Origin: Acidiphilium sp. CAG:727 | GTDB lineage: Bacteria > Bacillota > Clostridia > Christensenellales > Borkfalkiaceae | Assembly: GCA_000437515.1 (NCBI GenBank) | Contig: FR898416.1 | Coordinates: forward strand, 1-32,583 | Length of the DNA stretch: 32,583 bases | Reading direction: 5' to 3' | Shown: piece after piece, positions 1-32,583 of the stretch | How positions within the stretch are numbered: the first letter of the stretch is position 1 | How the letters are laid out: each line of letters starts with the position of its first letter | Made by a program: the position numbers and the translations under genes | Notes under the pieces: model-generated | The model's database searches: none | What the model was told of the DNA's origin: nothing | The model's input: the letters and a program-made list of their open reading frames with translations, nothing else

Positions 1-61
1 AGGTTCGTATTATTCTTGTCTGGCATACCTGATCTGAAAAGATAAATCGCAAAATATAACG

Positions 62-93
62 AAAAAAGCACGAGATTCGACGTAATCTCGTGC
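62..93 (-). terminator. Rho-independent terminator after the lipoprotein gene
   Basis: Inverted repeat gcacgagatt (68-77) / aatctcgtgc (84-93) with a 6-nt loop. On the minus strand it is followed by a T-run (A-run 62-67 on +). It lies just downstream of the stop at 122. Confidence 0.7.
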
Positions 94-121
94 TTTTACG
101 TTTCTTAAATTTTTCGCATAC

Positions 122-745
122 TTATCTCATTTTATAATAATTCTTATAGATCCCGTTATGCGTAGAATCGGCGCTTTCGATGAACAGTTTGAATTTGCAT
201 CCGTCGGAATCCGTATCGGATTCATAGCGGATTTCAAAAATCCAGACCGAACCTTTTACGAAGTAGCCGTTATCCAAGGCTTTATTTCTTACGTAATAGA
301 ACTTATATAACTTGCTCGGATTATCGCCGAAATAGTCGGATAAATCATTCTTTTGTTCTATGATATACCAATTTTCGTTCGTGCCCATGCTGTATTTTTC
401 GTTTCTCGGTGTACCGAACATGCCGTCATAATGCGTTTTCAAGTACGAAAAATACGTTTCCGCATTCGCTTGGAAAGTAGCCTCGTCCGGACAAATTTGC
501 GAGAACGAATATCCGTCGTTATACCAGGCGTCGCTTGAATTGATCTTTCCCGACAACCCCGACGGAGCGGGCAGACCCGCAAGCCCTTTTGCCGACAGTT
601 CTTCTTCGGTAAACCATTTCGCGCCGTCGTGGAGCGGCTTCTGAGTTTCTTCTCCGCCGCGGTTATTTTTGCAAGCAGCCGATCCGATGCAGGTTATCGC
701 TAACAACGCCGCGCAAATAATCGTAGATAATTTTTTTCCGAACAT
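122..745 (-). CDS. Putative secreted protein or lipoprotein, function unknown
   Basis: ORF 122..817 trimmed to the internal ATG at 745, which has GGAGG 11 nt upstream (cctcc 757-761 on +). The N-terminus MFGKKLSTIICAALLAITCIGSAAC is a signal peptide ending in a Cys-containing, non-canonical lipobox-like motif. I recognise no family. Confidence 0.6.
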   Translation of the reverse strand: MFGKKLSTIICAALLAITCIGSAACKNNRGGEETQKPLHDGAKWFTEEELSAKGLAGLPAPSGLSGKINSSDAWYNDGYSFSQICPDEATFQANAETYFSYLKTHYDGMFGTPRNEKYSMGTNENWYIIEQKNDLSDYFGDNPSKLYKFYYVRNKALDNGYFVKGSVWIFEIRYESDTDSDGCKFKLFIESADSTHNGIYKNYYKMR

Positions 746-975
746 AATTTTTATAACCTCCGTAACACGGTATTCTTTTGATTGACTTATTATATACCGT
801 TTAATTGCGTTTTGCAAGCATTTTGCAGAGATACGATATAACTCAACGTAAAATTCGTATTAGCGTCTGCCACGGACTTTTACGGATTTTCAACGCTTTT
901 TACGAAAAATCGGCGGAAGTTATCAATAACCCCCCGCCGAACATCGGTTTTTTTTAATTATAACAGACTCCTCTT

Positions 976-2037
976 TTACGGCTTATCCGCTATATCCGTA
1001 AAATAACCCGGATTCTCCGTCCCTCCGTCGATACGGGCGTAAGATTTGTCAGTATGCCCGTCGTCGTAAGAAGTACCTTTCCCTCCCGTAAGTTTTTTGC
1101 ATTGCAAAAACATATTACCGGAAATGGACGCGTTATCCGTATTCCATCCGCTGCCGACGTATACGGAAGCGAGTCTGCCGCAATTAAAGAACATGTGGCT
1201 CATATCCGTAACGCTTCCGGTATTCCAACCGGAAAGGTCTAGCGAGGTAAGATTACCGCACTCGTAAAACATACAAAACATATTAGTAACGGCGGCGGTA
1301 TTCCACGAAGAAACGTCTATCGTCTCAAGTTTTTTGCAACCGCGAAACATACAATACATATTGCTAACTTTGCCGGTGTCCCACGAAGAAAGATCAAGCG
1401 ACGTAAGGCTGCCGCAACCGTAGAACATACTGTTCATATTGGTAACGCCTGCGGTGTTCCACTTTGAAAGGTCAAGCGTCGTCAAAGAAGAACAACCGTG
1501 GAACAAAAACTCCATATCCTCGACGTTTTTGGTATTCCACGAGGTAACGTTTTTTACCTCCGCCAACTTGTCGCAACCGCGAAACATACCGCGCATAGTG
1601 GTAACCATTCCAGTTTCGAAGTTTGAAAAATCGACGGACGTCAGTTCCTTAAGTCCGAAAAACGTTTGAAAGGAATCCGGATTGGCGTAAATTTTTCGGT
1701 TTGAAAGAATATACGCTTTCGTTCCCTTAACGTACAGTTTTATTTTACCCGTTTTTTTCAGGTCGACGTTTGTCGGCTCGATTCCGACGATTTCGCTCTC
1801 GTAATCGTCCGTTTTCCCGAATACGACTTCCGTCACGGAAGTACCCAAAGTATTTCTGAGTTGCAAACCCGGCATAAGCGTGTCTACGCTCGTTAAGTTC
1901 AAAGTAAGATTCCCCACCGGCTTTTCTATCACGTATTTACTCATAGTGAACGCAACGGAAAGAAGAGAAGTTACCAGAAACATAAAAAGTAACGCGATTA
2001 TACTTTTACGTCGGATATTTTTCGTAAAATTTTTCAT
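976..2037 (-). CDS. Surface protein with DUF285 / BspA-like 26-residue repeats and an N-terminal signal anchor
   Basis: At least 6 tandem ~25-26 aa repeats of the form LDLSxWNTxxVTNMxxMFxxCxxLTS, typical of DUF285 / bacterial surface protein 26-residue repeat. C-terminus is ...DGGTENPGYFT. Start moved to ATG 2037, preceded by GGAGAAGG. The N-terminal basic plus hydrophobic segment ends AFTMSKYV. Confidence 0.8.
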   Translation of the reverse strand: MKNFTKNIRRKSIIALLFMFLVTSLLSVAFTMSKYVIEKPVGNLTLNLTSVDTLMPGLQLRNTLGTSVTEVVFGKTDDYESEIVGIEPTNVDLKKTGKIKLYVKGTKAYILSNRKIYANPDSFQTFFGLKELTSVDFSNFETGMVTTMRGMFRGCDKLAEVKNVTSWNTKNVEDMEFLFHGCSSLTTLDLSKWNTAGVTNMNSMFYGCGSLTSLDLSSWDTGKVSNMYCMFRGCKKLETIDVSSWNTAAVTNMFCMFYECGNLTSLDLSGWNTGSVTDMSHMFFNCGRLASVYVGSGWNTDNASISGNMFLQCKKLTGGKGTSYDDGHTDKSYARIDGGTENPGYFTDIADKP

Positions 2038-2054
2038 ATACCTTCTCCGCCTAT

Positions 2055-2591
2055 TTAACAAACTTGCTCGGCGCGAACCGAAACGCCCGTATTCGTGAAA
2101 ACGTAATCCCGCAACAGGATGCTTTCGTCAACTACGGAAAAAACCAAAGTATGATCGTAAGTTTGAGATTTTCCCGCCGTAAAACGCCCCACGTCCGCAA
2201 TCGTAACCGTTTTTCCGTCCGCCGAAACCGTACCGCTCTTTCCGTCCACGGTTACCGAAACGCCGTTCGGCAACGCTTGGGGAAAGGTCACTATCACGTC
2301 GTATTTGAACGCTAATTCCGCCGTTTTCCCCTCTTTCGTATTCGTAACCGTAAAGTTATACGAGGCGGTCGTGATTCCCCGTTCGCAGTCAATCGTCAGA
2401 TTATCGGAAGAACTCCCCCGTAAATCTATAATCAGAACCGAAACCTGCGCGTTGTCGCCGCCTCTTGACGAGGAAAGATTTTTAGCAAAAGAAACGCCGC
2501 TCGCCGCAACGAGAAGAGTTACGAAAAGGATAACGAGCGCAAAAACCGATCTTGCGCCGTTTCCTCTTTTCATTCCTCCGTTTCTTAACAT
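2055..2591 (-). CDS. Small secreted protein, possibly a TasA/camelysin-like beta-sandwich with a SipW-type signal
   Basis: ATG 2591 has GGAGG 6 nt upstream (cctcc 2598-2602 on +). The signal anchor is KRGNGARSVFALVILFVTLLVAASGVSFAKNLSSS. The mature part is beta-rich and ends ...VSVRAEQVC. It is co-directional and closely spaced with its neighbours. Confidence 0.55.
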   Translation of the reverse strand: MLRNGGMKRGNGARSVFALVILFVTLLVAASGVSFAKNLSSSRGGDNAQVSVLIIDLRGSSSDNLTIDCERGITTASYNFTVTNTKEGKTAELAFKYDVIVTFPQALPNGVSVTVDGKSGTVSADGKTVTIADVGRFTAGKSQTYDHTLVFSVVDESILLRDYVFTNTGVSVRAEQVC

Positions 2592-2736
2592 CTTCGTCCT
2601 CCGTCAGCGGTTCGGTTCCCCGGGATTGCCCGACGGAATTTCCGACTGATCCGCTAAAAAATACTTTACTTACTTTCTTATCCGCAGAGGTCGCTTTTTC
2701 CGCGCGACCGAACGGTTTGCTTTATACCTCGCCCGT

Positions 2737-3513
2737 TTACAGAGCGTATTGCGTCACCTGCATATCAAGGTCAAAATCGATTTCCGTGCAGACGTCTTTT
2801 ATCGTCCAGTCGCCGTAAGCGGCGTAACTCGCGTCGTCTGCGCGACGGCCGAGAATCGTGTCGAGTTCGTTAACGGTTATACCGGTAAAGGTTCCCTTCC
2901 CCTCAAACGCCCACGCCCAGACGAGTTCGTAAGTCGTTTCGGCTAATACCTCGCCTGCTTCTTTTACGCTGAGAACGGGGTCGGAATGGAAAGTCAAGGC
3001 AACCTCCATAAGAGTCGTGTTTTCCGCGCCGGTTACGACGACGCCGTTCTTTTTAAGCGTCCATTTAACGGGTTGATATACTATCTCTTCCCCGCCGGCT
3101 TTCTGCAGTTTAAGTACTACGTCCTTTTTCGGGTGTATCCCCATTGCAATCAACGCTTTCACTTCGGCGCGTCCTTTGATCTTAAAGGTCATAGACCCGG
3201 TCGTTCCGGGCGCAATTACGTTATAGTCGCCGCTTGCTTTTACGGTAAGACCGGCAGTATCTGCGGTCGCTTTGCTTACCACGCCGTCGAACTTATAGTT
3301 TTTGCCGAAAAGGTTACTGCCGTCTGCCTCTAAGGTATAACCCCATTTGGCAACCTGCGCTATGCCTTTATCGCTGCTGCTCGTTACGTACTTTGACAAA
3401 GTGTATCCGCCAAAGCACAAAATCGCGATTAATGCAAATAATAATACTGCTATAACCGCCGTTTTCCCGTTATTCTTCCTTTTTGTTTTCTGTTGTGTCA
3501 TCTTCGGCACCAT
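2737..3513 (-). CDS. Secreted protein, TasA/camelysin-like candidate major subunit with a SipW-type signal
   Basis: The N-terminus KTKRKNNGKTAVIAVLLFALIAILCFGGYTLSKYVTSSS resembles SipW-cognate signals (GGTxAYFTD). Internal NVIAPGTTGSMTFKIKG and the C-terminal ...DMQVTQYAL resemble TasA-type exported proteins. The start is uncertain (ATG 3513 or 3501, no clear SD for either). Confidence 0.55.
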   Translation of the reverse strand: MVPKMTQQKTKRKNNGKTAVIAVLLFALIAILCFGGYTLSKYVTSSSDKGIAQVAKWGYTLEADGSNLFGKNYKFDGVVSKATADTAGLTVKASGDYNVIAPGTTGSMTFKIKGRAEVKALIAMGIHPKKDVVLKLQKAGGEEIVYQPVKWTLKKNGVVVTGAENTTLMEVALTFHSDPVLSVKEAGEVLAETTYELVWAWAFEGKGTFTGITVNELDTILGRRADDASYAAYGDWTIKDVCTEIDFDLDMQVTQYAL

Positions 3514-3612
3514 CCATAAAAAAATTTTCTTATTTCAAACGGCTCGCGGCCTGTTTGCTCCTTTTTCGCCCGTCAACTCCGTTCAGGTTGCGTTACCGGA
3601 AATTTTCGGAAA

Positions 3613-3659
3613 TAAAAAAGGTTGCAACCTAGTATCCGTAACGATACTATATTGCAACC
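3613..3659 (-). terminator. Intrinsic terminator forming the riboswitch expression platform
   Basis: Minus-strand hairpin GGTTGCAA-tat-AGTATC-gttacg-GATACT-agg-TTGCAACC (3659 down to 3620), followed by TTTTTTATTT (A-run 3614-3619 on +). It lies ~100 nt upstream of the 2737..3513 CDS. Confidence 0.75.
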
Positions 3660-3834
3660 GGGCGTACTCTTTTTACCAAACCCAAACTCGCCCGCGGTCT
3701 TCGCAGGACGACGCGTAGTTTGTAATAAAGTTCCTTGGCTTTGCGTCACCGCCTCACGACGGTTTTGCCGACAAGTATTCGATTGTCCCGAAAGAGAATT
3801 TACAAGCGATTCGTACCGCTTCTCCCATTTCAGC
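3613..3834 (-). promoter_or_regulatory. c-di-GMP-I (GEMM-I) riboswitch leader: aptamer plus terminator
   Basis: The minus-strand RNA reads ...GUCGGCAAAACC GUC-GUGA-GGC GGUGACGCAAAGCCAAGG... It shows the GEMM-I hallmarks: GGCAAAnCC, a hairpin capped by a GNRA loop (GUGA), then GACGCAAAGCC (ggctttgcgtc 3737-3747 and ggttttgcc 3761-3769 on +). A second helix follows (CAAACU...AGUUUG). The element lies between a consensus promoter and a terminator. Confidence 0.72.
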
Positions 3835-3840
3835 ATTTTC

Positions 3841-3869
3841 ATTATACACTCGTCAAAACTCCTTGTCAA
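3841..3869 (-). promoter_or_regulatory. Consensus sigma-A promoter driving the riboswitch leader
   Basis: The minus strand reads TTGACA (3869-3864), a 17-nt spacer aggagttttgacgagtg, then TATAAT (3846-3841). Both hexamers are perfect. Confidence 0.8.
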
Positions 3870-4096
3870 GCATTTTTGAGAATATAAAAAATTATTCGTA
3901 CAGATACTTTTGTGTTCCGAGAAAGTCGGAACGGGCAACACTTACAATTTATACGTAAACAAGGCGCTGCGGTATATCAAACAAAACTTCAACCGCGACA
4001 TATCAACCGAAAACGAAATCTACCGCGAAACCGTATTCAAGCCCAAATAAAGGTCTGCGCTTATTCCTTTTTACGGTTTTATCGCCCGTTATTCTT

Positions 4097-4125
4097 TTGA
4101 CTTAAACGCGGATAAATGCTAATAT
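4097..4125 (+). promoter_or_regulatory. Sigma-A promoter of yigZ; the transcript may be leaderless
   Basis: TTGACT (4097-4102), 17-nt spacer, TAATAT (4120-4125). The ATG at 4132 lies 6 nt after the -10 box and has no SD. Confidence 0.6.
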
Positions 4126-4131
4126 ATCTCT

Positions 4132-4752
4132 ATGGATTCTTTTTACTCGGAAATCAAAGCAGAGGCGACTGACGAAACGATAATCGAACGTTCGAAGTTT
4201 ATCTGCCTTATAAAAAAAGTCGAAACCGAAGAAGAAGCCCGCGAAGTTTTGTCGGTCGTCAAAAAAAATCACCCGTTCGCCACGCACAATTGCTACGCTT
4301 TCATTCTGCGAAGCGGCGCGGCGAGATTTTCCGACGACGGAGAACCGCAGGGTACGGCGGGGCAACCTATGCTTGAAGCACTCAAAAACAACGGCTTATA
4401 CAACGTCATAGCCGTGGTTACGAGATATTTCGGCGGGATAAAACTCGGCGCAGGCGGTCTGGTAAGAGCCTATTCGGGCGCGGTATCGTCCGCAATAAGG
4501 CTTGCGGGCAAAATCGATTTCTACCCGTCTGACGTTTACGGAATTTCGTTTAACTACGATGCGTATTCCCACTTTCTGAAATTTACGCAAAACAACCCGA
4601 TAACCGTGCTGTCAACCGATTTTAGACAAAACGTACAGGTTAAAATCGCCGTTAAAAAGCCGAGCGGAAAAACCGTTGCCGCTATTAACGATTTACTTAT
4701 CGGTAAAGCCGAAATCGACAAAATCTCGGAAGGATATTACGCCTATGAATAA
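4132..4752 (+). CDS. yigZ: YigZ / IMPACT family (UPF0029) protein
   Basis: Contains ...IIERSKFICLIKKV..., HNCYAF, FSDDGEPQGTAGQPML and VVTRYFGGIKLGAGGLVRAYS, which are hallmark YigZ/IMPACT N-domain motifs. Confidence 0.88.
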   Translation: MDSFYSEIKAEATDETIIERSKFICLIKKVETEEEAREVLSVVKKNHPFATHNCYAFILRSGAARFSDDGEPQGTAGQPMLEALKNNGLYNVIAVVTRYFGGIKLGAGGLVRAYSGAVSSAIRLAGKIDFYPSDVYGISFNYDAYSHFLKFTQNNPITVLSTDFRQNVQVKIAVKKPSGKTVAAINDLLIGKAEIDKISEGYYAYE

Positions 4753-5368
4753 GATAACGGACATAAAACCGCAGGTGAAAAATCCGACGAGGTGCAGTAT
4801 CTATCTCGATAACGCCTTTTATTGCGGACTCGAACTCGAAACCGTAATGCGTTACCGACTTAAAATCGGAACGGAAATAGAAAAAGAGAAGTTGGACGAG
4901 ATACAAGCCGACAGCGAAAAATCGCGCGCTTTCGACAAAGCGTTGAATTTTATTTCACGCTCCAAAAAGACCGAGAAACAAGTGCGCGACTATCTTACGA
5001 CCAAAGGTTACCTGGACAAGACGATAGACGGGGTTATCGAAAAAATGGCTTCGTATTCGTTTATCGACGACGCGGACTATTCCGCCGACTACGCGAAAAG
5101 CGTTTCAAAAAACAAGGGCAAAAGACTGATCGCCATGGAATTGAAACGAAAGGGCGTATCCGACGAAGATATGTCGGCTGCTCTCGACAATTTAGGCGAC
5201 GAATTGCCTTCCGCCGTCGCCGTCGCCGAAAAATATTCCAAAAACAAAGAAAAAACACGCGAAAACTCGCTCAGATGTTATAAATTTTTACTGTCGAAAG
5301 GATTTTCGTACGATACCTCAAAAGAAGCGGTAGATAAGATATTTCAAAATGAAGACGATAATTTTTGA
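4745..5368 (+). CDS. recX: Recombination regulator RecX
   Basis: ORF 4676..5368 trimmed to ATG 4745, which overlaps the yigZ stop (ATGAATAA). MNKITDIKPQVKNPTRCSIYLDNAFYCGLELETVMRYRLKIG plus repeated helical modules (YLTTKGY, ELKRKGV, FLLSKGF) are typical of RecX. Confidence 0.8.
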   Translation: MNKITDIKPQVKNPTRCSIYLDNAFYCGLELETVMRYRLKIGTEIEKEKLDEIQADSEKSRAFDKALNFISRSKKTEKQVRDYLTTKGYLDKTIDGVIEKMASYSFIDDADYSADYAKSVSKNKGKRLIAMELKRKGVSDEDMSAALDNLGDELPSAVAVAEKYSKNKEKTRENSLRCYKFLLSKGFSYDTSKEAVDKIFQNEDDNF

Positions 5369-6035
5369 CGAAGTGGCGTCCACGAACGACGAACTTAAAA
5401 AACTTAAAGACCCTGCCGAAGACGTGCTTATGATCGCCCGCAGACAAAGCGGCGGCAGAGGCCGCAGCGGCGGCAGAGGCAGCAAGGGGCGTTCGTTCTC
5501 TTGCGAAAAGGGCGGCGCGTATCTCTCGCTTTTGCGGCTATACCCCTGCAAGGCGGAAGAGAGTTTTTCGATAATGATAACGGCAGCCGTGGCGGTAGTA
5601 AGAACTCTCGCGGCGTTCGACGTAACCGCCACGATAAAGTGGCCCAACGATATTTTCGTAGGCGATAAAAAAATTTGCGGAATTTTAATAGAGAACGTTT
5701 TCGAGGGCGATACGGTCGCCAGATCTATCGTCGGCATCGGCGTAAATCTTAACAACCCCCTGCCCGCGGAATTGAAAAACACCGCGACTTCGGTTTACGA
5801 AATAACGGGGCGTAAGGCGGATATTGACACGTTCGTGGCAACTCTCGCGTATAATTTATACCAAAAGTACACGATTGACGAATACAGGCAGTCGCTGGGA
5901 ATTCTGGGTAAAAAAATCAAAATCATACGCGGCGACGAAGCCTTTGACGGTGTCGCGAAAGACGTATTGCCGAACGGCAATTTACTTTTGGAAAGCGGCG
6001 AAATTCTGTCCGCCGCCGAAATTACCGTGAGATAA
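5349..6035 (+). CDS. birA: Biotin--[acetyl-CoA-carboxylase] ligase (group I BirA, no HTH)
   Basis: Has FDEVASTNDELK, a GRGRxGRxW-type loop (here GGRGRSGGRGSKGRSF), and KWPNDIFVGDKKICGILIE. It overlaps the recX end by 20 nt. Confidence 0.85.
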   Translation: MKTIIFDEVASTNDELKKLKDPAEDVLMIARRQSGGRGRSGGRGSKGRSFSCEKGGAYLSLLRLYPCKAEESFSIMITAAVAVVRTLAAFDVTATIKWPNDIFVGDKKICGILIENVFEGDTVARSIVGIGVNLNNPLPAELKNTATSVYEITGRKADIDTFVATLAYNLYQKYTIDEYRQSLGILGKKIKIIRGDEAFDGVAKDVLPNGNLLLESGEILSAAEITVR

Positions 6036-6155
6036 AGTTTTTACGTAAAACGATTGTAATTTTAAGAGATTTATGATAAAATATTATCGGTGGAGGTTTT
6101 TTCCGCCGATATTTCTTTATCGTCGGGGTATAATATCCCGATAAAGGAGCAAAAA

Positions 6156-6671
6156 ATGAAAAAGAATCTTTCCAAAATGCTCAAAGCCGCTTTGATAGCG
6201 GCGGCCGCCGGGACCGTTTTTTTTATTATTGTGGCGCCTGCCGTAATCGTTTTTTCGATAGTCGGCTTACTGCTCGCAGTTTTCAACGTGGTGAACGCCG
6301 AACCGTGGAAACTTTGTCTTCTGATACTCATTTTCGGGCTTGCGCTCATATTTCTCGTGTATGGCGTAGTCGTTAAAGGCGGATACGAAACCGCCGTAGC
6401 GTTGATGCTTGCCATGATAGGCGCGACTATTCTGCTTATCCCCGTAATCAAGTGGTGGGTAATTCTCGTAGACGTGTTGTTCCTTGCGCTCGCCGTCGTC
6501 GTGCTTATGATTATGAAGTCGGATAAACTCATCGTAAAGCGCGCCGAAGACGACCCGAACTACAAGACTTACGACGACGTAAGACAAGAAAAACTCGAAA
6601 AACAAATCAAAGAAGAATCCGAACCTCTTCCCGAACTTAAAAATTACAACAAAGACGATAAATCGATTTAA
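6156..6671 (+). CDS. Integral membrane protein with ~4 TM helices and a charged C-terminal tail; function unknown
   Basis: ORF 6090..6671 trimmed to ATG 6156, preceded by AAAGGAG. It has several hydrophobic helices followed by a KE-rich tail. Confidence 0.6.
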   Translation: MKKNLSKMLKAALIAAAAGTVFFIIVAPAVIVFSIVGLLLAVFNVVNAEPWKLCLLILIFGLALIFLVYGVVVKGGYETAVALMLAMIGATILLIPVIKWWVILVDVLFLALAVVVLMIMKSDKLIVKRAEDDPNYKTYDDVRQEKLEKQIKEESEPLPELKNYNKDDKSI

Positions 6672-6690
6672 GTATAATTCAAGGCAAAAT

Positions 6691-8136
6691 ATGCAGAAAA
6701 GAAATTTAACTCTTTTGACCGATTTATACGAACTCACGATGATGAACGGCTATTATCTTAAAGGCAAAAAAGACCAGATAGCCGTTTTCGACGTGTTTTT
6801 CAGACAAAACGAATTAATAACGTATTCGCTGTCGGCGGGGCTCGAACAAGCCGTAGACTACGTACTCGGCATCAACTTCGACGACGAAGAAATCGAATAC
6901 CTCCGTTCGCTCGGCATTTTTGACGACGGCTTTTTAGAGTATCTGAAAACCCTTAAATTCACGGGCGATATATACGCCGTTCCCGAAGGAACGGTCGTTT
7001 TCCCGGGAGAGCCGATATTCACCGTAAAAGCGCCCGTCATTCAGGCGCAACTTATCGAAGCCGCCGTCCTTAACATAATCAATCATCAGACCCTTATAGC
7101 GACGAAGGCGGCTAAAATAACCGCCGCAGCCAAGGGCGACAACGTTATGGAGTTCGGGCTTCGCCGCGCGCAGGGTCCCGACGCCGGTATATACGGCGCA
7201 AGGGCGGCGATTATAGGCGGATGTTCGTCGACGTCAAACGTCCTTGCGGGCAAGGAATTCGGCGTTAAAGTTGCCGGTACGCACGCCCACAGTTGGGTTA
7301 TGGACTTCCCGTCCGAATACGAAGCCTTCCGCGCTTACGCGGACGTATACCCCGACGCCACCCTGCTTCTGGTAGACACTTACGATACCTTAAAAAGCGG
7401 TATTCCCAACGCGATAAAGGTCTTTGACGAACTCAGGGCGAAAGGCAAAAAACCGCTCGGAATACGTATAGATTCGGGCGATCTGGCATACGCTACGAAG
7501 ATGGCGAGAAAAATGCTCGACGACGCCGGTTATCCCGACGCGATTATCTGCGCTTCCGGCGACCTGGACGAAAGACTCGTTCAGAGCCTTAAACAACAGG
7601 GCGCGAAAATAAACAGTTGGGGCATAGGCACAAAACTCATAACGAGCGCGGATATGCCTTCTCTCGGAGGAGTTTACAAACTCGCGGCGGTCGAAAAAGA
7701 CGGCAAACTTATTCCCAAGATCAAAGTTTCCGACAACACGGCAAAGATAACCAACCCCGGCTTCAAGACGGTTTACCGGATATACGACGGGGCTACGGGT
7801 AAAGCCGAAGCCGACCTGATCGCGCTTCGCGACGAAAAAATCGACTTTACGAAACCCCTTACCGTCTATCACCCGACCGAACGCTGGAAGTCTACGACTT
7901 TCACCGATTATACCGTTCGCGAACTACCCGTAAAAGTGGTCGAAAACGGAAAATCGGTTTACGACTTCCCAAAACTCGCCGATATATCGGCTTACGCCAA
8001 AAAAGACGTAGATACTTTCTGGGACGAATACAAACGTCTGGATCAGCCGCATATTTTCAAAGTCGATTTGTCGGACGGACTTTACGCCCTTAAATCGGAT
8101 ATGTTAAAGCGAGTAAGAAACGGAGAAATTCTTTAA
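6691..8136 (+). CDS. pncB: Nicotinate phosphoribosyltransferase
   Basis: The N-terminal LLTDLYELTMMNGY, AGTHAHSWVM and IRIDSGDL motifs are characteristic of NAPRTase, at a typical ~480 aa length. Confidence 0.9.
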   Translation: MQKRNLTLLTDLYELTMMNGYYLKGKKDQIAVFDVFFRQNELITYSLSAGLEQAVDYVLGINFDDEEIEYLRSLGIFDDGFLEYLKTLKFTGDIYAVPEGTVVFPGEPIFTVKAPVIQAQLIEAAVLNIINHQTLIATKAAKITAAAKGDNVMEFGLRRAQGPDAGIYGARAAIIGGCSSTSNVLAGKEFGVKVAGTHAHSWVMDFPSEYEAFRAYADVYPDATLLLVDTYDTLKSGIPNAIKVFDELRAKGKKPLGIRIDSGDLAYATKMARKMLDDAGYPDAIICASGDLDERLVQSLKQQGAKINSWGIGTKLITSADMPSLGGVYKLAAVEKDGKLIPKIKVSDNTAKITNPGFKTVYRIYDGATGKAEADLIALRDEKIDFTKPLTVYHPTERWKSTTFTDYTVRELPVKVVENGKSVYDFPKLADISAYAKKDVDTFWDEYKRLDQPHIFKVDLSDGLYALKSDMLKRVRNGEIL

Positions 8137-8139
8137 TCT

Positions 8140-8712
8140 ATGTGGTACGCGTTGTTGTTGGTCGGCGTGGTTTTCTTCGACCAATTTTCCAAAATCTTAG
8201 TTGCCGCGGTCGCGGGCTCTGCGGGAAATACGCCCGACGGCGGAGTTCATATCTGCTGGGTTATAGATAATTTCTTCGAGATTTCTTATTGCGAGAACAA
8301 CGAGGGAATGATGGGGCTGTTTCCCGAAGTGTCGAATATTATCTTCATCGTCGCTTCGATAATCATTCTTATAGGTATCTGCGTATATCTTGCCGTATCG
8401 AAACACCGCGGGAAATGGGTAAACACCGCTCTTATGCTCGTAATGGGCGGCGCGGTAGGCAATCTTATCGACCGCATAATTACCGAATACGTGAGAGATT
8501 TTATCCATATAATAATAAAAATCGGCGGGAAAGAGATATTCCCGTACGTTTTCAACGTAGCCGACGTCGCGTTGGTTATAGGGGCGATAATGCTCGTTAT
8601 TTATATTCTGTTTATCGGTAAAGACGCCGTTTTCAGACGTAAGAAAAAAGACGGCGACGATAAAACGGAAACCGCCGCCGACGCCGCGAAAACTACCGGA
8701 CCTCAAAAATGA
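8140..8712 (+). CDS. lspA: Lipoprotein signal peptidase (signal peptidase II)
   Basis: Has DQFSK, the NxGxxxG region (ENNEGMMGLF), GGAVGNLIDR and FNVADVALVIG, with 4 TM helices. The C-terminal tail is extended and basic. Confidence 0.88.
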   Translation: MWYALLLVGVVFFDQFSKILVAAVAGSAGNTPDGGVHICWVIDNFFEISYCENNEGMMGLFPEVSNIIFIVASIIILIGICVYLAVSKHRGKWVNTALMLVMGGAVGNLIDRIITEYVRDFIHIIIKIGGKEIFPYVFNVADVALVIGAIMLVIYILFIGKDAVFRRKKKDGDDKTETAADAAKTTGPQK

Positions 8713-9605
8713 AAACCGAAATTTTTACGGCGGAAACGCAGGAAAGGCTTGACGTTTATCTGACCGAAAAATTAAATAAAACCCGTTCTGCCGTAAAAAA
8801 ACTTATCGCCGACGGACTGATAACCGTCAACGGCAAGACCGAGAAAGCGGGTAAAGTCGTAAAATGCGGCGACGAGATTTCGGCGACGCTGCCCGACCCC
8901 GTTCCGCTTGACTTAACGCCCGAAAATCTGCCTTTGGATATAGTCTATCAGGACGAAGACGTGGCGGTAATCAATAAAGCGCAGGGGGTTACGGTTCACG
9001 CGGGCAACGGAACTCACGGTTCTACGCTCGTAAACGCGCTTTTATACCATTTAGACAGTTTAAGCGGCATAAACGGCGTGATACGCCCGGGTATAGTGCA
9101 TAGAATAGACAAAGACACGTCGGGTCTTTTAGTGGTTGCGAAAAACGACGCCTCGCACCTGTCGCTTTCCGATCAGATAAAGAACAAGACCTGCGCGAGG
9201 ATTTATTACGCGCTCGTCGAAGGCGTGGTTAAAACCGACAAGGGCGAAATAGAAACGTATATCGGCAGAAGCGATAAAAACCGCACCATGATGGCGGTTA
9301 CAGACCACGGACGTAAAGCGATTACCGATTACGAAACGGTAAAGAGATTTTCGTCGTACACGCTTATGCGTTTCAGCCTTAAAACGGGGCGTACGCACCA
9401 GATAAGAGTACATTGTAAATATATAGGGCATCCGATAGTGGGCGACCCCGTATACGGGTATAAAACGCAGAAATTCAAGTTAAACGGGCAATTGTTGCAC
9501 GCCGCAGAACTCGCTTTTAATCACCCCCGCACGGGCGAGCGTATGACGTTTACCGCTCCCTTGCCCGATTATTTCGAAGCGGTTCTCAAAAAACTCGAAA
9601 AATAA
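8709..9605 (+). CDS. rluD: RluA/RluD-family 23S rRNA pseudouridine synthase with an S4 domain
   Basis: Has an S4-like N-terminus (RLDVYLTEKL...), the catalytic HRIDKDTSGLLVVAKN, and GRTHQIRVH. There is an ATGA overlap with lspA, and lspA-rluD adjacency is classic in Firmicutes. Confidence 0.88.
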   Translation: MKTEIFTAETQERLDVYLTEKLNKTRSAVKKLIADGLITVNGKTEKAGKVVKCGDEISATLPDPVPLDLTPENLPLDIVYQDEDVAVINKAQGVTVHAGNGTHGSTLVNALLYHLDSLSGINGVIRPGIVHRIDKDTSGLLVVAKNDASHLSLSDQIKNKTCARIYYALVEGVVKTDKGEIETYIGRSDKNRTMMAVTDHGRKAITDYETVKRFSSYTLMRFSLKTGRTHQIRVHCKYIGHPIVGDPVYGYKTQKFKLNGQLLHAAELAFNHPRTGERMTFTAPLPDYFEAVLKKLEK

Positions 9606-9639
9606 AAGCCGCTACGTAGATTTAAGATTAAATTTTCAA

Positions 9640-9840
9640 CTCCGCGGTACCCCACCCTTCCGGGAGATGTTTCGCTCACGCTCAACATGACACTCAACAA
9701 GCACGTCATCGCGAGCGTAAGCGTGGCGATCCCCGCATTAAAAGTCGGAGTGGCTACATAGGCGGCGTACTCCAATCCTCGGGTTTGCCACGACCCGCAA
9801 GGGGTCTCGCAAAGACAGTTACGTCATCCTGTCAATAACG
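9640..9840. repeat. Modular interspersed intergenic repeat, copy A
   Basis: The 31-nt core acgtcatcgcgagcgtaagcgtggcgatccc (9703-9733) recurs at 12011-12040 with a 1-nt indel. The module cgtactccaatc (9766-9777) is the reverse complement of gattggagtacg at 12044-12055. Other GC-rich hairpin-prone modules are present (ttcgctcacgctcaacatgaca; ccacgacccgcaaggggtctcgcaaagac). Confidence 0.8.
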
Positions 9841-9849
9841 ATATAAAGC

Positions 9850-9893
9850 AACCCCGAAAGCGAAAATTTTTCGCTTTCGGGGTTTTGCTTTTT
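9850..9893. terminator. Bidirectional rho-independent terminator between convergent rluD and veg
   Basis: Near-perfect palindrome ccccgaaagcgaaaa/ttttcgctttcgggg (9852-9882), followed by ttttgcttttt on the + strand. Confidence 0.85.
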
Positions 9894-10137
9894 ATATCCT
9901 GTTCAATTTTTTTAACCGGACGTTACCGCACATTACCTCGGCGTAAGAAAAACTCGTTTTACCTTTGAAGTCGCCGTCGGGACGGACGGTAAACAACGCG
10001 GGGTAAACGCTCGTTAAAGTTCCGCTGTAGGTTACGAATTTATTTCTGCCGAGCGCGACTTGAACGCTCACCTCTTCGCCGCGGCACGCCGCAATCAATC
10101 TTTTTACTTTACTTATATCGCCCGTCGATTTTATCAT
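9892..10137 (-). CDS. veg: Veg family protein (biofilm formation stimulator Veg, DUF1021)
   Basis: 81 aa. DISKVKRLI...GRNKFVTYSGTLTSVYPALFTV...SFSYAEVMCGNVRL aligns by eye with B. subtilis Veg (DIKRSL...[22 protein letters not shown]...SYSYADILTETVEL). Confidence 0.85.
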   Translation of the reverse strand: MIKSTGDISKVKRLIAACRGEEVSVQVALGRNKFVTYSGTLTSVYPALFTVRPDGDFKGKTSFSYAEVMCGNVRLKKLNRI

Positions 10138-10168
10138 ACGAGCGTATTATCGACGACTTATACCCGGA

Positions 10169-10699
10169 TTATACGTCGTAATCGTCGCGTTCGTCTTCGT
10201 CCTCTTCTTCGTCTTCTTCGCTGTACTCGCCGATGTCGGTAGGATATTCGAAGTCGTCATCGTCGTCGTGAACGCCGTCGTCGTAGTAATCGTCGTCCTG
10301 CTCTTCTTCGTCGTCAAAAAGTTCTTTGGCTTCTTCCTCTTCGAGTTGCGAAAGCGAAAGCATCGCTTCTTCGTCGTCGCCCTGATTGCTTATCGCTTCT
10401 TTTTCGTCCTCGTCGAGATAGTTTCTCCACTCTTCGTCGTTGTCGGGATCGTCCTCGCTCGTTTCTTCGCGTTCCTTTTCGGCGCGAGCCTCTCTGCACT
10501 CCTCGCACATCTCTTCGCCGTCGTCGATAAAGTTACGTTTGCAGATCGGGCAAAGGACCTGATCCTGATCGTCGTCGCCGTCGAGCGCGGCAAATTTTAT
10601 CTGCGGTCCGATTTTGAGTTCAGCCTTACAAACGTCGCAGTACGGCTCGCCTTCGAGCATGTAGTTAAGGTCGCACCTCGGACATTTTACGTATTTCAT
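10169..10699 (-). CDS. Double zinc-ribbon protein with an extremely acidic C-terminal tail; function unknown
   Basis: ORF 10169..10783 trimmed to ATG 10699, preceded by GGGAGA. Two Cys4 units are present (CPRC...CDVC and CPIC...CEEC). About 100 residues follow that are dominated by D/E (DDEEEQDDDYYDDGVHDDDDDFEY...EEDEEEDEDERDDYDV). Confidence 0.7.
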   Translation of the reverse strand: MKYVKCPRCDLNYMLEGEPYCDVCKAELKIGPQIKFAALDGDDDQDQVLCPICKRNFIDDGEEMCEECREARAEKEREETSEDDPDNDEEWRNYLDEDEKEAISNQGDDEEAMLSLSQLEEEEAKELFDDEEEQDDDYYDDGVHDDDDDFEYPTDIGEYSEEDEEEDEDERDDYDV

Positions 10700-10885
10700 T
10701 TTATTCTCCCTGTCGCCCGAAAAAGTTCGGGCTTTATATAATATATATCCGAATTTTAATTTTATGTGCAAAATAACACGCACAAAAAATACGCATAAAC
10801 CGCTTTCGGCGATTCACGCGCATATATTATAGCATAATATTTTTATTTGTAAACTGTTTTATATAACCAAAACGAATTTTTTCAG

Positions 10886-11185
10886 TTATTTTTTCAAAAA
10901 ATCTATCAAAGATTTCTTTTTATCCGAAGATAAATTTTCAAGCAAACGTTCTATCTCCCGATTTTCGTCATAATCGTAAAAATCGTCGCTAAAAAACCTT
11001 GCCACCGAAAAATTACAGATTTCTAACACCTGAAATAAGTTTTCTATCGACAGTTGAAAACGCCCGCGTTCAACCATACCAATGTATTGCGCGCTTTTAC
11101 CCATTCTCAAACTTAATTCTCTTGCCGATAAATTAGCCTTATTCCTGACGTAACCGAGTCTTACTAAAAACTCTTTATAATCCAT
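10886..11185 (-). CDS. XRE-family helix-turn-helix transcriptional regulator
   Basis: LSARELSLRMGKSAQYIGMVERGRFQLSIENLFQVLEI is a Cro/C1-type HTH. The local composition is very AT-rich. Confidence 0.8.
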   Translation of the reverse strand: MDYKEFLVRLGYVRNKANLSARELSLRMGKSAQYIGMVERGRFQLSIENLFQVLEICNFSVARFFSDDFYDYDENREIERLLENLSSDKKKSLIDFLKK

Positions 11186-11284
11186 ATTCTTCCACCAAGT
11201 ATTTTATATCATAATTATAAGCCCGTATTTCGTAACGCTATGAAATGCAAAAACATTAAAATATTCTATTTATATTAAAAATGA

Positions 11285-11314
11285 TTACACAATGACAATA
11301 ATTTGTGCTATAAT
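11285..11314 (+). promoter_or_regulatory. Putative extended -10 promoter of the SLOG gene
   Basis: TTACAC (11285-11290), 18-nt spacer, TGcTATAAT (11306-11314). It lies ~40 nt upstream of AAGGAG-ATG 11354, in the divergent region shared with the XRE gene. Confidence 0.5.
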
Positions 11315-11353
11315 TATGTATATATGTAACTATTAAGGAGTTTATTTGTAAAA

Positions 11354-11824
11354 ATGAGCAGAAGAAAACATCTGCGTTGTAGTTTTTTCGGACATTATGA
11401 AGACGAAATAAGCGAAGAAACAAAACTTAAAATAAAAGAAAAAATCGTCGAGTTAATCAACGACGGTTTCGACATATTTATGATAGGAAATAAAGGTACA
11501 TTCACGGATATATGTTACCAAATTATAACCGACTTACAAAAAATCTATCCTCACGTAAAGCGGATAATTTGCATGTACAGCCCTTGGGAGAATTTAGAAA
11601 TAAAACGACCGAAAGAATTCCCGTATCCGGAATACGAAAAAATAATATACTTATCGCCGGCATATCAAGAACAACGAAGTAAAACCATCTACCGCAACCG
11701 GGAAACCGTAGATATAAGCGACTACGTCGTTTTTTACGTTCAGGATCGCCCTATGAGCCGAACGTACGAAACTTTAGAATATGCTATAAACTTCGATATT
11801 CCTCACTGCAATCTGTCGGAATAG
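11354..11824 (+). CDS. SLOG-fold protein, DUF1273 / YpsA-like
   Basis: Has CSFFGH near the N-terminus, FMIGNKGTFTDICYQIITDLQKIYPHVK, and the C-terminal RNRETVDISDYVVFYV. This matches the DUF1273 pattern (FTGHR ... GxxGxD ... RNRxMVDxSD). Confidence 0.65.
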   Translation: MSRRKHLRCSFFGHYEDEISEETKLKIKEKIVELINDGFDIFMIGNKGTFTDICYQIITDLQKIYPHVKRIICMYSPWENLEIKRPKEFPYPEYEKIIYLSPAYQEQRSKTIYRNRETVDISDYVVFYVQDRPMSRTYETLEYAINFDIPHCNLSE

Positions 11825-11869
11825 TTCATAACACGTGATTTTATACACTATCTTTTATACAGACTTGCC

Positions 11870-12130
11870 CGCGCAGCCGCTCCGCCGTCTATTGCGGGGT
11901 AAATGTCCCCGCTGAAACGGGGAAAATGTTGCGAAGCGACAAAAGGGGGGGGCGACACTGCCTAAGGTTGCCGCAGTCGCTTTGCTCCTTCGCAATGACA
12001 TGCTTAATAAACGTCATCGCGAGCGAAGCGTGGCGATCCCGAAGATTGGAGTACGGGCGAATATACTTGCCCTTGCCTTCTCTTTGCAGAGAAGGTGGCG
12101 GCGTAGCCGACGGATGAGTTCTCGGAAGTG
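11870..12130. repeat. Modular interspersed intergenic repeat, copy B
   Basis: Shares the 30-nt core acgtcatcgcgagcgaagcgtggcgatccc (12011-12040) and the gattggagtacg module with copy A. Additional self-complementary modules are present (gcgaagcgac / gtcgctttgc; ccccgctgaaacgggg 11908-11923). ORFs across it translate to the low-complexity strings ...LRNDM... and ...VIASEAWRS... Confidence 0.8.
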
Positions 12131-12174
12131 TGGTATTTTTCGGACTTTATATGCAGAATATAAATTATACTCCG

Positions 12175-13497
12175 TTATTCTTTGGCAAGGCGGGAGCGGA
12201 ACAGTTCGGCTAAATCGCCAGCGCCTAAAACGAGCAATAAATCGCCTTCGTCGAGTTTTTCCGTCAATCCGGAAAACAACTTATCAAAATCGTCGAAATA
12301 CTCGCCCTTACCTAAATCTTTATATAAATCGAGCGCGCTTCCGCCCTCTACCGGGGCTTCTCTCGCGGCGAAAGTCCTGAACAGATACAGATTCTCAACG
12401 CCGCCGAGTACCTTGATAAATTCGTCCTTCAAAAATATAGTTCTCGAATAAGTGTGCGGTTGAAATACGACGAGAATATTTTTCGCCCTTTCTTTTTCAG
12501 CCGCGGATAAGCACGCCGCAATCTCTTTGGGGTGATGAGCGTAATCGATAATCACGTCCGCCCCGTTAATTTTTCCTATCCGCTCGTAGCGGCGTTTAAC
12601 GCCCTTGAATTTCTTTATCCCCCGCGCTATATCCTTTGCCGAAACGCCGATTTCTCTCGCTAAGGCGCAAGCCGCAAGCGCGTTGACGGCGTTATATTCG
12701 CCGGCAACCGAAAGCGCGATTCTCGTAAGTTTTTTGCCGTTTTCGGTAAGATAAAAAGAATATGCGCCGTTCTTTTCGGTAAGATTTTTCACGCCGTATT
12801 TCGCCTTGTTTTTAACGCCGAAAGTAACGGCGTTTTTTTCTTTATATCCGGCAAGTACGGGATCGTCTATATTGATAATCGCCTTATCCCCCGATTTTAA
12901 GTAAGATAAATAGGCATTTTTGAGTTCGTCGTAACCGTTATAACAATCTAAGTGATCGGCGTCGCAATTAAGGCACAGACAGACGTCCGCAGGAAAATTA
13001 AGCAGGTTCTTTTTATACTCGCACACTTCCGACAAAAACACTTCGCTGCCGCGGATAACGCTGTTAGAAAACTCTTTGTCTTCGCCGCCGATATGGGCGG
13101 TGAACGCCTTTTTTGCGGCGTCAAAAATATGGGCGAGCATACAAGTTACGGTCGTTTTTCCGTTACACCCGGCAACGCCTACGACGATTCCGCAATTTTC
13201 TGCGACCGATTTCAAAAGTTCGGCTCTCGTCATAATAAACAACTTTTCTCTTCTAGCGAAGGCGAGTTCACAGTTGTCTTCTTTAATCGCGTCGGAATAG
13301 ACTACGACCTGCGCGCCTTCTGCGTTTTTTTCGCTATGCCCTATAAAAACCGACGCGCCGAGCCTTTTCAATTCTTCGGTATAAACCGAATCGCGCGCGT
13401 CGCTTCCGCTGACGGTAAAACCCATGCGGAGCATATATTTTGCAAGGCTCGAAAGACTTACACCGCCGATACCGATAAAATGCACTCTGAACGACAT
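12175..13497 (-). CDS. murC: UDP-N-acetylmuramate--L-alanine ligase
   Basis: Has HFIGIGGVSLSSLA...GFTVSGSD, the P-loop GVAGCNGKTTVTCM, and DYAHHP. Mur ligase architecture at ~440 aa. Confidence 0.92.
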   Translation of the reverse strand: MSFRVHFIGIGGVSLSSLAKYMLRMGFTVSGSDARDSVYTEELKRLGASVFIGHSEKNAEGAQVVVYSDAIKEDNCELAFARREKLFIMTRAELLKSVAENCGIVVGVAGCNGKTTVTCMLAHIFDAAKKAFTAHIGGEDKEFSNSVIRGSEVFLSEVCEYKKNLLNFPADVCLCLNCDADHLDCYNGYDELKNAYLSYLKSGDKAIINIDDPVLAGYKEKNAVTFGVKNKAKYGVKNLTEKNGAYSFYLTENGKKLTRIALSVAGEYNAVNALAACALAREIGVSAKDIARGIKKFKGVKRRYERIGKINGADVIIDYAHHPKEIAACLSAAEKERAKNILVVFQPHTYSRTIFLKDEFIKVLGGVENLYLFRTFAAREAPVEGGSALDLYKDLGKGEYFDDFDKLFSGLTEKLDEGDLLLVLGAGDLAELFRSRLAKE

Positions 13498-13588
13498 ACA
13501 GCCACCTACCTGACATTATATGCCATAACCCCGCAAAAAGATAACTCCCCCGAAAAATTTCCTCGGATAACCGAATTTACGCAAATAC

Positions 13589-13610
13589 GAAAGCCGCCCT
13601 TTCGGACGGC
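13589..13610 (-). terminator. Probable terminator after the ABC-F gene
   Basis: Minus strand reads GCCGTCC-GAAA-GGGCGGC (13610-13593), followed by TTTCGTATTT. The T-run is weak. Confidence 0.5.
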
Positions 13611-13628
13611 TCGATTATTAAACGTTTC

Positions 13629-15215
13629 TTATTGTTTGTTCATCGTTTCTTCGAGATAGGTGTCGTAGTCGACGGGACGGTCGTAAACCTTCTTGCCGCC
13701 GTCGATTTCGATTATACGGTTACAGACCGTATTCATAAGTTCGCGGTCGTGGCTCGTCATTAAAAGGCAGCCCTTAAACGCCACGAGTCCGTCGTTGAGC
13801 GCGGTTATCGATTCGAGATCGAGATGGTTCGTAGGTTCGTCGAGAATCATAAAATTACCGCCTTCGAGCATCATCTTGGCGAGCATACATCTTACTTTTT
13901 CTCCGCCGGAAATAACCGAGGCTTTCTTTTGAGATTCTTCGCCCGAAAACAACATTCTTGCGAGCCAGCCGCGGACGAATTCTTCGTAATGGTCGTAAGA
14001 ATATCTGCTGAGCCAGTCTACGAGCGACAAGTCGCAACCGACGAAATATTCGTCGTTATCCACGGGCAGATAGGTCGGCGTAATCGTCTTGCCCCATTTA
14101 TAATAGCCGCTGTCGGCGGTTTCTTTACCCATTAAAACGTCGTACAAAACCGAAATAGCCTTGCTGTTTCTGCCTACGATACCGATTTTATCTTCTCTGC
14201 CGACCGTAAACGACAAATTCTCGAAATACCCTTCTTTCGTAAGGTTTTCAACGAAAAGTATGTCGTTACCTATTTCGCGGTCGTATTTGAAATTGATGTA
14301 CGGATATTTTCTCGACGAAACTTTAATGTCGTTAATCGTAAGTTTTTCGAGTTCTTTCTTTCTTGCCGTAGCCTGTTTGGACTTTGAAGCGTTAGCCGAG
14401 AAACGAGCGATAAATTCCTGTAATTCTTTCGCGCGCTGTTCGGCTTTTTTATTCTGTTCCTTTTGCTGACGGGCGATAAGTTGGCTCGTCCTGTACCAGA
14501 AATCGTAGTTACCGAAGTAAACGTTGATTTTGCCGAAGTCCACGTCGCAGATATAGGTGCATACCTTATTCAAAAAATATCTGTTGTGCGAAACGATGAT
14601 AATCGTATTTTCGAAGTCCATCAGAAAGTCTTCGAGCCATTGCGTGGTCTTTATGTCGAGGTTGTTCGTGGGTTCGTCTAAAAGAAGCACGTCGGGGTTG
14701 CCGAAAAGAGCCTGAGCGAGAAGAATTTTAACCTTTTCTTTGCCGTCGAGTTCGCCCATTTTCATTTCGTAGTGTTCCGCGGGGATGTCGAGAGCGGATA
14801 AGAGTTTTTCCGCGTCGCTTTCCGCGTCCCATCCGCCGAGTTCGGCAAACTCGTTTTCGAGATCCGCCGCCCTTATGCCGTCTTCGTCGGTAAAGTCTTC
14901 TTTCTGATAGAGCGCGTCTTTTTCGTCCATAATATCAACGAGTCGTTTATGTCCGAGCATAACCGTCCTTATAACGGTTTCGTCGTTATATGCGTTCTGG
15001 TCCTGTTTAAGCACAGACATACGCTCGTTTTTATCCAGCGTAACCTCGCCTTTCTGCGGTTCGAGTTCGCCCGAAAGTATTCTCAAAAAGGTGGATTTGC
15101 CCGCCCCGTTCGCGCCGATGATGCCGTAGCAGTTACCTTTCGTGAATTTGATATTTACGTCTTCAAAAAGTTTTCTGCTGCCGAATTGCAGGCTTACTCC
15201 GTTGACTTGTAACAT
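13629..15215 (-). CDS. ABC-F family ATPase (YbiT/YkpA type), two ABC domains, no TM domain
   Basis: Collinear by eye with E. coli YbiT: MLQVNGVSLQFGSRKLFEDV..GIIGANGAGKSTFL; LLLDEPTNNLD; FIARFSANASKSKQATARKKELEK; a second LSGGEKVR...ILDEPTNHLD. Confidence 0.9.
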   Translation of the reverse strand: MLQVNGVSLQFGSRKLFEDVNIKFTKGNCYGIIGANGAGKSTFLRILSGELEPQKGEVTLDKNERMSVLKQDQNAYNDETVIRTVMLGHKRLVDIMDEKDALYQKEDFTDEDGIRAADLENEFAELGGWDAESDAEKLLSALDIPAEHYEMKMGELDGKEKVKILLAQALFGNPDVLLLDEPTNNLDIKTTQWLEDFLMDFENTIIIVSHNRYFLNKVCTYICDVDFGKINVYFGNYDFWYRTSQLIARQQKEQNKKAEQRAKELQEFIARFSANASKSKQATARKKELEKLTINDIKVSSRKYPYINFKYDREIGNDILFVENLTKEGYFENLSFTVGREDKIGIVGRNSKAISVLYDVLMGKETADSGYYKWGKTITPTYLPVDNDEYFVGCDLSLVDWLSRYSYDHYEEFVRGWLARMLFSGEESQKKASVISGGEKVRCMLAKMMLEGGNFMILDEPTNHLDLESITALNDGLVAFKGCLLMTSHDRELMNTVCNRIIEIDGGKKVYDRPVDYDTYLEETMNKQ

Positions 15216-15229
15216 TTTTACCTCGCTTG

Positions 15230-15260
15230 AAAAAGGGTCGTCTTTCGACAGCCCTTTTCG
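15230..15260 (-). terminator. Possible terminator after the large lipoprotein gene
   Basis: The minus strand reads aaaagggctgtcgaaagacgacccttttt, an imperfect stem (GGG..CGA / TCG..CCC) followed by T5. Confidence 0.45.
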
Positions 15261-15286
15261 TGTTTTTTAACGTTTTGACTAATTTA

Positions 15287-16960
15287 TCAGTCTTTTTTGT
15301 TCATTCCGTCTTTAACGGTCTTCGCGTTGCCCGACGTCATTTTGCCGAGAAGAGATTCGTAAATGATTTTGTACTTTTTGCTGTCTTTTTCCGGGGCGTC
15401 GTAGAACTTCGCCTTTTCGGAATCTTTATCCTTATCGGCAATCGATTCGTCTTTATCTACGGTTTCGCAATGCGCGGCGTACTCCGCCGCCTTTTTGGTC
15501 GTGTCTACAGCGTAAACGTAAGACAGGAACGACGAATCGCTGTAAGCCGCGATAAACGCGTAATGAGTTTCGTTTTCAACCTTAAACGCCACGACTTCGG
15601 GTTTATACCAGGAGTTGTCTACGTCGAACGAGTTGATTCTGAACACTTCTTCGTCCATATGCGTACCGTCTTTAAGCAAAGTATAGTTGACTTTGTAATA
15701 GACGTTGCCGTTATGGAAGTAGAGATAATCGTCGTTACCTTCTTTCACGACGAAATCAAGCGTAGCGCCGCTGATCTTTTCGTTATCGAGAATTGTTTGC
15801 GCGCCGTGGTAATAAGGGTCACCTTCGCCCTTCTTCGTGTAATCGTAGAGCATAAGTCTCGAAGAATCGATATACAATATTTCGGAAGAGCCGAGATACA
15901 ACGCCGAATCGGAGAATACCGACGAGGCTACCGCGTCGCCTTCGTAGTTCATGAGTACGGTAACGGCTTCGTCGTTGTACTTAACGGCGTTGTCTTCGCC
16001 GAATTTGCTCCTTTCCATATACTTGTACGACTTCATGTTCGAAGTGGTACTGTCAAGCGAAGTTACGGAATAATAAAGCGTGTCCTGCGTGTATTTTATA
16101 AGGTCGAACGTGGCGCCCGTCATATAAACGCCTTTCTTTTCCGTATTGCCGGAAGTCATCTTTCCGATACCGTCGAGAATACGTTCGGCTTTGGCTTCGA
16201 CCTTGCTTTCGCCGAAGTTCACCGAATATACTTCGTAATAATTTTCGGTAGCGCGATTGCTGTCGTTATCGTCGGGATAAATCGTTTTGTTTACGGGTTT
16301 TATCGTATAGAAAAGCGCGGGATCGCCGACGTCGGACGAGAAAAGGATTTTTTGTATGGAAGAAACGCTGTCGGAATACTTGAATAACTGTTTTCTGCCG
16401 ATCGCGTCGTAAACGTAAAGGTCGGACGAATCTTTTACGATAAGGTAAACGTTTTTACCCGCCGAAACGTAACGATATTCTACCGAAGAGCCGAAATCTT
16501 TACCGCAGATAGATTTGGAGGTATCCGATCCGTCCGCTTTGGTTCTGAAGAACAAAAGTTTATCGGTCTTGACTTCGCCCTTGCTGTTCTTTTCGGTCGA
16601 CGGGGCGGCGTAATAGAAATATTCGTCGAACAGATACACGCCTGCCGCGGTATCGTCGGCAACGAGAAGTTTCGAGATTATGGTATCGCATTTGGCTTCC
16701 GAGCCTTTCGCGATATCGGTCTTTTTAACGCGAACGAGCGCGCCCTTGGTAACCTTGCCGGTTTCGTACTTGCCGGCGTCGGTCTTACCGTTCAGAAAAT
16801 ATACGTAATCGCCCGTTTCGACGAGAAAACCGCCGTTGGAAGAAACCTGCGACACCGTCGGGTCTTTCGATGCAACCGTCGGATTCGCGTCTTTCTTACA
16901 CGCGGCGAGCGATAAAGTCAATAAAGCCGCAAGAAAAACGGCAGACAACTTTTTCAACAT
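15287..16960 (-). CDS. Large lipoprotein, probably a beta-propeller (DUF5050-like repeats)
   Basis: AAGGAG sits 6 nt before ATG 16960. The signal has a canonical lipobox (LTLSLAAC). Blade-like motifs recur (YVYFLNG, YFYYAAP, NVYLIVKDSSDLYVYD, LFYTIKP, LYYSVTS, ILYIDSSRLMLYDY, YLYFHNGNVYYKV). Confidence 0.6.
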   Translation of the reverse strand: MLKKLSAVFLAALLTLSLAACKKDANPTVASKDPTVSQVSSNGGFLVETGDYVYFLNGKTDAGKYETGKVTKGALVRVKKTDIAKGSEAKCDTIISKLLVADDTAAGVYLFDEYFYYAAPSTEKNSKGEVKTDKLLFFRTKADGSDTSKSICGKDFGSSVEYRYVSAGKNVYLIVKDSSDLYVYDAIGRKQLFKYSDSVSSIQKILFSSDVGDPALFYTIKPVNKTIYPDDNDSNRATENYYEVYSVNFGESKVEAKAERILDGIGKMTSGNTEKKGVYMTGATFDLIKYTQDTLYYSVTSLDSTTSNMKSYKYMERSKFGEDNAVKYNDEAVTVLMNYEGDAVASSVFSDSALYLGSSEILYIDSSRLMLYDYTKKGEGDPYYHGAQTILDNEKISGATLDFVVKEGNDDYLYFHNGNVYYKVNYTLLKDGTHMDEEVFRINSFDVDNSWYKPEVVAFKVENETHYAFIAAYSDSSFLSYVYAVDTTKKAAEYAAHCETVDKDESIADKDKDSEKAKFYDAPEKDSKKYKIIYESLLGKMTSGNAKTVKDGMNKKD

Positions 16961-16999
16961 ATCCTGCTCCTTAAAGAGAATACTTTGTTTCTTATAGGC

Positions 17000-17026
17000 A
17001 TACTTATAAATATGCTTTATAAGTAT
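17000..17026. promoter_or_regulatory. Perfect 11-bp inverted repeat, candidate operator in a divergent promoter region
   Basis: ATACTTATAAA (17000-17010), spacer tatgc, TTTATAAGTAT (17016-17026). It lies between the lipoprotein gene (-) and the small ORF at 17089 (+). Confidence 0.4.
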
Positions 17027-17088
17027 ACACTAATATTTGAAAATAAGCAACGAAATAACGCGCATAAAAATTAAAAAAGGAGCAAAAA

Positions 17089-17385
17089 ATGGAAAAATTC
17101 GGTCTTTTCGATATAATAGACAAGTTCAATTCGGCAAGCAAAGGCGAAAACGATTTTTCAAAGTCCGAACGGAAAACTGACAAACAGCCGACAGTCGACA
17201 ATCGGAGTTTGCTTAAAGATCCCGACGATTTCGCCCCGCCGCAATACGCCATGAACGCTAAAATGCAGGCGTTTATACGCAGGCACGACGAATTGGTCGC
17301 CGCCGTTCCGAAACCCGAAAAGAAAAAACGCGGCAGAAAAAAACAGGTCGCTGATCCGACAACAGAAAAAAGCGAAATGCGGTAA
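17089..17385 (+). CDS. Small hypothetical protein with a basic C-terminus (KKKRGRKK)
   Basis: AAAGGAG sits 7 nt before ATG 17089. The ORF is 98 aa and I recognise no family. Its stop lies in the loop of the downstream terminator. Confidence 0.45.
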   Translation: MEKFGLFDIIDKFNSASKGENDFSKSERKTDKQPTVDNRSLLKDPDDFAPPQYAMNAKMQAFIRRHDELVAAVPKPEKKKRGRKKQVADPTTEKSEMR

Positions 17386-17400
17386 CGCATTTCGCTTTTC
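17366..17400. terminator. Bidirectional terminator: rpsI on the minus strand, small ORF on the plus strand
   Basis: agcgaaatgcg (17371-17381), loop gtaa, cgcatttcgct (17386-17396). It is flanked by A5 upstream and TTT downstream, so the minus-strand reading ends in T6. Confidence 0.85.
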
Positions 17401-17418
17401 GATATTCGTCCGAAAAAA

Positions 17419-17832
17419 TTATCTCTTCGAGAACTGAGGAGCGCGACGAGCCTTTTTCAAGCCGTACTTCTTTCTTTCCTTCATTCTCGGATCTCTCGTA
17501 AGGAAACCTGCCTTTTTAAGAGCGGGACGAAGTTCGGGTTCTGCAACGACGAGCGCGCGCGCCACGCCGTGGCGGATAGCGCCTGCCTGACCCGTGAAGC
17601 CGCCGCCTACTACGTTTACGAAAACGTCGTACTTGCTTTCGGTTTCGGTCAATACGAGCGGTTGTCTGATGATAAGTTTAAGGGTATCGAGATCGCAATA
17701 TTCGTCGATACTTCTGCCGTTTATAGTGATTGCGCCCGTACCGCCGGGAATAAGTCTTACTCTCGCGATAGCGCTCTTTCTTCTACCGGTTCCCCAGTAT
17801 TGAAGTTTCTTCTTAACAGATACTTTTGCCAT
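17419..17832 (-). CDS. rpsI: 30S ribosomal protein S9
   Basis: [33 protein letters not shown], and the C-terminal [27 protein letters not shown]. Confidence 0.97.
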
Positions 17833-17849
17833 ATTCGTCTATCCCTCCG

Positions 17850-18284
17850 TTACTTGCCGAGTTTCAACTCGATGGGCTGTTGAGCCTGATGATTGTGTTC
17901 CGCACCTTTGTAAACGCGAAGTTTGGTAAGCATTTGTTTACCGAGACTGTTCTTCGGCAACATACCTTTTACCGCTTCGTAAACGACGAGATCGGACTTT
18001 TCAGCCATCATTCTCGTGTAAGGAACTTGTTTAAGTCCGCCGATGTAACCGGTGTGATAAGTGTAAAGTTTCTGATCGAGTTTCTTACCCGTAAGGACGA
18101 CCTTATCGCTGTTAAGAACTATAACGAAATCGCCTGTGTCGACGTTGGGAGTGAAGATGGGCTTATTTTTGCCTCTCAAAATAGAAGCAACCTGCGAAGC
18201 AAGTCTGCCGAGCGACATTCCCGAAGCATCAACGACGTACCATTTTCTATCAACGGAATTACCGTTTGCCATAAAAGTTTTCAT
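17850..18284 (-). CDS. rplM: 50S ribosomal protein L13
   Basis: [46 protein letters not shown], and [12 protein letters not shown]. Confidence 0.97.
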
Positions 18285-18388
18285 CGTGAATCTCCAAAAA
18301 TCTTAATTATATAATATTCGTTATATAAGTTCGGTCGCCGATCGAGGGGCTAATTCGTCTTACGCACCTTTCCTTATAATGCCCGTAT

Positions 18389-18417
18389 ATTTTATTAAAT
18401 TTATTTCGGTTTGTCAA
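18389..18417 (-). promoter_or_regulatory. Sigma-A promoter of rplM-rpsI
   Basis: The minus strand reads TTGACA (18417-18412), 17-nt spacer, TAAAAT (18394-18389). This leaves a ~100-nt leader before the rplM ATG. Confidence 0.65.
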
Positions 18418-18454
18418 GCAATTTTCCGCGTTTCGATAAAATTTTCGGATAAAA

Positions 18455-19192
18455 TTATTCGTATTCGACGGATAACAGGGTAAGTCCGCGCGCGGGCATG
18501 GTTTTCCCCGCCGCGGTTCTGTCGCCTCCGTCGATTATCTTTTTCATACTTTCGGGGCTTTCTTCGCCGATCCCGATTTTAACGAGCGTGCCGACGATTA
18601 TCCGCACCATATTATATAAAAAGCCGTTACCGCAAACCGTAAAAGTATAATCTTCGCCGCTTTTTTCGACTTTTGCAAAGTAAATTTCCCTTACCGTGTC
18701 TTTCACCGACGAATCGGCTGCCAAAAAACATCTGAAATCGTGTCTGCCCGCAAGATAGCGGCACGCCTCGTTCATTTTATTTTCGTCCAACGCAAACGGA
18801 ACGTTTACGGCGTACCTGTCTTTAAGCGGACGGATATATTCCGAAACGTAGAGCGAGTAGCGATAGGTCTTTCTCTTCGCCGAAAACCTTGCGTGAAACC
18901 CGTCTTTCGCCTCGCCGCTTTCTACGATTTTTATATCTCGCGGCAAAAACGCGTTGAGCGCGCAGGCGTATTTTTCGGGCGGGATTTTTTCGCTCGTTAT
19001 ATCGAAATGCGCGATCTGCCCTGCGGCGTGTACGCCCGAATCCGTTCTTCCGCTGCCGATAACCGAAACCTTTTCGCCCGTGAGTTTTTTGATCGCTTCT
19101 TCTATAACGCCCTGTACGGTAACGCCGTTGGGCTGAACCTGCCAGCCGCAGTAGTCCGTGCCGTCGTATTCGATTTTAAGAACTATTCTCAT
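18455..19192 (-). CDS. truA: tRNA pseudouridine(38-40) synthase TruA
   Basis: ORF 18455..19294 trimmed to ATG 19192 (MRIVLKIEYDGTDYCGWQVQPN...), with GRTDSGVHAAGQIAHFD. The start overlaps the ecfT stop (ATGA). Confidence 0.93.
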   Translation of the reverse strand: MRIVLKIEYDGTDYCGWQVQPNGVTVQGVIEEAIKKLTGEKVSVIGSGRTDSGVHAAGQIAHFDITSEKIPPEKYACALNAFLPRDIKIVESGEAKDGFHARFSAKRKTYRYSLYVSEYIRPLKDRYAVNVPFALDENKMNEACRYLAGRHDFRCFLAADSSVKDTVREIYFAKVEKSGEDYTFTVCGNGFLYNMVRIIVGTLVKIGIGEESPESMKKIIDGGDRTAAGKTMPARGLTLLSVEYE

Positions 19193-20019
19193 ACGAATAA
19201 CCCCGTGAACAACCCGAAAAAGTAAGGGTCGTTGAAAAGTATTACGGCGGTCATGAACGCAGCGACAAACAACGCCGCTATCGGATCTCTCCAACCGAGT
19301 TTAAGTTTTTTGTATTTTACCCTGTTTTTGCTGCCGGAGTAACAACGCGCTTCCATAGCGTCGCCGAGTTCGTCGGCTCTTCTGAACGCGCTTACGAGCA
19401 GCGGTATAAGCACGGGCACGAGCGACTTTATTCTCGAAAAGACGTTGCCGCTTTCGAAGTCCGCGCCCCTTGCTTTCTGGGCGTTCATTATTCTATCCGT
19501 TTCGCTTGCGAGAGTCGGGATAAACCTGAGCGCGATAGACATTATAAGCGCAAGTTCGTGTACGGGGAATTTTACCCACGACAGCGGTTTTAATAAACTT
19601 TCTATTCCGTCGGTAAGGCTGACGGGAGTCGTCGTAAGCGTAAGTATCGAACTGCCCGCAACGAGCGTTATAAGCCTCGTCGCGAGAAACGCCGCGTTTA
19701 TAAGCCCTTCTTTCGTAACTACCCAGAAATAGACGGTATCGCCGGGCTTCGCGTCGTAAAACAAGACGTTGAGTACGGCGGTAAAAATCACGAGAAAAAT
19801 CACCGCTTTAAGGCTTTTGAGTACCGCCGTTACCGGTACGCCCGAAAACGCCACCGCAAGGCACAAAAAGAGTACGCAAAAGCCCAGCGTAAGAAAATTC
19901 TTCGCCAGAAAAATCATTACGATATAGGCAATGAGCAGCAGAAGTTTTACCCGCGGGTCGAGTCTGTGTATGAAAGACTTCGTAGGGTAATACCTGCCGA
20001 AAGACACGTCGCTTAACAT
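19189..20019 (-). CDS. ecfT: ECF transporter transmembrane (T) component
   Basis: Polytopic membrane protein with the conserved ...AQKARGADFESG... motif. It follows two ecfA genes. Confidence 0.9.
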   Translation of the reverse strand: MLSDVSFGRYYPTKSFIHRLDPRVKLLLLIAYIVMIFLAKNFLTLGFCVLFLCLAVAFSGVPVTAVLKSLKAVIFLVIFTAVLNVLFYDAKPGDTVYFWVVTKEGLINAAFLATRLITLVAGSSILTLTTTPVSLTDGIESLLKPLSWVKFPVHELALIMSIALRFIPTLASETDRIMNAQKARGADFESGNVFSRIKSLVPVLIPLLVSAFRRADELGDAMEARCYSGSKNRVKYKKLKLGWRDPIAALFVAAFMTAVILFNDPYFFGLFTGLFV

Positions 20020-20023
20020 TCGT

Positions 20024-20902
20024 TTACCGTCTTATAACCCCGTTTTTATACTCTTTTACGGCTTTTACGAAACCGTCTTCGTCGTAAGATGCAAGGTTTA
20101 ATTCAACCCCGCTTTTTTTAAGTTCTTCCGCTATGTACGCGGTCAGCGGCAAGCCGAGCCTTAATTCGTTCAATTCTTCCCCGCAGGAAAAAATCTCTTT
20201 GACGCTTCCGCATTTCACTATTTCTCCGCCTGAAAAAACCGCCGCTTTATTACAGTTTTCGGCGACCTCGTCCATATCGTGCGAAACGATTATTATCGTC
20301 TTGCACGTGGTGTTTTTAAGGTTTTGCAAAAGCCGCATAAGATCGCGTTTACCGCGCGGATCGAGCCCCGCCACGGGTTCGTCGAGAACGAGAATTTCGG
20401 GCGAAGTTACTATAACGCCGGCGATAGCCACTCTTCGTTTCTGCCCGCCGGACAACTCGAACGGCGATACGTTTTTCAGCGAAAGGTCGATACCCACCAG
20501 CGTGAGCGCGCGATCTACCGCCGCGTTTATTTCGTCTTCTTTGGCGTTCGGGAAAAAGTTTTTATACCCGAAAGCCACGTCCTGCCCGACCGTTTCGGCA
20601 AACAGTTGATATTCGGGGTACTGAAAGACCATACCCACCTTGGAGCGAAGGTTTTTAAGCAATTTTTTATCCGTCTTTTTGCCGCCGACCATAACCGTAT
20701 CGCCGACGGTCAGAGTTCCGCTCTGCAACGGCAGAAGCGCGTTAAGGTGCTGCACGAACGTGCTTTTACCGCTGCCGGTATGCCCGATTATCCCGAAAAA
20801 ATCGCCTTCTTCGATCGTAAGAGAAACGTTTTTCAAAGCGTCCGAACGGAACGCCGTTTTTTTGTTGTAAGAGAAACTTATATTTTCGGCAACGATTCGC
20901 AT
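20024..20902 (-). CDS. ecfA2: ECF transporter ATPase EcfA2
   Basis: Walker A GHTGSGKST, signature LSGGQKRRVAIAG, Walker B ILVLDEP. Its position is second in the ecfA1-ecfA2-ecfT order. Confidence 0.9.
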   Translation of the reverse strand: MRIVAENISFSYNKKTAFRSDALKNVSLTIEEGDFFGIIGHTGSGKSTFVQHLNALLPLQSGTLTVGDTVMVGGKKTDKKLLKNLRSKVGMVFQYPEYQLFAETVGQDVAFGYKNFFPNAKEDEINAAVDRALTLVGIDLSLKNVSPFELSGGQKRRVAIAGVIVTSPEILVLDEPVAGLDPRGKRDLMRLLQNLKNTTCKTIIIVSHDMDEVAENCNKAAVFSGGEIVKCGSVKEIFSCGEELNELRLGLPLTAYIAEELKKSGVELNLASYDEDGFVKAVKEYKNGVIRR

Positions 20903-21726
20903 AACTTTGTCGCAAGTTCCTCCTTTGTCAGAATTTGCCCGTCGAGTTCAATTCCCGCCGCCCTTAATTTTTCGGCGAGAGAAGCCGCCCTCGGCAATTC
21001 GAGTCCGCACTCGCGTATCTCGTCTTTTTTTGCGAAAATTCCGGCGGACGTACCCTGCATGGCGATTTTGCCGCCGTGAAGCACGAAAATTCTGTCGGAA
21101 TTTACCGCTTCGTCCATATAATGAGTGATATTTATAACCGTAAGACCGTGATTTTTATTAAGGTCTTTAACGACGGACATAACTTCGTTTCTGCCCTTTG
21201 GGTCAAGCATGGAAGTCGCTTCGTCGAGTATTAAAATTTCGGGGTCGATGGCGAGCGCGCCCGCAATAGCCACCCTTTGTTTCTGTCCGCCCGACAATCT
21301 CGCGACTTCAACGTTGCGATATTTTTCCATATCGGTAACTTTAAGCACGTAATCTATTCTCTCGCCCGTCTTTTCTCTCGGCATTCCGATATTTTCGGGG
21401 CCGAAAGCAATATCGTCTTCGACTATCGAAGCGACCTGCTGGTTATCCGGGTTCTGAAAGACGGTGCCGACGCGTTTTCTTATATCGAAAAGCGTTTTTT
21501 TATCGGCGGTATTCATTCCGAACACTTCGACCTTGCCTTCCACGGGCTGCAAAAGCCCGTTGATAAGCCGCGACAGCGTAGATTTACCGCTGCCGTTAGA
21601 CCCGATAAGCGACACGAACTCGCCCTTTTCGATAGCGAGCGACAATCCGCAAAGCACCTTGCGAACGGGCTCGCCCTCCCTTTGAGGGTACGCGAAAGAT
21701 AAGTTTTCGATATTAACCGCATTCAT
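20878..21726 (-). CDS. ecfA1: ECF transporter ATPase EcfA1
   Basis: ORF 20878..21804 trimmed to ATG 21726 (MNAVNIENLSFAYP...). GSNGSGKST, LSGGQKQRVAIAGALA, ILILDEATSMLDP. The longer ORF start would run into the upstream terminator. Confidence 0.9.
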   Translation of the reverse strand: MNAVNIENLSFAYPQREGEPVRKVLCGLSLAIEKGEFVSLIGSNGSGKSTLSRLINGLLQPVEGKVEVFGMNTADKKTLFDIRKRVGTVFQNPDNQQVASIVEDDIAFGPENIGMPREKTGERIDYVLKVTDMEKYRNVEVARLSGGQKQRVAIAGALAIDPEILILDEATSMLDPKGRNEVMSVVKDLNKNHGLTVINITHYMDEAVNSDRIFVLHGGKIAMQGTSAGIFAKKDEIRECGLELPRAASLAEKLRAAGIELDGQILTKEELATKLCESLPKI

Positions 21727-21733
21727 ACCGATT

Positions 21734-21762
21734 ATTCTACCACAAAAGCCCTTTTTTAACAA
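21734..21762 (-). promoter_or_regulatory. Putative extended -10 promoter of the ecf-truA operon; the ATG is only 7 nt downstream
   Basis: The minus strand reads TTGTTA (21762-21757), 17-nt spacer, TGgTAGAAT (-10 at 21739-21734), then aatcggt-ATG (21726). There is no SD. Confidence 0.45.
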
Positions 21763-21780
21763 GCAAATAAAAAGACTATT

Positions 21781-21818
21781 AAAAAAACGCCTTATTTTCT
21801 GCAAAATAAGGCGTTTTT
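21781..21818 (-). terminator. Rho-independent terminator ending the toxin/propeller block
   Basis: aacgccttatttt (21786-21798), loop ctgc, aaaataaggcgtt (21803-21815). On the minus strand it is followed by T7 (A-run 21781-21787 on +). It lies just downstream of the stop at 21823. Confidence 0.88.
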
Positions 21819-21822
21819 ATAT

Positions 21823-22788
21823 TTATTGATTTTTAATTTCTTCGTCTTTGTCGAATACTAAAATTCTGCTTTTGACCTTATTCGGTATAGGGCGACGTTT
21901 TTTATCCAACTCTTCGTATTTGTCGAGCGCTAAAAATTTATATTTTTCACTCTCTGCGTAGCAGGCAATCCGTTCGCCCGCTCCGCACGTATATACCGTT
22001 TCTACGGTCTTGAAATCTTTAGTTACCCGAATTATCTCAACGTCAAAGAGATCCCAGAAATAAATAAATTTTTCGCTCTCATACATGTTCCAATATGCCT
22101 TACCCAGCATATTGACATAATTTATAATATCATTTTCGTTGACTCTGTAAATACGCTTTCCGGGAACGTGTAAATAATTACCTTTTCCTGCAATATGAGA
22201 GAGCAGTTCATTACTTTGAAATATTTTTTCAATAAGATTCAATTTACCGTCTTCAAGATTGTACCGACCATAAATGGTATAAGACGTTTTATGAGAGTTG
22301 TCTGCCGGTTCAAAACAGGACTCAAACAAATAAATATCCCCGCCCGAACACCTGTGTAAAGAATAAAACCGCCTGTGATTATCGTCAATATTGCAGCCGT
22401 AATTATAGTTTGTTATTTCTCTGTTCTTCACGTCTATCACGGCAAGCGAATTGCCCCACAACGAAGACGAACTACCCATAACGTAGATTTTCTCTTCAAT
22501 ATCGTCGTAACAAACGTTTCCATCAATAACGTGATACTTAAATCTTTTAACGATCGAATAATCGTTTATATTCAAAAGCCAACACTCGTCATTGTTTGTT
22601 TCGAGAAATAATAAACCGTATTTATGAATGAACAACATATTGCCGGCATACCTGAAGCCTTTTATCTGAGTTTGTACCGTAGCGGAGTTCATATCTATCA
22701 CACTCGTTCTATGCCCTATCGAATACAATTTCTGCGATTCTTCGTCTATACACATAAAATACGGCGCGCCGATTTTTATAGTTTTCAT
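21823..22788 (-). CDS. Predicted cytoplasmic 7-bladed beta-propeller-like protein, paralog A (candidate immunity protein)
   Basis: ORF 21823..22803 trimmed to ATG 22788, preceded by GGAGA. There is no signal peptide. It is strongly similar to the 23784..24773 product; the N-terminal ~105 aa are roughly 60% identical by eye (e.g. GAPY.M..D...QKLY..G.RT.VID.N; LFIHK.G..FL.TNNDECWLLNI.DYS.V.RFKY). Hydrophobic strand motifs recur at a ~45-aa period. Confidence 0.7.
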   Translation of the reverse strand: MKTIKIGAPYFMCIDEESQKLYSIGHRTSVIDMNSATVQTQIKGFRYAGNMLFIHKYGLLFLETNNDECWLLNINDYSIVKRFKYHVIDGNVCYDDIEEKIYVMGSSSSLWGNSLAVIDVKNREITNYNYGCNIDDNHRRFYSLHRCSGGDIYLFESCFEPADNSHKTSYTIYGRYNLEDGKLNLIEKIFQSNELLSHIAGKGNYLHVPGKRIYRVNENDIINYVNMLGKAYWNMYESEKFIYFWDLFDVEIIRVTKDFKTVETVYTCGAGERIACYAESEKYKFLALDKYEELDKKRRPIPNKVKSRILVFDKDEEIKNQ

Positions 22789-22799
22789 ATTATCTCCGT

Positions 22800-23708
22800 T
22801 CAATCGTTAAAATCGTAATCGGTTAAATCTTCGCTCGATTTCGCTACCACAAGCCTGTCCCATGAGCCTATATATCTGTTACCGTCGAATTCGCAATAAT
22901 CGTCGAGATAGGGCATAACGGCAATTTCACGCTTTTCTTGAAAATCGTTTGAAAATTCATACACGGCTCGACCCGTTCCGATAACAAATCGATCGCCGTA
23001 TTTCTTGACAAATTTAATATATTCCTTCTTGAAAAGACTTTTCCCCTTAATTACCGTATCGCCGTACAAAATCGCTCCGGCATCACAAAATCCGCCGTCA
23101 AAACCTTCAACACCGAGAACGAACACACCGTTCCACTTTTTGATAACTTCTTTATTGATAAGTTTACCGTCAACGAAAGAATACCTGCCGTAAACGGTTT
23201 CATCCGTCAACTTCTTTCGTTTACCCTTTTTAGTAACGCAAAAACTTTCGATAAGATAAAAATCTTCTCCTTCAAATCTCATCAATTCGTAATCGGTACG
23301 GGCTATCATTTCGTCATAACGTGTTTCGAAAGCAAATCTTTTAACAGAAAAAGTTTGTAATTCAATAACCGCAACCACTTCTTTTTTATAATCGTATCCC
23401 CATACGCAAATCTCGTTTTTAGTTCCGTTTATTACTATACGACCGTCTTTTACTCCGGTTTTAACAGAAGCGACGAGTGCAAAATCTTTGAGATTGAATA
23501 CTTTTAAGTCGCCTACCGTATTTAACGCGTAAAGTTTATCGCCCGGATAATCTATACTTGCGTAAGAAAGATAACTGAACCCGCCTATACGCGTAATCTT
23601 ACGCATGGTTTTCAAATCGAAAACGTGAATCGATACCCCTACGCACAACAAGCGTGAATATTTTTCGTCTATCAATATCTGATAAACTCTCATTTTCAAG
23701 TTCTTCAT
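22800..23708 (-). CDS. Predicted beta-propeller-like protein, divergent paralog B (candidate immunity protein)
   Basis: 302 aa, no signal peptide. It shares blade-like motifs with A and C (KLYALNTVGDLKVFNLKDF; ETVYGRYSFVDGKLINKE versus TIYGRYNLEDGKLNLIE). It lies 11 nt upstream of paralog A. Confidence 0.65.
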   Translation of the reverse strand: MKNLKMRVYQILIDEKYSRLLCVGVSIHVFDLKTMRKITRIGGFSYLSYASIDYPGDKLYALNTVGDLKVFNLKDFALVASVKTGVKDGRIVINGTKNEICVWGYDYKKEVVAVIELQTFSVKRFAFETRYDEMIARTDYELMRFEGEDFYLIESFCVTKKGKRKKLTDETVYGRYSFVDGKLINKEVIKKWNGVFVLGVEGFDGGFCDAGAILYGDTVIKGKSLFKKEYIKFVKKYGDRFVIGTGRAVYEFSNDFQEKREIAVMPYLDDYCEFDGNRYIGSWDRLVVAKSSEDLTDYDFND

Positions 23709-23783
23709 GTCATTTACGCCGTATAATTAACTATTGATATAATGATTTTCTGTGTTTTTAACATATTCAAAACCTTAGTTTCA

Positions 23784-24773
23784 TTACCGCCCTTTCATGC
23801 ATATTGCGGAAGATTTCATCTCTTCGTTTTTATCAAAAACCATTATTCTGCTTTTGGTAACGTTATACTGCAACACTCCGCGTTCGTTATACTCGTCGCA
23901 TTTGGAAACTGCGACAAACCTGTATTTTTCGCTTTCCGCATAAGACGTCACTTTTTCTCCGAATCCTTTCGTGAAAACCGTTTCAACGCTGTCGAAATCG
24001 ACGGTGGTACGAATTATTTTATCGCTGAACCATTCCCAAAAATAAATATATTTATCCGAAATAAAAAATCTAAAATACAATTCTCCGATTTTAGCGCCGT
24101 AATCTATAACGTCGTTTTCTTTAACTCTATACATAAATCCTTTTATCGGACTTAACATATAATCGTCGTTCCCTTTCGCAAATACGATATCTTCGTTGCC
24201 GGTATATATAGTGTCGATAAGCTGTAATCCGTCTTTAGATAACCGATATTTGCCGTAAATCGTTTCTACGTTTTCGGTCGACGTCGGAAGTATGTCGTAA
24301 GAGCAATTTAGCAGATACAAATCTTCGCCCGCGCACTTATGTGGCGAATAAAAGGATAACCTTCGCCTTTTTTCGTCTATAATACGCGGAAAACAATAAT
24401 TTTCGATGGTCAACGTCTTCAAATCTATAACAGACACTCCGTTATCGATCCCTATCGTACCGAAAACGTAAATTTTATCCGAGACTTCATCAAAACACAC
24501 GTAAGGATCTAAAATACGATACTTAAATCTGTGTACCACGGAATAATCGTCGATATTCAACAACCAACACTCGTCGTTGTTGGTCGCAAGAAATATCCAC
24601 CCGAATTTATGGATAAACAAAATTTTTATAATATATCTGAACCCCGTAAGCCTTTTGCAGATCGTCAACGTATTAAGATCAATCACGTTTGTTCTCGTAC
24701 CGACGGCATATAATTTTTGATTTATCCGGTCTACGTACATAGAATATGGCGCGCCCGCCACAATATCTTTCAT
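23784..24773 (-). CDS. Predicted beta-propeller-like protein, paralog C (candidate cognate immunity protein)
   Basis: ATG 24773 sits 1 nt after the stop of the nuclease ORF (TAAgATG), and a G-rich SD lies inside the toxin 3' end. 329 aa, no signal peptide. About 7 blade-like segments are visible (e.g. KLYAVGTRTNVIDLNTLT; KIYVFGTIGIDNGVSVIDLKTLT; SRIMVFDKN). Confidence 0.7.
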   Translation of the reverse strand: MKDIVAGAPYSMYVDRINQKLYAVGTRTNVIDLNTLTICKRLTGFRYIIKILFIHKFGWIFLATNNDECWLLNIDDYSVVHRFKYRILDPYVCFDEVSDKIYVFGTIGIDNGVSVIDLKTLTIENYCFPRIIDEKRRRLSFYSPHKCAGEDLYLLNCSYDILPTSTENVETIYGKYRLSKDGLQLIDTIYTGNEDIVFAKGNDDYMLSPIKGFMYRVKENDVIDYGAKIGELYFRFFISDKYIYFWEWFSDKIIRTTVDFDSVETVFTKGFGEKVTSYAESEKYRFVAVSKCDEYNERGVLQYNVTKSRIMVFDKNEEMKSSAICMKGR

Positions 24774-24774
24774 C

Positions 24775-25377
24775 TTAAGCCCCCGTATTTATTACCGTTA
24801 AAATAATTTTTAACGAAGCCAGCACTCGAAAAATTTTTGTTTCATTACCGCTTGCAGGTTCTAAGCACATATTAACTGCCTTAAAGTAATCCTTGTTGTG
24901 CAACCCCTGGTGAAAACGCTCCTTAACTGCTACGAGATTTCTTTCATCCGTCCATACATTCATATATTTCTCCACAATCTCACGCGCCCTATTTGCTCGC
25001 GAATCTACTTTCGCAATAATATGATGAATGTTTGGTTTCGCCGATTTACTTTTTCTTCTCCAAATACTAAGCACGCCACTTTTACAAGCCTTAAAAAACT
25101 CCTGTATACTTCTACGTATTTCTTGTATTGCCGTTTTTAGCGCCGGGTAACACAAAATAATAAATGCAATACATAATACAGCGGAAGCGGCAATAATTGC
25201 TTTTACGCCGATTGCAATACCGCCGATAACGACCACCGCAATGCGGCCGTCGGGGTCGTAGTATTTTACGGGGTTGTTGTTCGCATAGGCGAAAAGGTTA
25301 TAAAAGCAATAAATCGTTTCATTAAGATACCGCCTTATAGTGATATGGTTTATTTTACCATATACCGTATCTCTTAT
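24775..25377 (-). pseudogene. Orphan polymorphic-toxin C-terminal cassette: RHS/YD core-end remnant + hydrophobic linker + xHH (AHH-like) HNH/EndoVII nuclease domain
   Basis: The ORF track calls 24775..25236 (GTG start). The frame stays open upstream to the stop at 25378-25380 and reads IRDTVYGKINHITIRRYLNETIYCFYNLFAYANNNPVKYYDPDGRIAVVVIGG... NLFAYANNNPVKYYDPDGR matches the conserved RHS core terminus (LYAYxxNNPVxxxDPxG). There is no ATG and no SD in this extension. The C-terminal part, NIHHIIAKVDSRANRAREIV...NVWTDERNLVAVKERFHQGLHNKDYFKAV, fits the xHH...N...H..H..Y pattern of AHH/LHH-type nuclease toxins. Confidence 0.65.
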
Positions 25378-25404
25378 TCAAGCGATTATCAAAAATTTTT
25401 ACAT

Positions 25405-25431
25405 AAAAAAAACCGACGAAAATTCGTCGGT
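25405..25431 (-). terminator. Strong rho-independent terminator after the CvpA-like gene
   Basis: accgacgaaaattcgtcggt (25412-25431) forms an 8-bp stem. On the minus strand it is followed by a T-run (A-run 25405-25411 on +). Confidence 0.85.
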
Positions 25432-25450
25432 CGTAAAATTTACGTTTCGT

Positions 25451-26152
25451 TTATTTTCGCAAATCGTCGAAAATCTTTTTGAAGGTCTTGTTAAGCGGGT
25501 TATACTCGTAAATACATCCGCCGATAACCGATGCCGAAAAATCTTCGTGCAGGGTGGTAAGTACGGGCTCGCAGAAATTATTCACGACGTCTTTAGCAAC
25601 GCTCTCTTCGGTTTCGCCTTTGGTGGCGACGTTACTATATACCCCGTCTTCGTTGAGCGCGTGCACCGCGCCGAACAGACACACGACCACGCCGATATAG
25701 ACGGCGAGATTGAACACAAGCCCCAACACGTTATCCGCTATTTTTACCCACCTTATCTTTTTTATACAGGTAAGCACGGGTGAGAAAAACAGCGACACGA
25801 TTAACTTTATCAGATAATACGTTATGACGTAACCGAGTACGAAAAACAGTAATCCGAACGGCAGATACGCGATAAGTTTCGCGACAAAACGATATTGCGC
25901 GTCGTTGAGTACAGCCGCCGCGTCGGAAGACACTTCGCCGAAAAATTTCCGCACGCCGTCAGACATATAAGCGAGCCACCCCTGACCGTCCATAAGCATA
26001 TAGACGCCGAACGCAAGAGCCGCCCCGCCGCCGAGCGCGATAACGGTACGCAAAATGCCGAACACGAAATTACGGGAAAACCCGAATTTCACGCTCGCCC
26101 AGATTACGCATATTAAGATGGCAAGTAAAAATATATCGACTAAAAAAAACAT
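25451..26152 (-). CDS. CvpA-like (colicin V production family) integral membrane protein
   Basis: The N-terminus MFFLVDIFLLAILICVIWASVKFGFSRNF... and 4-5 TM helices resemble CvpA-family proteins. The assignment rests on pattern recognition only. Confidence 0.45.
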   Translation of the reverse strand: MFFLVDIFLLAILICVIWASVKFGFSRNFVFGILRTVIALGGGAALAFGVYMLMDGQGWLAYMSDGVRKFFGEVSSDAAAVLNDAQYRFVAKLIAYLPFGLLFFVLGYVITYYLIKLIVSLFFSPVLTCIKKIRWVKIADNVLGLVFNLAVYIGVVVCLFGAVHALNEDGVYSNVATKGETEESVAKDVVNNFCEPVLTTLHEDFSASVIGGCIYEYNPLNKTFKKIFDDLRK

Positions 26153-26177
26153 AACTTTTTCTTGTTTCTCCGCTTAT

Positions 26178-26206
26178 ATTCTACCACCGCCGCGACGGTT
26201 TGTCAA
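26178..26206 (-). promoter_or_regulatory. Sigma-A promoter of the CvpA-like gene
   Basis: The minus strand reads TTGACA (26206-26201), 17-nt spacer, TAGAAT (26183-26178), then GGAGAAAC...ATG 26152. Confidence 0.6.
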
Positions 26207-26225
26207 CGTTTTTGCCTTTCGGCGA

Positions 26226-27857
26226 TTATTTTTGCGGTTTATAGCCGTCTTTAAGCGACACTATCTCGGATAAAACGAGTTTTCCGTTTTCGGTAAGTTT
26301 CTTATAGTAGCCTTTACGCATGAGTTGGAAACTCGTTCCGTCTTTGACTTCCGCAAGATATTTTTCGGCTTTACCGTTATAGACGTGAACGCTGTCGTAA
26401 TTCATACGTTCGGAAAAATCCTGCCCGGGATACGCCGCGTCTTTAAGCAGATAATCGTATTTTCTTATCTCGCAGTCTACGGCGTCGTCTGCGTTTACCC
26501 AGTGAATAACGCCCTTGACTTTAATTCCGCTGGTATCGTTTCCGCTTCTCGATTCGGGGACGTAAGAACATTTAAGTTCTTTAACTTCTCCGTTTTCGCT
26601 TAAAACGACTTCGTCGCATTTTATTATATACGCGTTTTTAAGTCTTACGTAACCGCCCTCTTTAAGCCGGAAATACTTCGGCGGCGGGTTAAGCGAAAAA
26701 TCTTCTTTATCGATATAAATATGCTTCGAAACGGTTATCTTTCTCGTTCCCGCGGCTTCGTCGTTGGGGTTGATTTCGAAATTTTCTTCTTCGTTACCGT
26801 CGGGGAAATTAGTCAACGTAACTTTAAGCGGCTCGGATACAGCCATAGCCCTTTCGGCGTGAAGATTGAGATAATCTCTTATAAAGTGTTCGAAATAACT
26901 TACTTCTATTTCGGAATTCGCTTTCGCCACGCCTATCGCTTCGCAGAAATTTTTAAGAGCCTCAGCCGGCACCCCTCTTGCGCGAAGCCCCGTTAAAGTC
27001 GGCATACGCGGATCGTCCCACCCCGTAACCGCCTTGTCTTCGACGAGTTTTTTAAGGTAGCGCTTACTCATAACCGTGTTGGTTATATTGAGCCTTGCGA
27101 ACTCTATCTGTCTGGGTTTATGTTCTACGCCCGTGTTCTCGACGACCCAGTTATAAAGCGGTCTGTGGTCTTCGAATTCGAGCGTGCAGAGCGAATAGGT
27201 TACGCCCTGCATCGAATCGCATATAGGGTGAGCGAAATCGTACATGGGATAAATGCACCACTTGTCGCCCGTTCTGTGGTGAGTCGCGCGGAGCACTCTG
27301 TAAATTACGGGGTCGCGCATATTTATGTTAGGCGAAGCCATATCGATTTTGGCGCGGAGCGTCTTTTCGCCGTCCTTGAATTCGCCGTTCTTCATCCCCT
27401 CGAAAAGCCGAAGGTTTTCTTCTACGCTTCTGTTTCTCCACGGGCTTTCTTTACCGGGTTCGGTAAGCGTTCCGCGGTTAGCCGAAATCTCTTCCGCCAA
27501 CCAGTCGCAGACGAAAGCCTTTCCGTCTTTGATGAGTTTTATCGCCCTTTGGTAAATCTCGTCGAAAAAGTCGGAGGCGTAGTGTATCTCGTACCACTTA
27601 AAGCCCAGCCATTTTATATCTTCTTTTATCGCTTCGACGTACTCGGTCTTTTCTTTCGACGGATTCGTATCGTCGAAAAAGAGATTGCACATACCGCCGT
27701 ATTTTTCCGCGGTGCCGAAGTTAAGACACAGCGATTTTGCGTGCCCGACGTGCAAATAGCCGTTGGGCTCGGGCGGGAAACGGGTATGCACTACCGTATT
27801 CACGCCTTCGGCAAGTTCTTCGTTAATAATATCTTCGATAAAGTTATTCGCTTCCAT
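26226..27857 (-). CDS. glnS: Glutamine--tRNA ligase
   Basis: Class I HIGH motif (PEPNGYLHVGHAKS) and KMSKS variant (VMSKR). NFIEDIINEEL at the N-terminus, with GlnRS length and anticodon-binding C-terminal half. Confidence 0.92.
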   Translation of the reverse strand: MEANNFIEDIINEELAEGVNTVVHTRFPPEPNGYLHVGHAKSLCLNFGTAEKYGGMCNLFFDDTNPSKEKTEYVEAIKEDIKWLGFKWYEIHYASDFFDEIYQRAIKLIKDGKAFVCDWLAEEISANRGTLTEPGKESPWRNRSVEENLRLFEGMKNGEFKDGEKTLRAKIDMASPNINMRDPVIYRVLRATHHRTGDKWCIYPMYDFAHPICDSMQGVTYSLCTLEFEDHRPLYNWVVENTGVEHKPRQIEFARLNITNTVMSKRYLKKLVEDKAVTGWDDPRMPTLTGLRARGVPAEALKNFCEAIGVAKANSEIEVSYFEHFIRDYLNLHAERAMAVSEPLKVTLTNFPDGNEEENFEINPNDEAAGTRKITVSKHIYIDKEDFSLNPPPKYFRLKEGGYVRLKNAYIIKCDEVVLSENGEVKELKCSYVPESRSGNDTSGIKVKGVIHWVNADDAVDCEIRKYDYLLKDAAYPGQDFSERMNYDSVHVYNGKAEKYLAEVKDGTSFQLMRKGYYKKLTENGKLVLSEIVSLKDGYKPQK

Positions 27858-27953
27858 AATGACAGCCTTCGTGATTTAATTGAGTATATTTTAGCACACA
27901 AAGCGAAATTTTACAATAATTTTACGCGGCTTTATATAATTAAATTATAATAC

Positions 27954-27982
27954 TTGACTTATTTCGCCAAACGGGTTAAAAT
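27954..27982 (+). promoter_or_regulatory. Sigma-A promoter of glyQS
   Basis: TTGACT (27954-27959), 17-nt spacer, TAAAAT (27977-27982). The leader before GGAGA-ATG 28036 is ~45 nt. Confidence 0.65.
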
Positions 27983-28035
27983 AATTAGCGAAATCTTTGC
28001 GAAAAGCCATTCGCAACTAAACGGAGATTATTTTT

Positions 28036-29418
28036 ATGGAAGAAAAAAGAGCCGTAACTATGGACAAACTCGTAAATCTCTGCAAACAACGCGGAATCAT
28101 CTTCGCGGGCAGCGATATTTACGGCGGCATGGGCAACACCTGGGACTACGGTCCGATAGGCGTTGAGATAAAGAACAACATCAAGCGCAGTTGGTGGAAA
28201 AGATTCGTTCAGGAAGGCGAAAACTCTTTCGGCGTAGACGCGGCTATACTTATGAACAGCAGAGTATGGGAAGCGTCGGGACACACCACGAGTTTTTCCG
28301 ACCCTAAAATGGATTGTAAGGAATGTAAAACCCGCGAACGCGCCGACAACCTTATCGAAGCGCACTCGCACGGCAAGGTCAACCCCGACACGATGTCGTA
28401 CGAAGAAATGGAAGCGTACATCAACGAACATCAGGTTAAATGCCCCGTCTGCGGCAAATTCAACTGGACGCCTATAAGAAACTTCAACCTTATGTTCGAA
28501 ACTTCGAGAGGCGTTACCGACGCGAATCAGAATAAAATCTACCTTCGCCCCGAAACGGCGCAGGGCGAATTCGTAAACTTCCAGAACGTTCAGCGCAGTA
28601 TGCGCGCCAAAATCCCTTTCGGCATAGCGCAGATAGGTAAGGCGTTCAGAAACGAAATCACGCCCGGCAACTTCATTTTCAGAACTATCGAATTCGAGCA
28701 GATGGAACATCAATGGTTCTGCAAAGAAGGCACCGACCTCGAATATTACGAACAATACAAAAAAGCGGCTTGGGATTATCTCGTTTCGCTCGGGTTCAAC
28801 CCCGAACATCTCCGCTACAAAGACCACGACAAACTCGCGCACTACGCGAAATGCGCGTGCGACATTCAATATCTCTTCCCGATGGGCTGGTCGGAACTCA
28901 ACGGTATACACAACCGCACGAATTACGATCTTTCCCGCCATCAGGAATATTCGGGCAAGAATATGCAATACGTAGACCCGGTAACGAACGAAAAGTATAT
29001 CCCCTACGATATCGAGTATTCTATCGGCGCGGACAGACTTATGCTCGCGGTTTTATCCGAAGCCTACGACGAAGAAACGCTCGAAAACGGCGAAACCCGC
29101 GTAGTAATGCGTTTCCACCCCGCTCTCGCCGCCTACAAAGTAGCGGTTCTTCCATTACAGAAAAAGGAAATGGGCGAAAAGGCAAAAGAGGTCTATAAGA
29201 CGCTTAGCAAGCACTTTATGTGTACTTACGACGACGCCGGCTCTATCGGAAAACGCTATCGCCGTCAGGACGAAATCGGCACGCCTTTCTGCGTAACCGT
29301 CGATTTCGACACTTTAAGCGACGACACCGTTACACTCCGCGACCGCGACACTATGGAACAAATCCGTCTTCCGATTTCCGAACTCGTTTCTTACGTAACT
29401 GAAAAAATCACTCTTTGA
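28036..29418 (+). CDS. glyQS: Glycine--tRNA ligase (homodimeric alpha2 type)
   Basis: MDKLVNLCKQRGIIFAGSDIYGGMGNTWDYGPIGVEIKNNIKRSWW, class II motifs (FRNEITPGNFIFRTIEFEQME), and a C-terminal anticodon-binding domain. Confidence 0.94.
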   Translation: MEEKRAVTMDKLVNLCKQRGIIFAGSDIYGGMGNTWDYGPIGVEIKNNIKRSWWKRFVQEGENSFGVDAAILMNSRVWEASGHTTSFSDPKMDCKECKTRERADNLIEAHSHGKVNPDTMSYEEMEAYINEHQVKCPVCGKFNWTPIRNFNLMFETSRGVTDANQNKIYLRPETAQGEFVNFQNVQRSMRAKIPFGIAQIGKAFRNEITPGNFIFRTIEFEQMEHQWFCKEGTDLEYYEQYKKAAWDYLVSLGFNPEHLRYKDHDKLAHYAKCACDIQYLFPMGWSELNGIHNRTNYDLSRHQEYSGKNMQYVDPVTNEKYIPYDIEYSIGADRLMLAVLSEAYDEETLENGETRVVMRFHPALAAYKVAVLPLQKKEMGEKAKEVYKTLSKHFMCTYDDAGSIGKRYRRQDEIGTPFCVTVDFDTLSDDTVTLRDRDTMEQIRLPISELVSYVTEKITL

Positions 29419-29444
29419 TACAAAATTTCATAGATTAACGCAAG

Positions 29445-29480
29445 CCCGCGAAACGGATCAATCGTTTCGCGGGTTTGTCG
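29445..29480. terminator. Bidirectional terminator between convergent glyQS and the MATE gene
   Basis: cccgcgaaacg (29445-29455), 7-nt loop, cgtttcgcggg (29463-29473), followed by tttgtcgttt. Confidence 0.8.
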
Positions 29481-29481
29481 T

Positions 29482-30855
29482 TTATATCTCGTCGATTTTT
29501 GTTTTGATAGCCTGCCGCAAAAATACAGCCGAAACTATACAAGTCAGAACTTCCGCAATCGGGAAAGTCCACCACACCACGTTTATAACGTCTGCCGAAA
29601 GCGTAAACAGATACGCCACGGGGAAAGTAAACGCTACGAGCCGTAAAAACGCGGTGATAAGCGGCTTTACGGCGTAGCCGAGAGCCTGCAACACGCCCTG
29701 AACGGCGACGTTAAACCCCATAAATACGAAACTCAGACTCGCAATTCTCGTCGCTTTGGCGCACACGTCCACGAGAACCGAAGAACTTCCGCCCGACAAT
29801 GCGAAGAGTTCCGACAGCGGAACGGCGATTATCTCGAACAACGCCGTTATGATAAGCGTAGTTATAAGCGTATCGATGATTCCGTATTTCACGCACGCAA
29901 GCGAACGCTCTTTATCTTTCATTCCGTAGTTGAACGACAACACGGTAATAATAGTATTAGATAAGCCGAAAGCCGAAAAGAGAGCGATTTGCTGAATTTT
30001 ATAATATATTCCGAACGAGCCTACGAGCACGGTCGAATCTGCGTTCGCCGAGCCTAAAATCGCGTTCATACCCGCCATCATAACGGACAAAAGAGCCTGC
30101 ATCAACGCCGCCGATATACCTATTTTATAGACGGCTTTAATAATAGCCAGTCGCGGTCTGATATGTTTCGGATGCCCGCAAATTTCTTTGTTAAGGCAAT
30201 AATGCAACGCCATTGCGATAAAAAGCGAAACGAACTGTCCGATAATCGTCGCCCACGCCGCGCCTTCTACGCCTAACCCTAAGGGGAATATAAAAACGTA
30301 GTCCAACACGATATTCGTTACCGCGCCGGAAATCTGCGCTATCGTAGAAAACATAGTTTTGCCCGTGGCTTGCAAAAATCGTTCGTATACCGCAAAACCT
30401 ATCGAACCGAGAGAAAAACAAACGCAGATACGAAGGTACGCCGCGCCCATTTTTATAACGTCGGCGTTCGTTGAAAACAACCCGATAAACCAATCGGACA
30501 AAAATAATCCGAAAAATAAAAAGACGGCGTATATAATCAAACATAAAAATATGCCGTTGCCCGCTACGGCGTTGACTTTTTCGGTATTGCGTTCGCCCAG
30601 ATTTTTCGATAAGAGAGCGTTCAGACCTACGCCCGTACCCACGCTTACCGCGATAATCATAATCTGAACGGGGAACGCAATCGTGAGAGCCTCGTTGGCA
30701 CGCGCGCCCGAACCCTGCATATTCGCTACGAATACGCTGTCGACCACGTTATAAAGGGCTTGCAGAACCATTGAAATAATCATGGGTAAACCAAGTTTCC
30801 AAAAGAGTTTTTTGACAGAGTCCGTCGCCATTTTGTTTTGTCGTACTTCTTCCAT
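29482..30855 (-). CDS. MATE family efflux transporter
   Basis: 12-TM protein. The N-terminal SVKKLFWKLGLPMIISMVLQALYNVVDSVFV is typical of NorM/MATE. AAAGGTG sits 5 nt before ATG 30855. Confidence 0.88.
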   Translation of the reverse strand: MEEVRQNKMATDSVKKLFWKLGLPMIISMVLQALYNVVDSVFVANMQGSGARANEALTIAFPVQIMIIAVSVGTGVGLNALLSKNLGERNTEKVNAVAGNGIFLCLIIYAVFLFFGLFLSDWFIGLFSTNADVIKMGAAYLRICVCFSLGSIGFAVYERFLQATGKTMFSTIAQISGAVTNIVLDYVFIFPLGLGVEGAAWATIIGQFVSLFIAMALHYCLNKEICGHPKHIRPRLAIIKAVYKIGISAALMQALLSVMMAGMNAILGSANADSTVLVGSFGIYYKIQQIALFSAFGLSNTIITVLSFNYGMKDKERSLACVKYGIIDTLITTLIITALFEIIAVPLSELFALSGGSSSVLVDVCAKATRIASLSFVFMGFNVAVQGVLQALGYAVKPLITAFLRLVAFTFPVAYLFTLSADVINVVWWTFPIAEVLTCIVSAVFLRQAIKTKIDEI

Positions 30856-30887
30856 AATTCACCTTTAATCCGAATTAAAAAAAAGCC

Positions 30888-30926
30888 AAAAAAAATTGCG
30901 CAAATCCGGGAAAATCGGATTTACGC
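30888..30926 (-). terminator. Terminator after rsmI, located in the MATE leader
   Basis: gcgcaaatccg (30898-30908) / cggatttacgc (30916-30926) with 1 mismatch. On the minus strand it is followed by aaTTTTTTTT. Confidence 0.65.
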
Positions 30927-31031
30927 ATATTTTTTGCAACTCATTTTCGTTTGGAATTATAACTTATTTTTGCGGAAAAAGCAAGTTTTTTTTCGCCTCT
31001 TTAATAAGAAAAAATCATAAAACGCAATATC

Positions 31032-31832
31032 TTAAATCGTATATTTGTACACTTCCGATTTTTTAAGTCCGCGTTCTTTCGCCACTTTTTTTACGGCTTC
31101 CATTTTAGTTAATCCGTCGGCGACGTAAAGGTCTATCTGCTCTTCTATCGAAAGCGTATTAAGCGGATTTTCCTGCGTTTTACCGCCCTCTACGACGATG
31201 ACGTATTCACCGCGCGGTTCTTCTTCGGAAGTTCCCTGCGATAATTTAATTCTCTCTACGCTTTCGTGAATTTTGGTTATCTCTTTTACTATAGCCGCTT
31301 CGCGATCGCCTAAAATTTCACACAGTCTGCTTATCGTCTTTTTAAGGTCGTGCGGCGCGCTGTAAAAAATCAGCGTAGACGGCAAATTTATATAAGGCGC
31401 AAGCAATTTTTCCGCCTCGTTCTTTTTTTCGGGCAGAAAACCTATAAAAGAAAACCTGTCGGAATCGAGCCCCGAAAGTACGAGCGCGGAAGTGAACGCC
31501 GTAGCGCCCGGAACGACCGTATAAGGTATCCCCCTTGCGTGAAGTTCTTCCGCCAGCGCGTTGCCCGGATCTGAAACGAGCGGCGTTCCCGCATCCGAAA
31601 TAACGGCTACGTTAAGCCCTTCTTCAATCATCGCGATTATCTTTTCGCACTCGGTTTTTTCGTTGAATTTATGATACGCCACGAGGCGTTTTTTAATATC
31701 GTAGCGGTTTAAGAGTTTAAGCGAAGTACGCGTGTCTTCGCAGGCGATTACGTCTGCCGAAGACAATACCTCTACCGCCCTGTACGATATATCTTTCAGG
31801 TTACCAATCGGCGTGGAAACGAAATATAGCAT
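31032..31832 (-). CDS. rsmI: 16S rRNA (cytidine1402-2'-O)-methyltransferase
   Basis: LYFVSTPIGNLKDISYRAVEVLSSADVIACEDTR and SDAGTPLVSDPG; tetrapyrrole-methylase-fold RsmI. Confidence 0.92.
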   Translation of the reverse strand: MLYFVSTPIGNLKDISYRAVEVLSSADVIACEDTRTSLKLLNRYDIKKRLVAYHKFNEKTECEKIIAMIEEGLNVAVISDAGTPLVSDPGNALAEELHARGIPYTVVPGATAFTSALVLSGLDSDRFSFIGFLPEKKNEAEKLLAPYINLPSTLIFYSAPHDLKKTISRLCEILGDREAAIVKEITKIHESVERIKLSQGTSEEEPRGEYVIVVEGGKTQENPLNTLSIEEQIDLYVADGLTKMEAVKKVAKERGLKKSEVYKYTI

Positions 31833-31833
31833 T

Positions 31834-32544
31834 TTACTCCTTTTTGCTTACTGTCGGCGTAAGCCGGTTGTTTATAGGCGGCAAAACCGTAAACTTGCGT
31901 CTGACGCCCTTTACCCCCTCAACCATAAACAAATACGGCTCGACGGAGTTCCCCGTATAGACGAATTGCAGTTTGCACGGCTCTAACCCCGCGCTCCGCA
32001 TTTCGGCGAAAACGTCGGTAAACCGCTCTATACGCTGGCATACGCAAAATCTTCCGCCGTGACAAAGCAACCTTTTGGCAGCCGAAACTATTTCGGGGAA
32101 AGTAACGGTCAATTCGTGGCGGGCAATCGCCACGCTCTTTATCGGGTTCGTTTCGCCGGAACCCGCTTTTTTATACGGAGGATTGCACAAAACCAGCGAA
32201 TATCCGCCGTTTTCGTCGCAGGGCAATTCCTGTAAAGGGATATTCTCGACGGTAAATACGGATTGCAATCCGTTATACTCGATACTTCTTTTGCATATAT
32301 CCGCGAGTTCGGATTGAATTTCGACTTCTTTAACCGATTTCACGTCTTTATGCAAAGCGTAAAAATGCAACCCTATTATCCCCGACCCGGCGCATAAATC
32401 CATTACTTTATCGCCCTTTTTGAAAGAAGCGAATTTAGACAAAAGAACCGCATCGCTCGAAAATCTGTAAAGGTCTTTGCTTTGTATAATTTTAAGCCCG
32501 TCGATTAAAAGATCTTCGAGCGTTTCGTTTTCTTTTAATTCCAT
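31834..32544 (-). CDS. SAM-dependent N6-adenine methyltransferase, YabB / TrmN6 (YfiC)-like
   Basis: SAM motif DLCAGSGIIG and catalytic LCNPPY. It lies immediately upstream of rsmI, as B. subtilis yabB lies close upstream of yabC. Confidence 0.75.
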   Translation of the reverse strand: MELKENETLEDLLIDGLKIIQSKDLYRFSSDAVLLSKFASFKKGDKVMDLCAGSGIIGLHFYALHKDVKSVKEVEIQSELADICKRSIEYNGLQSVFTVENIPLQELPCDENGGYSLVLCNPPYKKAGSGETNPIKSVAIARHELTVTFPEIVSAAKRLLCHGGRFCVCQRIERFTDVFAEMRSAGLEPCKLQFVYTGNSVEPYLFMVEGVKGVRRKFTVLPPINNRLTPTVSKKE

Positions 32545-32583
32545 AATCAGTCGTTAGTGATTGCTACGGGAAAGGGCCGCCGC

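Follow-up and report, generated by a model that had tools for sequence, protein, structure and literature searches.

Three co-directional genes in a 32,583-nucleotide stretch of DNA (the window, that is, the whole of the DNA analysed) from an uncultured gut clostridial lineage raise the question of what their exported products would build, and which enzyme would process them. The preliminary description of this DNA had proposed a c-di-GMP-regulated surface fibre or matrix module with a repeat-protein adhesin. The riboswitch, a conserved signal-end motif, the linkage to a SipW-type peptidase gene in relatives and the nature of the third protein speak for this proposal; a TasA-like fold is only suggested, and the role given to a stem-loop between the first two genes proved wrong. 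We consider it probable that the genes, here called gA, gB and gC, encode the subunits of an extracellular fibre or matrix module that is induced by c-di-GMP and depends on SipW.

Organization of the locus

All three genes lie on the minus strand: gA (2737..3513), a 258-aa ORF presumed to encode the major subunit, gB (2055..2591, 178 aa), the presumed minor subunit, and gC (976..2037, 353 aa), a DUF285/PARCEL (BspA-like LRR) repeat protein and presumed adhesin. As first described, each product has a basic N-terminus and one hydrophobic helix that ends in a motif of the form T/S-Φ-A/S-K-Y/N-Φ, and the C-termini of gA and gB read ...VTQYAL and ...AEQVC. About 40 nt past the gC stop codon, a terminator-like hairpin with a T-run (905..934, minus strand; eight-pair stem, then GCCGATTTTT) marks the operon end. 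Because all gA homologues begin with MTQ, gA likely starts at ATG 3501, which gives a protein of 254 aa with the N-terminus MTQQKTKRKNNGK-TAVIAVLLFALIAILCFGG-YTLSKYVTSSS; the N-terminal regions of gB and gC read ...VFALVILFVTLLVAASGVSFAKNLSSS and ...IIALLFMFLVTSLLSVAFTMSKYVIEKP.

Neither gA nor gB matched a family in Pfam or NCBIfam. The 856 homologues found for gA have no Pfam domain and no source name among the 120 listed, and the family comprises 1886 representatives at E<=1e-3. For gB, 130 homologues were found, with no source name among the 120 listed; one match of 261 aa carries PF13173. Profile-profile comparison of gB with the gA family (hhalign; 93% probability, E 2.7e-7) indicates that the two are homologous. 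The dN/dS values, 0.28-0.37 for gA and 0.30-0.43 for gB, show purifying selection on both genes, which argues that they are functional.

The repeat protein gC gave strong matches to PF03382 (5e-43, 146 bits, cut-off 25), to TIGR02167 (2.6e-60, 199 bits, cut-off 30; six PARCEL repeat stretches) and to LRR_5 (8e-12), in agreement with its earlier assignment to the DUF285/BspA-like proteins. Orthologues in 15 loci vary in length from 285 to 767 aa and keep T[MV]SKYV. The six PARCEL repeats and the typical ...GYFTD C-terminus are shared with the DUF285/PARCEL/BspA-like LRR proteins of Mycoplasma, Listeria, Treponema and Bacteroidota, but gC has no lipobox or LPXTG, carries a SipW-type signal end and is co-transcribed with the presumed fibre subunits. 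An LPXTG-like motif or C-terminal anchor was found in none of gA, gB and gC, as had been said of gC, and no sortase domain was found among the called genes of loci L001-L003; both are hallmarks of sortase-assembled Gram-positive pili.

The leader region carries a c-di-GMP-I riboswitch

The best sigma-70-type promoter in the first 4.4 kb (TTGACA-17-TATAAT at 3841..3869, minus strand; all 12 consensus positions matched) precedes a c-di-GMP-I (GEMM-I) aptamer by about 60 nt. This aptamer (3650..3779, minus strand) aligned with the full model of RF01051 (positions 1-87) at 44.2 bits (E 2.8e-7), above the gathering score of 35 bits. The cassette is thus preceded by the riboswitch that had been proposed to control it, outside the span 976-3513 first assigned to the module. 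A whole-window Rfam run at the gathering threshold missed the element because of a large insertion, which measures 51 nt in the window and sits at the tip of the second hairpin. In the cmscan alignment the core segments GGCAAA..., GACGCAAAGCC and ...GCC-GG are all identical to the consensus; we take these segments to hold the ligand-contacting nucleotides, which we map to Vc2 G20/A47/C92. The same aptamer was recovered from loci L012 and L018 (43.6-43.7 bits with RF01051), and in 35 of the 40 related loci gA is preceded, at a distance of about 250 nt, by the signature ACGCAAAGC.

The expression platform is an intrinsic terminator (3611..3659, minus strand) made up of a 9+7 bp stem (-22.4 kcal/mol) and a U6 tract. 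The 5' arm of this terminator, GGUUGCAAU, shares sequence with the 3' strand of the aptamer, CCCGGUUGC; this sharing recurs in all 28 related loci examined, and the inner stems covary. Since the pairings of the aptamer 3' strand and of the terminator 5' arm are mutually exclusive, c-di-GMP binding is predicted to prevent termination, which corresponds to an ON switch. In Clostridia, for example in Clostridioides difficile, riboswitches of the c-di-GMP-I class are known to precede genes for adhesins, pili and flagella. The element of the window resembles those of clostridial surface genes in its class (RF01051), in its position ahead of genes for surface structures, within their leader, and in its terminator-based platform, and differs by an insertion of 51-58 nt and by the SipW/TasA-like cassette as its cargo. 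A literature search found no paper that combines such an aptamer with a cassette of this kind.

A conserved motif at the signal ends

In the 123 ORFs of at least 60 aa in the window (18,804 aa), the pattern [ST]-Φ-[AS]-[KR]-[YFN]-Φ has exactly three matches, one each in gA, gB and gC and always directly after the hydrophobic helix. It was derived from these three proteins themselves, and the independent test is therefore its conservation. Among 150 gA-family representatives (clusters at 50% identity), 149 contain T-Φ-[AS]-[KR]-Y, at a median position of 32, and T34, K37 and Y38 are invariant or nearly so in 41 gA relatives of 30-47% identity. The motif is also kept in the gB, gB-like and gC families. 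It is absent from x260, a gA-like protein of the related operons that is anchored in the membrane and has a cytoplasmic N-domain. At the distant locus L045 it is found on unrelated proteins of 619 aa and more than 1095 aa, which adjoin two sipW genes.

The preliminary description had likened the placement of the motif to that of SipW-cognate signals. In agreement with this, it aligns in register with the SipW site of TasA and CalY, GGGT[WY]A|[AY]F (TasA, GGGTWA|AFND; CalY-like, GGGTYAYFSD; gA, GGYTLS|KYVT, encoded at 3385-3402), and hhalign places gA GGYTLSKYVT on TasA GGGTWAAFND. The corresponding segments are GVSFA|KNL in gB (2475-2492) and AFTMS|KYV in gC (1930-1947). Around the putative cleavage site this gives T-L-S|K-Y, S-F-A|K-N and T-M-S|K-Y for gA, gB and gC, compared with T-W-A|A-F in TasA and T-Y-A|Y-F in CalY-like proteins; the motif, placed where the helix ends, shows the hallmarks of a SipW-cognate site, with Thr in position -3, a small residue in -1 and an aromatic one in +2. 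Mature TasA begins at A28, as in PDB 8aur, and the predicted cleavage sites are S40|K41 in gA (258-aa ORF), A36|K37 in gB and S33|K34 in gC. No NCBIfam model for SipW-cognate signal peptides or of TasA/TapA type matched gA, gB or gC. Among the NCBIfam matches of the 41 gA relatives, TIGR04088, which we take to be the curated SipW-cognate signal-peptide model, was absent, and the TapA model TIGR04087 was touched by only two, at 3e-3.

Related operons encode a SipW-type peptidase

The only signal peptidase gene found in the window is lspA (8140..8712; Peptidase_A8, 1.9e-30), as noted before; tblastn with a SipW-like protein gave no match in the 32.6 kb, which also contain no x260 gene. A SipW-like signal peptidase gene is present inside the same operon in 29 related loci, where the window has only a C-terminal relic. 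The SipW-like protein (196 aa) matched TIGR02228 (signal peptidase I, archaeal/ER type) with 75.8 bits, above the cut-off of 51.85, and the SM, THR and KGD.N boxes are kept in the 29 sequences. The order gA, x260, sipW-like holds in 27 of these 29 loci; in L010 gA is directly followed by sipW, and in L038 x260 is split into two ORFs. A gB or gB-like gene comes next in 21, and gC is found in 7 of these 21. The canonical operon consists of gA, followed by a GC hairpin, then x260, an ER/archaeal-type (Ser-His) SipW-type peptidase gene, gB and the length-variable gC. This five-gene operon is widespread in uncultured gut Clostridia and is unannotated.

The gap between gA and gB holds a deletion scar

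The stem-loop described in the 145-nt gap after gA (ggtcgc/gcgacc, 2689-2709) is indeed there: a 41-nt segment folds with -15.9 kcal/mol (z = -2.0), the whole gap being not unusually structured (z = -0.12). The expression-reducing role ascribed to it was rejected, since it coincides with a deletion junction, no U-tract comes after it, and other short cassettes do not share it. In frame 0, the gap reads GRAEKATSADKKVSK, similar to the SipW C-termini ...RRGKTDSADSESK and ...KEKADPADSESK, each followed by the stop; locus L005 retains ITEDKWSGKTDFTDSESK and the stop. The segment 2665..2709 (minus strand) is thus what is left of the sequence that coded for the C-terminus of SipW, and an independent assembly (L054) has the same junction (99.8% identity). 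A deletion has taken out x260 and almost the whole of sipW, and the stem-loop lies at the junction, where the 5' part of an ancestral post-gA hairpin is fused to the 3' relic of sipW.

The three genes of the window are best read as a truncated derivative of the five-gene operon, a satellite without its own peptidase, so that the peptidase must come from elsewhere in the genome. The nearest MAG, B44_16, whose locus L004 has 96% DNA identity to the window, holds two complete cassettes with the sipW-type gene that the preliminary description had suggested looking for (L018 and L033). Processing in trans, with the peptidase supplied by a paralogous cassette that is complete, is therefore plausible. 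The three-gene form is also present in six other loci from several MAGs (L005-L009 and L011), and the genomes with short cassettes that also carry full sipW cassettes are B44_16, CAKQKE01 and CAAGAM01. Because the near-identical strain has lost gB and gC as well at L004, the cassette may be decaying.

Structural comparison with TasA

The AF2 model of gA (pLDDT 81) is a beta-sandwich with two helices; that of gB is poor and unreliable (pLDDT 55). The top PDB match of gA in Foldseek is the TasA fibre (8aur_A), which agrees with the TasA likeness first proposed, at a marginal level (probability 0.89, E 4.9e-3, TM 0.28/0.30, rmsd 17.8); monomeric TasA (5of1) is not among the best 50 matches. Profile comparisons were weak or empty. 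The gA HMM found no match among PDB sequences, and hhalign of the gA profile with a TasA/CalY profile gave nothing (probability 0.2%); the gB-like profile matched the latter weakly (E 9.8e-4, probability 22%, 88 columns) over the signal and the 'NLKPGD..F.L.N.G' block. Neither Peptidase_M73 (Pfam) nor the 'TasA family' of NCBIfam matched gA, gB, gC or the gA relatives, and gA and its relatives matched no camelysin or BsaA model in these libraries; the BsaA-type NCBIfam family, which we take to be CPF_0494, TIGR04089, found no match in 41 gA-family members. A TasA-like fold for gA is thus only suggested by modelling.

Discussion

What the three genes make is most likely a surface fibre similar to that of TasA, with a repeat adhesin at its tip. 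Transcription from the consensus sigma-70 promoter would run into the c-di-GMP-I aptamer, and the ligand, once bound, would block the terminator and turn the operon on. By analogy with TasA (GGGTWA|AFND), a SipW-type enzyme would cut gA, gB and gC after the small residue of the motif, and for the cassette of the window this enzyme would be encoded elsewhere in the genome, by a paralogous cassette that is complete. The N-termini set free in this way may act as donor strands when the fibre assembles, and the gC repeat protein would be its adhesive end-piece.

In the fibres of Bacillus subtilis, TasA subunits are joined through donor-strand exchange of their N-termini, and TasA and TapA are cleaved by SipW (PMC9674648). 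The tapA-sipW-tasA operon resembles the module in its dedicated ER/archaeal-type peptidase encoded with beta-sandwich major and accessory subunits, in a signal helix ending in G-G-x-T-Φ-small | x-aromatic with a conserved strand after the cleavage site, in a conserved ...x-Q terminal strand and in its biofilm or matrix logic (PMC9674648, PMC10151520). However, gA has no detectable sequence homology to TasA/CalY, and Lys/Arg stands at +1 in gA-type cassettes. In the canonical operon of the relatives, moreover, the subunit comes first and the peptidase third, and there is an additional paralogue that is anchored in the membrane and has a cytoplasmic domain; a DUF285 LRR protein would be a co-substrate, a c-di-GMP riboswitch takes the place of SinR, and in the window the peptidase gene is deleted. 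TasA/CalY (camelysin) of the Bacillus cereus group, with its signal end GGGTYAYFSD, has the 'NLKPGD..F.L.N.G' block to which the gB-like family is weakly similar, but with a probability of only 22%, no match for the gA family and no Peptidase_M73. Archaeal bundling pili (AbpA) and cannulae are donor-strand-complemented beta-sandwich fibres processed by an archaeal-type signal peptidase (PMC9245690; bioRxiv 10.1101/2024.12.30.630787), as proposed for the fibre of the window, but they belong to another domain of life, have no riboswitch and are not in the best 50 fold matches of gA.

The sipW-bsaABC(RSD) operon of Clostridium perfringens is a clostridial case of SipW-dependent export of a polymer-forming matrix protein, BsaA, encoded with two accessory Bsa proteins; the BsaA polymers resist SDS and formic acid (PMC7395162), and a preprint reports intermolecular isopeptide bonds in a matrix protein of its biofilm, apparently BsaA (10.1101/2024.11.04.621531). 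The products of the window could by the same token form a covalently cross-linked polymer or a sortase-independent pilus, exported with the aid of SipW and held together by isopeptide bonds instead of donor-strand exchange, and gA does have invariant Lys, Asp and Asn positions. We regard this as very improbable, since no match to BsaA at the family level was found for gA or gB, no sortase among the called genes of L001-L003 and no LPXTG in the three proteins. It is also unlikely that gA, gB and gC are ordinary secreted or membrane-anchored proteins that form no fibre, the K-Y motif being the start of the mature domain or the juxtamembrane segment of an uncleaved signal-anchor, and the SipW-like gene of the relatives encoding a general signal peptidase or a non-catalytic chaperone similar to SipA/LepA of streptococcal pili. 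The curated models without a match, the weak fold evidence and the Lys at the putative +1 position, unlike TasA/CalY, fit such an explanation. It accounts poorly for a motif whose position does not change between cargo proteins that are not homologous (beta-sandwich subunits, DUF285 repeat proteins, and proteins of 619 aa and more than 1095 aa). The motif occurs in operons with a SipW-type gene that keeps the boxes of the catalytic Ser and His, it is missing from the membrane-anchored x260 of the same operon, and its register, T-Φ-[AS]|x-[YF], is that of the TasA site known from experiment.

The sipW relic and deletion junction, the further loss at L004 and the rearrangement at L010 could also mean that the cassette is a non-functional leftover of the five-gene operon, lost piecemeal, with proteins that are no longer properly processed. 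There is little chance, in our view, that this is so: gA, gB and gC all have intact ORFs, preservation is perfect in the promoter, aptamer and terminator as well, and the dN/dS of gA and gB stays at 0.28-0.43 against both short and full cassettes. The recurrence of the three-gene form, and the full cassettes carried by genomes that hold short ones, speak against it as well. A functional subunit cassette of a fibre or matrix module remains the explanation that we prefer.

A wider idea can be put forward only tentatively: the K/R-Y signal end might be the portable address tag of a previously undescribed fibre system found throughout gut Clostridia, whose tagged proteins would be cut by SipW and plugged by their new N-terminal strand onto the gA fibre. 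A genome would then hold several cassettes under their own c-di-GMP ON riboswitches, some of them satellites without a peptidase, such as that of the window, whose products are processed in trans. Beta-sandwich subunits, DUF285 LRR adhesins and proteins of more than 1000 aa would all count among the tagged proteins, and differing combinations of fibre and adhesin would be displayed as c-di-GMP rises.

In practice, the large insertion hides this riboswitch from standard Rfam scans. The gA family belongs to abundant uncultured Clostridia of the human gut and has had neither a Pfam or NCBIfam model nor a source name; if our interpretation is true, a large unannotated family (about 1,900 clusters at 50% identity) would be defined as subunits of SipW-dependent surface fibres, with a c-di-GMP ON riboswitch as a simple regulatory input. 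The SipW-cognate signal would widen to T-Φ-[AS]|[KR]-[YF], which would improve the annotation of exported proteins, and the DUF285/PARCEL proteins of Firmicutes would be tied to a specific export and processing pathway. Satellite cassettes without a peptidase would then be natural experiments on trans-processing and on how matrix operons evolve as modules.

The cassette genes and their products

The cassette consists of three closely spaced genes on the minus strand: gA, for the presumed major subunit (3513..2737, a 258-aa ORF), gB, for the presumed minor subunit (2591..2055, 178 aa), and gC (2037..976, 353 aa), for a DUF285/PARCEL repeat protein presumed to be an adhesin. Because all homologues of gA begin at MTQ, its probable start is the ATG at 3501. 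A terminator-like hairpin with a T-run (934..905, minus strand) lies 3′ of gC. The gC product matched PF03382 (5e-43), LRR_5 (8e-12) and TIGR02167 (2.6e-60), and neither an LPXTG-like signal nor a C-terminal anchor was found in it, which bears out its preliminary description as a DUF285 protein without LPXTG. No family match was obtained for gA and gB in Pfam and NCBIfam. All three products start with a Lys/Arg-rich stretch, followed by one hydrophobic helix and directly by a short motif, the signals ending in CFGGYTLSKYVTSSS (gA), ASGVSFAKNLSSS (gB) and SVAFTMSKYVIEKP (gC).

Homologues of gA numbered 856 at E<=1e-3; the best 120 of these show 71-96% identity, have lengths of about 254-265 aa and carry neither a Pfam domain nor a name. 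Searching a library clustered at 50% identity gave 1886 matching representatives, 569 of them at E<=1e-10. For gB, 130 homologues were found, with no name among the 120 matches listed, and cluster look-ups were likewise nameless. When 41 diverse gA relatives were compared together with gA and gB to Pfam and NCBIfam, only noise was obtained (DUF4179 from the transmembrane helix; TapA at 3e-3 in 2 of the 41).

As described previously, lspA (8140..8712) is the only signal peptidase gene in the window. The remaining window is ordinary chromosome, with genes for NAPRTase, LspA, ABC-F, an ECF transporter, GlnRS/GluRS, a ProRS-like protein and MatE, as well as rluD-like, murC-like and truA genes. Several sizeable ORFs gave no Pfam match at 1e-4 to 1e-5 (15287-16960, 21823-22803, 22800-23708, 23784-24773 and 10169-10783, all minus strand), and three consecutive ones adjoin the ECF-transporter/truA genes. 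Directly downstream of the cassette lies a gene for a lipoprotein-like protein of 206 aa (122-742, minus strand; lipobox-like ...GSAAC), to which no function was assigned and which has its own promoter (TTGCAA-17-TATAAT, 817..789). We placed it outside the operon because its homologue at the related locus L001 sits about 6 kb upstream of the cassette on the opposite strand.

A five-gene operon with a SipW-type peptidase

Genomic contexts were collected from one metagenomic look-up and 39 loci in GTDB species genomes, all from MAGs of uncultured gut Clostridia, including Clostridium sp. CAG:448, an Anaerovoracaceae MAG, an 'Acholeplasmatales' MAG and Candidatus Coproplasma. Contigs carrying distant gA representatives were mostly too short for context, only L045 being informative. 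Classification of every ORF by family HMMs gave a canonical order in which gA is followed by x260, a gene for a ~196-aa product, gB or a longer gB-like gene, and a DUF285 gene whose product ranges widely in length (285-767 aa). The x260 protein (about 260 aa) consists of a cytoplasmic N-domain of about 90 residues, a single transmembrane helix and an ectodomain resembling gA (LRPGTKGEY...); the signal-end motif is absent from it, and it gave no match in Pfam and NCBIfam. It could be the membrane base of a fibre, or a cytoplasmic sensor. Its gene is found at L001:10893-11675 and equivalent positions in 31 loci, namely 28 of the 29 that bear sipW together with L016, L017 and L035.

The 196-aa protein scored 75.8 bits against TIGR02228 (signal peptidase I, archaeal/ER type; cut-off 51.85) and 69 bits against the B. 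subtilis SipW equivalog, below the strict cut-off of 190 of that model. The SM, THR and KGD.N boxes of the peptidase are kept in 29 sequences. Its gene, sipW, lies downstream of gA in 29 loci, two genes downstream in 27 of them, in a count where four contigs end too early to tell. Among L005-L024, the gC orthologues of otherwise similar cassettes vary from 285 to 767 aa through gain or loss of PARCEL repeats of about 26 aa, and show many internal blastn self-matches of 66-79% identity.

The signal-end motif and the predicted cleavage site

In the 41 gA relatives (30-47% identity), Y38, A48, A51, W53 and G54 are invariant and T34, K37, V50 and K52 nearly so (254-aa numbering), giving the consensus FGGxTxAKYxT...ATVAKWG. 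The motif T-Φ-[AS]-[KR]-Y (Φ, hydrophobic residue), most often TFAKY, occurs at a median position of 32 in 149 of the 150 best gA representatives, the exception being a C-terminal fragment. Orthologues of gB keep GVSFAK[NS], the longer gB-like proteins have GGT[VI]TFA[KR]F[YH], and T[MV]SKYV is kept in gC orthologues. At L045 (GCA_017629925.1, JAGBWH010000219.1, 961-10513; gA 32% identical), a pair of gA-like genes, one x260-like gene, and genes for a 619-aa and a >1095-aa protein lie between two sipW genes. A signal end of the form [ST]-x-[AST]-[KR]-Y-[VIA] is present there in the gA-like genes and in the large proteins (VSSYSRYVSG in the 619-aa and STLTRYVATV in the >1095-aa protein) and absent from the x260-like gene; no c-di-GMP signature was found at this locus. 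Since the same signal end is carried by beta subunits, DUF285 proteins and the large L045 proteins, the motif travels with the peptidase across non-homologous cargo.

For comparison we used B. subtilis TasA, verified against PDB 8aur, which starts at A28, and five plasmid-borne TasA/CalY proteins. Their signals end in the known SipW-type form GGGT[WY]A|[AY]F[NS]D, the bar marking the cleavage point. In hhalign, GGYTLSKYVT of gA aligned in register to GGGTWAAFND of TasA, an alignment not significant on its own. In both sites position −3 is T, position −1 is small and position +2 is aromatic; the cassette differs by Lys/Arg at +1. The likeness of the shared signal end to SipW-cognate signals, proposed in the preliminary description, is thus upheld by the conservation of the motif and by its layout. 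By analogy, cleavage is predicted at S40|K41 of gA (258-aa ORF), A36|K37 of gB and S33|K34 of gC. A type IV prepilin-like signal was rejected because the motif follows, and does not precede, the hydrophobic helix, and sortase pili because there is neither an LPXTG signal nor a sortase.

Likeness to TasA

An AlphaFold2 model of gA, built with 41 diverse sequences, gave a confident beta-sandwich with two helices (pLDDT 81, pTM 0.72), with low confidence at the post-signal segment (33-44) and residues 70-91. The best match of this model in the PDB by Foldseek was the TasA fibre 8aur_A (probability 0.89), at a marginal E of 4.9e-3 and TM of 0.28/0.30; no match reached E<=1e-3, and monomeric TasA lay outside the top 50. 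The gB model, from a shallow alignment, was too poor to use (pLDDT 55). By hhalign the gA and gB families are related (probability 93%, E 2.7e-7, 134 columns), and the gA HMM touches x260 at 1e-5 to 1e-7. Against a six-sequence TasA/CalY profile that included the Bacillus plasmid proteins, gA gave nothing; against TasA alone only the ten-residue motif aligned (E 0.34), and the gA-family HMM found nothing among PDB sequences. The gB-like family aligned to TasA/CalY over 88 columns (E 9.8e-4, probability 22%), covering the signal, the following strand and a block in which 'DVEPED..YYFTVTG' resembles 'NLKPGD..F.L.N.G'. The terminal ...[VA]-[TE]-Q strand, whose resemblance to TasA-like proteins had been pointed out from ...VTQYAL and ...AEQVC, is conserved: Q251 is invariant in gA and AEQ in gB, and TasA has FEATQ. 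The TasA-like fold proposed for these proteins is suggested by the beta-sandwich and by the TasA fibre as best PDB match of gA, but that match is marginal and gA does not align to the TasA/CalY profile. We conclude that the cassette probably works like a TasA/SipW system, while assignment to the TasA family goes beyond what sequence and fold prove.

The window cassette as a truncated derivative

Only gA-gB-gC is present in the window and in six loci (L005-L009, L011); a tblastn search of the whole window found neither sipW nor x260. In a DNA alignment to L001, window 2692-3877 corresponds to the gA region and window 1451-2700 to the stretch of L001 that begins with the final ~35 nt of sipW. 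Translation of the gap gave GRAEKATSADKKVSK in the window and ITEDKWSGKTDFTDSESK followed by a stop in L005; genuine SipW C-termini end in VIEDKWKEKADPADSESK and EDKRRGKTDSADSESK. Since the gap reads like a SipW C-terminus and the alignment breaks there, x260 and almost all of sipW were deleted, leaving a relic, and the window cassette is a truncated derivative of the full operon. The junction is not an assembly artefact, because an independent assembly (L054, run ERR4091393) reproduces, at 99.8% identity, the stretch from gA through the gap and gB into the start of gC.

The stem-loop after gA (2689-2709), suggested earlier to lower expression of the later genes, is present and locally stable (−15.9 kcal/mol, z = −2.0), but over its full length the gA-gB gap shows no unusual degree of structure (z = −0.12). 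Its role as a conserved attenuator was rejected, because its place coincides with the deletion junction, no U-tract follows it, and the short cassettes L005-L008 lack it. Its 3′ arm lies in the sipW relic. Because its 5′ arm corresponds to the post-gA GC hairpin of full cassettes (9-10 GC pairs, z = −3.7 and −2.9, no U-tract), a hairpin after the major-subunit gene is an ancestral feature, of which the window version is a chimeric remnant. The ancestral hairpin is plausibly an mRNA-stabilising or partial-termination element. At L001 (10806-10832) this all-GC hairpin of 9-10 bp has the loop AAAAAA, as in L012, and in L013, L015 and L021 the loop is TTTTTT, as though through inversion of a palindromic element.

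The cassette is recombinationally plastic. At L004 (MAG B44_16, JAJWOJ010000133.1; 96% identical) window 993-2648 is absent, so that gB and gC are missing and the sequence passes, about 90 nt after gA, straight into the region downstream of gC. At L010, gA is followed directly by sipW, x260 being missing.

In MAG B44_16, besides L004, one more cassette is short (L009) and two are full, with sipW (L018, L033); likewise, CAKQKE01 has one short (L005) and one full cassette (L027), and CAAGAM01 a short (L011) and a full one (L032). Window gA and gB are under purifying selection when compared with short and full cassettes (dN/dS 0.28-0.43). The main alternative for a copy without its peptidase is a decaying remnant; given the purifying selection and the full sipW cassettes in the same MAGs, we read the window copy as a putative functional satellite, dependent on a SipW encoded elsewhere.

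A c-di-GMP riboswitch in the leader

C-di-GMP-I riboswitches are common upstream of surface-structure genes. The leader of gA starts with a sigma-70 promoter of 12/12 consensus (TTGACA-17-TATAAT, 3869..3841, minus strand), which precedes a c-di-GMP-I aptamer (3779..3650, minus strand; full-length match to RF01051, 44.2 bits, gathering score 35, E 2.8e-7). Directly after the aptamer lies an intrinsic terminator (3659..3611, minus strand), a 16-bp hairpin followed by U6 (−22.4 kcal/mol), whose 5′ arm GGUUGCAAU overlaps the closing 3′ strand of the aptamer, CCCGGUUGC. The same design is found in 28 related loci, where the shared segment CCCGGUUGCAA is kept and the inner stem of the terminator covaries. 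Because the shared nucleotides can pair in either the aptamer or the terminator, c-di-GMP binding is expected to suppress termination, and the element is predicted to be an ON switch. In 35 of 40 loci the riboswitch signature ACGCAAAGC precedes gA by about 250 nt, and of 14 loci compared with Rfam, 13 were confirmed to have an aptamer of the c-di-GMP-I clan.

A gathering-threshold Rfam scan across the whole window gave no match, because the second hairpin of the aptamer bears a 51-nt insertion at its tip; the aptamer was found only by short-stretch search. Aptamers with an insertion of 51-58 nt are hidden or mislabelled in bulk searches in the window (3650-3779, minus strand) and in L004, L007-L009, L012, L016, L018 and L023. 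In short-stretch searches such aptamers score 43.6-44.2 bits against RF01051, including those of two related loci searched alone (43.6-43.7 bits). The label RF03167 (GGC variant) for close relatives came from a bulk E-value search at about 33 bits, below threshold, and was rejected; the mislabelling is due to the insertion. The more distant loci L029, L031, L035 and L037 have compact aptamers of 80-84 nt (51-58 bits). Immediately downstream of the full cassette at L001 (14209-19464), and also at L002, lie genes for a GGDEF + HD/HD-GYP response regulator, a solute-binding protein, a hybrid histidine kinase and an Hpt protein, so that c-di-GMP turnover genes adjoin the riboswitch operon in these two loci.

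Discussion

From this genetic architecture we infer the following biochemical steps. High c-di-GMP would stabilise the aptamer and so preclude terminator formation, allowing transcription of the operon. Each pre-protein would insert via its signal-anchor and be cut after T-Φ-[AS] by the SipW-type peptidase, which in this strain would come from a full cassette at another locus. The N-terminal segments so released, together with the conserved A-x-V-A-K-W-G strand, may then polymerise gA into fibres, by analogy with donor-strand exchange in TasA and TapA-type nucleation by a donor strand (PMC9674648, PMC10151520). The gB protein would be a minor subunit, and the repeat-variable DUF285 protein would sit at the end as an adhesive piece, attached by the same N-terminal element. 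In full cassettes x260 would stay uncleaved and serve as the membrane base.

Matrix fibres that depend on SipW have been described in B. subtilis (TasA/TapA), B. cereus (TasA/CalY) and C. perfringens (BsaA; PMC7395162). In a search that covered the journals in part, no paper was found that combines a c-di-GMP riboswitch with a SipW/TasA-like or DUF285 system. Four features are new here: the subunit family is large, unannotated and marked by a variant of the cognate signal; the operon includes a membrane-anchored paralogue and DUF285 cargo; a SipW-type cassette is under riboswitch control; and genomes carry several cassettes, some of them peptidase-less satellites.

Follow-up and report, generated by a model that had tools for sequence, protein, structure and literature searches.

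Sec-dependent YD-repeat polymorphic toxins of the WapA type, known from Bacillus subtilis together with the immunity protein WapI, are about 2,200 to 3,600 aa long (PMC3967940, PMC12704120). In Enterobacteriaceae, orphan rhs-CT/rhsI modules (e.g., Salmonella LT2 STM0292) combine a core fragment lacking translation initiation and export signals with a C-terminal toxin (CT) and a linked immunity gene, and are situated 3' of a complete main rhs/rhsI pair (PMC3967940). Arrays of immunity paralogs without a matching toxin occur in the AID clusters and orphan immunity arrays of gut Bacteroidales and in Vibrio cholerae (10.1101/471110, PMC12247911). The Tox-AHH nucleases have the signature [AG]HH, N, H, H, Y (PMC3482391).

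Here we describe a locus related to these systems in a 32.6-kb stretch of DNA (hereafter, the window) from an uncultured human-gut Clostridia bacterium, whose NCBI record bears the name "Acidiphilium sp. CAG:727". Our main reading, to which we assign a probability of roughly 0.75, is that the locus is a degenerate, immunity-only allele of a strain-variable Rhs/AHH polymorphic toxin locus. Most likely, the cell has lost its weapon and kept its shields.

A presence/absence island upstream of ecfA1

The island (3.65 kb, all on the minus strand) occupies the junction of a membrane-protein gene, itself preceded by glnS, and ecfA1, and contains four co-directional open reading frames (ORFs) between positions 21823 and 25236. 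Its extent and ends are as follows.

21785..25437, minus strand: full extent of the island by comparison with the empty UMGS1915 site
25411..25432, minus strand: intrinsic terminator 3' of the upstream membrane-protein gene (9-bp stem plus T-run)
21783..21818, minus strand: hairpin terminator at the island end (16-bp hairpin)

The G+C content is 37.5% in the island versus 46.3% in the remaining window, and GC3 is 0.34 to 0.45 for the island genes versus 0.50 to 0.60 for the flanking genes. These values bear out an earlier note on this DNA, which had described an AT-rich minus-strand block bounded by two terminators, except that its figure of about 57% for ecfA2 was too high (measured value, 48.9%). 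Both hairpins were recovered (25411-25432, -13.6 kcal/mol, z = -4.3; 21783-21818, -19.0 kcal/mol, z = -6.2), and none of 200 shuffled sequences folded as well in either case. The 21783-21818 hairpin could work in both directions because it has an A-run and a T-run on its two sides. The 25411-25432 terminator belongs to the island; UMGS1915, with its empty site, has another hairpin instead. No integrase or recombinase was found at the island among the ORFs and annotation of the window. The gene at 25451-26152 had been labeled "CvpA-like", a label without Pfam or NCBIfam support.

The island is a genuine presence/absence island at this junction. In a close relative, UMGS1915, the site is empty: window positions 28500-25438 and 21784-21524 align with positions 4108-7171 and 7187-7447 of the UMGS1915 locus (L011), and only about 15 bp lie between the two flank alignments. 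The L011 flank is 99.0 to 99.4% identical to those of the island-bearing loci L025 and L027. Sister-strain loci drawn from human-gut metagenomes (L023 to L027 and L030 to L039) carry, in order, glnS, the membrane-protein gene, an intact gene for a 752- to 754-aa RHS-AHH protein, paralogs of the downstream genes, and ecfA1. Each of the 25 related loci that were read has at most one rhs gene at the site. The junction proposed for comparison by the earlier note is variable among relatives, and profile searches of its content return both toxin and RHS signals (see below).

A compact Rhs protein with a variable AHH nuclease

From the N to the C terminus, the intact proteins comprise a signal peptide, YD repeats, an Rhs core with DPDG(R/H) at its end, a hydrophobic segment, and finally the AHH domain; one to four paralogs follow the toxin gene. 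In the L023 protein, RHS_repeat was detected with an E value of 3.5e-12 and Rhs_assc_core with 69.8 bits (cutoff, 32.5). The N-terminal segment is hydrophobic and signal-like; the second hydrophobic segment, located after DPDG (Kyte-Doolittle score, >2 around residues 604 to 628), was found in every CT type. The window retains the following parts of this 3' end.

25243..25302, minus strand: final 20 Rhs-core codons, YNLFAYANNNPVKYYDPDGR, with the PxxxxDPxG cleavage-site motif
25138..25242, minus strand: hydrophobic segment of 35 residues with which the toxin CT begins, IAVVVIGGIAIGVKAIIAASAVLCIAFIILCYPAL
24775..25236, minus strand: 153-codon ORF with the toxin CT, GTG start
about 24847-25050, minus strand: AHH nuclease domain, with the HH, N, H, H, and Y residues intact

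The remnant frame thus reads ...YNLFAYANNNPVKYYDPDGR, hydrophobic stretch, NIHHIIAK...ERNLV...RFHQGLH. The TIGR03696 Rhs core model aligns over its positions 57 to 75 of 76 (E = 1.4e-3), and its score of 19.1 bits falls below the 32.5-bit cutoff because only the end of the core (the last 19 positions) remains. The window CT matches PF14412 (E = 1.1e-8; 35.5 bits; cutoff, 22.3 bits), as do the sister CT types (23.2 to 40 bits). These matches agree with the earlier description of an RHS-core remnant fused to an xHH nuclease. The signature in the window is NIHHII...ERNLV...RFHQGLH..DYF, with I at the first position instead of A or G. Judged by its sequence, the window CT is a member of the Tox-AHH family (PF14412; HNH/EndoVII fold) and a putative DNase. 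The nuclease has no sequence relative in the PDB, and its AF2 model, built from 5 sequences, was too poor to show the fold (pLDDT, 43.5).

At least six nuclease types (i.e., W, F, B, C, C', and E) occur at the site behind a nearly invariant junction. The sequence is kept through the junction and the hydrophobic segment, and divergence begins in the nuclease. The locus therefore displays the arrangement that characterizes polymorphic toxins, namely, a conserved N-terminal body and a strain-variable C-terminal toxin past the core motif.

Three paralogous propellers, probable immunity proteins

The nuclease ORF is followed, after a gap of 1 nt between its stop and the P1 start, by three genes.

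23784..24773, minus strand: P1, 329 aa, predicted 7-bladed beta-propeller, putative immunity protein to the W-type nuclease
22800..23708, minus strand: P2, 302 aa, divergent paralog, putative immunity protein to C/C'-type nucleases
21823..22803, minus strand: P3, 321 aa from ATG 22788 (326 aa from TTG 22803), P1 paralog

P1 shares 47% identity with P3 (E = 8e-104) and, across the N-terminal half, 25% with P2 (E = 3e-13), so that the three do form a set of roughly 300- to 330-aa paralogs, as had been noted. At the nucleotide level, the C-terminal third of P3 is 92 to 96% identical to the 317-aa gene that other alleles carry as their only paralog, and a P3-like N terminus (16 codons visible) follows the E-type toxin in L022. 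Clusters at 90% identity contain 441 members for P2, 132 for P1, and 111 for P3 versus 32 for the window nuclease, counts that serve as a rough guide to prevalence only.

The impression that these genes resemble no known immunity family held up in profile searches. P1, P2, and P3 matched no Pfam or NCBIfam family at E values of ≤0.01, including SUKH/SMI1, SuFu, Imm11, Imm20, Imm-ank, PA2201, and the other immunity families, and no Pfam immunity family matched any of 18 members of the propeller family, which is listed as "unknown" at NCBI and is absent from Pfam. P1 is confidently predicted to be a 7-bladed beta-propeller: its AF2 model (pLDDT, 89.9; pTM, 0.86) has about 30 strands, and the top Foldseek matches are Lp49, YVTN, YncE, and WD40 propellers (probability, 1.0; TM score, about 0.5 to 0.6). 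A profile search also found multi-repeat propeller-like proteins. The beta-propeller is a protein-binding fold.

The gene immediately behind the toxin goes with the nuclease type. It is of the P2 type after C/C' toxins (14 loci), of the 317-aa type after B toxins (7 loci), and P1 after the W nuclease. The pairing is not one-to-one, as P1 is found downstream of both the W nuclease and a decayed F nuclease, and the paralogs are kept in L019 and L028 despite a decayed toxin. Two family members from independent lineages, P0010 (L012) and P0015 (L017), lie directly 3' of an AHH-type CT (HMM E values, 1.6e-26 and 2.4e-14, respectively), with another Rhs core downstream of P0010 and decayed YD repeats upstream of P0015. 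Judged from genetic linkage and co-variation, P1 to P3 are probable immunity proteins for AHH variants.

Alternatively, the propellers might be accessory factors of the toxin (i.e., chaperone, adaptor, or activator) or unrelated housekeeping proteins. Distant family members (L013, L040, and L041) have no toxin nearby and stand alone beside rpsJ or rpsB-tsf operons, no propeller was among the immunity proteins as of 2012 (PMC3482391), and a predicted propeller, PefE, is required for effector activity in Proteus (bioRxiv 10.1101/2023.03.28.534661). However, a change of nuclease type goes along with a change of the gene next to it, propeller genes persist and increase in number at loci whose toxin is deleted or decayed, they form arrays of up to four, and P1, P2, and P3 carry no signal peptide and would thus be cytoplasmic. 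Together, these features are what one expects of immunity genes rather than of a chaperone that serves an exported protein, and we regard an accessory or housekeeping role as unlikely.

An internal deletion that retained the start signals

The 5' end of the rhs operon is preserved in the window.

25352..25381, minus strand: promoter-like sequence (TTGAAT-18-TAAAAT, with TG) for the rhs operon
25266..25336, minus strand: ribosome-binding site (RBS) AAGGCGG, original rhs ATG (25322), and first 8 to 9 codons (MKRFIAFI)
25298..25303, minus strand: deletion junction, TTATAA microhomology

The intact rhs genes of the sister strains occupy the identical position and have the same promoter and ATG as the window copy. 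The promoter, called from its consensus match alone, is common to intact and deleted alleles, with a few base changes that all fall in the spacer. The intact alleles begin with an identical ATGAAACGATTTATTGCTTTTATAA, and residues 1 to 9 of the intact protein map to 25322-25296 by tblastn. ATG 25322 now opens a frame-shifted 18-codon ORF, MKRFIAFITFSPMRTTTP, ending in a stop. The window allele is the main rhs gene minus an internal, out-of-frame segment of 1,711 bp (1,705 bp relative to L026) that encoded the signal peptide, the N-domain, and the YD repeats; of the intact protein, only residues 1 to 9 and 578 to 752 are kept. Accordingly, the window contains no YD/RHS repeats and no complete TIGR03696 core. 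The identical junction is also present in L001, L006, L019, L022, L028, and L035. The nuclease frame is intact in four of the five CT types of deletion alleles. One would not expect this of a dead gene, except where the deletion happened recently or something else preserves the CT. The remnant had been called start-less, which is correct for its own frame, where no ATG, GTG, or TTG precedes GTG 25236; the original ATG, RBS, and promoter nevertheless persist out of frame (25322-25381).

The earlier note had interpreted the block as a displaced orphan cassette. In its classic form, a CT/immunity cassette pushed out of a main rhs gene elsewhere awaits recombination via the NLFAYANNNPVKYYDPDGR junction, as in Salmonella LT2. 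The fragment has no in-frame start, contains the core-junction sequence and an intact nuclease frame, has lost its signal peptide, and, with neither translation initiation nor export signals, corresponds to orphan rhs-CT modules as published (PMC3967940). The identification as a polymorphic Rhs toxin/immunity locus therefore stands, but displacement does not: the original promoter, RBS, and ATG lie 20 bp upstream of the junction; the sequence directly upstream is the membrane-protein gene and the rhs promoter/ATG, not a full-length main rhs/rhsI pair; no further rhs was found anywhere in the 32.6-kb window; and intact alleles sit at the same site, where no related locus has a second copy. A full-length partner elsewhere is not needed, because sister strains carry the intact rhs at the very same position. 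We thus consider displacement improbable.

Similarly improbable is that the truncated gene works in the cell, with GTG 25236, to which ribosomes might gain access by re-initiating once the 18-codon leader ORF has ended 30 nt upstream, yielding a membrane-anchored AHH nuclease that forms with P1 a toxin-antitoxin-like addiction module stabilizing the island; the mostly intact nuclease frames and catalytic residues, the 153-aa product annotated by gene callers, and the tight coupling of P1 to the nuclease ORF agree with this, but no evident Shine-Dalgarno sequence precedes the GTG, the nuclease decays in one deletion lineage while the propellers stay, and the own product of an orphan fragment went undetected in Salmonella (PMC3967940).

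Model and significance

In the immunity-only reading, the ancestral operon would have encoded a compact, Sec-exported Rhs protein of 752 to 754 aa, delivered to neighboring cells, and one to four cytoplasmic beta-propellers. An out-of-frame deletion of 1,711 bp between two TTATAA motifs would have taken away almost the entire export and shell portion. Since that portion is deleted, the cell is unable to export the toxin from this locus; since the promoter ahead of the gene is retained, transcription of P1, P2, and P3 probably continues. Each paralog may bind and inhibit a single AHH variant that kin strains deploy, the proposed targets being the W type for P1, the C/C' types for P2, and an E-like type for P3. 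With toxin export lost and P1 to P3 kept, the allele would act as an immunity-only island (i.e., resistance without attack) and possibly also as a recombination reservoir for toxin/immunity modules.

A broader reading, which we advance tentatively and hold to be rather doubtful as a whole, joins a new beta-propeller immunity class, a minimal YD container, and gut selection for disarming. Full 7-bladed beta-propellers of about 300 aa could neutralize AHH/HNH nucleases, a 752-aa Sec-type Rhs protein could be too small for a classic closed cocoon, and the built-in hydrophobic segment could take the nuclease through the membrane of the target cell. That an identical disarming deletion has spread over at least five toxin types would, in this view, be the trace of selection in the human gut for dropping the weapon and stockpiling the shields.

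For a contact or secreted toxin system, the locus provides a fully resolved natural series, comprising the empty site, intact toxins with one to four putative immunity genes, deleted toxins with one, three, or four, and decayed toxins. [quoted passage not shown] It nominates an unannotated family as immunity proteins, with a fold noted as absent among immunity proteins by a major survey (PMC3482391), and draws attention to an Rhs protein of unusually small size. The underlying logic (i.e., polymorphic toxin, orphan immunity, and toxin loss) is already well known, and the locus is a good example of it rather than a surprise.

Comparison with known systems

The locus is best read as an immunity-only allele of a system whose general type is known, but whose Rhs protein is compact and whose putative immunity family is new. 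Like WapA/WapI, the intact allele resides in a Firmicutes host, has an N-terminal signal peptide, YD/RHS repeats, and an Rhs core ending in PxxxxDPxG, and has no dedicated secretion genes nearby; the present locus further shares the strain-variable C-terminal toxin and the linked downstream immunity gene, here putative. Unlike in WapA, the intact protein measures 752 to 754 aa, a hydrophobic segment of 35 residues opens its CT, predicted beta-propellers of about 300 aa take the place of small proteins as putative immunity factors, and the window copy is internally deleted.

With the orphan rhs-CT/rhsI modules, the window shares a core piece without an in-frame initiation signal, an intact toxin domain, a linked (putative) immunity gene, and CT types that recur on full-length genes of other strains (PMC3967940). 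In contrast to these modules, its fragment arose in situ by internal deletion of the main gene, whose promoter and ATG it keeps out of frame. The arrays of gut Bacteroidales and V. cholerae likewise comprise immunity paralogs (putative here) without a matching toxin, in human-gut bacteria, and are strain variable and recombinogenic (10.1101/471110, PMC12247911). However, the present arrays would be aimed at an AHH nuclease from a Gram-positive lineage, delivered via Sec/Rhs, and not at T6SS effectors, and they lie at the toxin's own locus and not on a mobile element. Finally, the nucleases belong to the same PF14412 family as the Tox-AHH toxins of PMC3482391 and share the HH, N, H, H, and Y residues, whereas their motif begins with I, T, or K instead of A or G, and their partner, in place of Imm11, Imm20, Imm-SuFu, Imm-ank, or Imm-PA2201, is an unclassified protein predicted to be a 7-bladed beta-propeller.

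An AT-rich block with a toxin remnant and three paralogs

Reading of the window's open reading frames (ORFs) yielded four co-directional ORFs on the minus strand between positions 21823 and 25236, i.e., a toxin remnant and three paralogous genes for predicted beta-propellers (P1, P2, and P3). The block is preceded by glnS and a multi-transmembrane (TM) protein gene and followed by ecfA1, ecfA2, ecfT, truA, and rplM.

Features of the block and its borders
26152-25451, upstream of the block, along with glnS: multi-TM protein, 233 aa
25432-25411: hairpin, -13.6 kcal/mol, z = -4.3
25381-25352, minus: promoter-like TTGAAT-18-TAAAAT with TG (consensus match)
25236-24775, minus: toxin ORF, 153 codons, GTG start
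24773-23784, minus: P1, 329 aa
23708-22800, minus: P2, 302 aa
22803 (TTG; 326 aa) or 22788 (ATG; 321 aa) to 21823, minus: P3
21783-21818: hairpin, -19.0 kcal/mol, z = -6.2

The earlier note had described a block visibly more AT-rich than its flanks and bounded by two terminators, and both points were confirmed: the G+C content is 37.5% in the block versus 46.3% in the remaining window (third positions, 0.34 to 0.45 versus 0.50 to 0.60 in flanking genes), and both hairpins are genuine, folding far better than shuffled sequences. Its value of about 57% for ecfA2 was too high (measured, 48.9%). The AT-richness comes from the nuclease end (0.32 to 0.36 G+C) and the window's paralog genes (0.37 to 0.38); the G+C content of the RHS body of intact alleles is near native (0.43 to 0.45). 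An Rfam scan of the window gave no match. In Pfam and NCBIfam searches, the upstream gene (25451 to 26152), previously called CvpA-like, matched neither Colicin V production nor another family at E ≤ 1; it encodes a multi-TM protein without a known family, and the island site always lies directly after it. On the other side, the longest ecfA1 ORF (20878 to 21804) opens at TTG 21804, within the island's terminator tail. Gene callers give 282 aa from an ATG at about 21726, and the extension upstream of that ATG is probably noncoding.

Translated with no start codon required, the toxin frame runs ...ETIYCFYNLFAYANNNPVKYYDPDGR, then through a 35-residue hydrophobic stretch, and then NIHHIIAK...TDERNLV...RFHQGLHNKDYF. 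It matches the AHH nuclease family in Pfam (PF14412; 35.5 bits versus a 22.3-bit cutoff; E = 1.1e-8) and just the final 19 positions of the TIGR03696 Rhs core model. The frame of this C-terminal toxin part (CT) has no start codon until GTG 25236, where no Shine-Dalgarno sequence is evident. An AF2 model of the 153-aa CT (5 sequences) had a pLDDT of 43.5, too low to be used, and a PDB sequence search with the CT found no match. The arrangement noticed earlier, an Rhs-core remnant with an xHH nuclease domain followed by three paralogs in one minus-strand block, is borne out. In the NCBI annotation, the toxin is just a 62-aa "unknown" fragment, proteins CDE21948 to CDE21952 are all "unknown," and the contig was deposited as "Acidiphilium sp. 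CAG:727." This name looks wrong, since the ecf-truA-rplM string and the closest genome (UMGS1915) point to Firmicutes/Clostridia.

A second AT-rich patch (10500 to 11900; G+C content, 0.31 to 0.38) holds a divergent gene pair and may be another small acquired module.

Genes in and beside the second AT-rich patch
9892-10137, beside the patch: veg
10169-10783, beside the patch: zinc-ribbon protein, 204 aa, extremely acidic tail
10886-11185, minus: HTH_3/XRE regulator, 99 aa
11354-11824, plus: 156-aa protein, weak sub-threshold YpsA/SLOG match

Intact, deleted, and empty states of the junction

About 25 versions of the junction were obtained by exact-protein look-ups and one metagenome scan and then classified; every related contig with a stated source came from human-gut metagenomes. 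The Rhs-AHH locus varies between strains and can be intact, deleted, or empty. Intact alleles (loci L023 to L027 and L030 to L039, minus L035) carry a gene encoding 752 to 754 aa directly after the membrane-protein gene and terminator. Its product opens with MKRFIAFISVALAAVFCVNTYT..., a signal-peptide-like N-terminus, and contains RHS repeats (E = 3.5e-12 and 1.4e-14), a full Rhs-associated core (residues 508 to 597; 69.8 bits versus a 32.5-bit cutoff), and the AHH domain as its C-terminus. By hydropathy, it has two hydrophobic segments only (residues ~3 to 22 and ~596 to 637). Deleted alleles comprise the window, L001 to L005, L006 to L008, L019 to L022, L028, and L035, with L002 to L005, which start within the toxin gene and do not cover the junction, assigned by near-identity to the window.

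A scan of the genome collection with the upstream membrane protein gave one species representative, UMGS1915 ("uncultured Clostridiales bacterium"; L011), in which the site is empty: the equivalents of window positions 28500 to 25438 and 21784 to 21524 are just ~15 bp apart. This site bears a different terminator hairpin, and a ~50-bp stretch is replaced between the empty and filled junctions, with no clean indel. Its flank is 99.0 to 99.4% identical to those of island-bearing L025 and L027 and ~93% identical to that of the window. The empty site is compatible with either gain or loss of the island. The island carries no integrase, recombinase, or target-site duplication, P1 had no counterpart in a plasmid search, and nothing points to a mobile element.

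The main rhs gene deleted in situ

We consider the toxin remnant to be a deleted Rhs-AHH gene (probability, about 0.95). The 140 bp 5' of the intact gene's ATG, with the promoter-like element and the AAGGCGG ribosome-binding site among them, are present in the window too, a few base changes aside, and the gene itself is identical over its first 25 bases. At their 5' end, intact genes have ATGAAACGATTTATTGCTTTTATAA/GCGTTGCG..., and near their 3' end they have ...GTGTGTTATAA/CCTTTTCGCCTATGCG...; the window junction reads ATGAAACGATTTATTGCTTTTATAA/CCTTTTCGCC. Since the intact 5' and 3' sequences are joined in the window, the stretch between two TTATAA motifs, 1,711 bp long (1,705 bp compared with L026), has been lost. 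This length equals 3 × 570 + 1, so the deletion shifted the frame; the ATG frame (25322) ends after 18 codons (MKRFIAFITFSPMRTTTP-stop). The signal peptide and YD shell were thus removed, and the promoter region was kept. In a tblastn search of the whole window, an intact Rhs protein matched with residues 1 to 9 and 578 to 752 only, and no other rhs was found. The kept 5' region, the deletion between TTATAA motifs, and the absence of another rhs from the window together indicate that the remnant is the main rhs gene, internally deleted in situ.

Orphan modules in Salmonella are defined by displacement behind the main gene (PMC3967940). The proposal of a displaced (orphan) cassette therefore fails here, because the window copy is the main gene itself and was not pushed behind it. 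The term "start-less remnant" is correct for the CT frame, but not for the gene, which keeps its ATG out of frame.

Five CT backgrounds share one identical deletion junction, and the nuclease frame is intact in four of them. The shared junction is most simply read as a single old deletion with later exchange of cassettes; recurrent deletion at the 6-bp microhomology is a less simple but conceivable one. The intact nuclease frames could likewise reflect some residual use of the CT. An assembly artefact is ruled out by the many independent assemblies carrying the identical deletion allele.

Nuclease types, recombination, and paralog pairing

Alleles hardly vary across the core junction; for most types, this also holds for the hydrophobic segment and a helix to "...EFFK." Beyond this point, there are at least six mosaic nuclease types.

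Nuclease types and the loci carrying them
W: window
F: L019 and L028; HH motif H-to-R, stop codon, frameshift
B: L006, L009, L023, and L024
C: L025, L026, L030 to L034, and L036 to L039
C': L027 (L035 is a C/C' mosaic)
E: L022

Among the loci read, no intact gene carried the W nuclease. Homology between the window and L006 breaks off at 25003, in the toxin, and resumes at 22153, in P3, and the P1 of L027 has a P3-type N-terminus. Since these homology blocks end inside genes, the locus is reshuffled by recombination, both between paralogs and inside the toxin.

The first gene after the toxin tracks the nuclease type in the loci classified. C or C' toxins are followed by a P2-type gene 91 to 98% identical to the window P2 (14 of 14 loci), B toxins by a 317-aa type 45% identical to P1 and 53% identical to P3 (7 of 7 loci), the W toxin by P1, and the E toxin by a gene that is P3-like at its N-terminus (16 codons visible). 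P1 breaks the one-to-one pairing, as it also lies 3' of the decayed F nuclease. Array length varies (the commonest haplotype among the retrieved loci is RHS-C, then P2, P1, P2, and P3b), and downstream propeller genes persist after toxin loss.

A family of predicted beta-propellers

P1 shares 47% identity with P3, whereas P2 is more distantly related (25% identity over the N-terminal half; E = 3e-13). None of the three matches a Pfam or NCBIfam family or has an N-terminal hydrophobic segment, and Pfam immunity families matched none of 18 propeller-family members. Word-indexed homolog searches returned 3 to 5 proteins each and missed the full-length RHS proteins; the family was revealed by the metagenome scan together with an exhaustive profile search. 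Of 1.84 billion cluster representatives, only 63 proteins matched the profile at E ≤ 1e-3, including a set of 284 to 326 aa aligning end to end; weaker matches were proteins of 770 to 800 aa with several stretches aligned to the profile's N-terminal part. The family member P0024 (504 aa), retrieved in the representative search, has BspA-type leucine-rich repeats fused C-terminally (PF13306; E = 4e-21). The AF2 model of P1 (18 sequences; pLDDT, 89.9; pTM, 0.86) is all-beta with ~30 strands, and Foldseek retrieved solely propellers from the PDB (Lp49, 3bws; YVTN, 1l0q; YncE, 3vgz; and WD40; TM, ~0.5 to 0.6).

The family is tied to AHH toxins in two independent lineages: P0010 (L012) lies directly 3' of an AHH-type C-terminus (HMM E = 1.6e-26), and P0015 (L017) lies 3' of a decayed YD-repeat and AHH pseudogene (E = 2.4e-14). 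In L012 (1152 to 1671), 3' of the P2-like P0010, a second Rhs core end (...YCGNDPINNIDPTG) precedes a glycine-rich hydrophobic stretch, suggesting that toxin modules of another lineage are arranged in tandem. The distant members P0016 (L013), P0028 (L040), and P0017 with its tandem paralog (L041) have no toxin alongside. Single or tandem, these distant propellers (L041, 6001 to 7992; L013, 8001 to 8879; L040, 1639 to 2541) adjoin housekeeping operons (rpsB-tsf and rpsJ).

Zhang et al. (2012) name Imm-SuFu, Imm-ank, Imm-PA2201, Imm11, and Imm20 as partners of Tox-AHH, and at that date no beta-propeller was known to them among immunity proteins (PMC3482391). Precedent in the literature is limited, with Tsi1, a fragmentary propeller (PMC3391265), and PefE, a predicted propeller (bioRxiv 10.1101/2023.03.28.534661), as partial later cases.

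Proposed mechanism and comparison with known systems

In strains with intact alleles, the Rhs protein would leave the cell through Sec, the presumed route of WapA (PMC3967940), would cleave after DPDG, and would deliver the nuclease to neighbouring cells, with the hydrophobic segment as a candidate for its membrane passage. The propellers are quite likely immunity proteins; in the cytoplasm, each would block one nuclease variant. The window strain would be unable to export this toxin from this locus and would still carry shields against three groups of toxins (W, C/C', and E-like). The system is well documented, open to experiment, and of moderate interest.

As proposed, the window strain would behave in the same way as the orphan immunity arrays of gut Bacteroidales (10.1101/471110; PMC12247911), and the system would work like WapA/WapI and like Rhs orphan modules and immunity arrays. 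It differs in size, with 752 to 754 aa versus the 1,400 to 1,700 aa (Rhs) and 2,200 to 3,600 aa (WapA) quoted in PMC3967940. Further differences are that the CT opens with a hydrophobic segment, that the toxin partners are predicted propellers, and that the toxin fragment arose in another way.

Follow-up and report, generated by a model that had tools for sequence, protein, structure and literature searches.

A candidate family of propeller-like immunity proteins encoded in tandem behind an RHS-AHH toxin pseudogene of gut Clostridia

The WapA/WapI-type YD-repeat toxins of Gram-positive bacteria have the same arrangement of core, tip and immunity gene as the locus described here. In the orphan cassettes and polyimmunity loci described by Zhang et al. 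2012 (PMC3482391), a conserved RHS core is followed, after DPxG, by a variable tip and directly 3' by a tip-specific immunity gene, and tandem arrays of immunity genes of a single family are known as homogeneous polyimmunity loci. Co-oriented tandem paralogs, short spacers, variation among strains and fossils of displaced tips are further features that these loci share with ours. The immunity families associated with Tox-AHH nucleases are Imm-PA2201, SUKH, SuFu, Imm-ank, Imm11, Imm20, Imm23, Imm24 and Imm43 (PMC3482391); there is no propeller among them, and none matches the proteins presented below. A propeller has been described in Proteus mirabilis, in which PefE neutralises PefD, a Tox-GHH2 nuclease of the HNH superfamily; PefE is predicted to be a beta-propeller and has variable regions of modular build (PMC5714391).

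The window, that is, the whole stretch of DNA analysed, comprises 32,583 nucleotides of contig FR898416.1, assembled as Acidiphilium sp. CAG:727. Three consecutive related genes, which the preliminary description had put forward as a possible new immunity family, were confirmed as minus-strand open reading frames (ORFs) of 329, 302 and 326 (321 after trimming) aa:

23784..24773, minus strand, paralog C, 329 aa, predicted to confer, as the cognate protein, immunity to the AHH tip of this locus (variant 1)
22800..23708, minus strand, paralog B, 302 aa, predicted to confer immunity to AHH variant 2, orphan in this genome
21823..22788, minus strand, paralog A, 321 aa from its ATG (ORF of 326 aa), predicted orphan immunity protein

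The trimmed start of A was upheld, as its ATG at 22788 is preceded by GGAG. Over their full length C and A share 47% identity (E 8e-104), while B aligns to both over its N-terminal ~180 aa alone (25-28% identity, E 3e-13 and 1e-15), so the close kinship of A and C and the much greater divergence of B had been judged correctly. The motifs quoted in their favour (LFIHK.G..FL.TNNDECWLLNI.DYS.V.RFKY, YAESEKY.F and T.YGRY...DGKL) were all found. As had also been claimed, signal peptides and membrane segments are absent from the three proteins (maximum Kyte-Doolittle 19-mer of ≤1.32), which would place them in the compartment where the DNase acts. Searches of C, B and A against Pfam, NCBIfam, PADLOC and PHROG models and against PDB sequences returned nothing significant, and the first four revealed no enzymatic or NTPase domain and no defence-system signature. 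Membership of a known enzyme family, the outcome that would have spoken against the proposal, was rejected on these grounds, as was any other known family as the identity of the paralogs. Nor did A, B, C or nine full-length relatives reach the threshold of any model of a known immunity family (Imm1-74 of Pfam, SUKH, SuFu, PA2201 and others; NCBIfam). An Rfam scan of the window found no RNA feature.

The reading of about seven repeats at a ~45-aa period in each paralog was not confirmed. Profile-profile self-comparison with hhalign gave one significant repeat (residues 11-37 against ~94-125, blade-1/blade-3, probability 84%, E 8e-6), hhalign of sub-alignments found no internal repeat in the C-terminal half, and in the AlphaFold2 models of C and B the blades are confident only in residues 1-195. 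This part is a confident all-beta structure of four 4-strand units; in both models confidence is very low in the C-terminal third, pLDDT drops below 50 between residues ~195 and 270 in C and between 197 and 302 in B, the last ~45 residues of C have a moderate pLDDT of about 65-79, and the C-terminal half of the second model, that of B, stays at low confidence. The Foldseek comparison, which the preliminary description had proposed as a check, returned only beta-propellers for both models (probability 1.00, E ~1e-7 to 1e-6), with YVTN best for C; the propeller likeness was supported for the N-terminal half, but seven blades were not demonstrated. The best fold matches of both models were the seven-bladed propellers 1l0q (YVTN), BtuG (8bmz) and YncE (3vh0) and WD40 proteins, and among the matches was Escherichia coli YncE with bound DNA. 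The superposition was good over only ~160-200 residues, with TM-scores of 0.35-0.45. At the sequence level, the family profile matched YncE, cytochrome-D1, lactonase and NHL propeller proteins (E 5e-10 to 1e-3) at profile positions ~10-125, while the paralogs remained below the curated cut-offs of the YVTN/YncE families TIGR02276, NF052280 and PF21783 (YncE, 11.9 bits against 400; YVTN repeat, 12.9 against 27.85) and of Kelch_6 (15 against 25.3). These results support a YVTN/WD40-like propeller for the N-terminal ~195 residues as modelled. In the models the paralogs resemble the closed seven-bladed rings of YVTN, YncE and WD40 proteins with confidence over the N-terminal part, their sequence scores are sub-threshold, and they differ from YVTN, YncE and BtuG proteins, which are at the surface or periplasmic, in having no export signal.

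A propeller of ~320 aa had seemed unusually large as an inhibitor of an HNH-type nuclease; it is less unusual given the published precedent of PefE and PefD (PMC5714391). In that system too the immunity gene, with a predicted beta-propeller fold, lies immediately 3' of a nuclease toxin of the HNH/EndoVII superfamily, a second divergent copy is present in the genome and mosaic regions occur between strains. However, PefD reaches its target through a T6SS of Gram-negative type, by way of PAAR, whereas the toxin here is a Sec-signal RHS/YD protein in a Clostridia-type genome, and the immunity of PefE is experimental, while ours is predicted and its likeness to PefE rests on the published description.

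The region upstream of C, together with the spacer that separates C from B, contains the remains of two toxin genes:

24775..25335, minus strand, 3' remnant of an RHS toxin gene, its own frame open; its core-end motif is FAYANNNPVKYYDPDGR, and a highly hydrophobic helix is encoded along with the AHH domain
24847..25050, minus strand, AHH nuclease domain (HNH/EndoVII superfamily), motifs IHH...N...H...H...Y
25266..25322, minus strand, 5' stub, 18 codons in all, with the original ATG of the RHS gene, the beginning of its signal peptide (MKRFIAFI) and an out-of-frame stop
25298..25303, minus strand, deletion junction with TTATAA microhomology, 1,699 bp of RHS core gone (L005 6707-8405)
23714..23788, minus strand, toxin-tail fossil in the C-B spacer, last 24 codons and stop of a second AHH variant (GNETKVLNMLKTQKIIISIVNYTA*)

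The AHH domain of the upstream ORF matches PF14412 (E 7e-9, 36.1 bits against a cut-off of 22.3), the first residue of its motif being I and not A or G. Comparison was made with the sister strain L005, to which window positions 25303-22483 are 95.6% identical in DNA over the aligned stretch and in which the 5' stub corresponds to 6682-6706. The 3' remnant is now cut off from its start codon and signal peptide. Since no more than the core-end motif and tip of its RHS gene is left in the window, this gene was counted as a pseudogene, and, as judged from its sequence, the upstream gene is an RHS-AHH toxin pseudogene frameshifted by the 1,699-bp deletion. What had been taken for an intact small nuclease ORF (24775-25236) is the 3' remnant of the deleted 750-aa RHS-AHH gene, with a mechanically assigned GTG start. 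This 153-aa GTG ORF was also considered as a functional small toxin and rejected, as its frame runs upstream into the RHS core-end motif, it has no signal peptide and the real start is out of frame. The nuclease ORF and C do meet at TAAgATG, as had been described, the start codon of C lying 1 nt past the toxin stop. Because the toxin is a pseudogene, the array would now serve immunity only, which sets the window apart from the polyimmunity systems of PMC3482391. The spacer at 23714-23788 is a fossil of a variant-2 toxin tail directly upstream of B: 23 of its 24 residues agree with those at the end of the L018 toxin, which is intact and has a B ortholog directly behind it.

Intact toxins are present elsewhere. 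In the sister strains L005 and L006 the gene order is glnS, a 233-aa gene, the 750-aa RHS+AHH protein, genes of 329, 302 and 318 aa, and ecfA. The L005 toxin has RHS repeats (RHS_repeat, 39 bits against 22), the core-end motif NPVKYYDPDGR (DPDGR) and a signal-peptide-like N terminus, and at 750 aa it is unusually short for an RHS protein and has no propeller of its own. With repeats scored in L005 and the PF14412 match in the window, the upstream gene falls among the RHS/YD-repeat polymorphic toxins with an AHH tip. Directly behind tip variant 1 comes C (L005), behind variant 2 comes B (L018, L019 and L020), behind another toxin variant an A-like 317-aa protein (L001) and behind variant 3 a B-like 295-aa protein (L021-L025), in a lineage with an RHS core that is only ~46% identical. 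Only 1-5 nt separate the intact RHS-AHH gene from the paralog in L005, L001, L018-L020 and L021-L024. In loci of the L021 type these genes are followed by an orphan RHS tip and by three small membrane paralogs, a layout that is canonical for polymorphic-toxin loci. Across 10 pairs from 5 toxin types, which are phylogenetically non-independent, tip identity and downstream-paralog identity were correlated with r=0.98, against r=0.16 for RHS-core identity and paralog identity in the same 10 pairs and 5 toxin types. Two of the properties that define the immunity class are seen: the paralogs lie immediately downstream of, and co-oriented with, the toxin C-terminal domain, and they co-vary with the tip and not with the delivery part, with one exception, in a pseudogenised locus. 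The make-up of the array varies among L001, L005, L018, L019 and L007, and in the window the genes are in tandem and co-oriented with spacers of 75 nt (C-B) and 11 nt (B-A), as in homogeneous polyimmunity loci, toxin sequence between them being confined to the 75-nt fossil.

Toxin-less versions of the locus were found in at least nine further metagenome contigs, which lack a toxin gene before C (L003, L004, L017 and L026-L031). The deletion junction is common to the eight contigs with an aligned remnant (all of the nine but L004), and in the remnant of L017 and L026 an extra stop codon and an HH-to-HY change in the active site have been added. Every array gene that lies wholly on one of these contigs is a complete ORF, and the paralogs evolve under what their dN/dS values (0.12-0.76, mostly 0.2-0.4) show to be purifying selection. 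In L017, L026 and relatives, the most frequent genotype without a toxin, the dead tip before C belongs to a different variant and shares 71% identity with the tip of L001 and 58% with that of L005; the rule that the first downstream gene is the cognate one is therefore not absolute.

The comparative evidence (intact toxins, co-variation and tail fossil) agrees with the proposal of tandem, diverged, propeller-like immunity paralogs of a new family tied to an HNH-superfamily nuclease, and we consider it likely that C, B and A are a cognate-plus-orphan immunity array, a new immunity family in a known kind of system. The paralogs would be cytoplasmic immunity proteins, each blocking one variant of the AHH DNase tip by binding and so neutralising the nuclease; the tips would be carried by a small secreted RHS/YD-repeat toxin with which strains of this gut Clostridia lineage attack each other. 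The ancestral operon would have consisted of a promoter, the RHS-AHH toxin, the translationally coupled C and the orphans B and A, the last two left over after recombination displaced earlier toxin tips. The 1.7-kb deletion then killed the toxin, with the promoter and the three immunity genes retained, and the cell from which the window derives would have lost its means of attack yet should still resist at least three AHH variants circulating in its population. Three signals flank this unit:

25411..25432, minus strand, terminator-like hairpin, 9-bp stem and T tract, ending the upstream 233-aa membrane-protein gene
25352..25381, minus strand, promoter-like site TTGAAT-18-TAAAAT with TG, ~30 nt 5' of the original RHS start, by consensus match only
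21783..21818, minus strand, strong hairpin terminator, 16-bp stem with T runs on both strands, closing the array before ecfA

The first hairpin marks the predicted 5' boundary of the toxin/immunity transcription unit. The promoter-like site could still be driving the three paralogs, and the array may be transcribed from this old toxin promoter.

An extension of the immunity reading, possible although we find it rather doubtful, is that the propeller is more than a plug-type inhibitor, namely a modular specificity platform, its central blades swapped by recombination to retarget AHH immunity, and that solitary distant homologs in other gut Clostridia are acquired cross-species immunity of non-producers. 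A swap pattern of this kind is visible in A, with conserved ends and divergent residues ~100-250. Compared with the A allele of the sister strains, this segment (window ~22483-22032) is a mosaic replacement with only 33-40% identity, while the ends are ~100% identical. PefE has comparable mosaic regions, and the specificity surface of the paralogs is possibly this mosaic central region.

The family as a whole is rare and patchy. Word-indexed homolog searches were shallow (3, 28 and 7 matches), and the distant clade needed an exhaustive HMM search, which gave 63 family matches among 1.84 billion representatives. The relatives found were 'uncultured Clostridia' MAGs and human-gut metagenome contigs; a query of the A/C clade had no match in species-representative genomes, and phage and plasmid collections contained no homolog. 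At the seven distant-clade loci (L009/L010, which are one locus, and L011-L016) one or two members stand among unrelated housekeeping genes, so the family is not always toxin-linked. A --max HMM search in six frames detected neither AHH nor RHS remnants there, over ~8-10 kb on contigs of sufficient length. The preliminary description had listed, as an observation that would refute it, homologs that are never adjacent to toxin domains; this applies to the distant clade only, the toxin-linked clade adjoining intact toxins. The solitary or paired members beside housekeeping genes, together with the DNA-bound YncE among the fold matches, would suit another primary role in the cell, e.g., as a nucleic-acid-binding or scaffold propeller like YncE, with the toxin link being secondary recruitment or a shared insertion hot spot. 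We regard this as improbable. The neighbours of distant members (an ABC exporter with MarR, HAD with BipA, GNAT, a uridine-kinase-family gene) are different in every genome, as expected of orphan insertions and not of a conserved pathway. No conserved partner gene was found for this clade except a ~128-aa ORF of no known family common to L011 and L014 only. The rarity of the family also argues against such a role, and in the toxin-linked clade the adjacency, close spacing, co-variation and tail fossil exceed what a chance neighbourhood would give.

The short RHS protein without a propeller of its own and the translational coupling of toxin and paralog genes could also suggest that the propellers assist a short RHS shell structurally or in export (as a gate, plug or adaptor; cf. 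TcB and the teneurin NHL propeller) or act as a chaperone of the hydrophobic tip, the more so as the RHS/YD shells of Tc toxins go with beta-propeller domains (PMC3482391). This is very improbable, as paralog identity tracks the tip and not the RHS core, the toxin has an export signal and the paralogs none, several paralog copies accompany one RHS gene and purifying selection persists after loss of the RHS shell. That the genes form a module for defence (against phage, for instance) or sensing, unrelated to the toxin and carried along on an island of low GC (0.37-0.38 against about 0.43-0.50 in the flanks), at a site where L007 has acquired a mobile element that encodes a serine recombinase and restriction-like proteins, is hardly credible given the lack of PADLOC or PHROG matches, of enzymatic or NTPase domains and of homologs in phage or plasmid records, and given that the RHS-AHH link holds across lineages with cores only ~46% identical.

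The immunity reading thus describes an undescribed protein family in a familiar arrangement. It adds to the toxin-immunity catalogue an unannotated family, unnamed in its source and without a model in Pfam, NCBIfam, PADLOC or PHROG, and it would be a second, independent case, predicted here, in which a propeller inhibits a DNase of the HNH superfamily. If the idea of a modular platform is true, the solitary homologs would represent in Gram-positive bacteria what the acquired interbacterial defence islands are in Bacteroidales. The locus amounts to a natural experiment in human-gut metagenomes, in which one lineage has at one site toxin-plus strains with different tips and several immunity repertoires, and in which the toxin-minus, immunity-plus genotype is widespread. 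It makes the loss of attack with retained defence, and the evolution of immunity specificity, directly testable.

Three successive minus-strand ORFs, paralogs C, B and A, span positions 24773 to 21823 of the window, and the block forms a low-GC island (0.37 to 0.38, versus ~0.43 to 0.50 in the flanks), with the following features.

25432-25411: terminator-like hairpin at one edge of the block
25381-25352: promoter-like site
24773-23784, minus: paralog C, 329 aa
23708-22800, minus: paralog B, 302 aa
22803/22788-21823, minus: paralog A, 326 aa from TTG or 321 aa from ATG
21818-21783: terminator-like hairpin at the other edge

The ATG is the likely start of A, since GGAG lies just upstream. C and A share 47% identity end to end (E of 8e-104), and B aligns to C and A at 25 to 28% identity over the first ~180 residues (E of 3e-13 and 1e-15). 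Both the motifs quoted in the preliminary description and the lack of a signal peptide or membrane segment were recovered in the three proteins (maximum Kyte-Doolittle 19-mer of ≤1.32). Among 15 family members, Y173, within the YG[RK]Y motif, is one of three invariant residues, the glycine of this motif is kept in all but two, and L183 and E187, beyond it, are nearly invariant. No curated family was matched by C, B or A, with only subthreshold hints of Kelch, YncE and YVTN. Elsewhere in the window, a second low-GC patch (10886-11824; 0.374 over 11001-12000) contains a 99-aa XRE-type helix-turn-helix-like ORF (minus) and a divergent 156-aa ORF (plus), and may be another small acquired module. 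Nearby, a 204-aa ORF (10169-10783, minus) combines a zinc-ribbon-like CxxC pair at its N-terminus with an extremely acidic, D/E-rich tail.

The 153-aa ORF located 5' of C scored above threshold against the AHH nuclease family (PF14412, E of 7e-9). Initially taken for a separate nuclease gene, it is what remains of an RHS toxin, as its frame runs on upstream past the mechanical GTG start into ...FAYANNNPVKYYDPDGR, the end motif of the RHS/YD-repeat core, and L005 carries a 750-aa version. The whole locus was found at the same chromosomal site in contigs from other samples (L005 and L006, sister strains with an intact toxin), in the order glnS, a 233-aa membrane protein, the 750-aa protein, proteins of 329, 302 and 318 aa, and ecfA1-ecfA2-ecfT-truA-rplM-rpsI. 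The 750-aa protein consists of a signal-peptide-like N-terminus, RHS repeats, a DPDGR motif, a very hydrophobic helix and the AHH domain. Positions 6707-8405 of L005 (1,699 bp) are the exact stretch missing from the window, where the deletion ends meet at a common TTATAA (25303-25298). The window toxin gene is thus a pseudogene: the original ATG (25322) now opens only 18 codons before a stop, and the AHH part, although intact in sequence, is cut off from start codon and signal peptide. The 233-aa multipass membrane protein encoded between glnS and the toxin locus (25451-26152, minus) matched nothing in Pfam or NCBIfam and may belong to the ordinary core genome or serve the toxin as an accessory factor. 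The L021 lineage, with an RHS core only ~46% identical, has a 230-aa ORF at the equivalent position.

The idea of a tandem immunity array gained support from related loci, in which each paralog type is somewhere the first gene 3' of an intact RHS-AHH toxin, with a 1- to 5-nt spacer.

Paralogs found directly after intact toxins
C: after tip (C-terminal nuclease part) variant 1, in L005 and L006
B: after tip variant 2, in L018, L019 and L020
A-like 317-aa protein: after another tip variant, in L001 and L002
B-like 295-aa protein: after tip variant 3, in L021 to L025, with the RHS core only ~46% identical

Over ten pairs from five toxin types, the identity of the downstream paralog was predicted by tip identity (Pearson 0.98) and not by core identity (Pearson 0.16); between L001 and L018, for example, cores are 93% identical, tips 49% and paralogs 22%. 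The 75-nt spacer between C and B (23788-23714) encodes GNETKVLNMLKTQKIIISIVNYTA and a stop codon. This peptide shares 23 of its 24 residues with the end of the intact variant-2 toxin that stands 5' of B in L018, and the toxin-tail stop lies five nucleotides 5' of the B start in both. This fossil indicates that B formerly stood behind its own toxin tip, and that this tip was later displaced by recombination.

At least nine further contigs lack a toxin gene 5' of C (L003, L004, L017 and L026 to L031), with the same deletion junction as the window in all eight aligned remnants (all but L004). The commonest toxin-less genotype (L017, 6344-6934; L026, ~4344-4940) has this junction and a different AHH tip nearest that of L001, indicating that, compared with the window, recombination has exchanged its tip. 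Decay of this toxin remnant is more advanced: an internal stop has arisen and IHH has become IHY. Since this dead tip, 5' of C, is more L001-like (71%) than L005-like (58%), adjacency is no infallible guide to cognate pairs; plausibly, the array already contained an A-type paralog, which allowed the exchange to be tolerated. Array genes lying wholly on toxin-less contigs are all complete ORFs. The dN/dS values of C, B and A ranged from 0.12 to 0.76, mostly 0.2 to 0.4, toxin-less pairs included, on small substitution counts, and the compared genes had no internal stops.

The locus is also plastic in other ways. In L018 (8001-11862), the array behind the variant-2 toxin reads B-C-B-A. With 99% identity between its B copies and an acquired A-type N-terminus (MKTIKIGA) on its C copy, this array shows recent internal duplication and recombination. 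In L007 (1-9900) and L008, a mobile element is inserted at a site equivalent to window ~23350-25400, carrying a large serine recombinase, Mob_Pre, a Schlafen/AlbA_2-HATPase gene, a PLD-SNF2 helicase and an Eco57I/MmeI-type methylase; toxin and C are gone, B is cut to 187 aa and only A is intact. In L021 (8945-11372), L024 and L025, an orphan RHS tip (core end DPTGNG, glycine-zipper-like membrane domain) lies 3' of the RHS-AHH/295-aa pair and is followed by three tandem ~160-aa membrane paralogs 34 to 39% identical. The group is probably a second toxin cassette, one that targets membranes and brings an immunity array of its own. Orphan tips, shuffled arrays and element insertion are typical of polymorphic-toxin/polyimmunity loci (PMC3482391). 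Residues ~100-250 of A (window ~22483-22032) have been replaced relative to a sister allele (33 to 40% identity, versus ~100% at the ends), which makes them a candidate specificity surface.

Regarding the fold, an exhaustive profile search (E of 1e-3 or better) returned 63 proteins in two groups, full-length relatives of ~290 to 335 aa without any Pfam domain and long multirepeat YncE, cytochrome-D1, lactonase, NHL or WD40 propellers, the latter aligning to profile positions ~10-125 only. AlphaFold2 models of C (mean pLDDT 67, pTM 0.69, pLDDT below 50 at 195-270) and B (62.5, 0.65, below 50 at 197-302) show residues 1-195 as a confident all-beta region of four 4-strand units. Against PDB, Foldseek matched both models to beta-propellers only (probability 1.00, E of ~2.6e-7 to 1e-5), including YVTN 1l0q (first for C), BtuG, YncE and WD40 proteins, with TM-scores of 0.35 to 0.45 and ~160 to 200 residues superposed at 3 to 5 Å. 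The suggested propeller-like fold is supported for the N-terminal ~60%, but seven blades at a 45-aa period are not: sequence self-comparison detected a single repeat pair (residues 11-37 versus ~94-125, E of 8e-6) and none in the C-terminal half.

Polymorphic toxins of the RHS type, accompanied by their cognate immunity gene and by orphan or polyimmunity paralogs, are a well-known system (PMC3482391). The Tox-AHH immunity families given in that work (Imm-PA2201, SUKH, SuFu, Imm-ank, Imm11, Imm20, Imm23, Imm24 and Imm43) include no propeller, and none matches C, B or A. For a propeller-type inhibitor of an HNH-superfamily nuclease, one precedent has been published, PefE against PefD of Proteus mirabilis (PMC5714391); this fold class is uncommon but not new. 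The variable regions of PefE map to one face (PMC5714391), and the replaced segment of A resembles them.

Homologs were expected beside toxins, which was true of the near clade; the distant clade never adjoins one, and six-frame searches gave no AHH or RHS traces near its members. They occur as a tandem pair that follows MarR and two ABC-exporter genes in L009, and singly in Clostridia MAGs from rabbit and deer gut (L011 to L016). Their neighbors differ in every genome, so orphan insertions are a better fit than a conserved pathway, though the family may have had another ancestral role. Directly 5' of two solitary distant members, overlapping or 3 nt away, is a conserved ~128-aa ORF of no recognized family (L011, 7606-7995; L014, 1243-1626; 64% identical between MAGs), which could be a partner or a further orphan immunity gene.

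We propose that a producer cell would export the RHS protein via the Sec pathway, that the tip (hydrophobic helix plus AHH DNase) would be freed after DPDGR and enter a neighboring cell, and that the cytoplasmic propeller of the matching paralog would bind and block the ~90-aa nuclease, the C-B-A array serving against three tip variants that occur in one population. In the window, as far as the sequence tells, the weapon is gone and the predicted immunity proteins remain as shields. The paralogs are a new sequence family within a well-known type of toxin/immunity system, and their value lies mainly in the clean natural series that toxin-plus, tip-swapped and toxin-minus genotypes form, together with the mosaic A allele.

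Follow-up and report, generated by a model that had tools for sequence, protein, structure and literature searches.

INTRODUCTION

WapA-type Sec-dependent RHS toxins, such as B. subtilis WapA and S. suis WapA (PMC12704120), exceed 2000–3000 aa and combine an N-terminal signal peptide, a wall-binding domain, YD/RHS repeats and a core that ends in DPxG with a variable nuclease at the C-terminus; the immunity gene lies directly downstream, and the locus also contains truncated fragments. In Enterobacteriaceae, orphan rhs-CT/rhsI modules (Salmonella LT2 STM0292; PMC3967940) lie downstream of a main rhs gene; each is a fragmentary frame of a little core plus a tip that lacks signals for initiation and export and comes with an immunity gene. 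[quoted passage not shown] The Tox-AHH nucleases of the HNH/EndoVII superfamily (PF14412; PMC3482391) sit at the C-termini of RHS proteins and have been listed with the immunity families Imm-PA2201, Imm11, Imm20, Imm23, Imm24 and Imm43. Mosquito SGS1 (PDB 8fjp; PMC9935623) is a 3364-aa eukaryotic protein with no nuclease, in which a hydrophobic, predicted-transmembrane stretch comes right after the DPDG cleavage motif; its several predicted hydrophobic helices are shielded inside the YD shell.

Here, we analysed a 32,583-nt stretch of contig FR898416.1 (hereafter, the window) from an uncultured gut Christensenellales species. In its minus-strand region 25381–21783, it very probably carries a null allele of a polymorphic toxin operon of a short, WapA-like RHS/YD-shell type whose product is probably Sec-secreted; other strains of the same species carry an intact toxin gene. 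The intact allele matches WapA in having a signal-peptide-like N-terminus, YD/RHS repeats, a DPxG-terminated core, a variable nuclease at the C-terminus, a putative immunity gene directly downstream and truncated fragments at the locus, and one homologue (P0158) has been automatically annotated as a WapA precursor. By contrast, the intact protein has only 752 aa with a shell of ~560 aa, has no detected wall-binding domain and ends in an AHH DNase-type domain that follows a hydrophobic segment; in the window allele, the whole shell has been deleted.

The window segment 25302–24775 resembles the enterobacterial orphans in being a fragmentary frame of a little core plus a tip, without initiation and export signals and with a linked putative immunity gene. 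Unlike them, it does not lie downstream of a main rhs gene: it is what an internal deletion has left of the main gene, and it keeps that gene's promoter, ribosome-binding site and ATG, the last out of frame. A second tip remnant (23789–23714), together with the gene imm2, fits the orphan type well. The tip agrees with the Tox-AHH family in scoring above the gathering threshold, in having the xHH/N/H/H/Y residues and in its place at the C-terminus of an RHS protein, whereas the immunity-like proteins of the window match none of the listed families, have no Pfam match and were modelled as beta-propellers. As in SGS1, a hydrophobic predicted-transmembrane stretch comes right after DPDG, and a profile alignment to 8fjp extends through DPDGQIAVTLVLMIIGA; unlike SGS1, the toxin has one ~35-residue segment and then an enzyme domain.

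RESULTS

An RHS core-end remnant precedes an AHH tip

The minus-strand frame 25377–24775 is open for 200 codons, is bounded on its 5′ side by a TAA at 25380–25378 and was given a start at GTG 25236 by the ORF track. It encodes an RHS core-end motif, a ~35-residue hydrophobic segment and an AHH nuclease domain (Table 1). Re-translation of 25380–24775 reproduced exactly the protein sequence quoted in the initial annotation, which had described an RHS core-end remnant that lacks a start and is fused to an AHH-like HNH/EndoVII nuclease. That description is borne out by PF14412, by a partial TIGR03696 match and by an 11-sequence alignment (A3). The profile check that had been proposed gave a split outcome: the AHH model scored above its cutoff, whereas Rhs_assc_core (TIGR03696) matched below it, at positions 57–75 of 76 only (E = 6.7e-4, 20.1 bits; cutoff 32.5). 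Such a sub-cutoff score over the last 19 positions is expected of a fragment. RHS_repeat had no Pfam match in the 200-aa translation.

All 47 codons upstream of the GTG had been read as an RHS junction. This reading holds for only 20 of them, the core-end remnant, in which the second Asp of the DPxG autocleavage motif is retained. Codons 1–25 (25377–25303) correspond to the original gene's promoter, 5′ leader and start region, translated in the wrong frame. Likewise, the remark that the extension had no ATG and no Shine–Dalgarno sequence was right within the frame, where translation of 25380–24775 on the minus strand has no ATG 5′ of GTG 25236, but it overlooked the out-of-frame native ATG at 25322 with its AAGGCGG. 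The leftover ORF comprises this native start codon and the first eight codons of the signal-peptide-like N-terminus, followed by out-of-frame sequence and a stop, and dead-ends after 18 codons. Of that N-terminus, MKRFIAFI alone survives in the window, out of frame relative to the tip.

Two flanking signals named in the initial annotation were recovered by our scans. The strong terminator ~25 nt upstream of the frame has a 9-pair stem (25432–25411) followed by a T run; it is the 5′ boundary of the toxin operon and belongs to a gene for a 233-aa membrane protein, for which Pfam and NCBIfam gave no significant family. The promoter-like site, which had been suggested as able to drive the downstream genes, still stands ahead of them at the native rhs promoter position, and in contig L100 the same sequence precedes the ATG of the intact 752-aa gene by ~31 nt. 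A sequencing error at the stop 25380–25378 was considered and rejected: this triplet lies partly in and partly beside the −35 element and is kept in all alleles, including the full-length ones.

Table 1. Features of the toxin locus in the window
Feature	Position	Strand	Basis
Intrinsic terminator of the upstream 233-aa membrane-protein gene	25403..25432	−	Scan; kept in all alleles
Promoter-like TTGAAT-18-TAAAAT, TG before the −10 element	25352..25381	−	Scan; putative function
Shine–Dalgarno-like AAGGCGG, 7 nt upstream of the native ATG	25330..25336	−	Read from sequence; identical in full-length alleles
Leftover ORF, MKRFIAFITFSPMRTTTP and stop	25266..25322	−	tblastn; L100 residues 1–9 map here
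Deletion junction, single remaining TTATAA copy (6-bp microhomology)	25298..25303	−	Allele comparison
RHS core-end remnant, 20 codons, YNLFAYANNNPVKYYDPDGR	25243..25302	−	Partial TIGR03696 match; collinear with L100 residues 578–597
Hydrophobic segment, IAVVVIGGIAIGVKAIIAASAVLCIAFIILCYPAL	25138..25242	−	Hydropathy up to 2.49; conserved across the family
Basic, amphipathic linker, KTAIQEIRRSIQEFFKACKSGVLSIWRRK	25051..25137	−	Alignment A3
AHH (HNH/EndoVII) domain, C-terminal helix and stop	24775..25050	−	PF14412, alignment A3, AF2 model
imm1, 329 aa, no signal peptide, beta-propeller-like predicted fold, putative immunity gene	23784..24773	−	ORF, structure model
Second toxin-tip remnant, last 25 codons and stop of a C′-type AHH tip, GGNETKVLNMLKTQKIIISIVNYTA and stop	23714..23789	−	Sequence comparison
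imm2, 302-aa paralogue, 23% identity to imm1, putative immunity to C-type tips	22800..23708	−	Homologue context
imm3, 326-aa paralogue, likely start ATG 22788	21823..22803	−	ORF, homologue context
Hairpin, 16-pair stem, T runs on both sides, likely operon terminator	21783..21818	−	Scan

Other strains carry an intact gene at the same site

We searched for intact alleles by scanning metagenome contigs with a degenerate junction pattern. The scan returned six contigs, all representing this locus, with flanks 95–99% identical to the window. Four of them (L095, L098, L099 and L100) have an unbroken ORF of 752–754 aa starting MKRFIAFISVALAAVFC, and L097, whose 5′ end is cut off, has 561 in-frame codons of the same rhs gene. 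Other strains of the species thus carry a 752-aa intact gene at exactly the same site. It encodes a signal-peptide-like N-terminus, a YD shell/Rhs core of ~560 aa, the DPDG junction, the hydrophobic segment and the AHH tip. The N-terminus begins MKRFIAFISVALAAVFCVNTYT...VYA/DD and, judged by eye only, resembles a signal peptide. In the L100 protein, TIGR03696 matched over positions 1–76 of 76 (E = 2.1e-19, 69.8 bits; cutoff 32.5), together with RHS_repeat PF05593 (E = 3.5e-12), TIGR01643 and AHH (E = 5.9e-9). When the intact 752-aa protein was scanned with Pfam and NCBIfam, only RHS/YD, Rhs core and AHH were detected, and no cell-wall-binding domain.

Comparison of the alleles revealed that the window lacks 1711 bp of the intact gene, which removes codons 10–577 and joins the remaining parts out of frame. 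Two copies of TTATAA lie 1711 bp apart in L100, L098 and L095 and 1705 bp apart in L099, and both distances leave a remainder of 1 on division by 3. Using the intact protein as a tblastn query, we found matches in the window to residues 1–9 and 578–752 only, and neither YD/RHS shell repeats nor an rhs body anywhere in it. A complete Rhs-associated core with PxxxxDPxGL and both catalytic Asp residues is absent from the window allele (20.1 bits versus 32.5): the stretch equivalent to GRFICADDP, where the first catalytic Asp would be expected by analogy with RhsA, is deleted.

Among the contigs fetched, at least 14, which come from separate samples and span three tip backgrounds, have the identical junction, so the deletion is real and not an artefact. 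No SNP in the 95 nt upstream of the ATG is fixed between deletion and full-length alleles, which makes these positions uninformative as to a single origin of the deletion.

The tip retains every catalytic residue of an AHH domain

PF14412 matched residues 110–177 of the translation (E = 1.3e-8, 35.3 bits; curated cutoff 22.3). The catalytic positions H118, H119, N147, H156, H160 and Y164 are all intact in the window and invariant in alignment A3, in agreement with the His-His/Asn/His..His..Tyr spacing noted earlier. In the AF2 model, examined for a beta-beta-alpha-metal finger, the nuclease domain had a pLDDT of 85–93, with HH on strand 71–74, N on strand 103–106 and His on helix 108–114. The best Foldseek PDB match of the tip model was the HNH enzyme EcoKMcrA, which was not significant (E = 1.9, probability 0.16); a PDB sequence search with the tip matched the RHS junction only and nothing in the AHH domain, and PADLOC gave one weak, sub-threshold match. 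The window tip is an AHH domain with every catalytic residue, and nuclease activity is predicted for it. The variable region comes directly after DPxG and is followed by the putative immunity gene imm1, and alleles diverge at or shortly after DPDGR. Word-index homologue searches with the tip and with imm1 returned three clusters each; the family became visible through an exhaustive search of representatives.

The hydrophobic segment starts directly after the predicted autocleavage site. Residues 49–85 have a hydropathy of 1.9–2.5 (19-residue Kyte–Doolittle windows), which confirms the ~35 strongly hydrophobic residues noticed at the outset, and the segment was modelled as a helix at low confidence. 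This arrangement had been called unusual; on the contrary, 81 of 84 related RHS-AHH proteins with a recognisable junction share it, which makes at least 81 representative sequences in which it is conserved. As a feature of short (~750-aa) RHS proteins whose N-termini resemble signal peptides, this hydrophobic pre-toxin segment appears to be uncharacterised. A-type and B-type tips begin to diverge within the basic linker that follows it.

Immunity-like paralogues follow the tip

imm1 starts 1 nt past the toxin stop codon. Between imm1 and imm2, downstream of the former main gene, lies the second tip remnant, which from TKVLNML on is identical to the end of the L097 tip and which blastn aligns with the 3′ ends of the toxin genes in L095, L097 and L099. 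Homologues of imm2 (91–97%) come directly after the C and C′ tips in these same contigs, and another (51%) directly after P0004. imm3 is 52% identical to a 317-aa gene that comes after B-type tips. Indeed, a paralogue of the imm family stands directly after every tip variant, including P0004, which is from another organism.

Neither Pfam nor NCBIfam gave a significant family for imm1–3, and PADLOC matched none of them. All three frames are intact in the window, and at least imm1 and imm3 have a ribosome-binding-site-like sequence of their own, as read from the sequence. On the strength of gene context, the three beta-propeller-like paralogues are most likely immunity genes, of a candidate family that appears to be uncharacterised. 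The hairpin beyond imm3 was reported by the scan on the plus strand; being a palindrome, it reads alike on both strands.

Tips are swapped at the locus and have decayed in one lineage

Alleles with the deletion junction carry A, B or D tips, and the B tip is found with and without the deletion; exchange of tips and immunity genes at this locus is clear. In one deletion-allele lineage (L004–L006 and L096), the tip is decaying: HH has become HR or HY, and a premature stop and a frameshift have appeared, while imm1–3 are still full length and 98–99% identical. None of the eight A-type copies (the window and L007–L013) has any damage to the tip ORF, which could reflect a recent deletion or some retained use. 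The A tip was never seen on a full-length allele, and its descent from an intact gene is presumed.

A module search of GTDB representative genomes with a closer alignment gave 83 matching stretches without a homologue among them, which indicates that the locus of this species is not in that representative set; a more diverse alignment contained no conserved stretch suitable for such a search. The nearest species, a Christensenellaceae MAG with 83% GlnS identity, has no toxin at the equivalent site.

DISCUSSION

An intact gene at this site in conspecific strains, together with an out-of-frame deletion, points to a null allele that arose in situ and not to a displaced orphan cassette. We propose that loss of 1711 bp between the two TTATAA copies removed the shell and shifted the frame. 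Transcription probably still begins at the native promoter, and ribosomes starting at the native ATG would halt after 18 codons. The nuclease tip is most likely neither made nor deliverable, because it has no in-frame start, no signal peptide and no shell and retains one of the two autoprotease Asp residues. The immunity-like genes imm1–3 most likely still protect against relatives armed with A-, C- and B-like AHH tips, and the strain would then be an immune non-producer. In this account the anatomy, the deletion, the series of alleles and the domain assignments are observed, and transcription, silence of the tip, the immunity function and the signal peptide are inferred.

The initial annotation had instead proposed an orphan module kept for recombination into a main rhs gene, that is, a silent C-terminal toxin/immunity cassette held in reserve and reactivated when it recombines with a full-length rhs gene, whether one at another place in the genome or one acquired from a conspecific. 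The missing initiation and export signals are indeed those of orphans, the A tip is intact in all copies, and the swapping of tips and immunity genes, with one junction beside A, B and D tips and the B tip on both kinds of allele, shows exchange; the upstream flank and the junction-plus-hydrophobic region, near-identical between alleles, could act as homology arms. Nevertheless, we consider such a cassette unlikely. The window has no rhs body and no main rhs gene upstream, where the terminator of an unrelated membrane-protein gene lies ~25 nt away; all six junction-pattern matches among the metagenome contigs fall at this one locus, where conspecifics hold the intact gene; no second rhs gene is known for the species; and one deletion inside the main gene accounts for the structure. 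Just 60 nt of core remain, with ~105–230 nt of conserved hydrophobic/linker sequence, and the decay of the tip in one deletion lineage speaks against its being kept for recombination. Such a deletion remnant is an ordinary outcome at a fast-recombining toxin locus.

Less probable still, to the point of being very improbable, is that the 153-aa ORF from GTG 25236 encodes a genuine membrane-anchored AHH nuclease acting on its own, with imm1 neutralising it in, for instance, an addiction or toxin–antitoxin-like pair. Gene callers predict this ORF in many assemblies (P0001, P0002), and it is intact, keeps a promoter and ends 1 nt upstream of imm1. However, the sequence before the GTG, GACGGCCGCATTGCG, contains nothing like a Shine–Dalgarno sequence, the GTG is the internal Val codon of IAVVV in the intact gene and reads GTC in the D-type allele, every homologue spanning the region runs on upstream into the RHS junction, and the product would have no export route. 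We give almost no credence to an assembly or sequencing artefact hiding an intact gene in this strain. Metagenome assemblies can collapse or mis-join repeats, and full-length alleles do occur in the species, but the contigs that share the junction come from different samples and assemblers and include some of 59 kb and 490 kb, a 6-bp microhomology is far below assembler k-mer sizes, and the deletion alleles have gained downstream changes of their own.

With the null allele as our preferred reading, the 153-aa "AHH protein" predicted in this and many other gut metagenome assemblies is a fragment of a pseudogene, and the immunity array is most likely the part of the locus that still functions. 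The turnover of a polymorphic-toxin locus is clearly exemplified here within one uncultured gut Christensenellales species: the locus includes intact alleles with at least three tips, swaps of tips and immunity genes, the footprint of a displaced tip and a toxin-minus, immunity-plus allele that arose through a microhomology deletion.

More tentatively, and with SGS1 as the analogy, the hydrophobic segment, which starts with the first residue past the autocleavage site, may be a self-inserting membrane-entry element, with a half-size (~560-aa) YD shell of the Sec-secreted ~750-aa protein shielding it until it takes the nuclease through the cytoplasmic membrane of the target cell, and the beta-propellers may be a previously undescribed AHH immunity family; we regard this combined proposal as a speculative one that may well fail. 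If the membrane-entry reading were true, the window allele would be a natural shell-less control and an immunity-only "cheater" haplotype, recombined across tip backgrounds. Both the hydrophobic pre-toxin segment and the beta-propeller-like family can be tested on intact alleles.

Two routes to residual expression of the tip deserve mention. Low-level initiation at GTG 25236 is possible. A programmed frameshift from the native ATG into the tip frame was considered and rejected, as the junction offers only a plain T4 run and no canonical slippery heptamer. A −1 slip on that run (GCT TTT ATA) would fuse MKRFIAF to the tip frame, possibly as a leak and not as a designed mechanism.

Domain content of the open frame

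Translation reproduced exactly the 200-codon minus-strand frame described in the initial annotation, within which the ORF list calls a 153-aa ORF from a GTG, and a scan returned both the terminator and the promoter-like site reported there. Its domain calls, an AHH nuclease and an RHS core end, were also right. Against Pfam, the 200-aa translation matched AHH (PF14412) at residues 110-177 with 35.3 bits (E=1.3e-8; curated cutoff 22.3). Against NCBIfam, the last 19 positions alone of Rhs_assc_core (TIGR03696) matched; the score, 20.1 bits (E=6.7e-4), falls short of the 32.5 cutoff, as a fragment's should. Hydrophobicity is strong over residues 46-80, where Kyte-Doolittle means of 19-residue windows reach 2.49.

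Coordinates of the features discussed (window positions unless a metagenome contig, L-number, is named)
Feature	Coordinates	Strand	Basis
Strong terminator, plus T run	25432-25411	minus	scan
Promoter-like TTGAAT-18-TAAAAT, TG upstream	25381-25352	minus	scan
TAA before the open frame	25380-25378	minus	translation
Open frame, 200 codons	25377 to stop 24777-24775	minus	translation
18-codon ORF MKRFIAFITFSPMRTTTP from native ATG 25322	25322-25266	minus
Sole remaining TTATAA (deletion junction)	25303-25298	minus	base-by-base comparison
GTG of the 153-aa ORF	25236	minus	ORF list
imm1	23784-24773	minus
Tip remnant GGNETKVLNMLKTQKIIISIVNYTA, 25 codons	23789-23714	minus
imm2	22800-23708	minus
imm3	21823-22803	minus
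MatE-family efflux gene	29482-30855	minus
Cys-pair ORF	10169-10783	minus
Three adjoining genes	976-3513	minus
Intact toxin gene	L100:1647-3905
Gene past imm2	L097:2599-2803
Broken 233-aa gene	L008:6442-7180
Junction-containing ORF at contig end, with the 206-aa gene	L015:253-1490

Intact alleles at the same site

By exact-protein look-up, the 153-aa ORF, together with two variants, was placed in metagenome contigs from the human gut, every one at the same position in the order glnS, 233-aa membrane-protein gene, toxin locus, ecfA1/ecfA2/ecfT-truA-rplM-rpsI; the species' locus was not found in the GTDB representative set. On the evidence of GlnS, 83% identical to its counterpart in a Christensenellaceae MAG, the source is an uncultured gut bacterium belonging to the Christensenellales. 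DNA alignment showed that the upstream leader and the junction (the DPDG core end) are nearly identical among strains and that alleles diverge immediately after DPDGR (D-type) or after IQEFFK (A versus B types), the pattern that marks a polymorphic toxin tip.

A degenerate pattern for AYANNNPVKYYDPDG, run against metagenome contigs, returned six contigs, all at this locus; their flanks share 95-99% identity with the window. In L095, L098, L099 and L100, leader and junction lie about 1.7 kb apart, and the intervening DNA is part of an uninterrupted 752-754-aa ORF starting MKRFIAFISVALAAVFCVNTYT; L097, its 5' end cut off, holds 561 in-frame codons of the intact gene, and L096 is a deletion allele. 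The intact protein matched TIGR03696 over positions 1-76 of 76 (69.8 bits, E=2.1e-19), RHS_repeat (E=3.5e-12), YD_repeat and AHH (E=5.9e-9).

A deletion bounded by TTATAA copies

Compared base by base, the window follows the intact gene from the promoter through ATGAAACGATTTATTGCTTTTATAA and picks up again at TTATAACCTTTTCGCC. The missing stretch, bounded by two TTATAA copies, measures 1711 bp (1705 bp in the L099 background), and both lengths leave remainder 1 when divided by 3. A tblastn of the intact protein against the whole window recovered nothing beyond residues 1-9 and 578-752, and the native ATG, with AAGGCGG ahead of it, now begins an ORF of 18 codons. The 47 codons upstream of the GTG had been matched to the RHS core end; of these, only YNLFAYANNNPVKYYDPDGR and the IA at the start of the hydrophobic segment derive from the gene, and codons 1-25 are its promoter, leader and start region translated out of frame. 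In the 95 nt upstream of the ATG, no SNP is fixed between the deletion and full-length classes. Because recombination is evident at the locus, a single deletion origin followed by recombination is more economical than repeated origins.

Tip variation and the downstream genes

Alleles at the toxin locus, by state of the shell and type of tip
Class	Tip	Contigs or clusters	Followed by
Full-length	B	L098, L100	317-aa gene
Full-length	C	L095, L099; protein clusters P0155, P0156	imm2-like (91%), imm3-like (65-69%)
Full-length	C'	L097	imm2 (97%), imm1-like gene
Deletion	A	window, L007-L013	imm1, imm2, imm3
Deletion	B	L001-L003	317-aa gene
Deletion	decayed D	L004-L006, L096	intact imm1-3

In the D tip, HH has become HR or HY, with a premature stop and a frameshift, yet the adjacent putative immunity genes are kept at 98-99% identity, which argues that the tip would no longer be selected once the shell is gone.

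The 75-nt gap between imm1 and imm2 reads GGNETKVLNMLKTQKIIISIVNYTA and a stop in one frame, overlapped by the last codons of imm1. From TKVLNML on, this remnant and the end of the L097 C'-type tip are identical, and the toxin 3' ends in L095 and L099 are homologous to it. It is a classic footprint of displacement, an A-tip/imm1 cassette having replaced a C-type tip and left that tip's putative immunity genes, imm2 and imm3, in place. The L097 gene past imm2 begins imm3-like for about 15 codons and is then imm1-like, which looks like a chimeric boundary from recombination among paralogous immunity genes.

The products of imm1-3 are paralogues (identity to imm1, 23% for imm2 and 48% for imm3), that lack a signal peptide and to which searches of Pfam, NCBIfam and PADLOC assigned no family above threshold. 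Every tip variant is directly followed by a member of this paralogous family. This extends to P0004, a 763-aa RHS-AHH protein on a different contig whose full-length identity to the intact L100 protein is only 51%; its neighbour is 51% identical to imm2. From this gene context we infer an immunity function. The AF2 model of imm1 (mean pLDDT 68.7, pTM 0.70), confident over the N-terminal ~190 residues and poor at 194-271, is all-beta and matches the beta-propellers YVTN (1l0q) and YncE (3vgz) and WD40 proteins (E ~1e-6, TM 0.37-0.49). These predicted beta-propeller proteins, which differ from the immunity families listed for Tox-AHH (Zhang et al., PMC3482391), are a candidate immunity family.

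Interpretation of the locus

Going by the observed anatomy, breakpoints and domain memberships, this is a degraded polymorphic-toxin locus with orphan immunity, a known kind of feature, and very probably a null allele that arose by deletion within the main toxin gene and has retained its immunity array. The operon would still be driven by the native promoter, and ribosomes from the native ATG would stop after 18 codons. The tip would be neither made nor delivered, because it has no in-frame start, signal peptide or shell, and one catalytic aspartate only; in published work, truncated Rhs/WapA fragments are neither expressed nor delivered unless a full-length partner is present (PMC3967940, PMC12704120). 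The imm1-3 products may still protect against A-, C- and B-like tips and, given such protection, the strain would be an immune non-producer.

The initial annotation had instead proposed an orphan module kept for recombination. Such a reserve is improbable, since conspecifics carry the intact 752-754-aa gene at the same site and the window's allele is that gene minus 1711 bp. A stand-alone protein initiated at the called GTG is less likely still, as it corresponds to an internal Val, within IAVVV, in the intact protein, and the D-type allele has GTC there. An assembly artefact can be dismissed with near certainty: at least 14 contigs fetched from separate samples, some as long as 59 kb and 490 kb, share the identical junction, which occurs with three tip backgrounds, and a 6-bp microhomology cannot mislead an assembler.

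The hydrophobic segment and the wider family

An exhaustive representative search gave 365 relatives at E<=1e-3, and most of their alignments cover query residues ~20-197, that is, junction, hydrophobic segment and AHH together. The module is C-terminal in two size classes: proteins of ~740-800 aa (13 representatives), most of which have a signal-peptide-like N-terminus, and RHS proteins of 1000-2800 aa. Among the 148 best representatives, 126 carry HH[IV][IV]A, and in 84 of these a junction can be recognised upstream, at a distance of 53-121 residues (median about 78). The hydrophobic linker had been considered unusual; because 81 of these 84 have a window hydropathy above 1.6 between junction and HH, it is a feature conserved across the family and not peculiar to this locus.

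RhsA is cleaved after a DPxG-W motif, with two aspartates required (PMC8765631); by analogy, the released fragment would start with the hydrophobic segment. In the solved mosquito SGS1, predicted transmembrane helices begin right after the cleavage site, shielded in the YD shell (PMC9935623), a precedent for a hydrophobic stretch at this position in the RHS-AHH family. A role for the segment in membrane entry is plausible. The AF2 model of the tip fragment has a single long low-confidence helix (residues 2-64), then a confidently modelled domain (pLDDT 85-93) in which one strand carries HH, another carries N, and the helix after it carries His; Foldseek yielded no more than a non-significant HNH match.

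The short RHS class of ~740-800 aa (the L100 protein, P0004, P0009, P0013, P0014, P0018 and P0019, mostly with signal-peptide-like N-termini) has a shell region of ~560 aa, far smaller than the cocoon of ~100 kDa that T6SS Rhs effectors are described as having. The intact alleles offer the testable leads: this short-shell class, the conserved hydrophobic pre-toxin segment and the candidate beta-propeller immunity family.

In L015, a Christensenellaceae MAG contig from the nearest related species (GlnS 83% identical), a 202-aa ORF starts with an ATG and combines the RHS junction NLYAYCNNNPVMHSDPTGH with a hydrophobic segment and a C-terminal domain that is unrelated. Behind it lies a 206-aa gene whose product has a hydrophobic, signal-peptide-like N-terminus. 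This is a further toxin module of the junction-plus-hydrophobic kind, its upstream region cut off.

Other features of the window

Within the species, the MatE-family efflux gene is a presence/absence polymorphism: the window, L007 and L008 have it, and the otherwise collinear L001 and L099 lack it. In L008, two ORFs of 77 aa and 115 aa make up what is elsewhere the 233-aa membrane-protein gene immediately upstream of the toxin locus, which probably reflects pseudogene formation or an assembly error. Another ORF encodes Cys-x2-Cys pairs (CPRC, CDVC, CPIC, CEEC) and then an extremely acidic, Asp/Glu-rich tail. Three adjoining genes, unrelated to the toxin locus, encode products with hydrophobic, signal-peptide-like N-termini, one of which has tandem repeats of about 25 residues (SWNT..V..M..MF..C..L).
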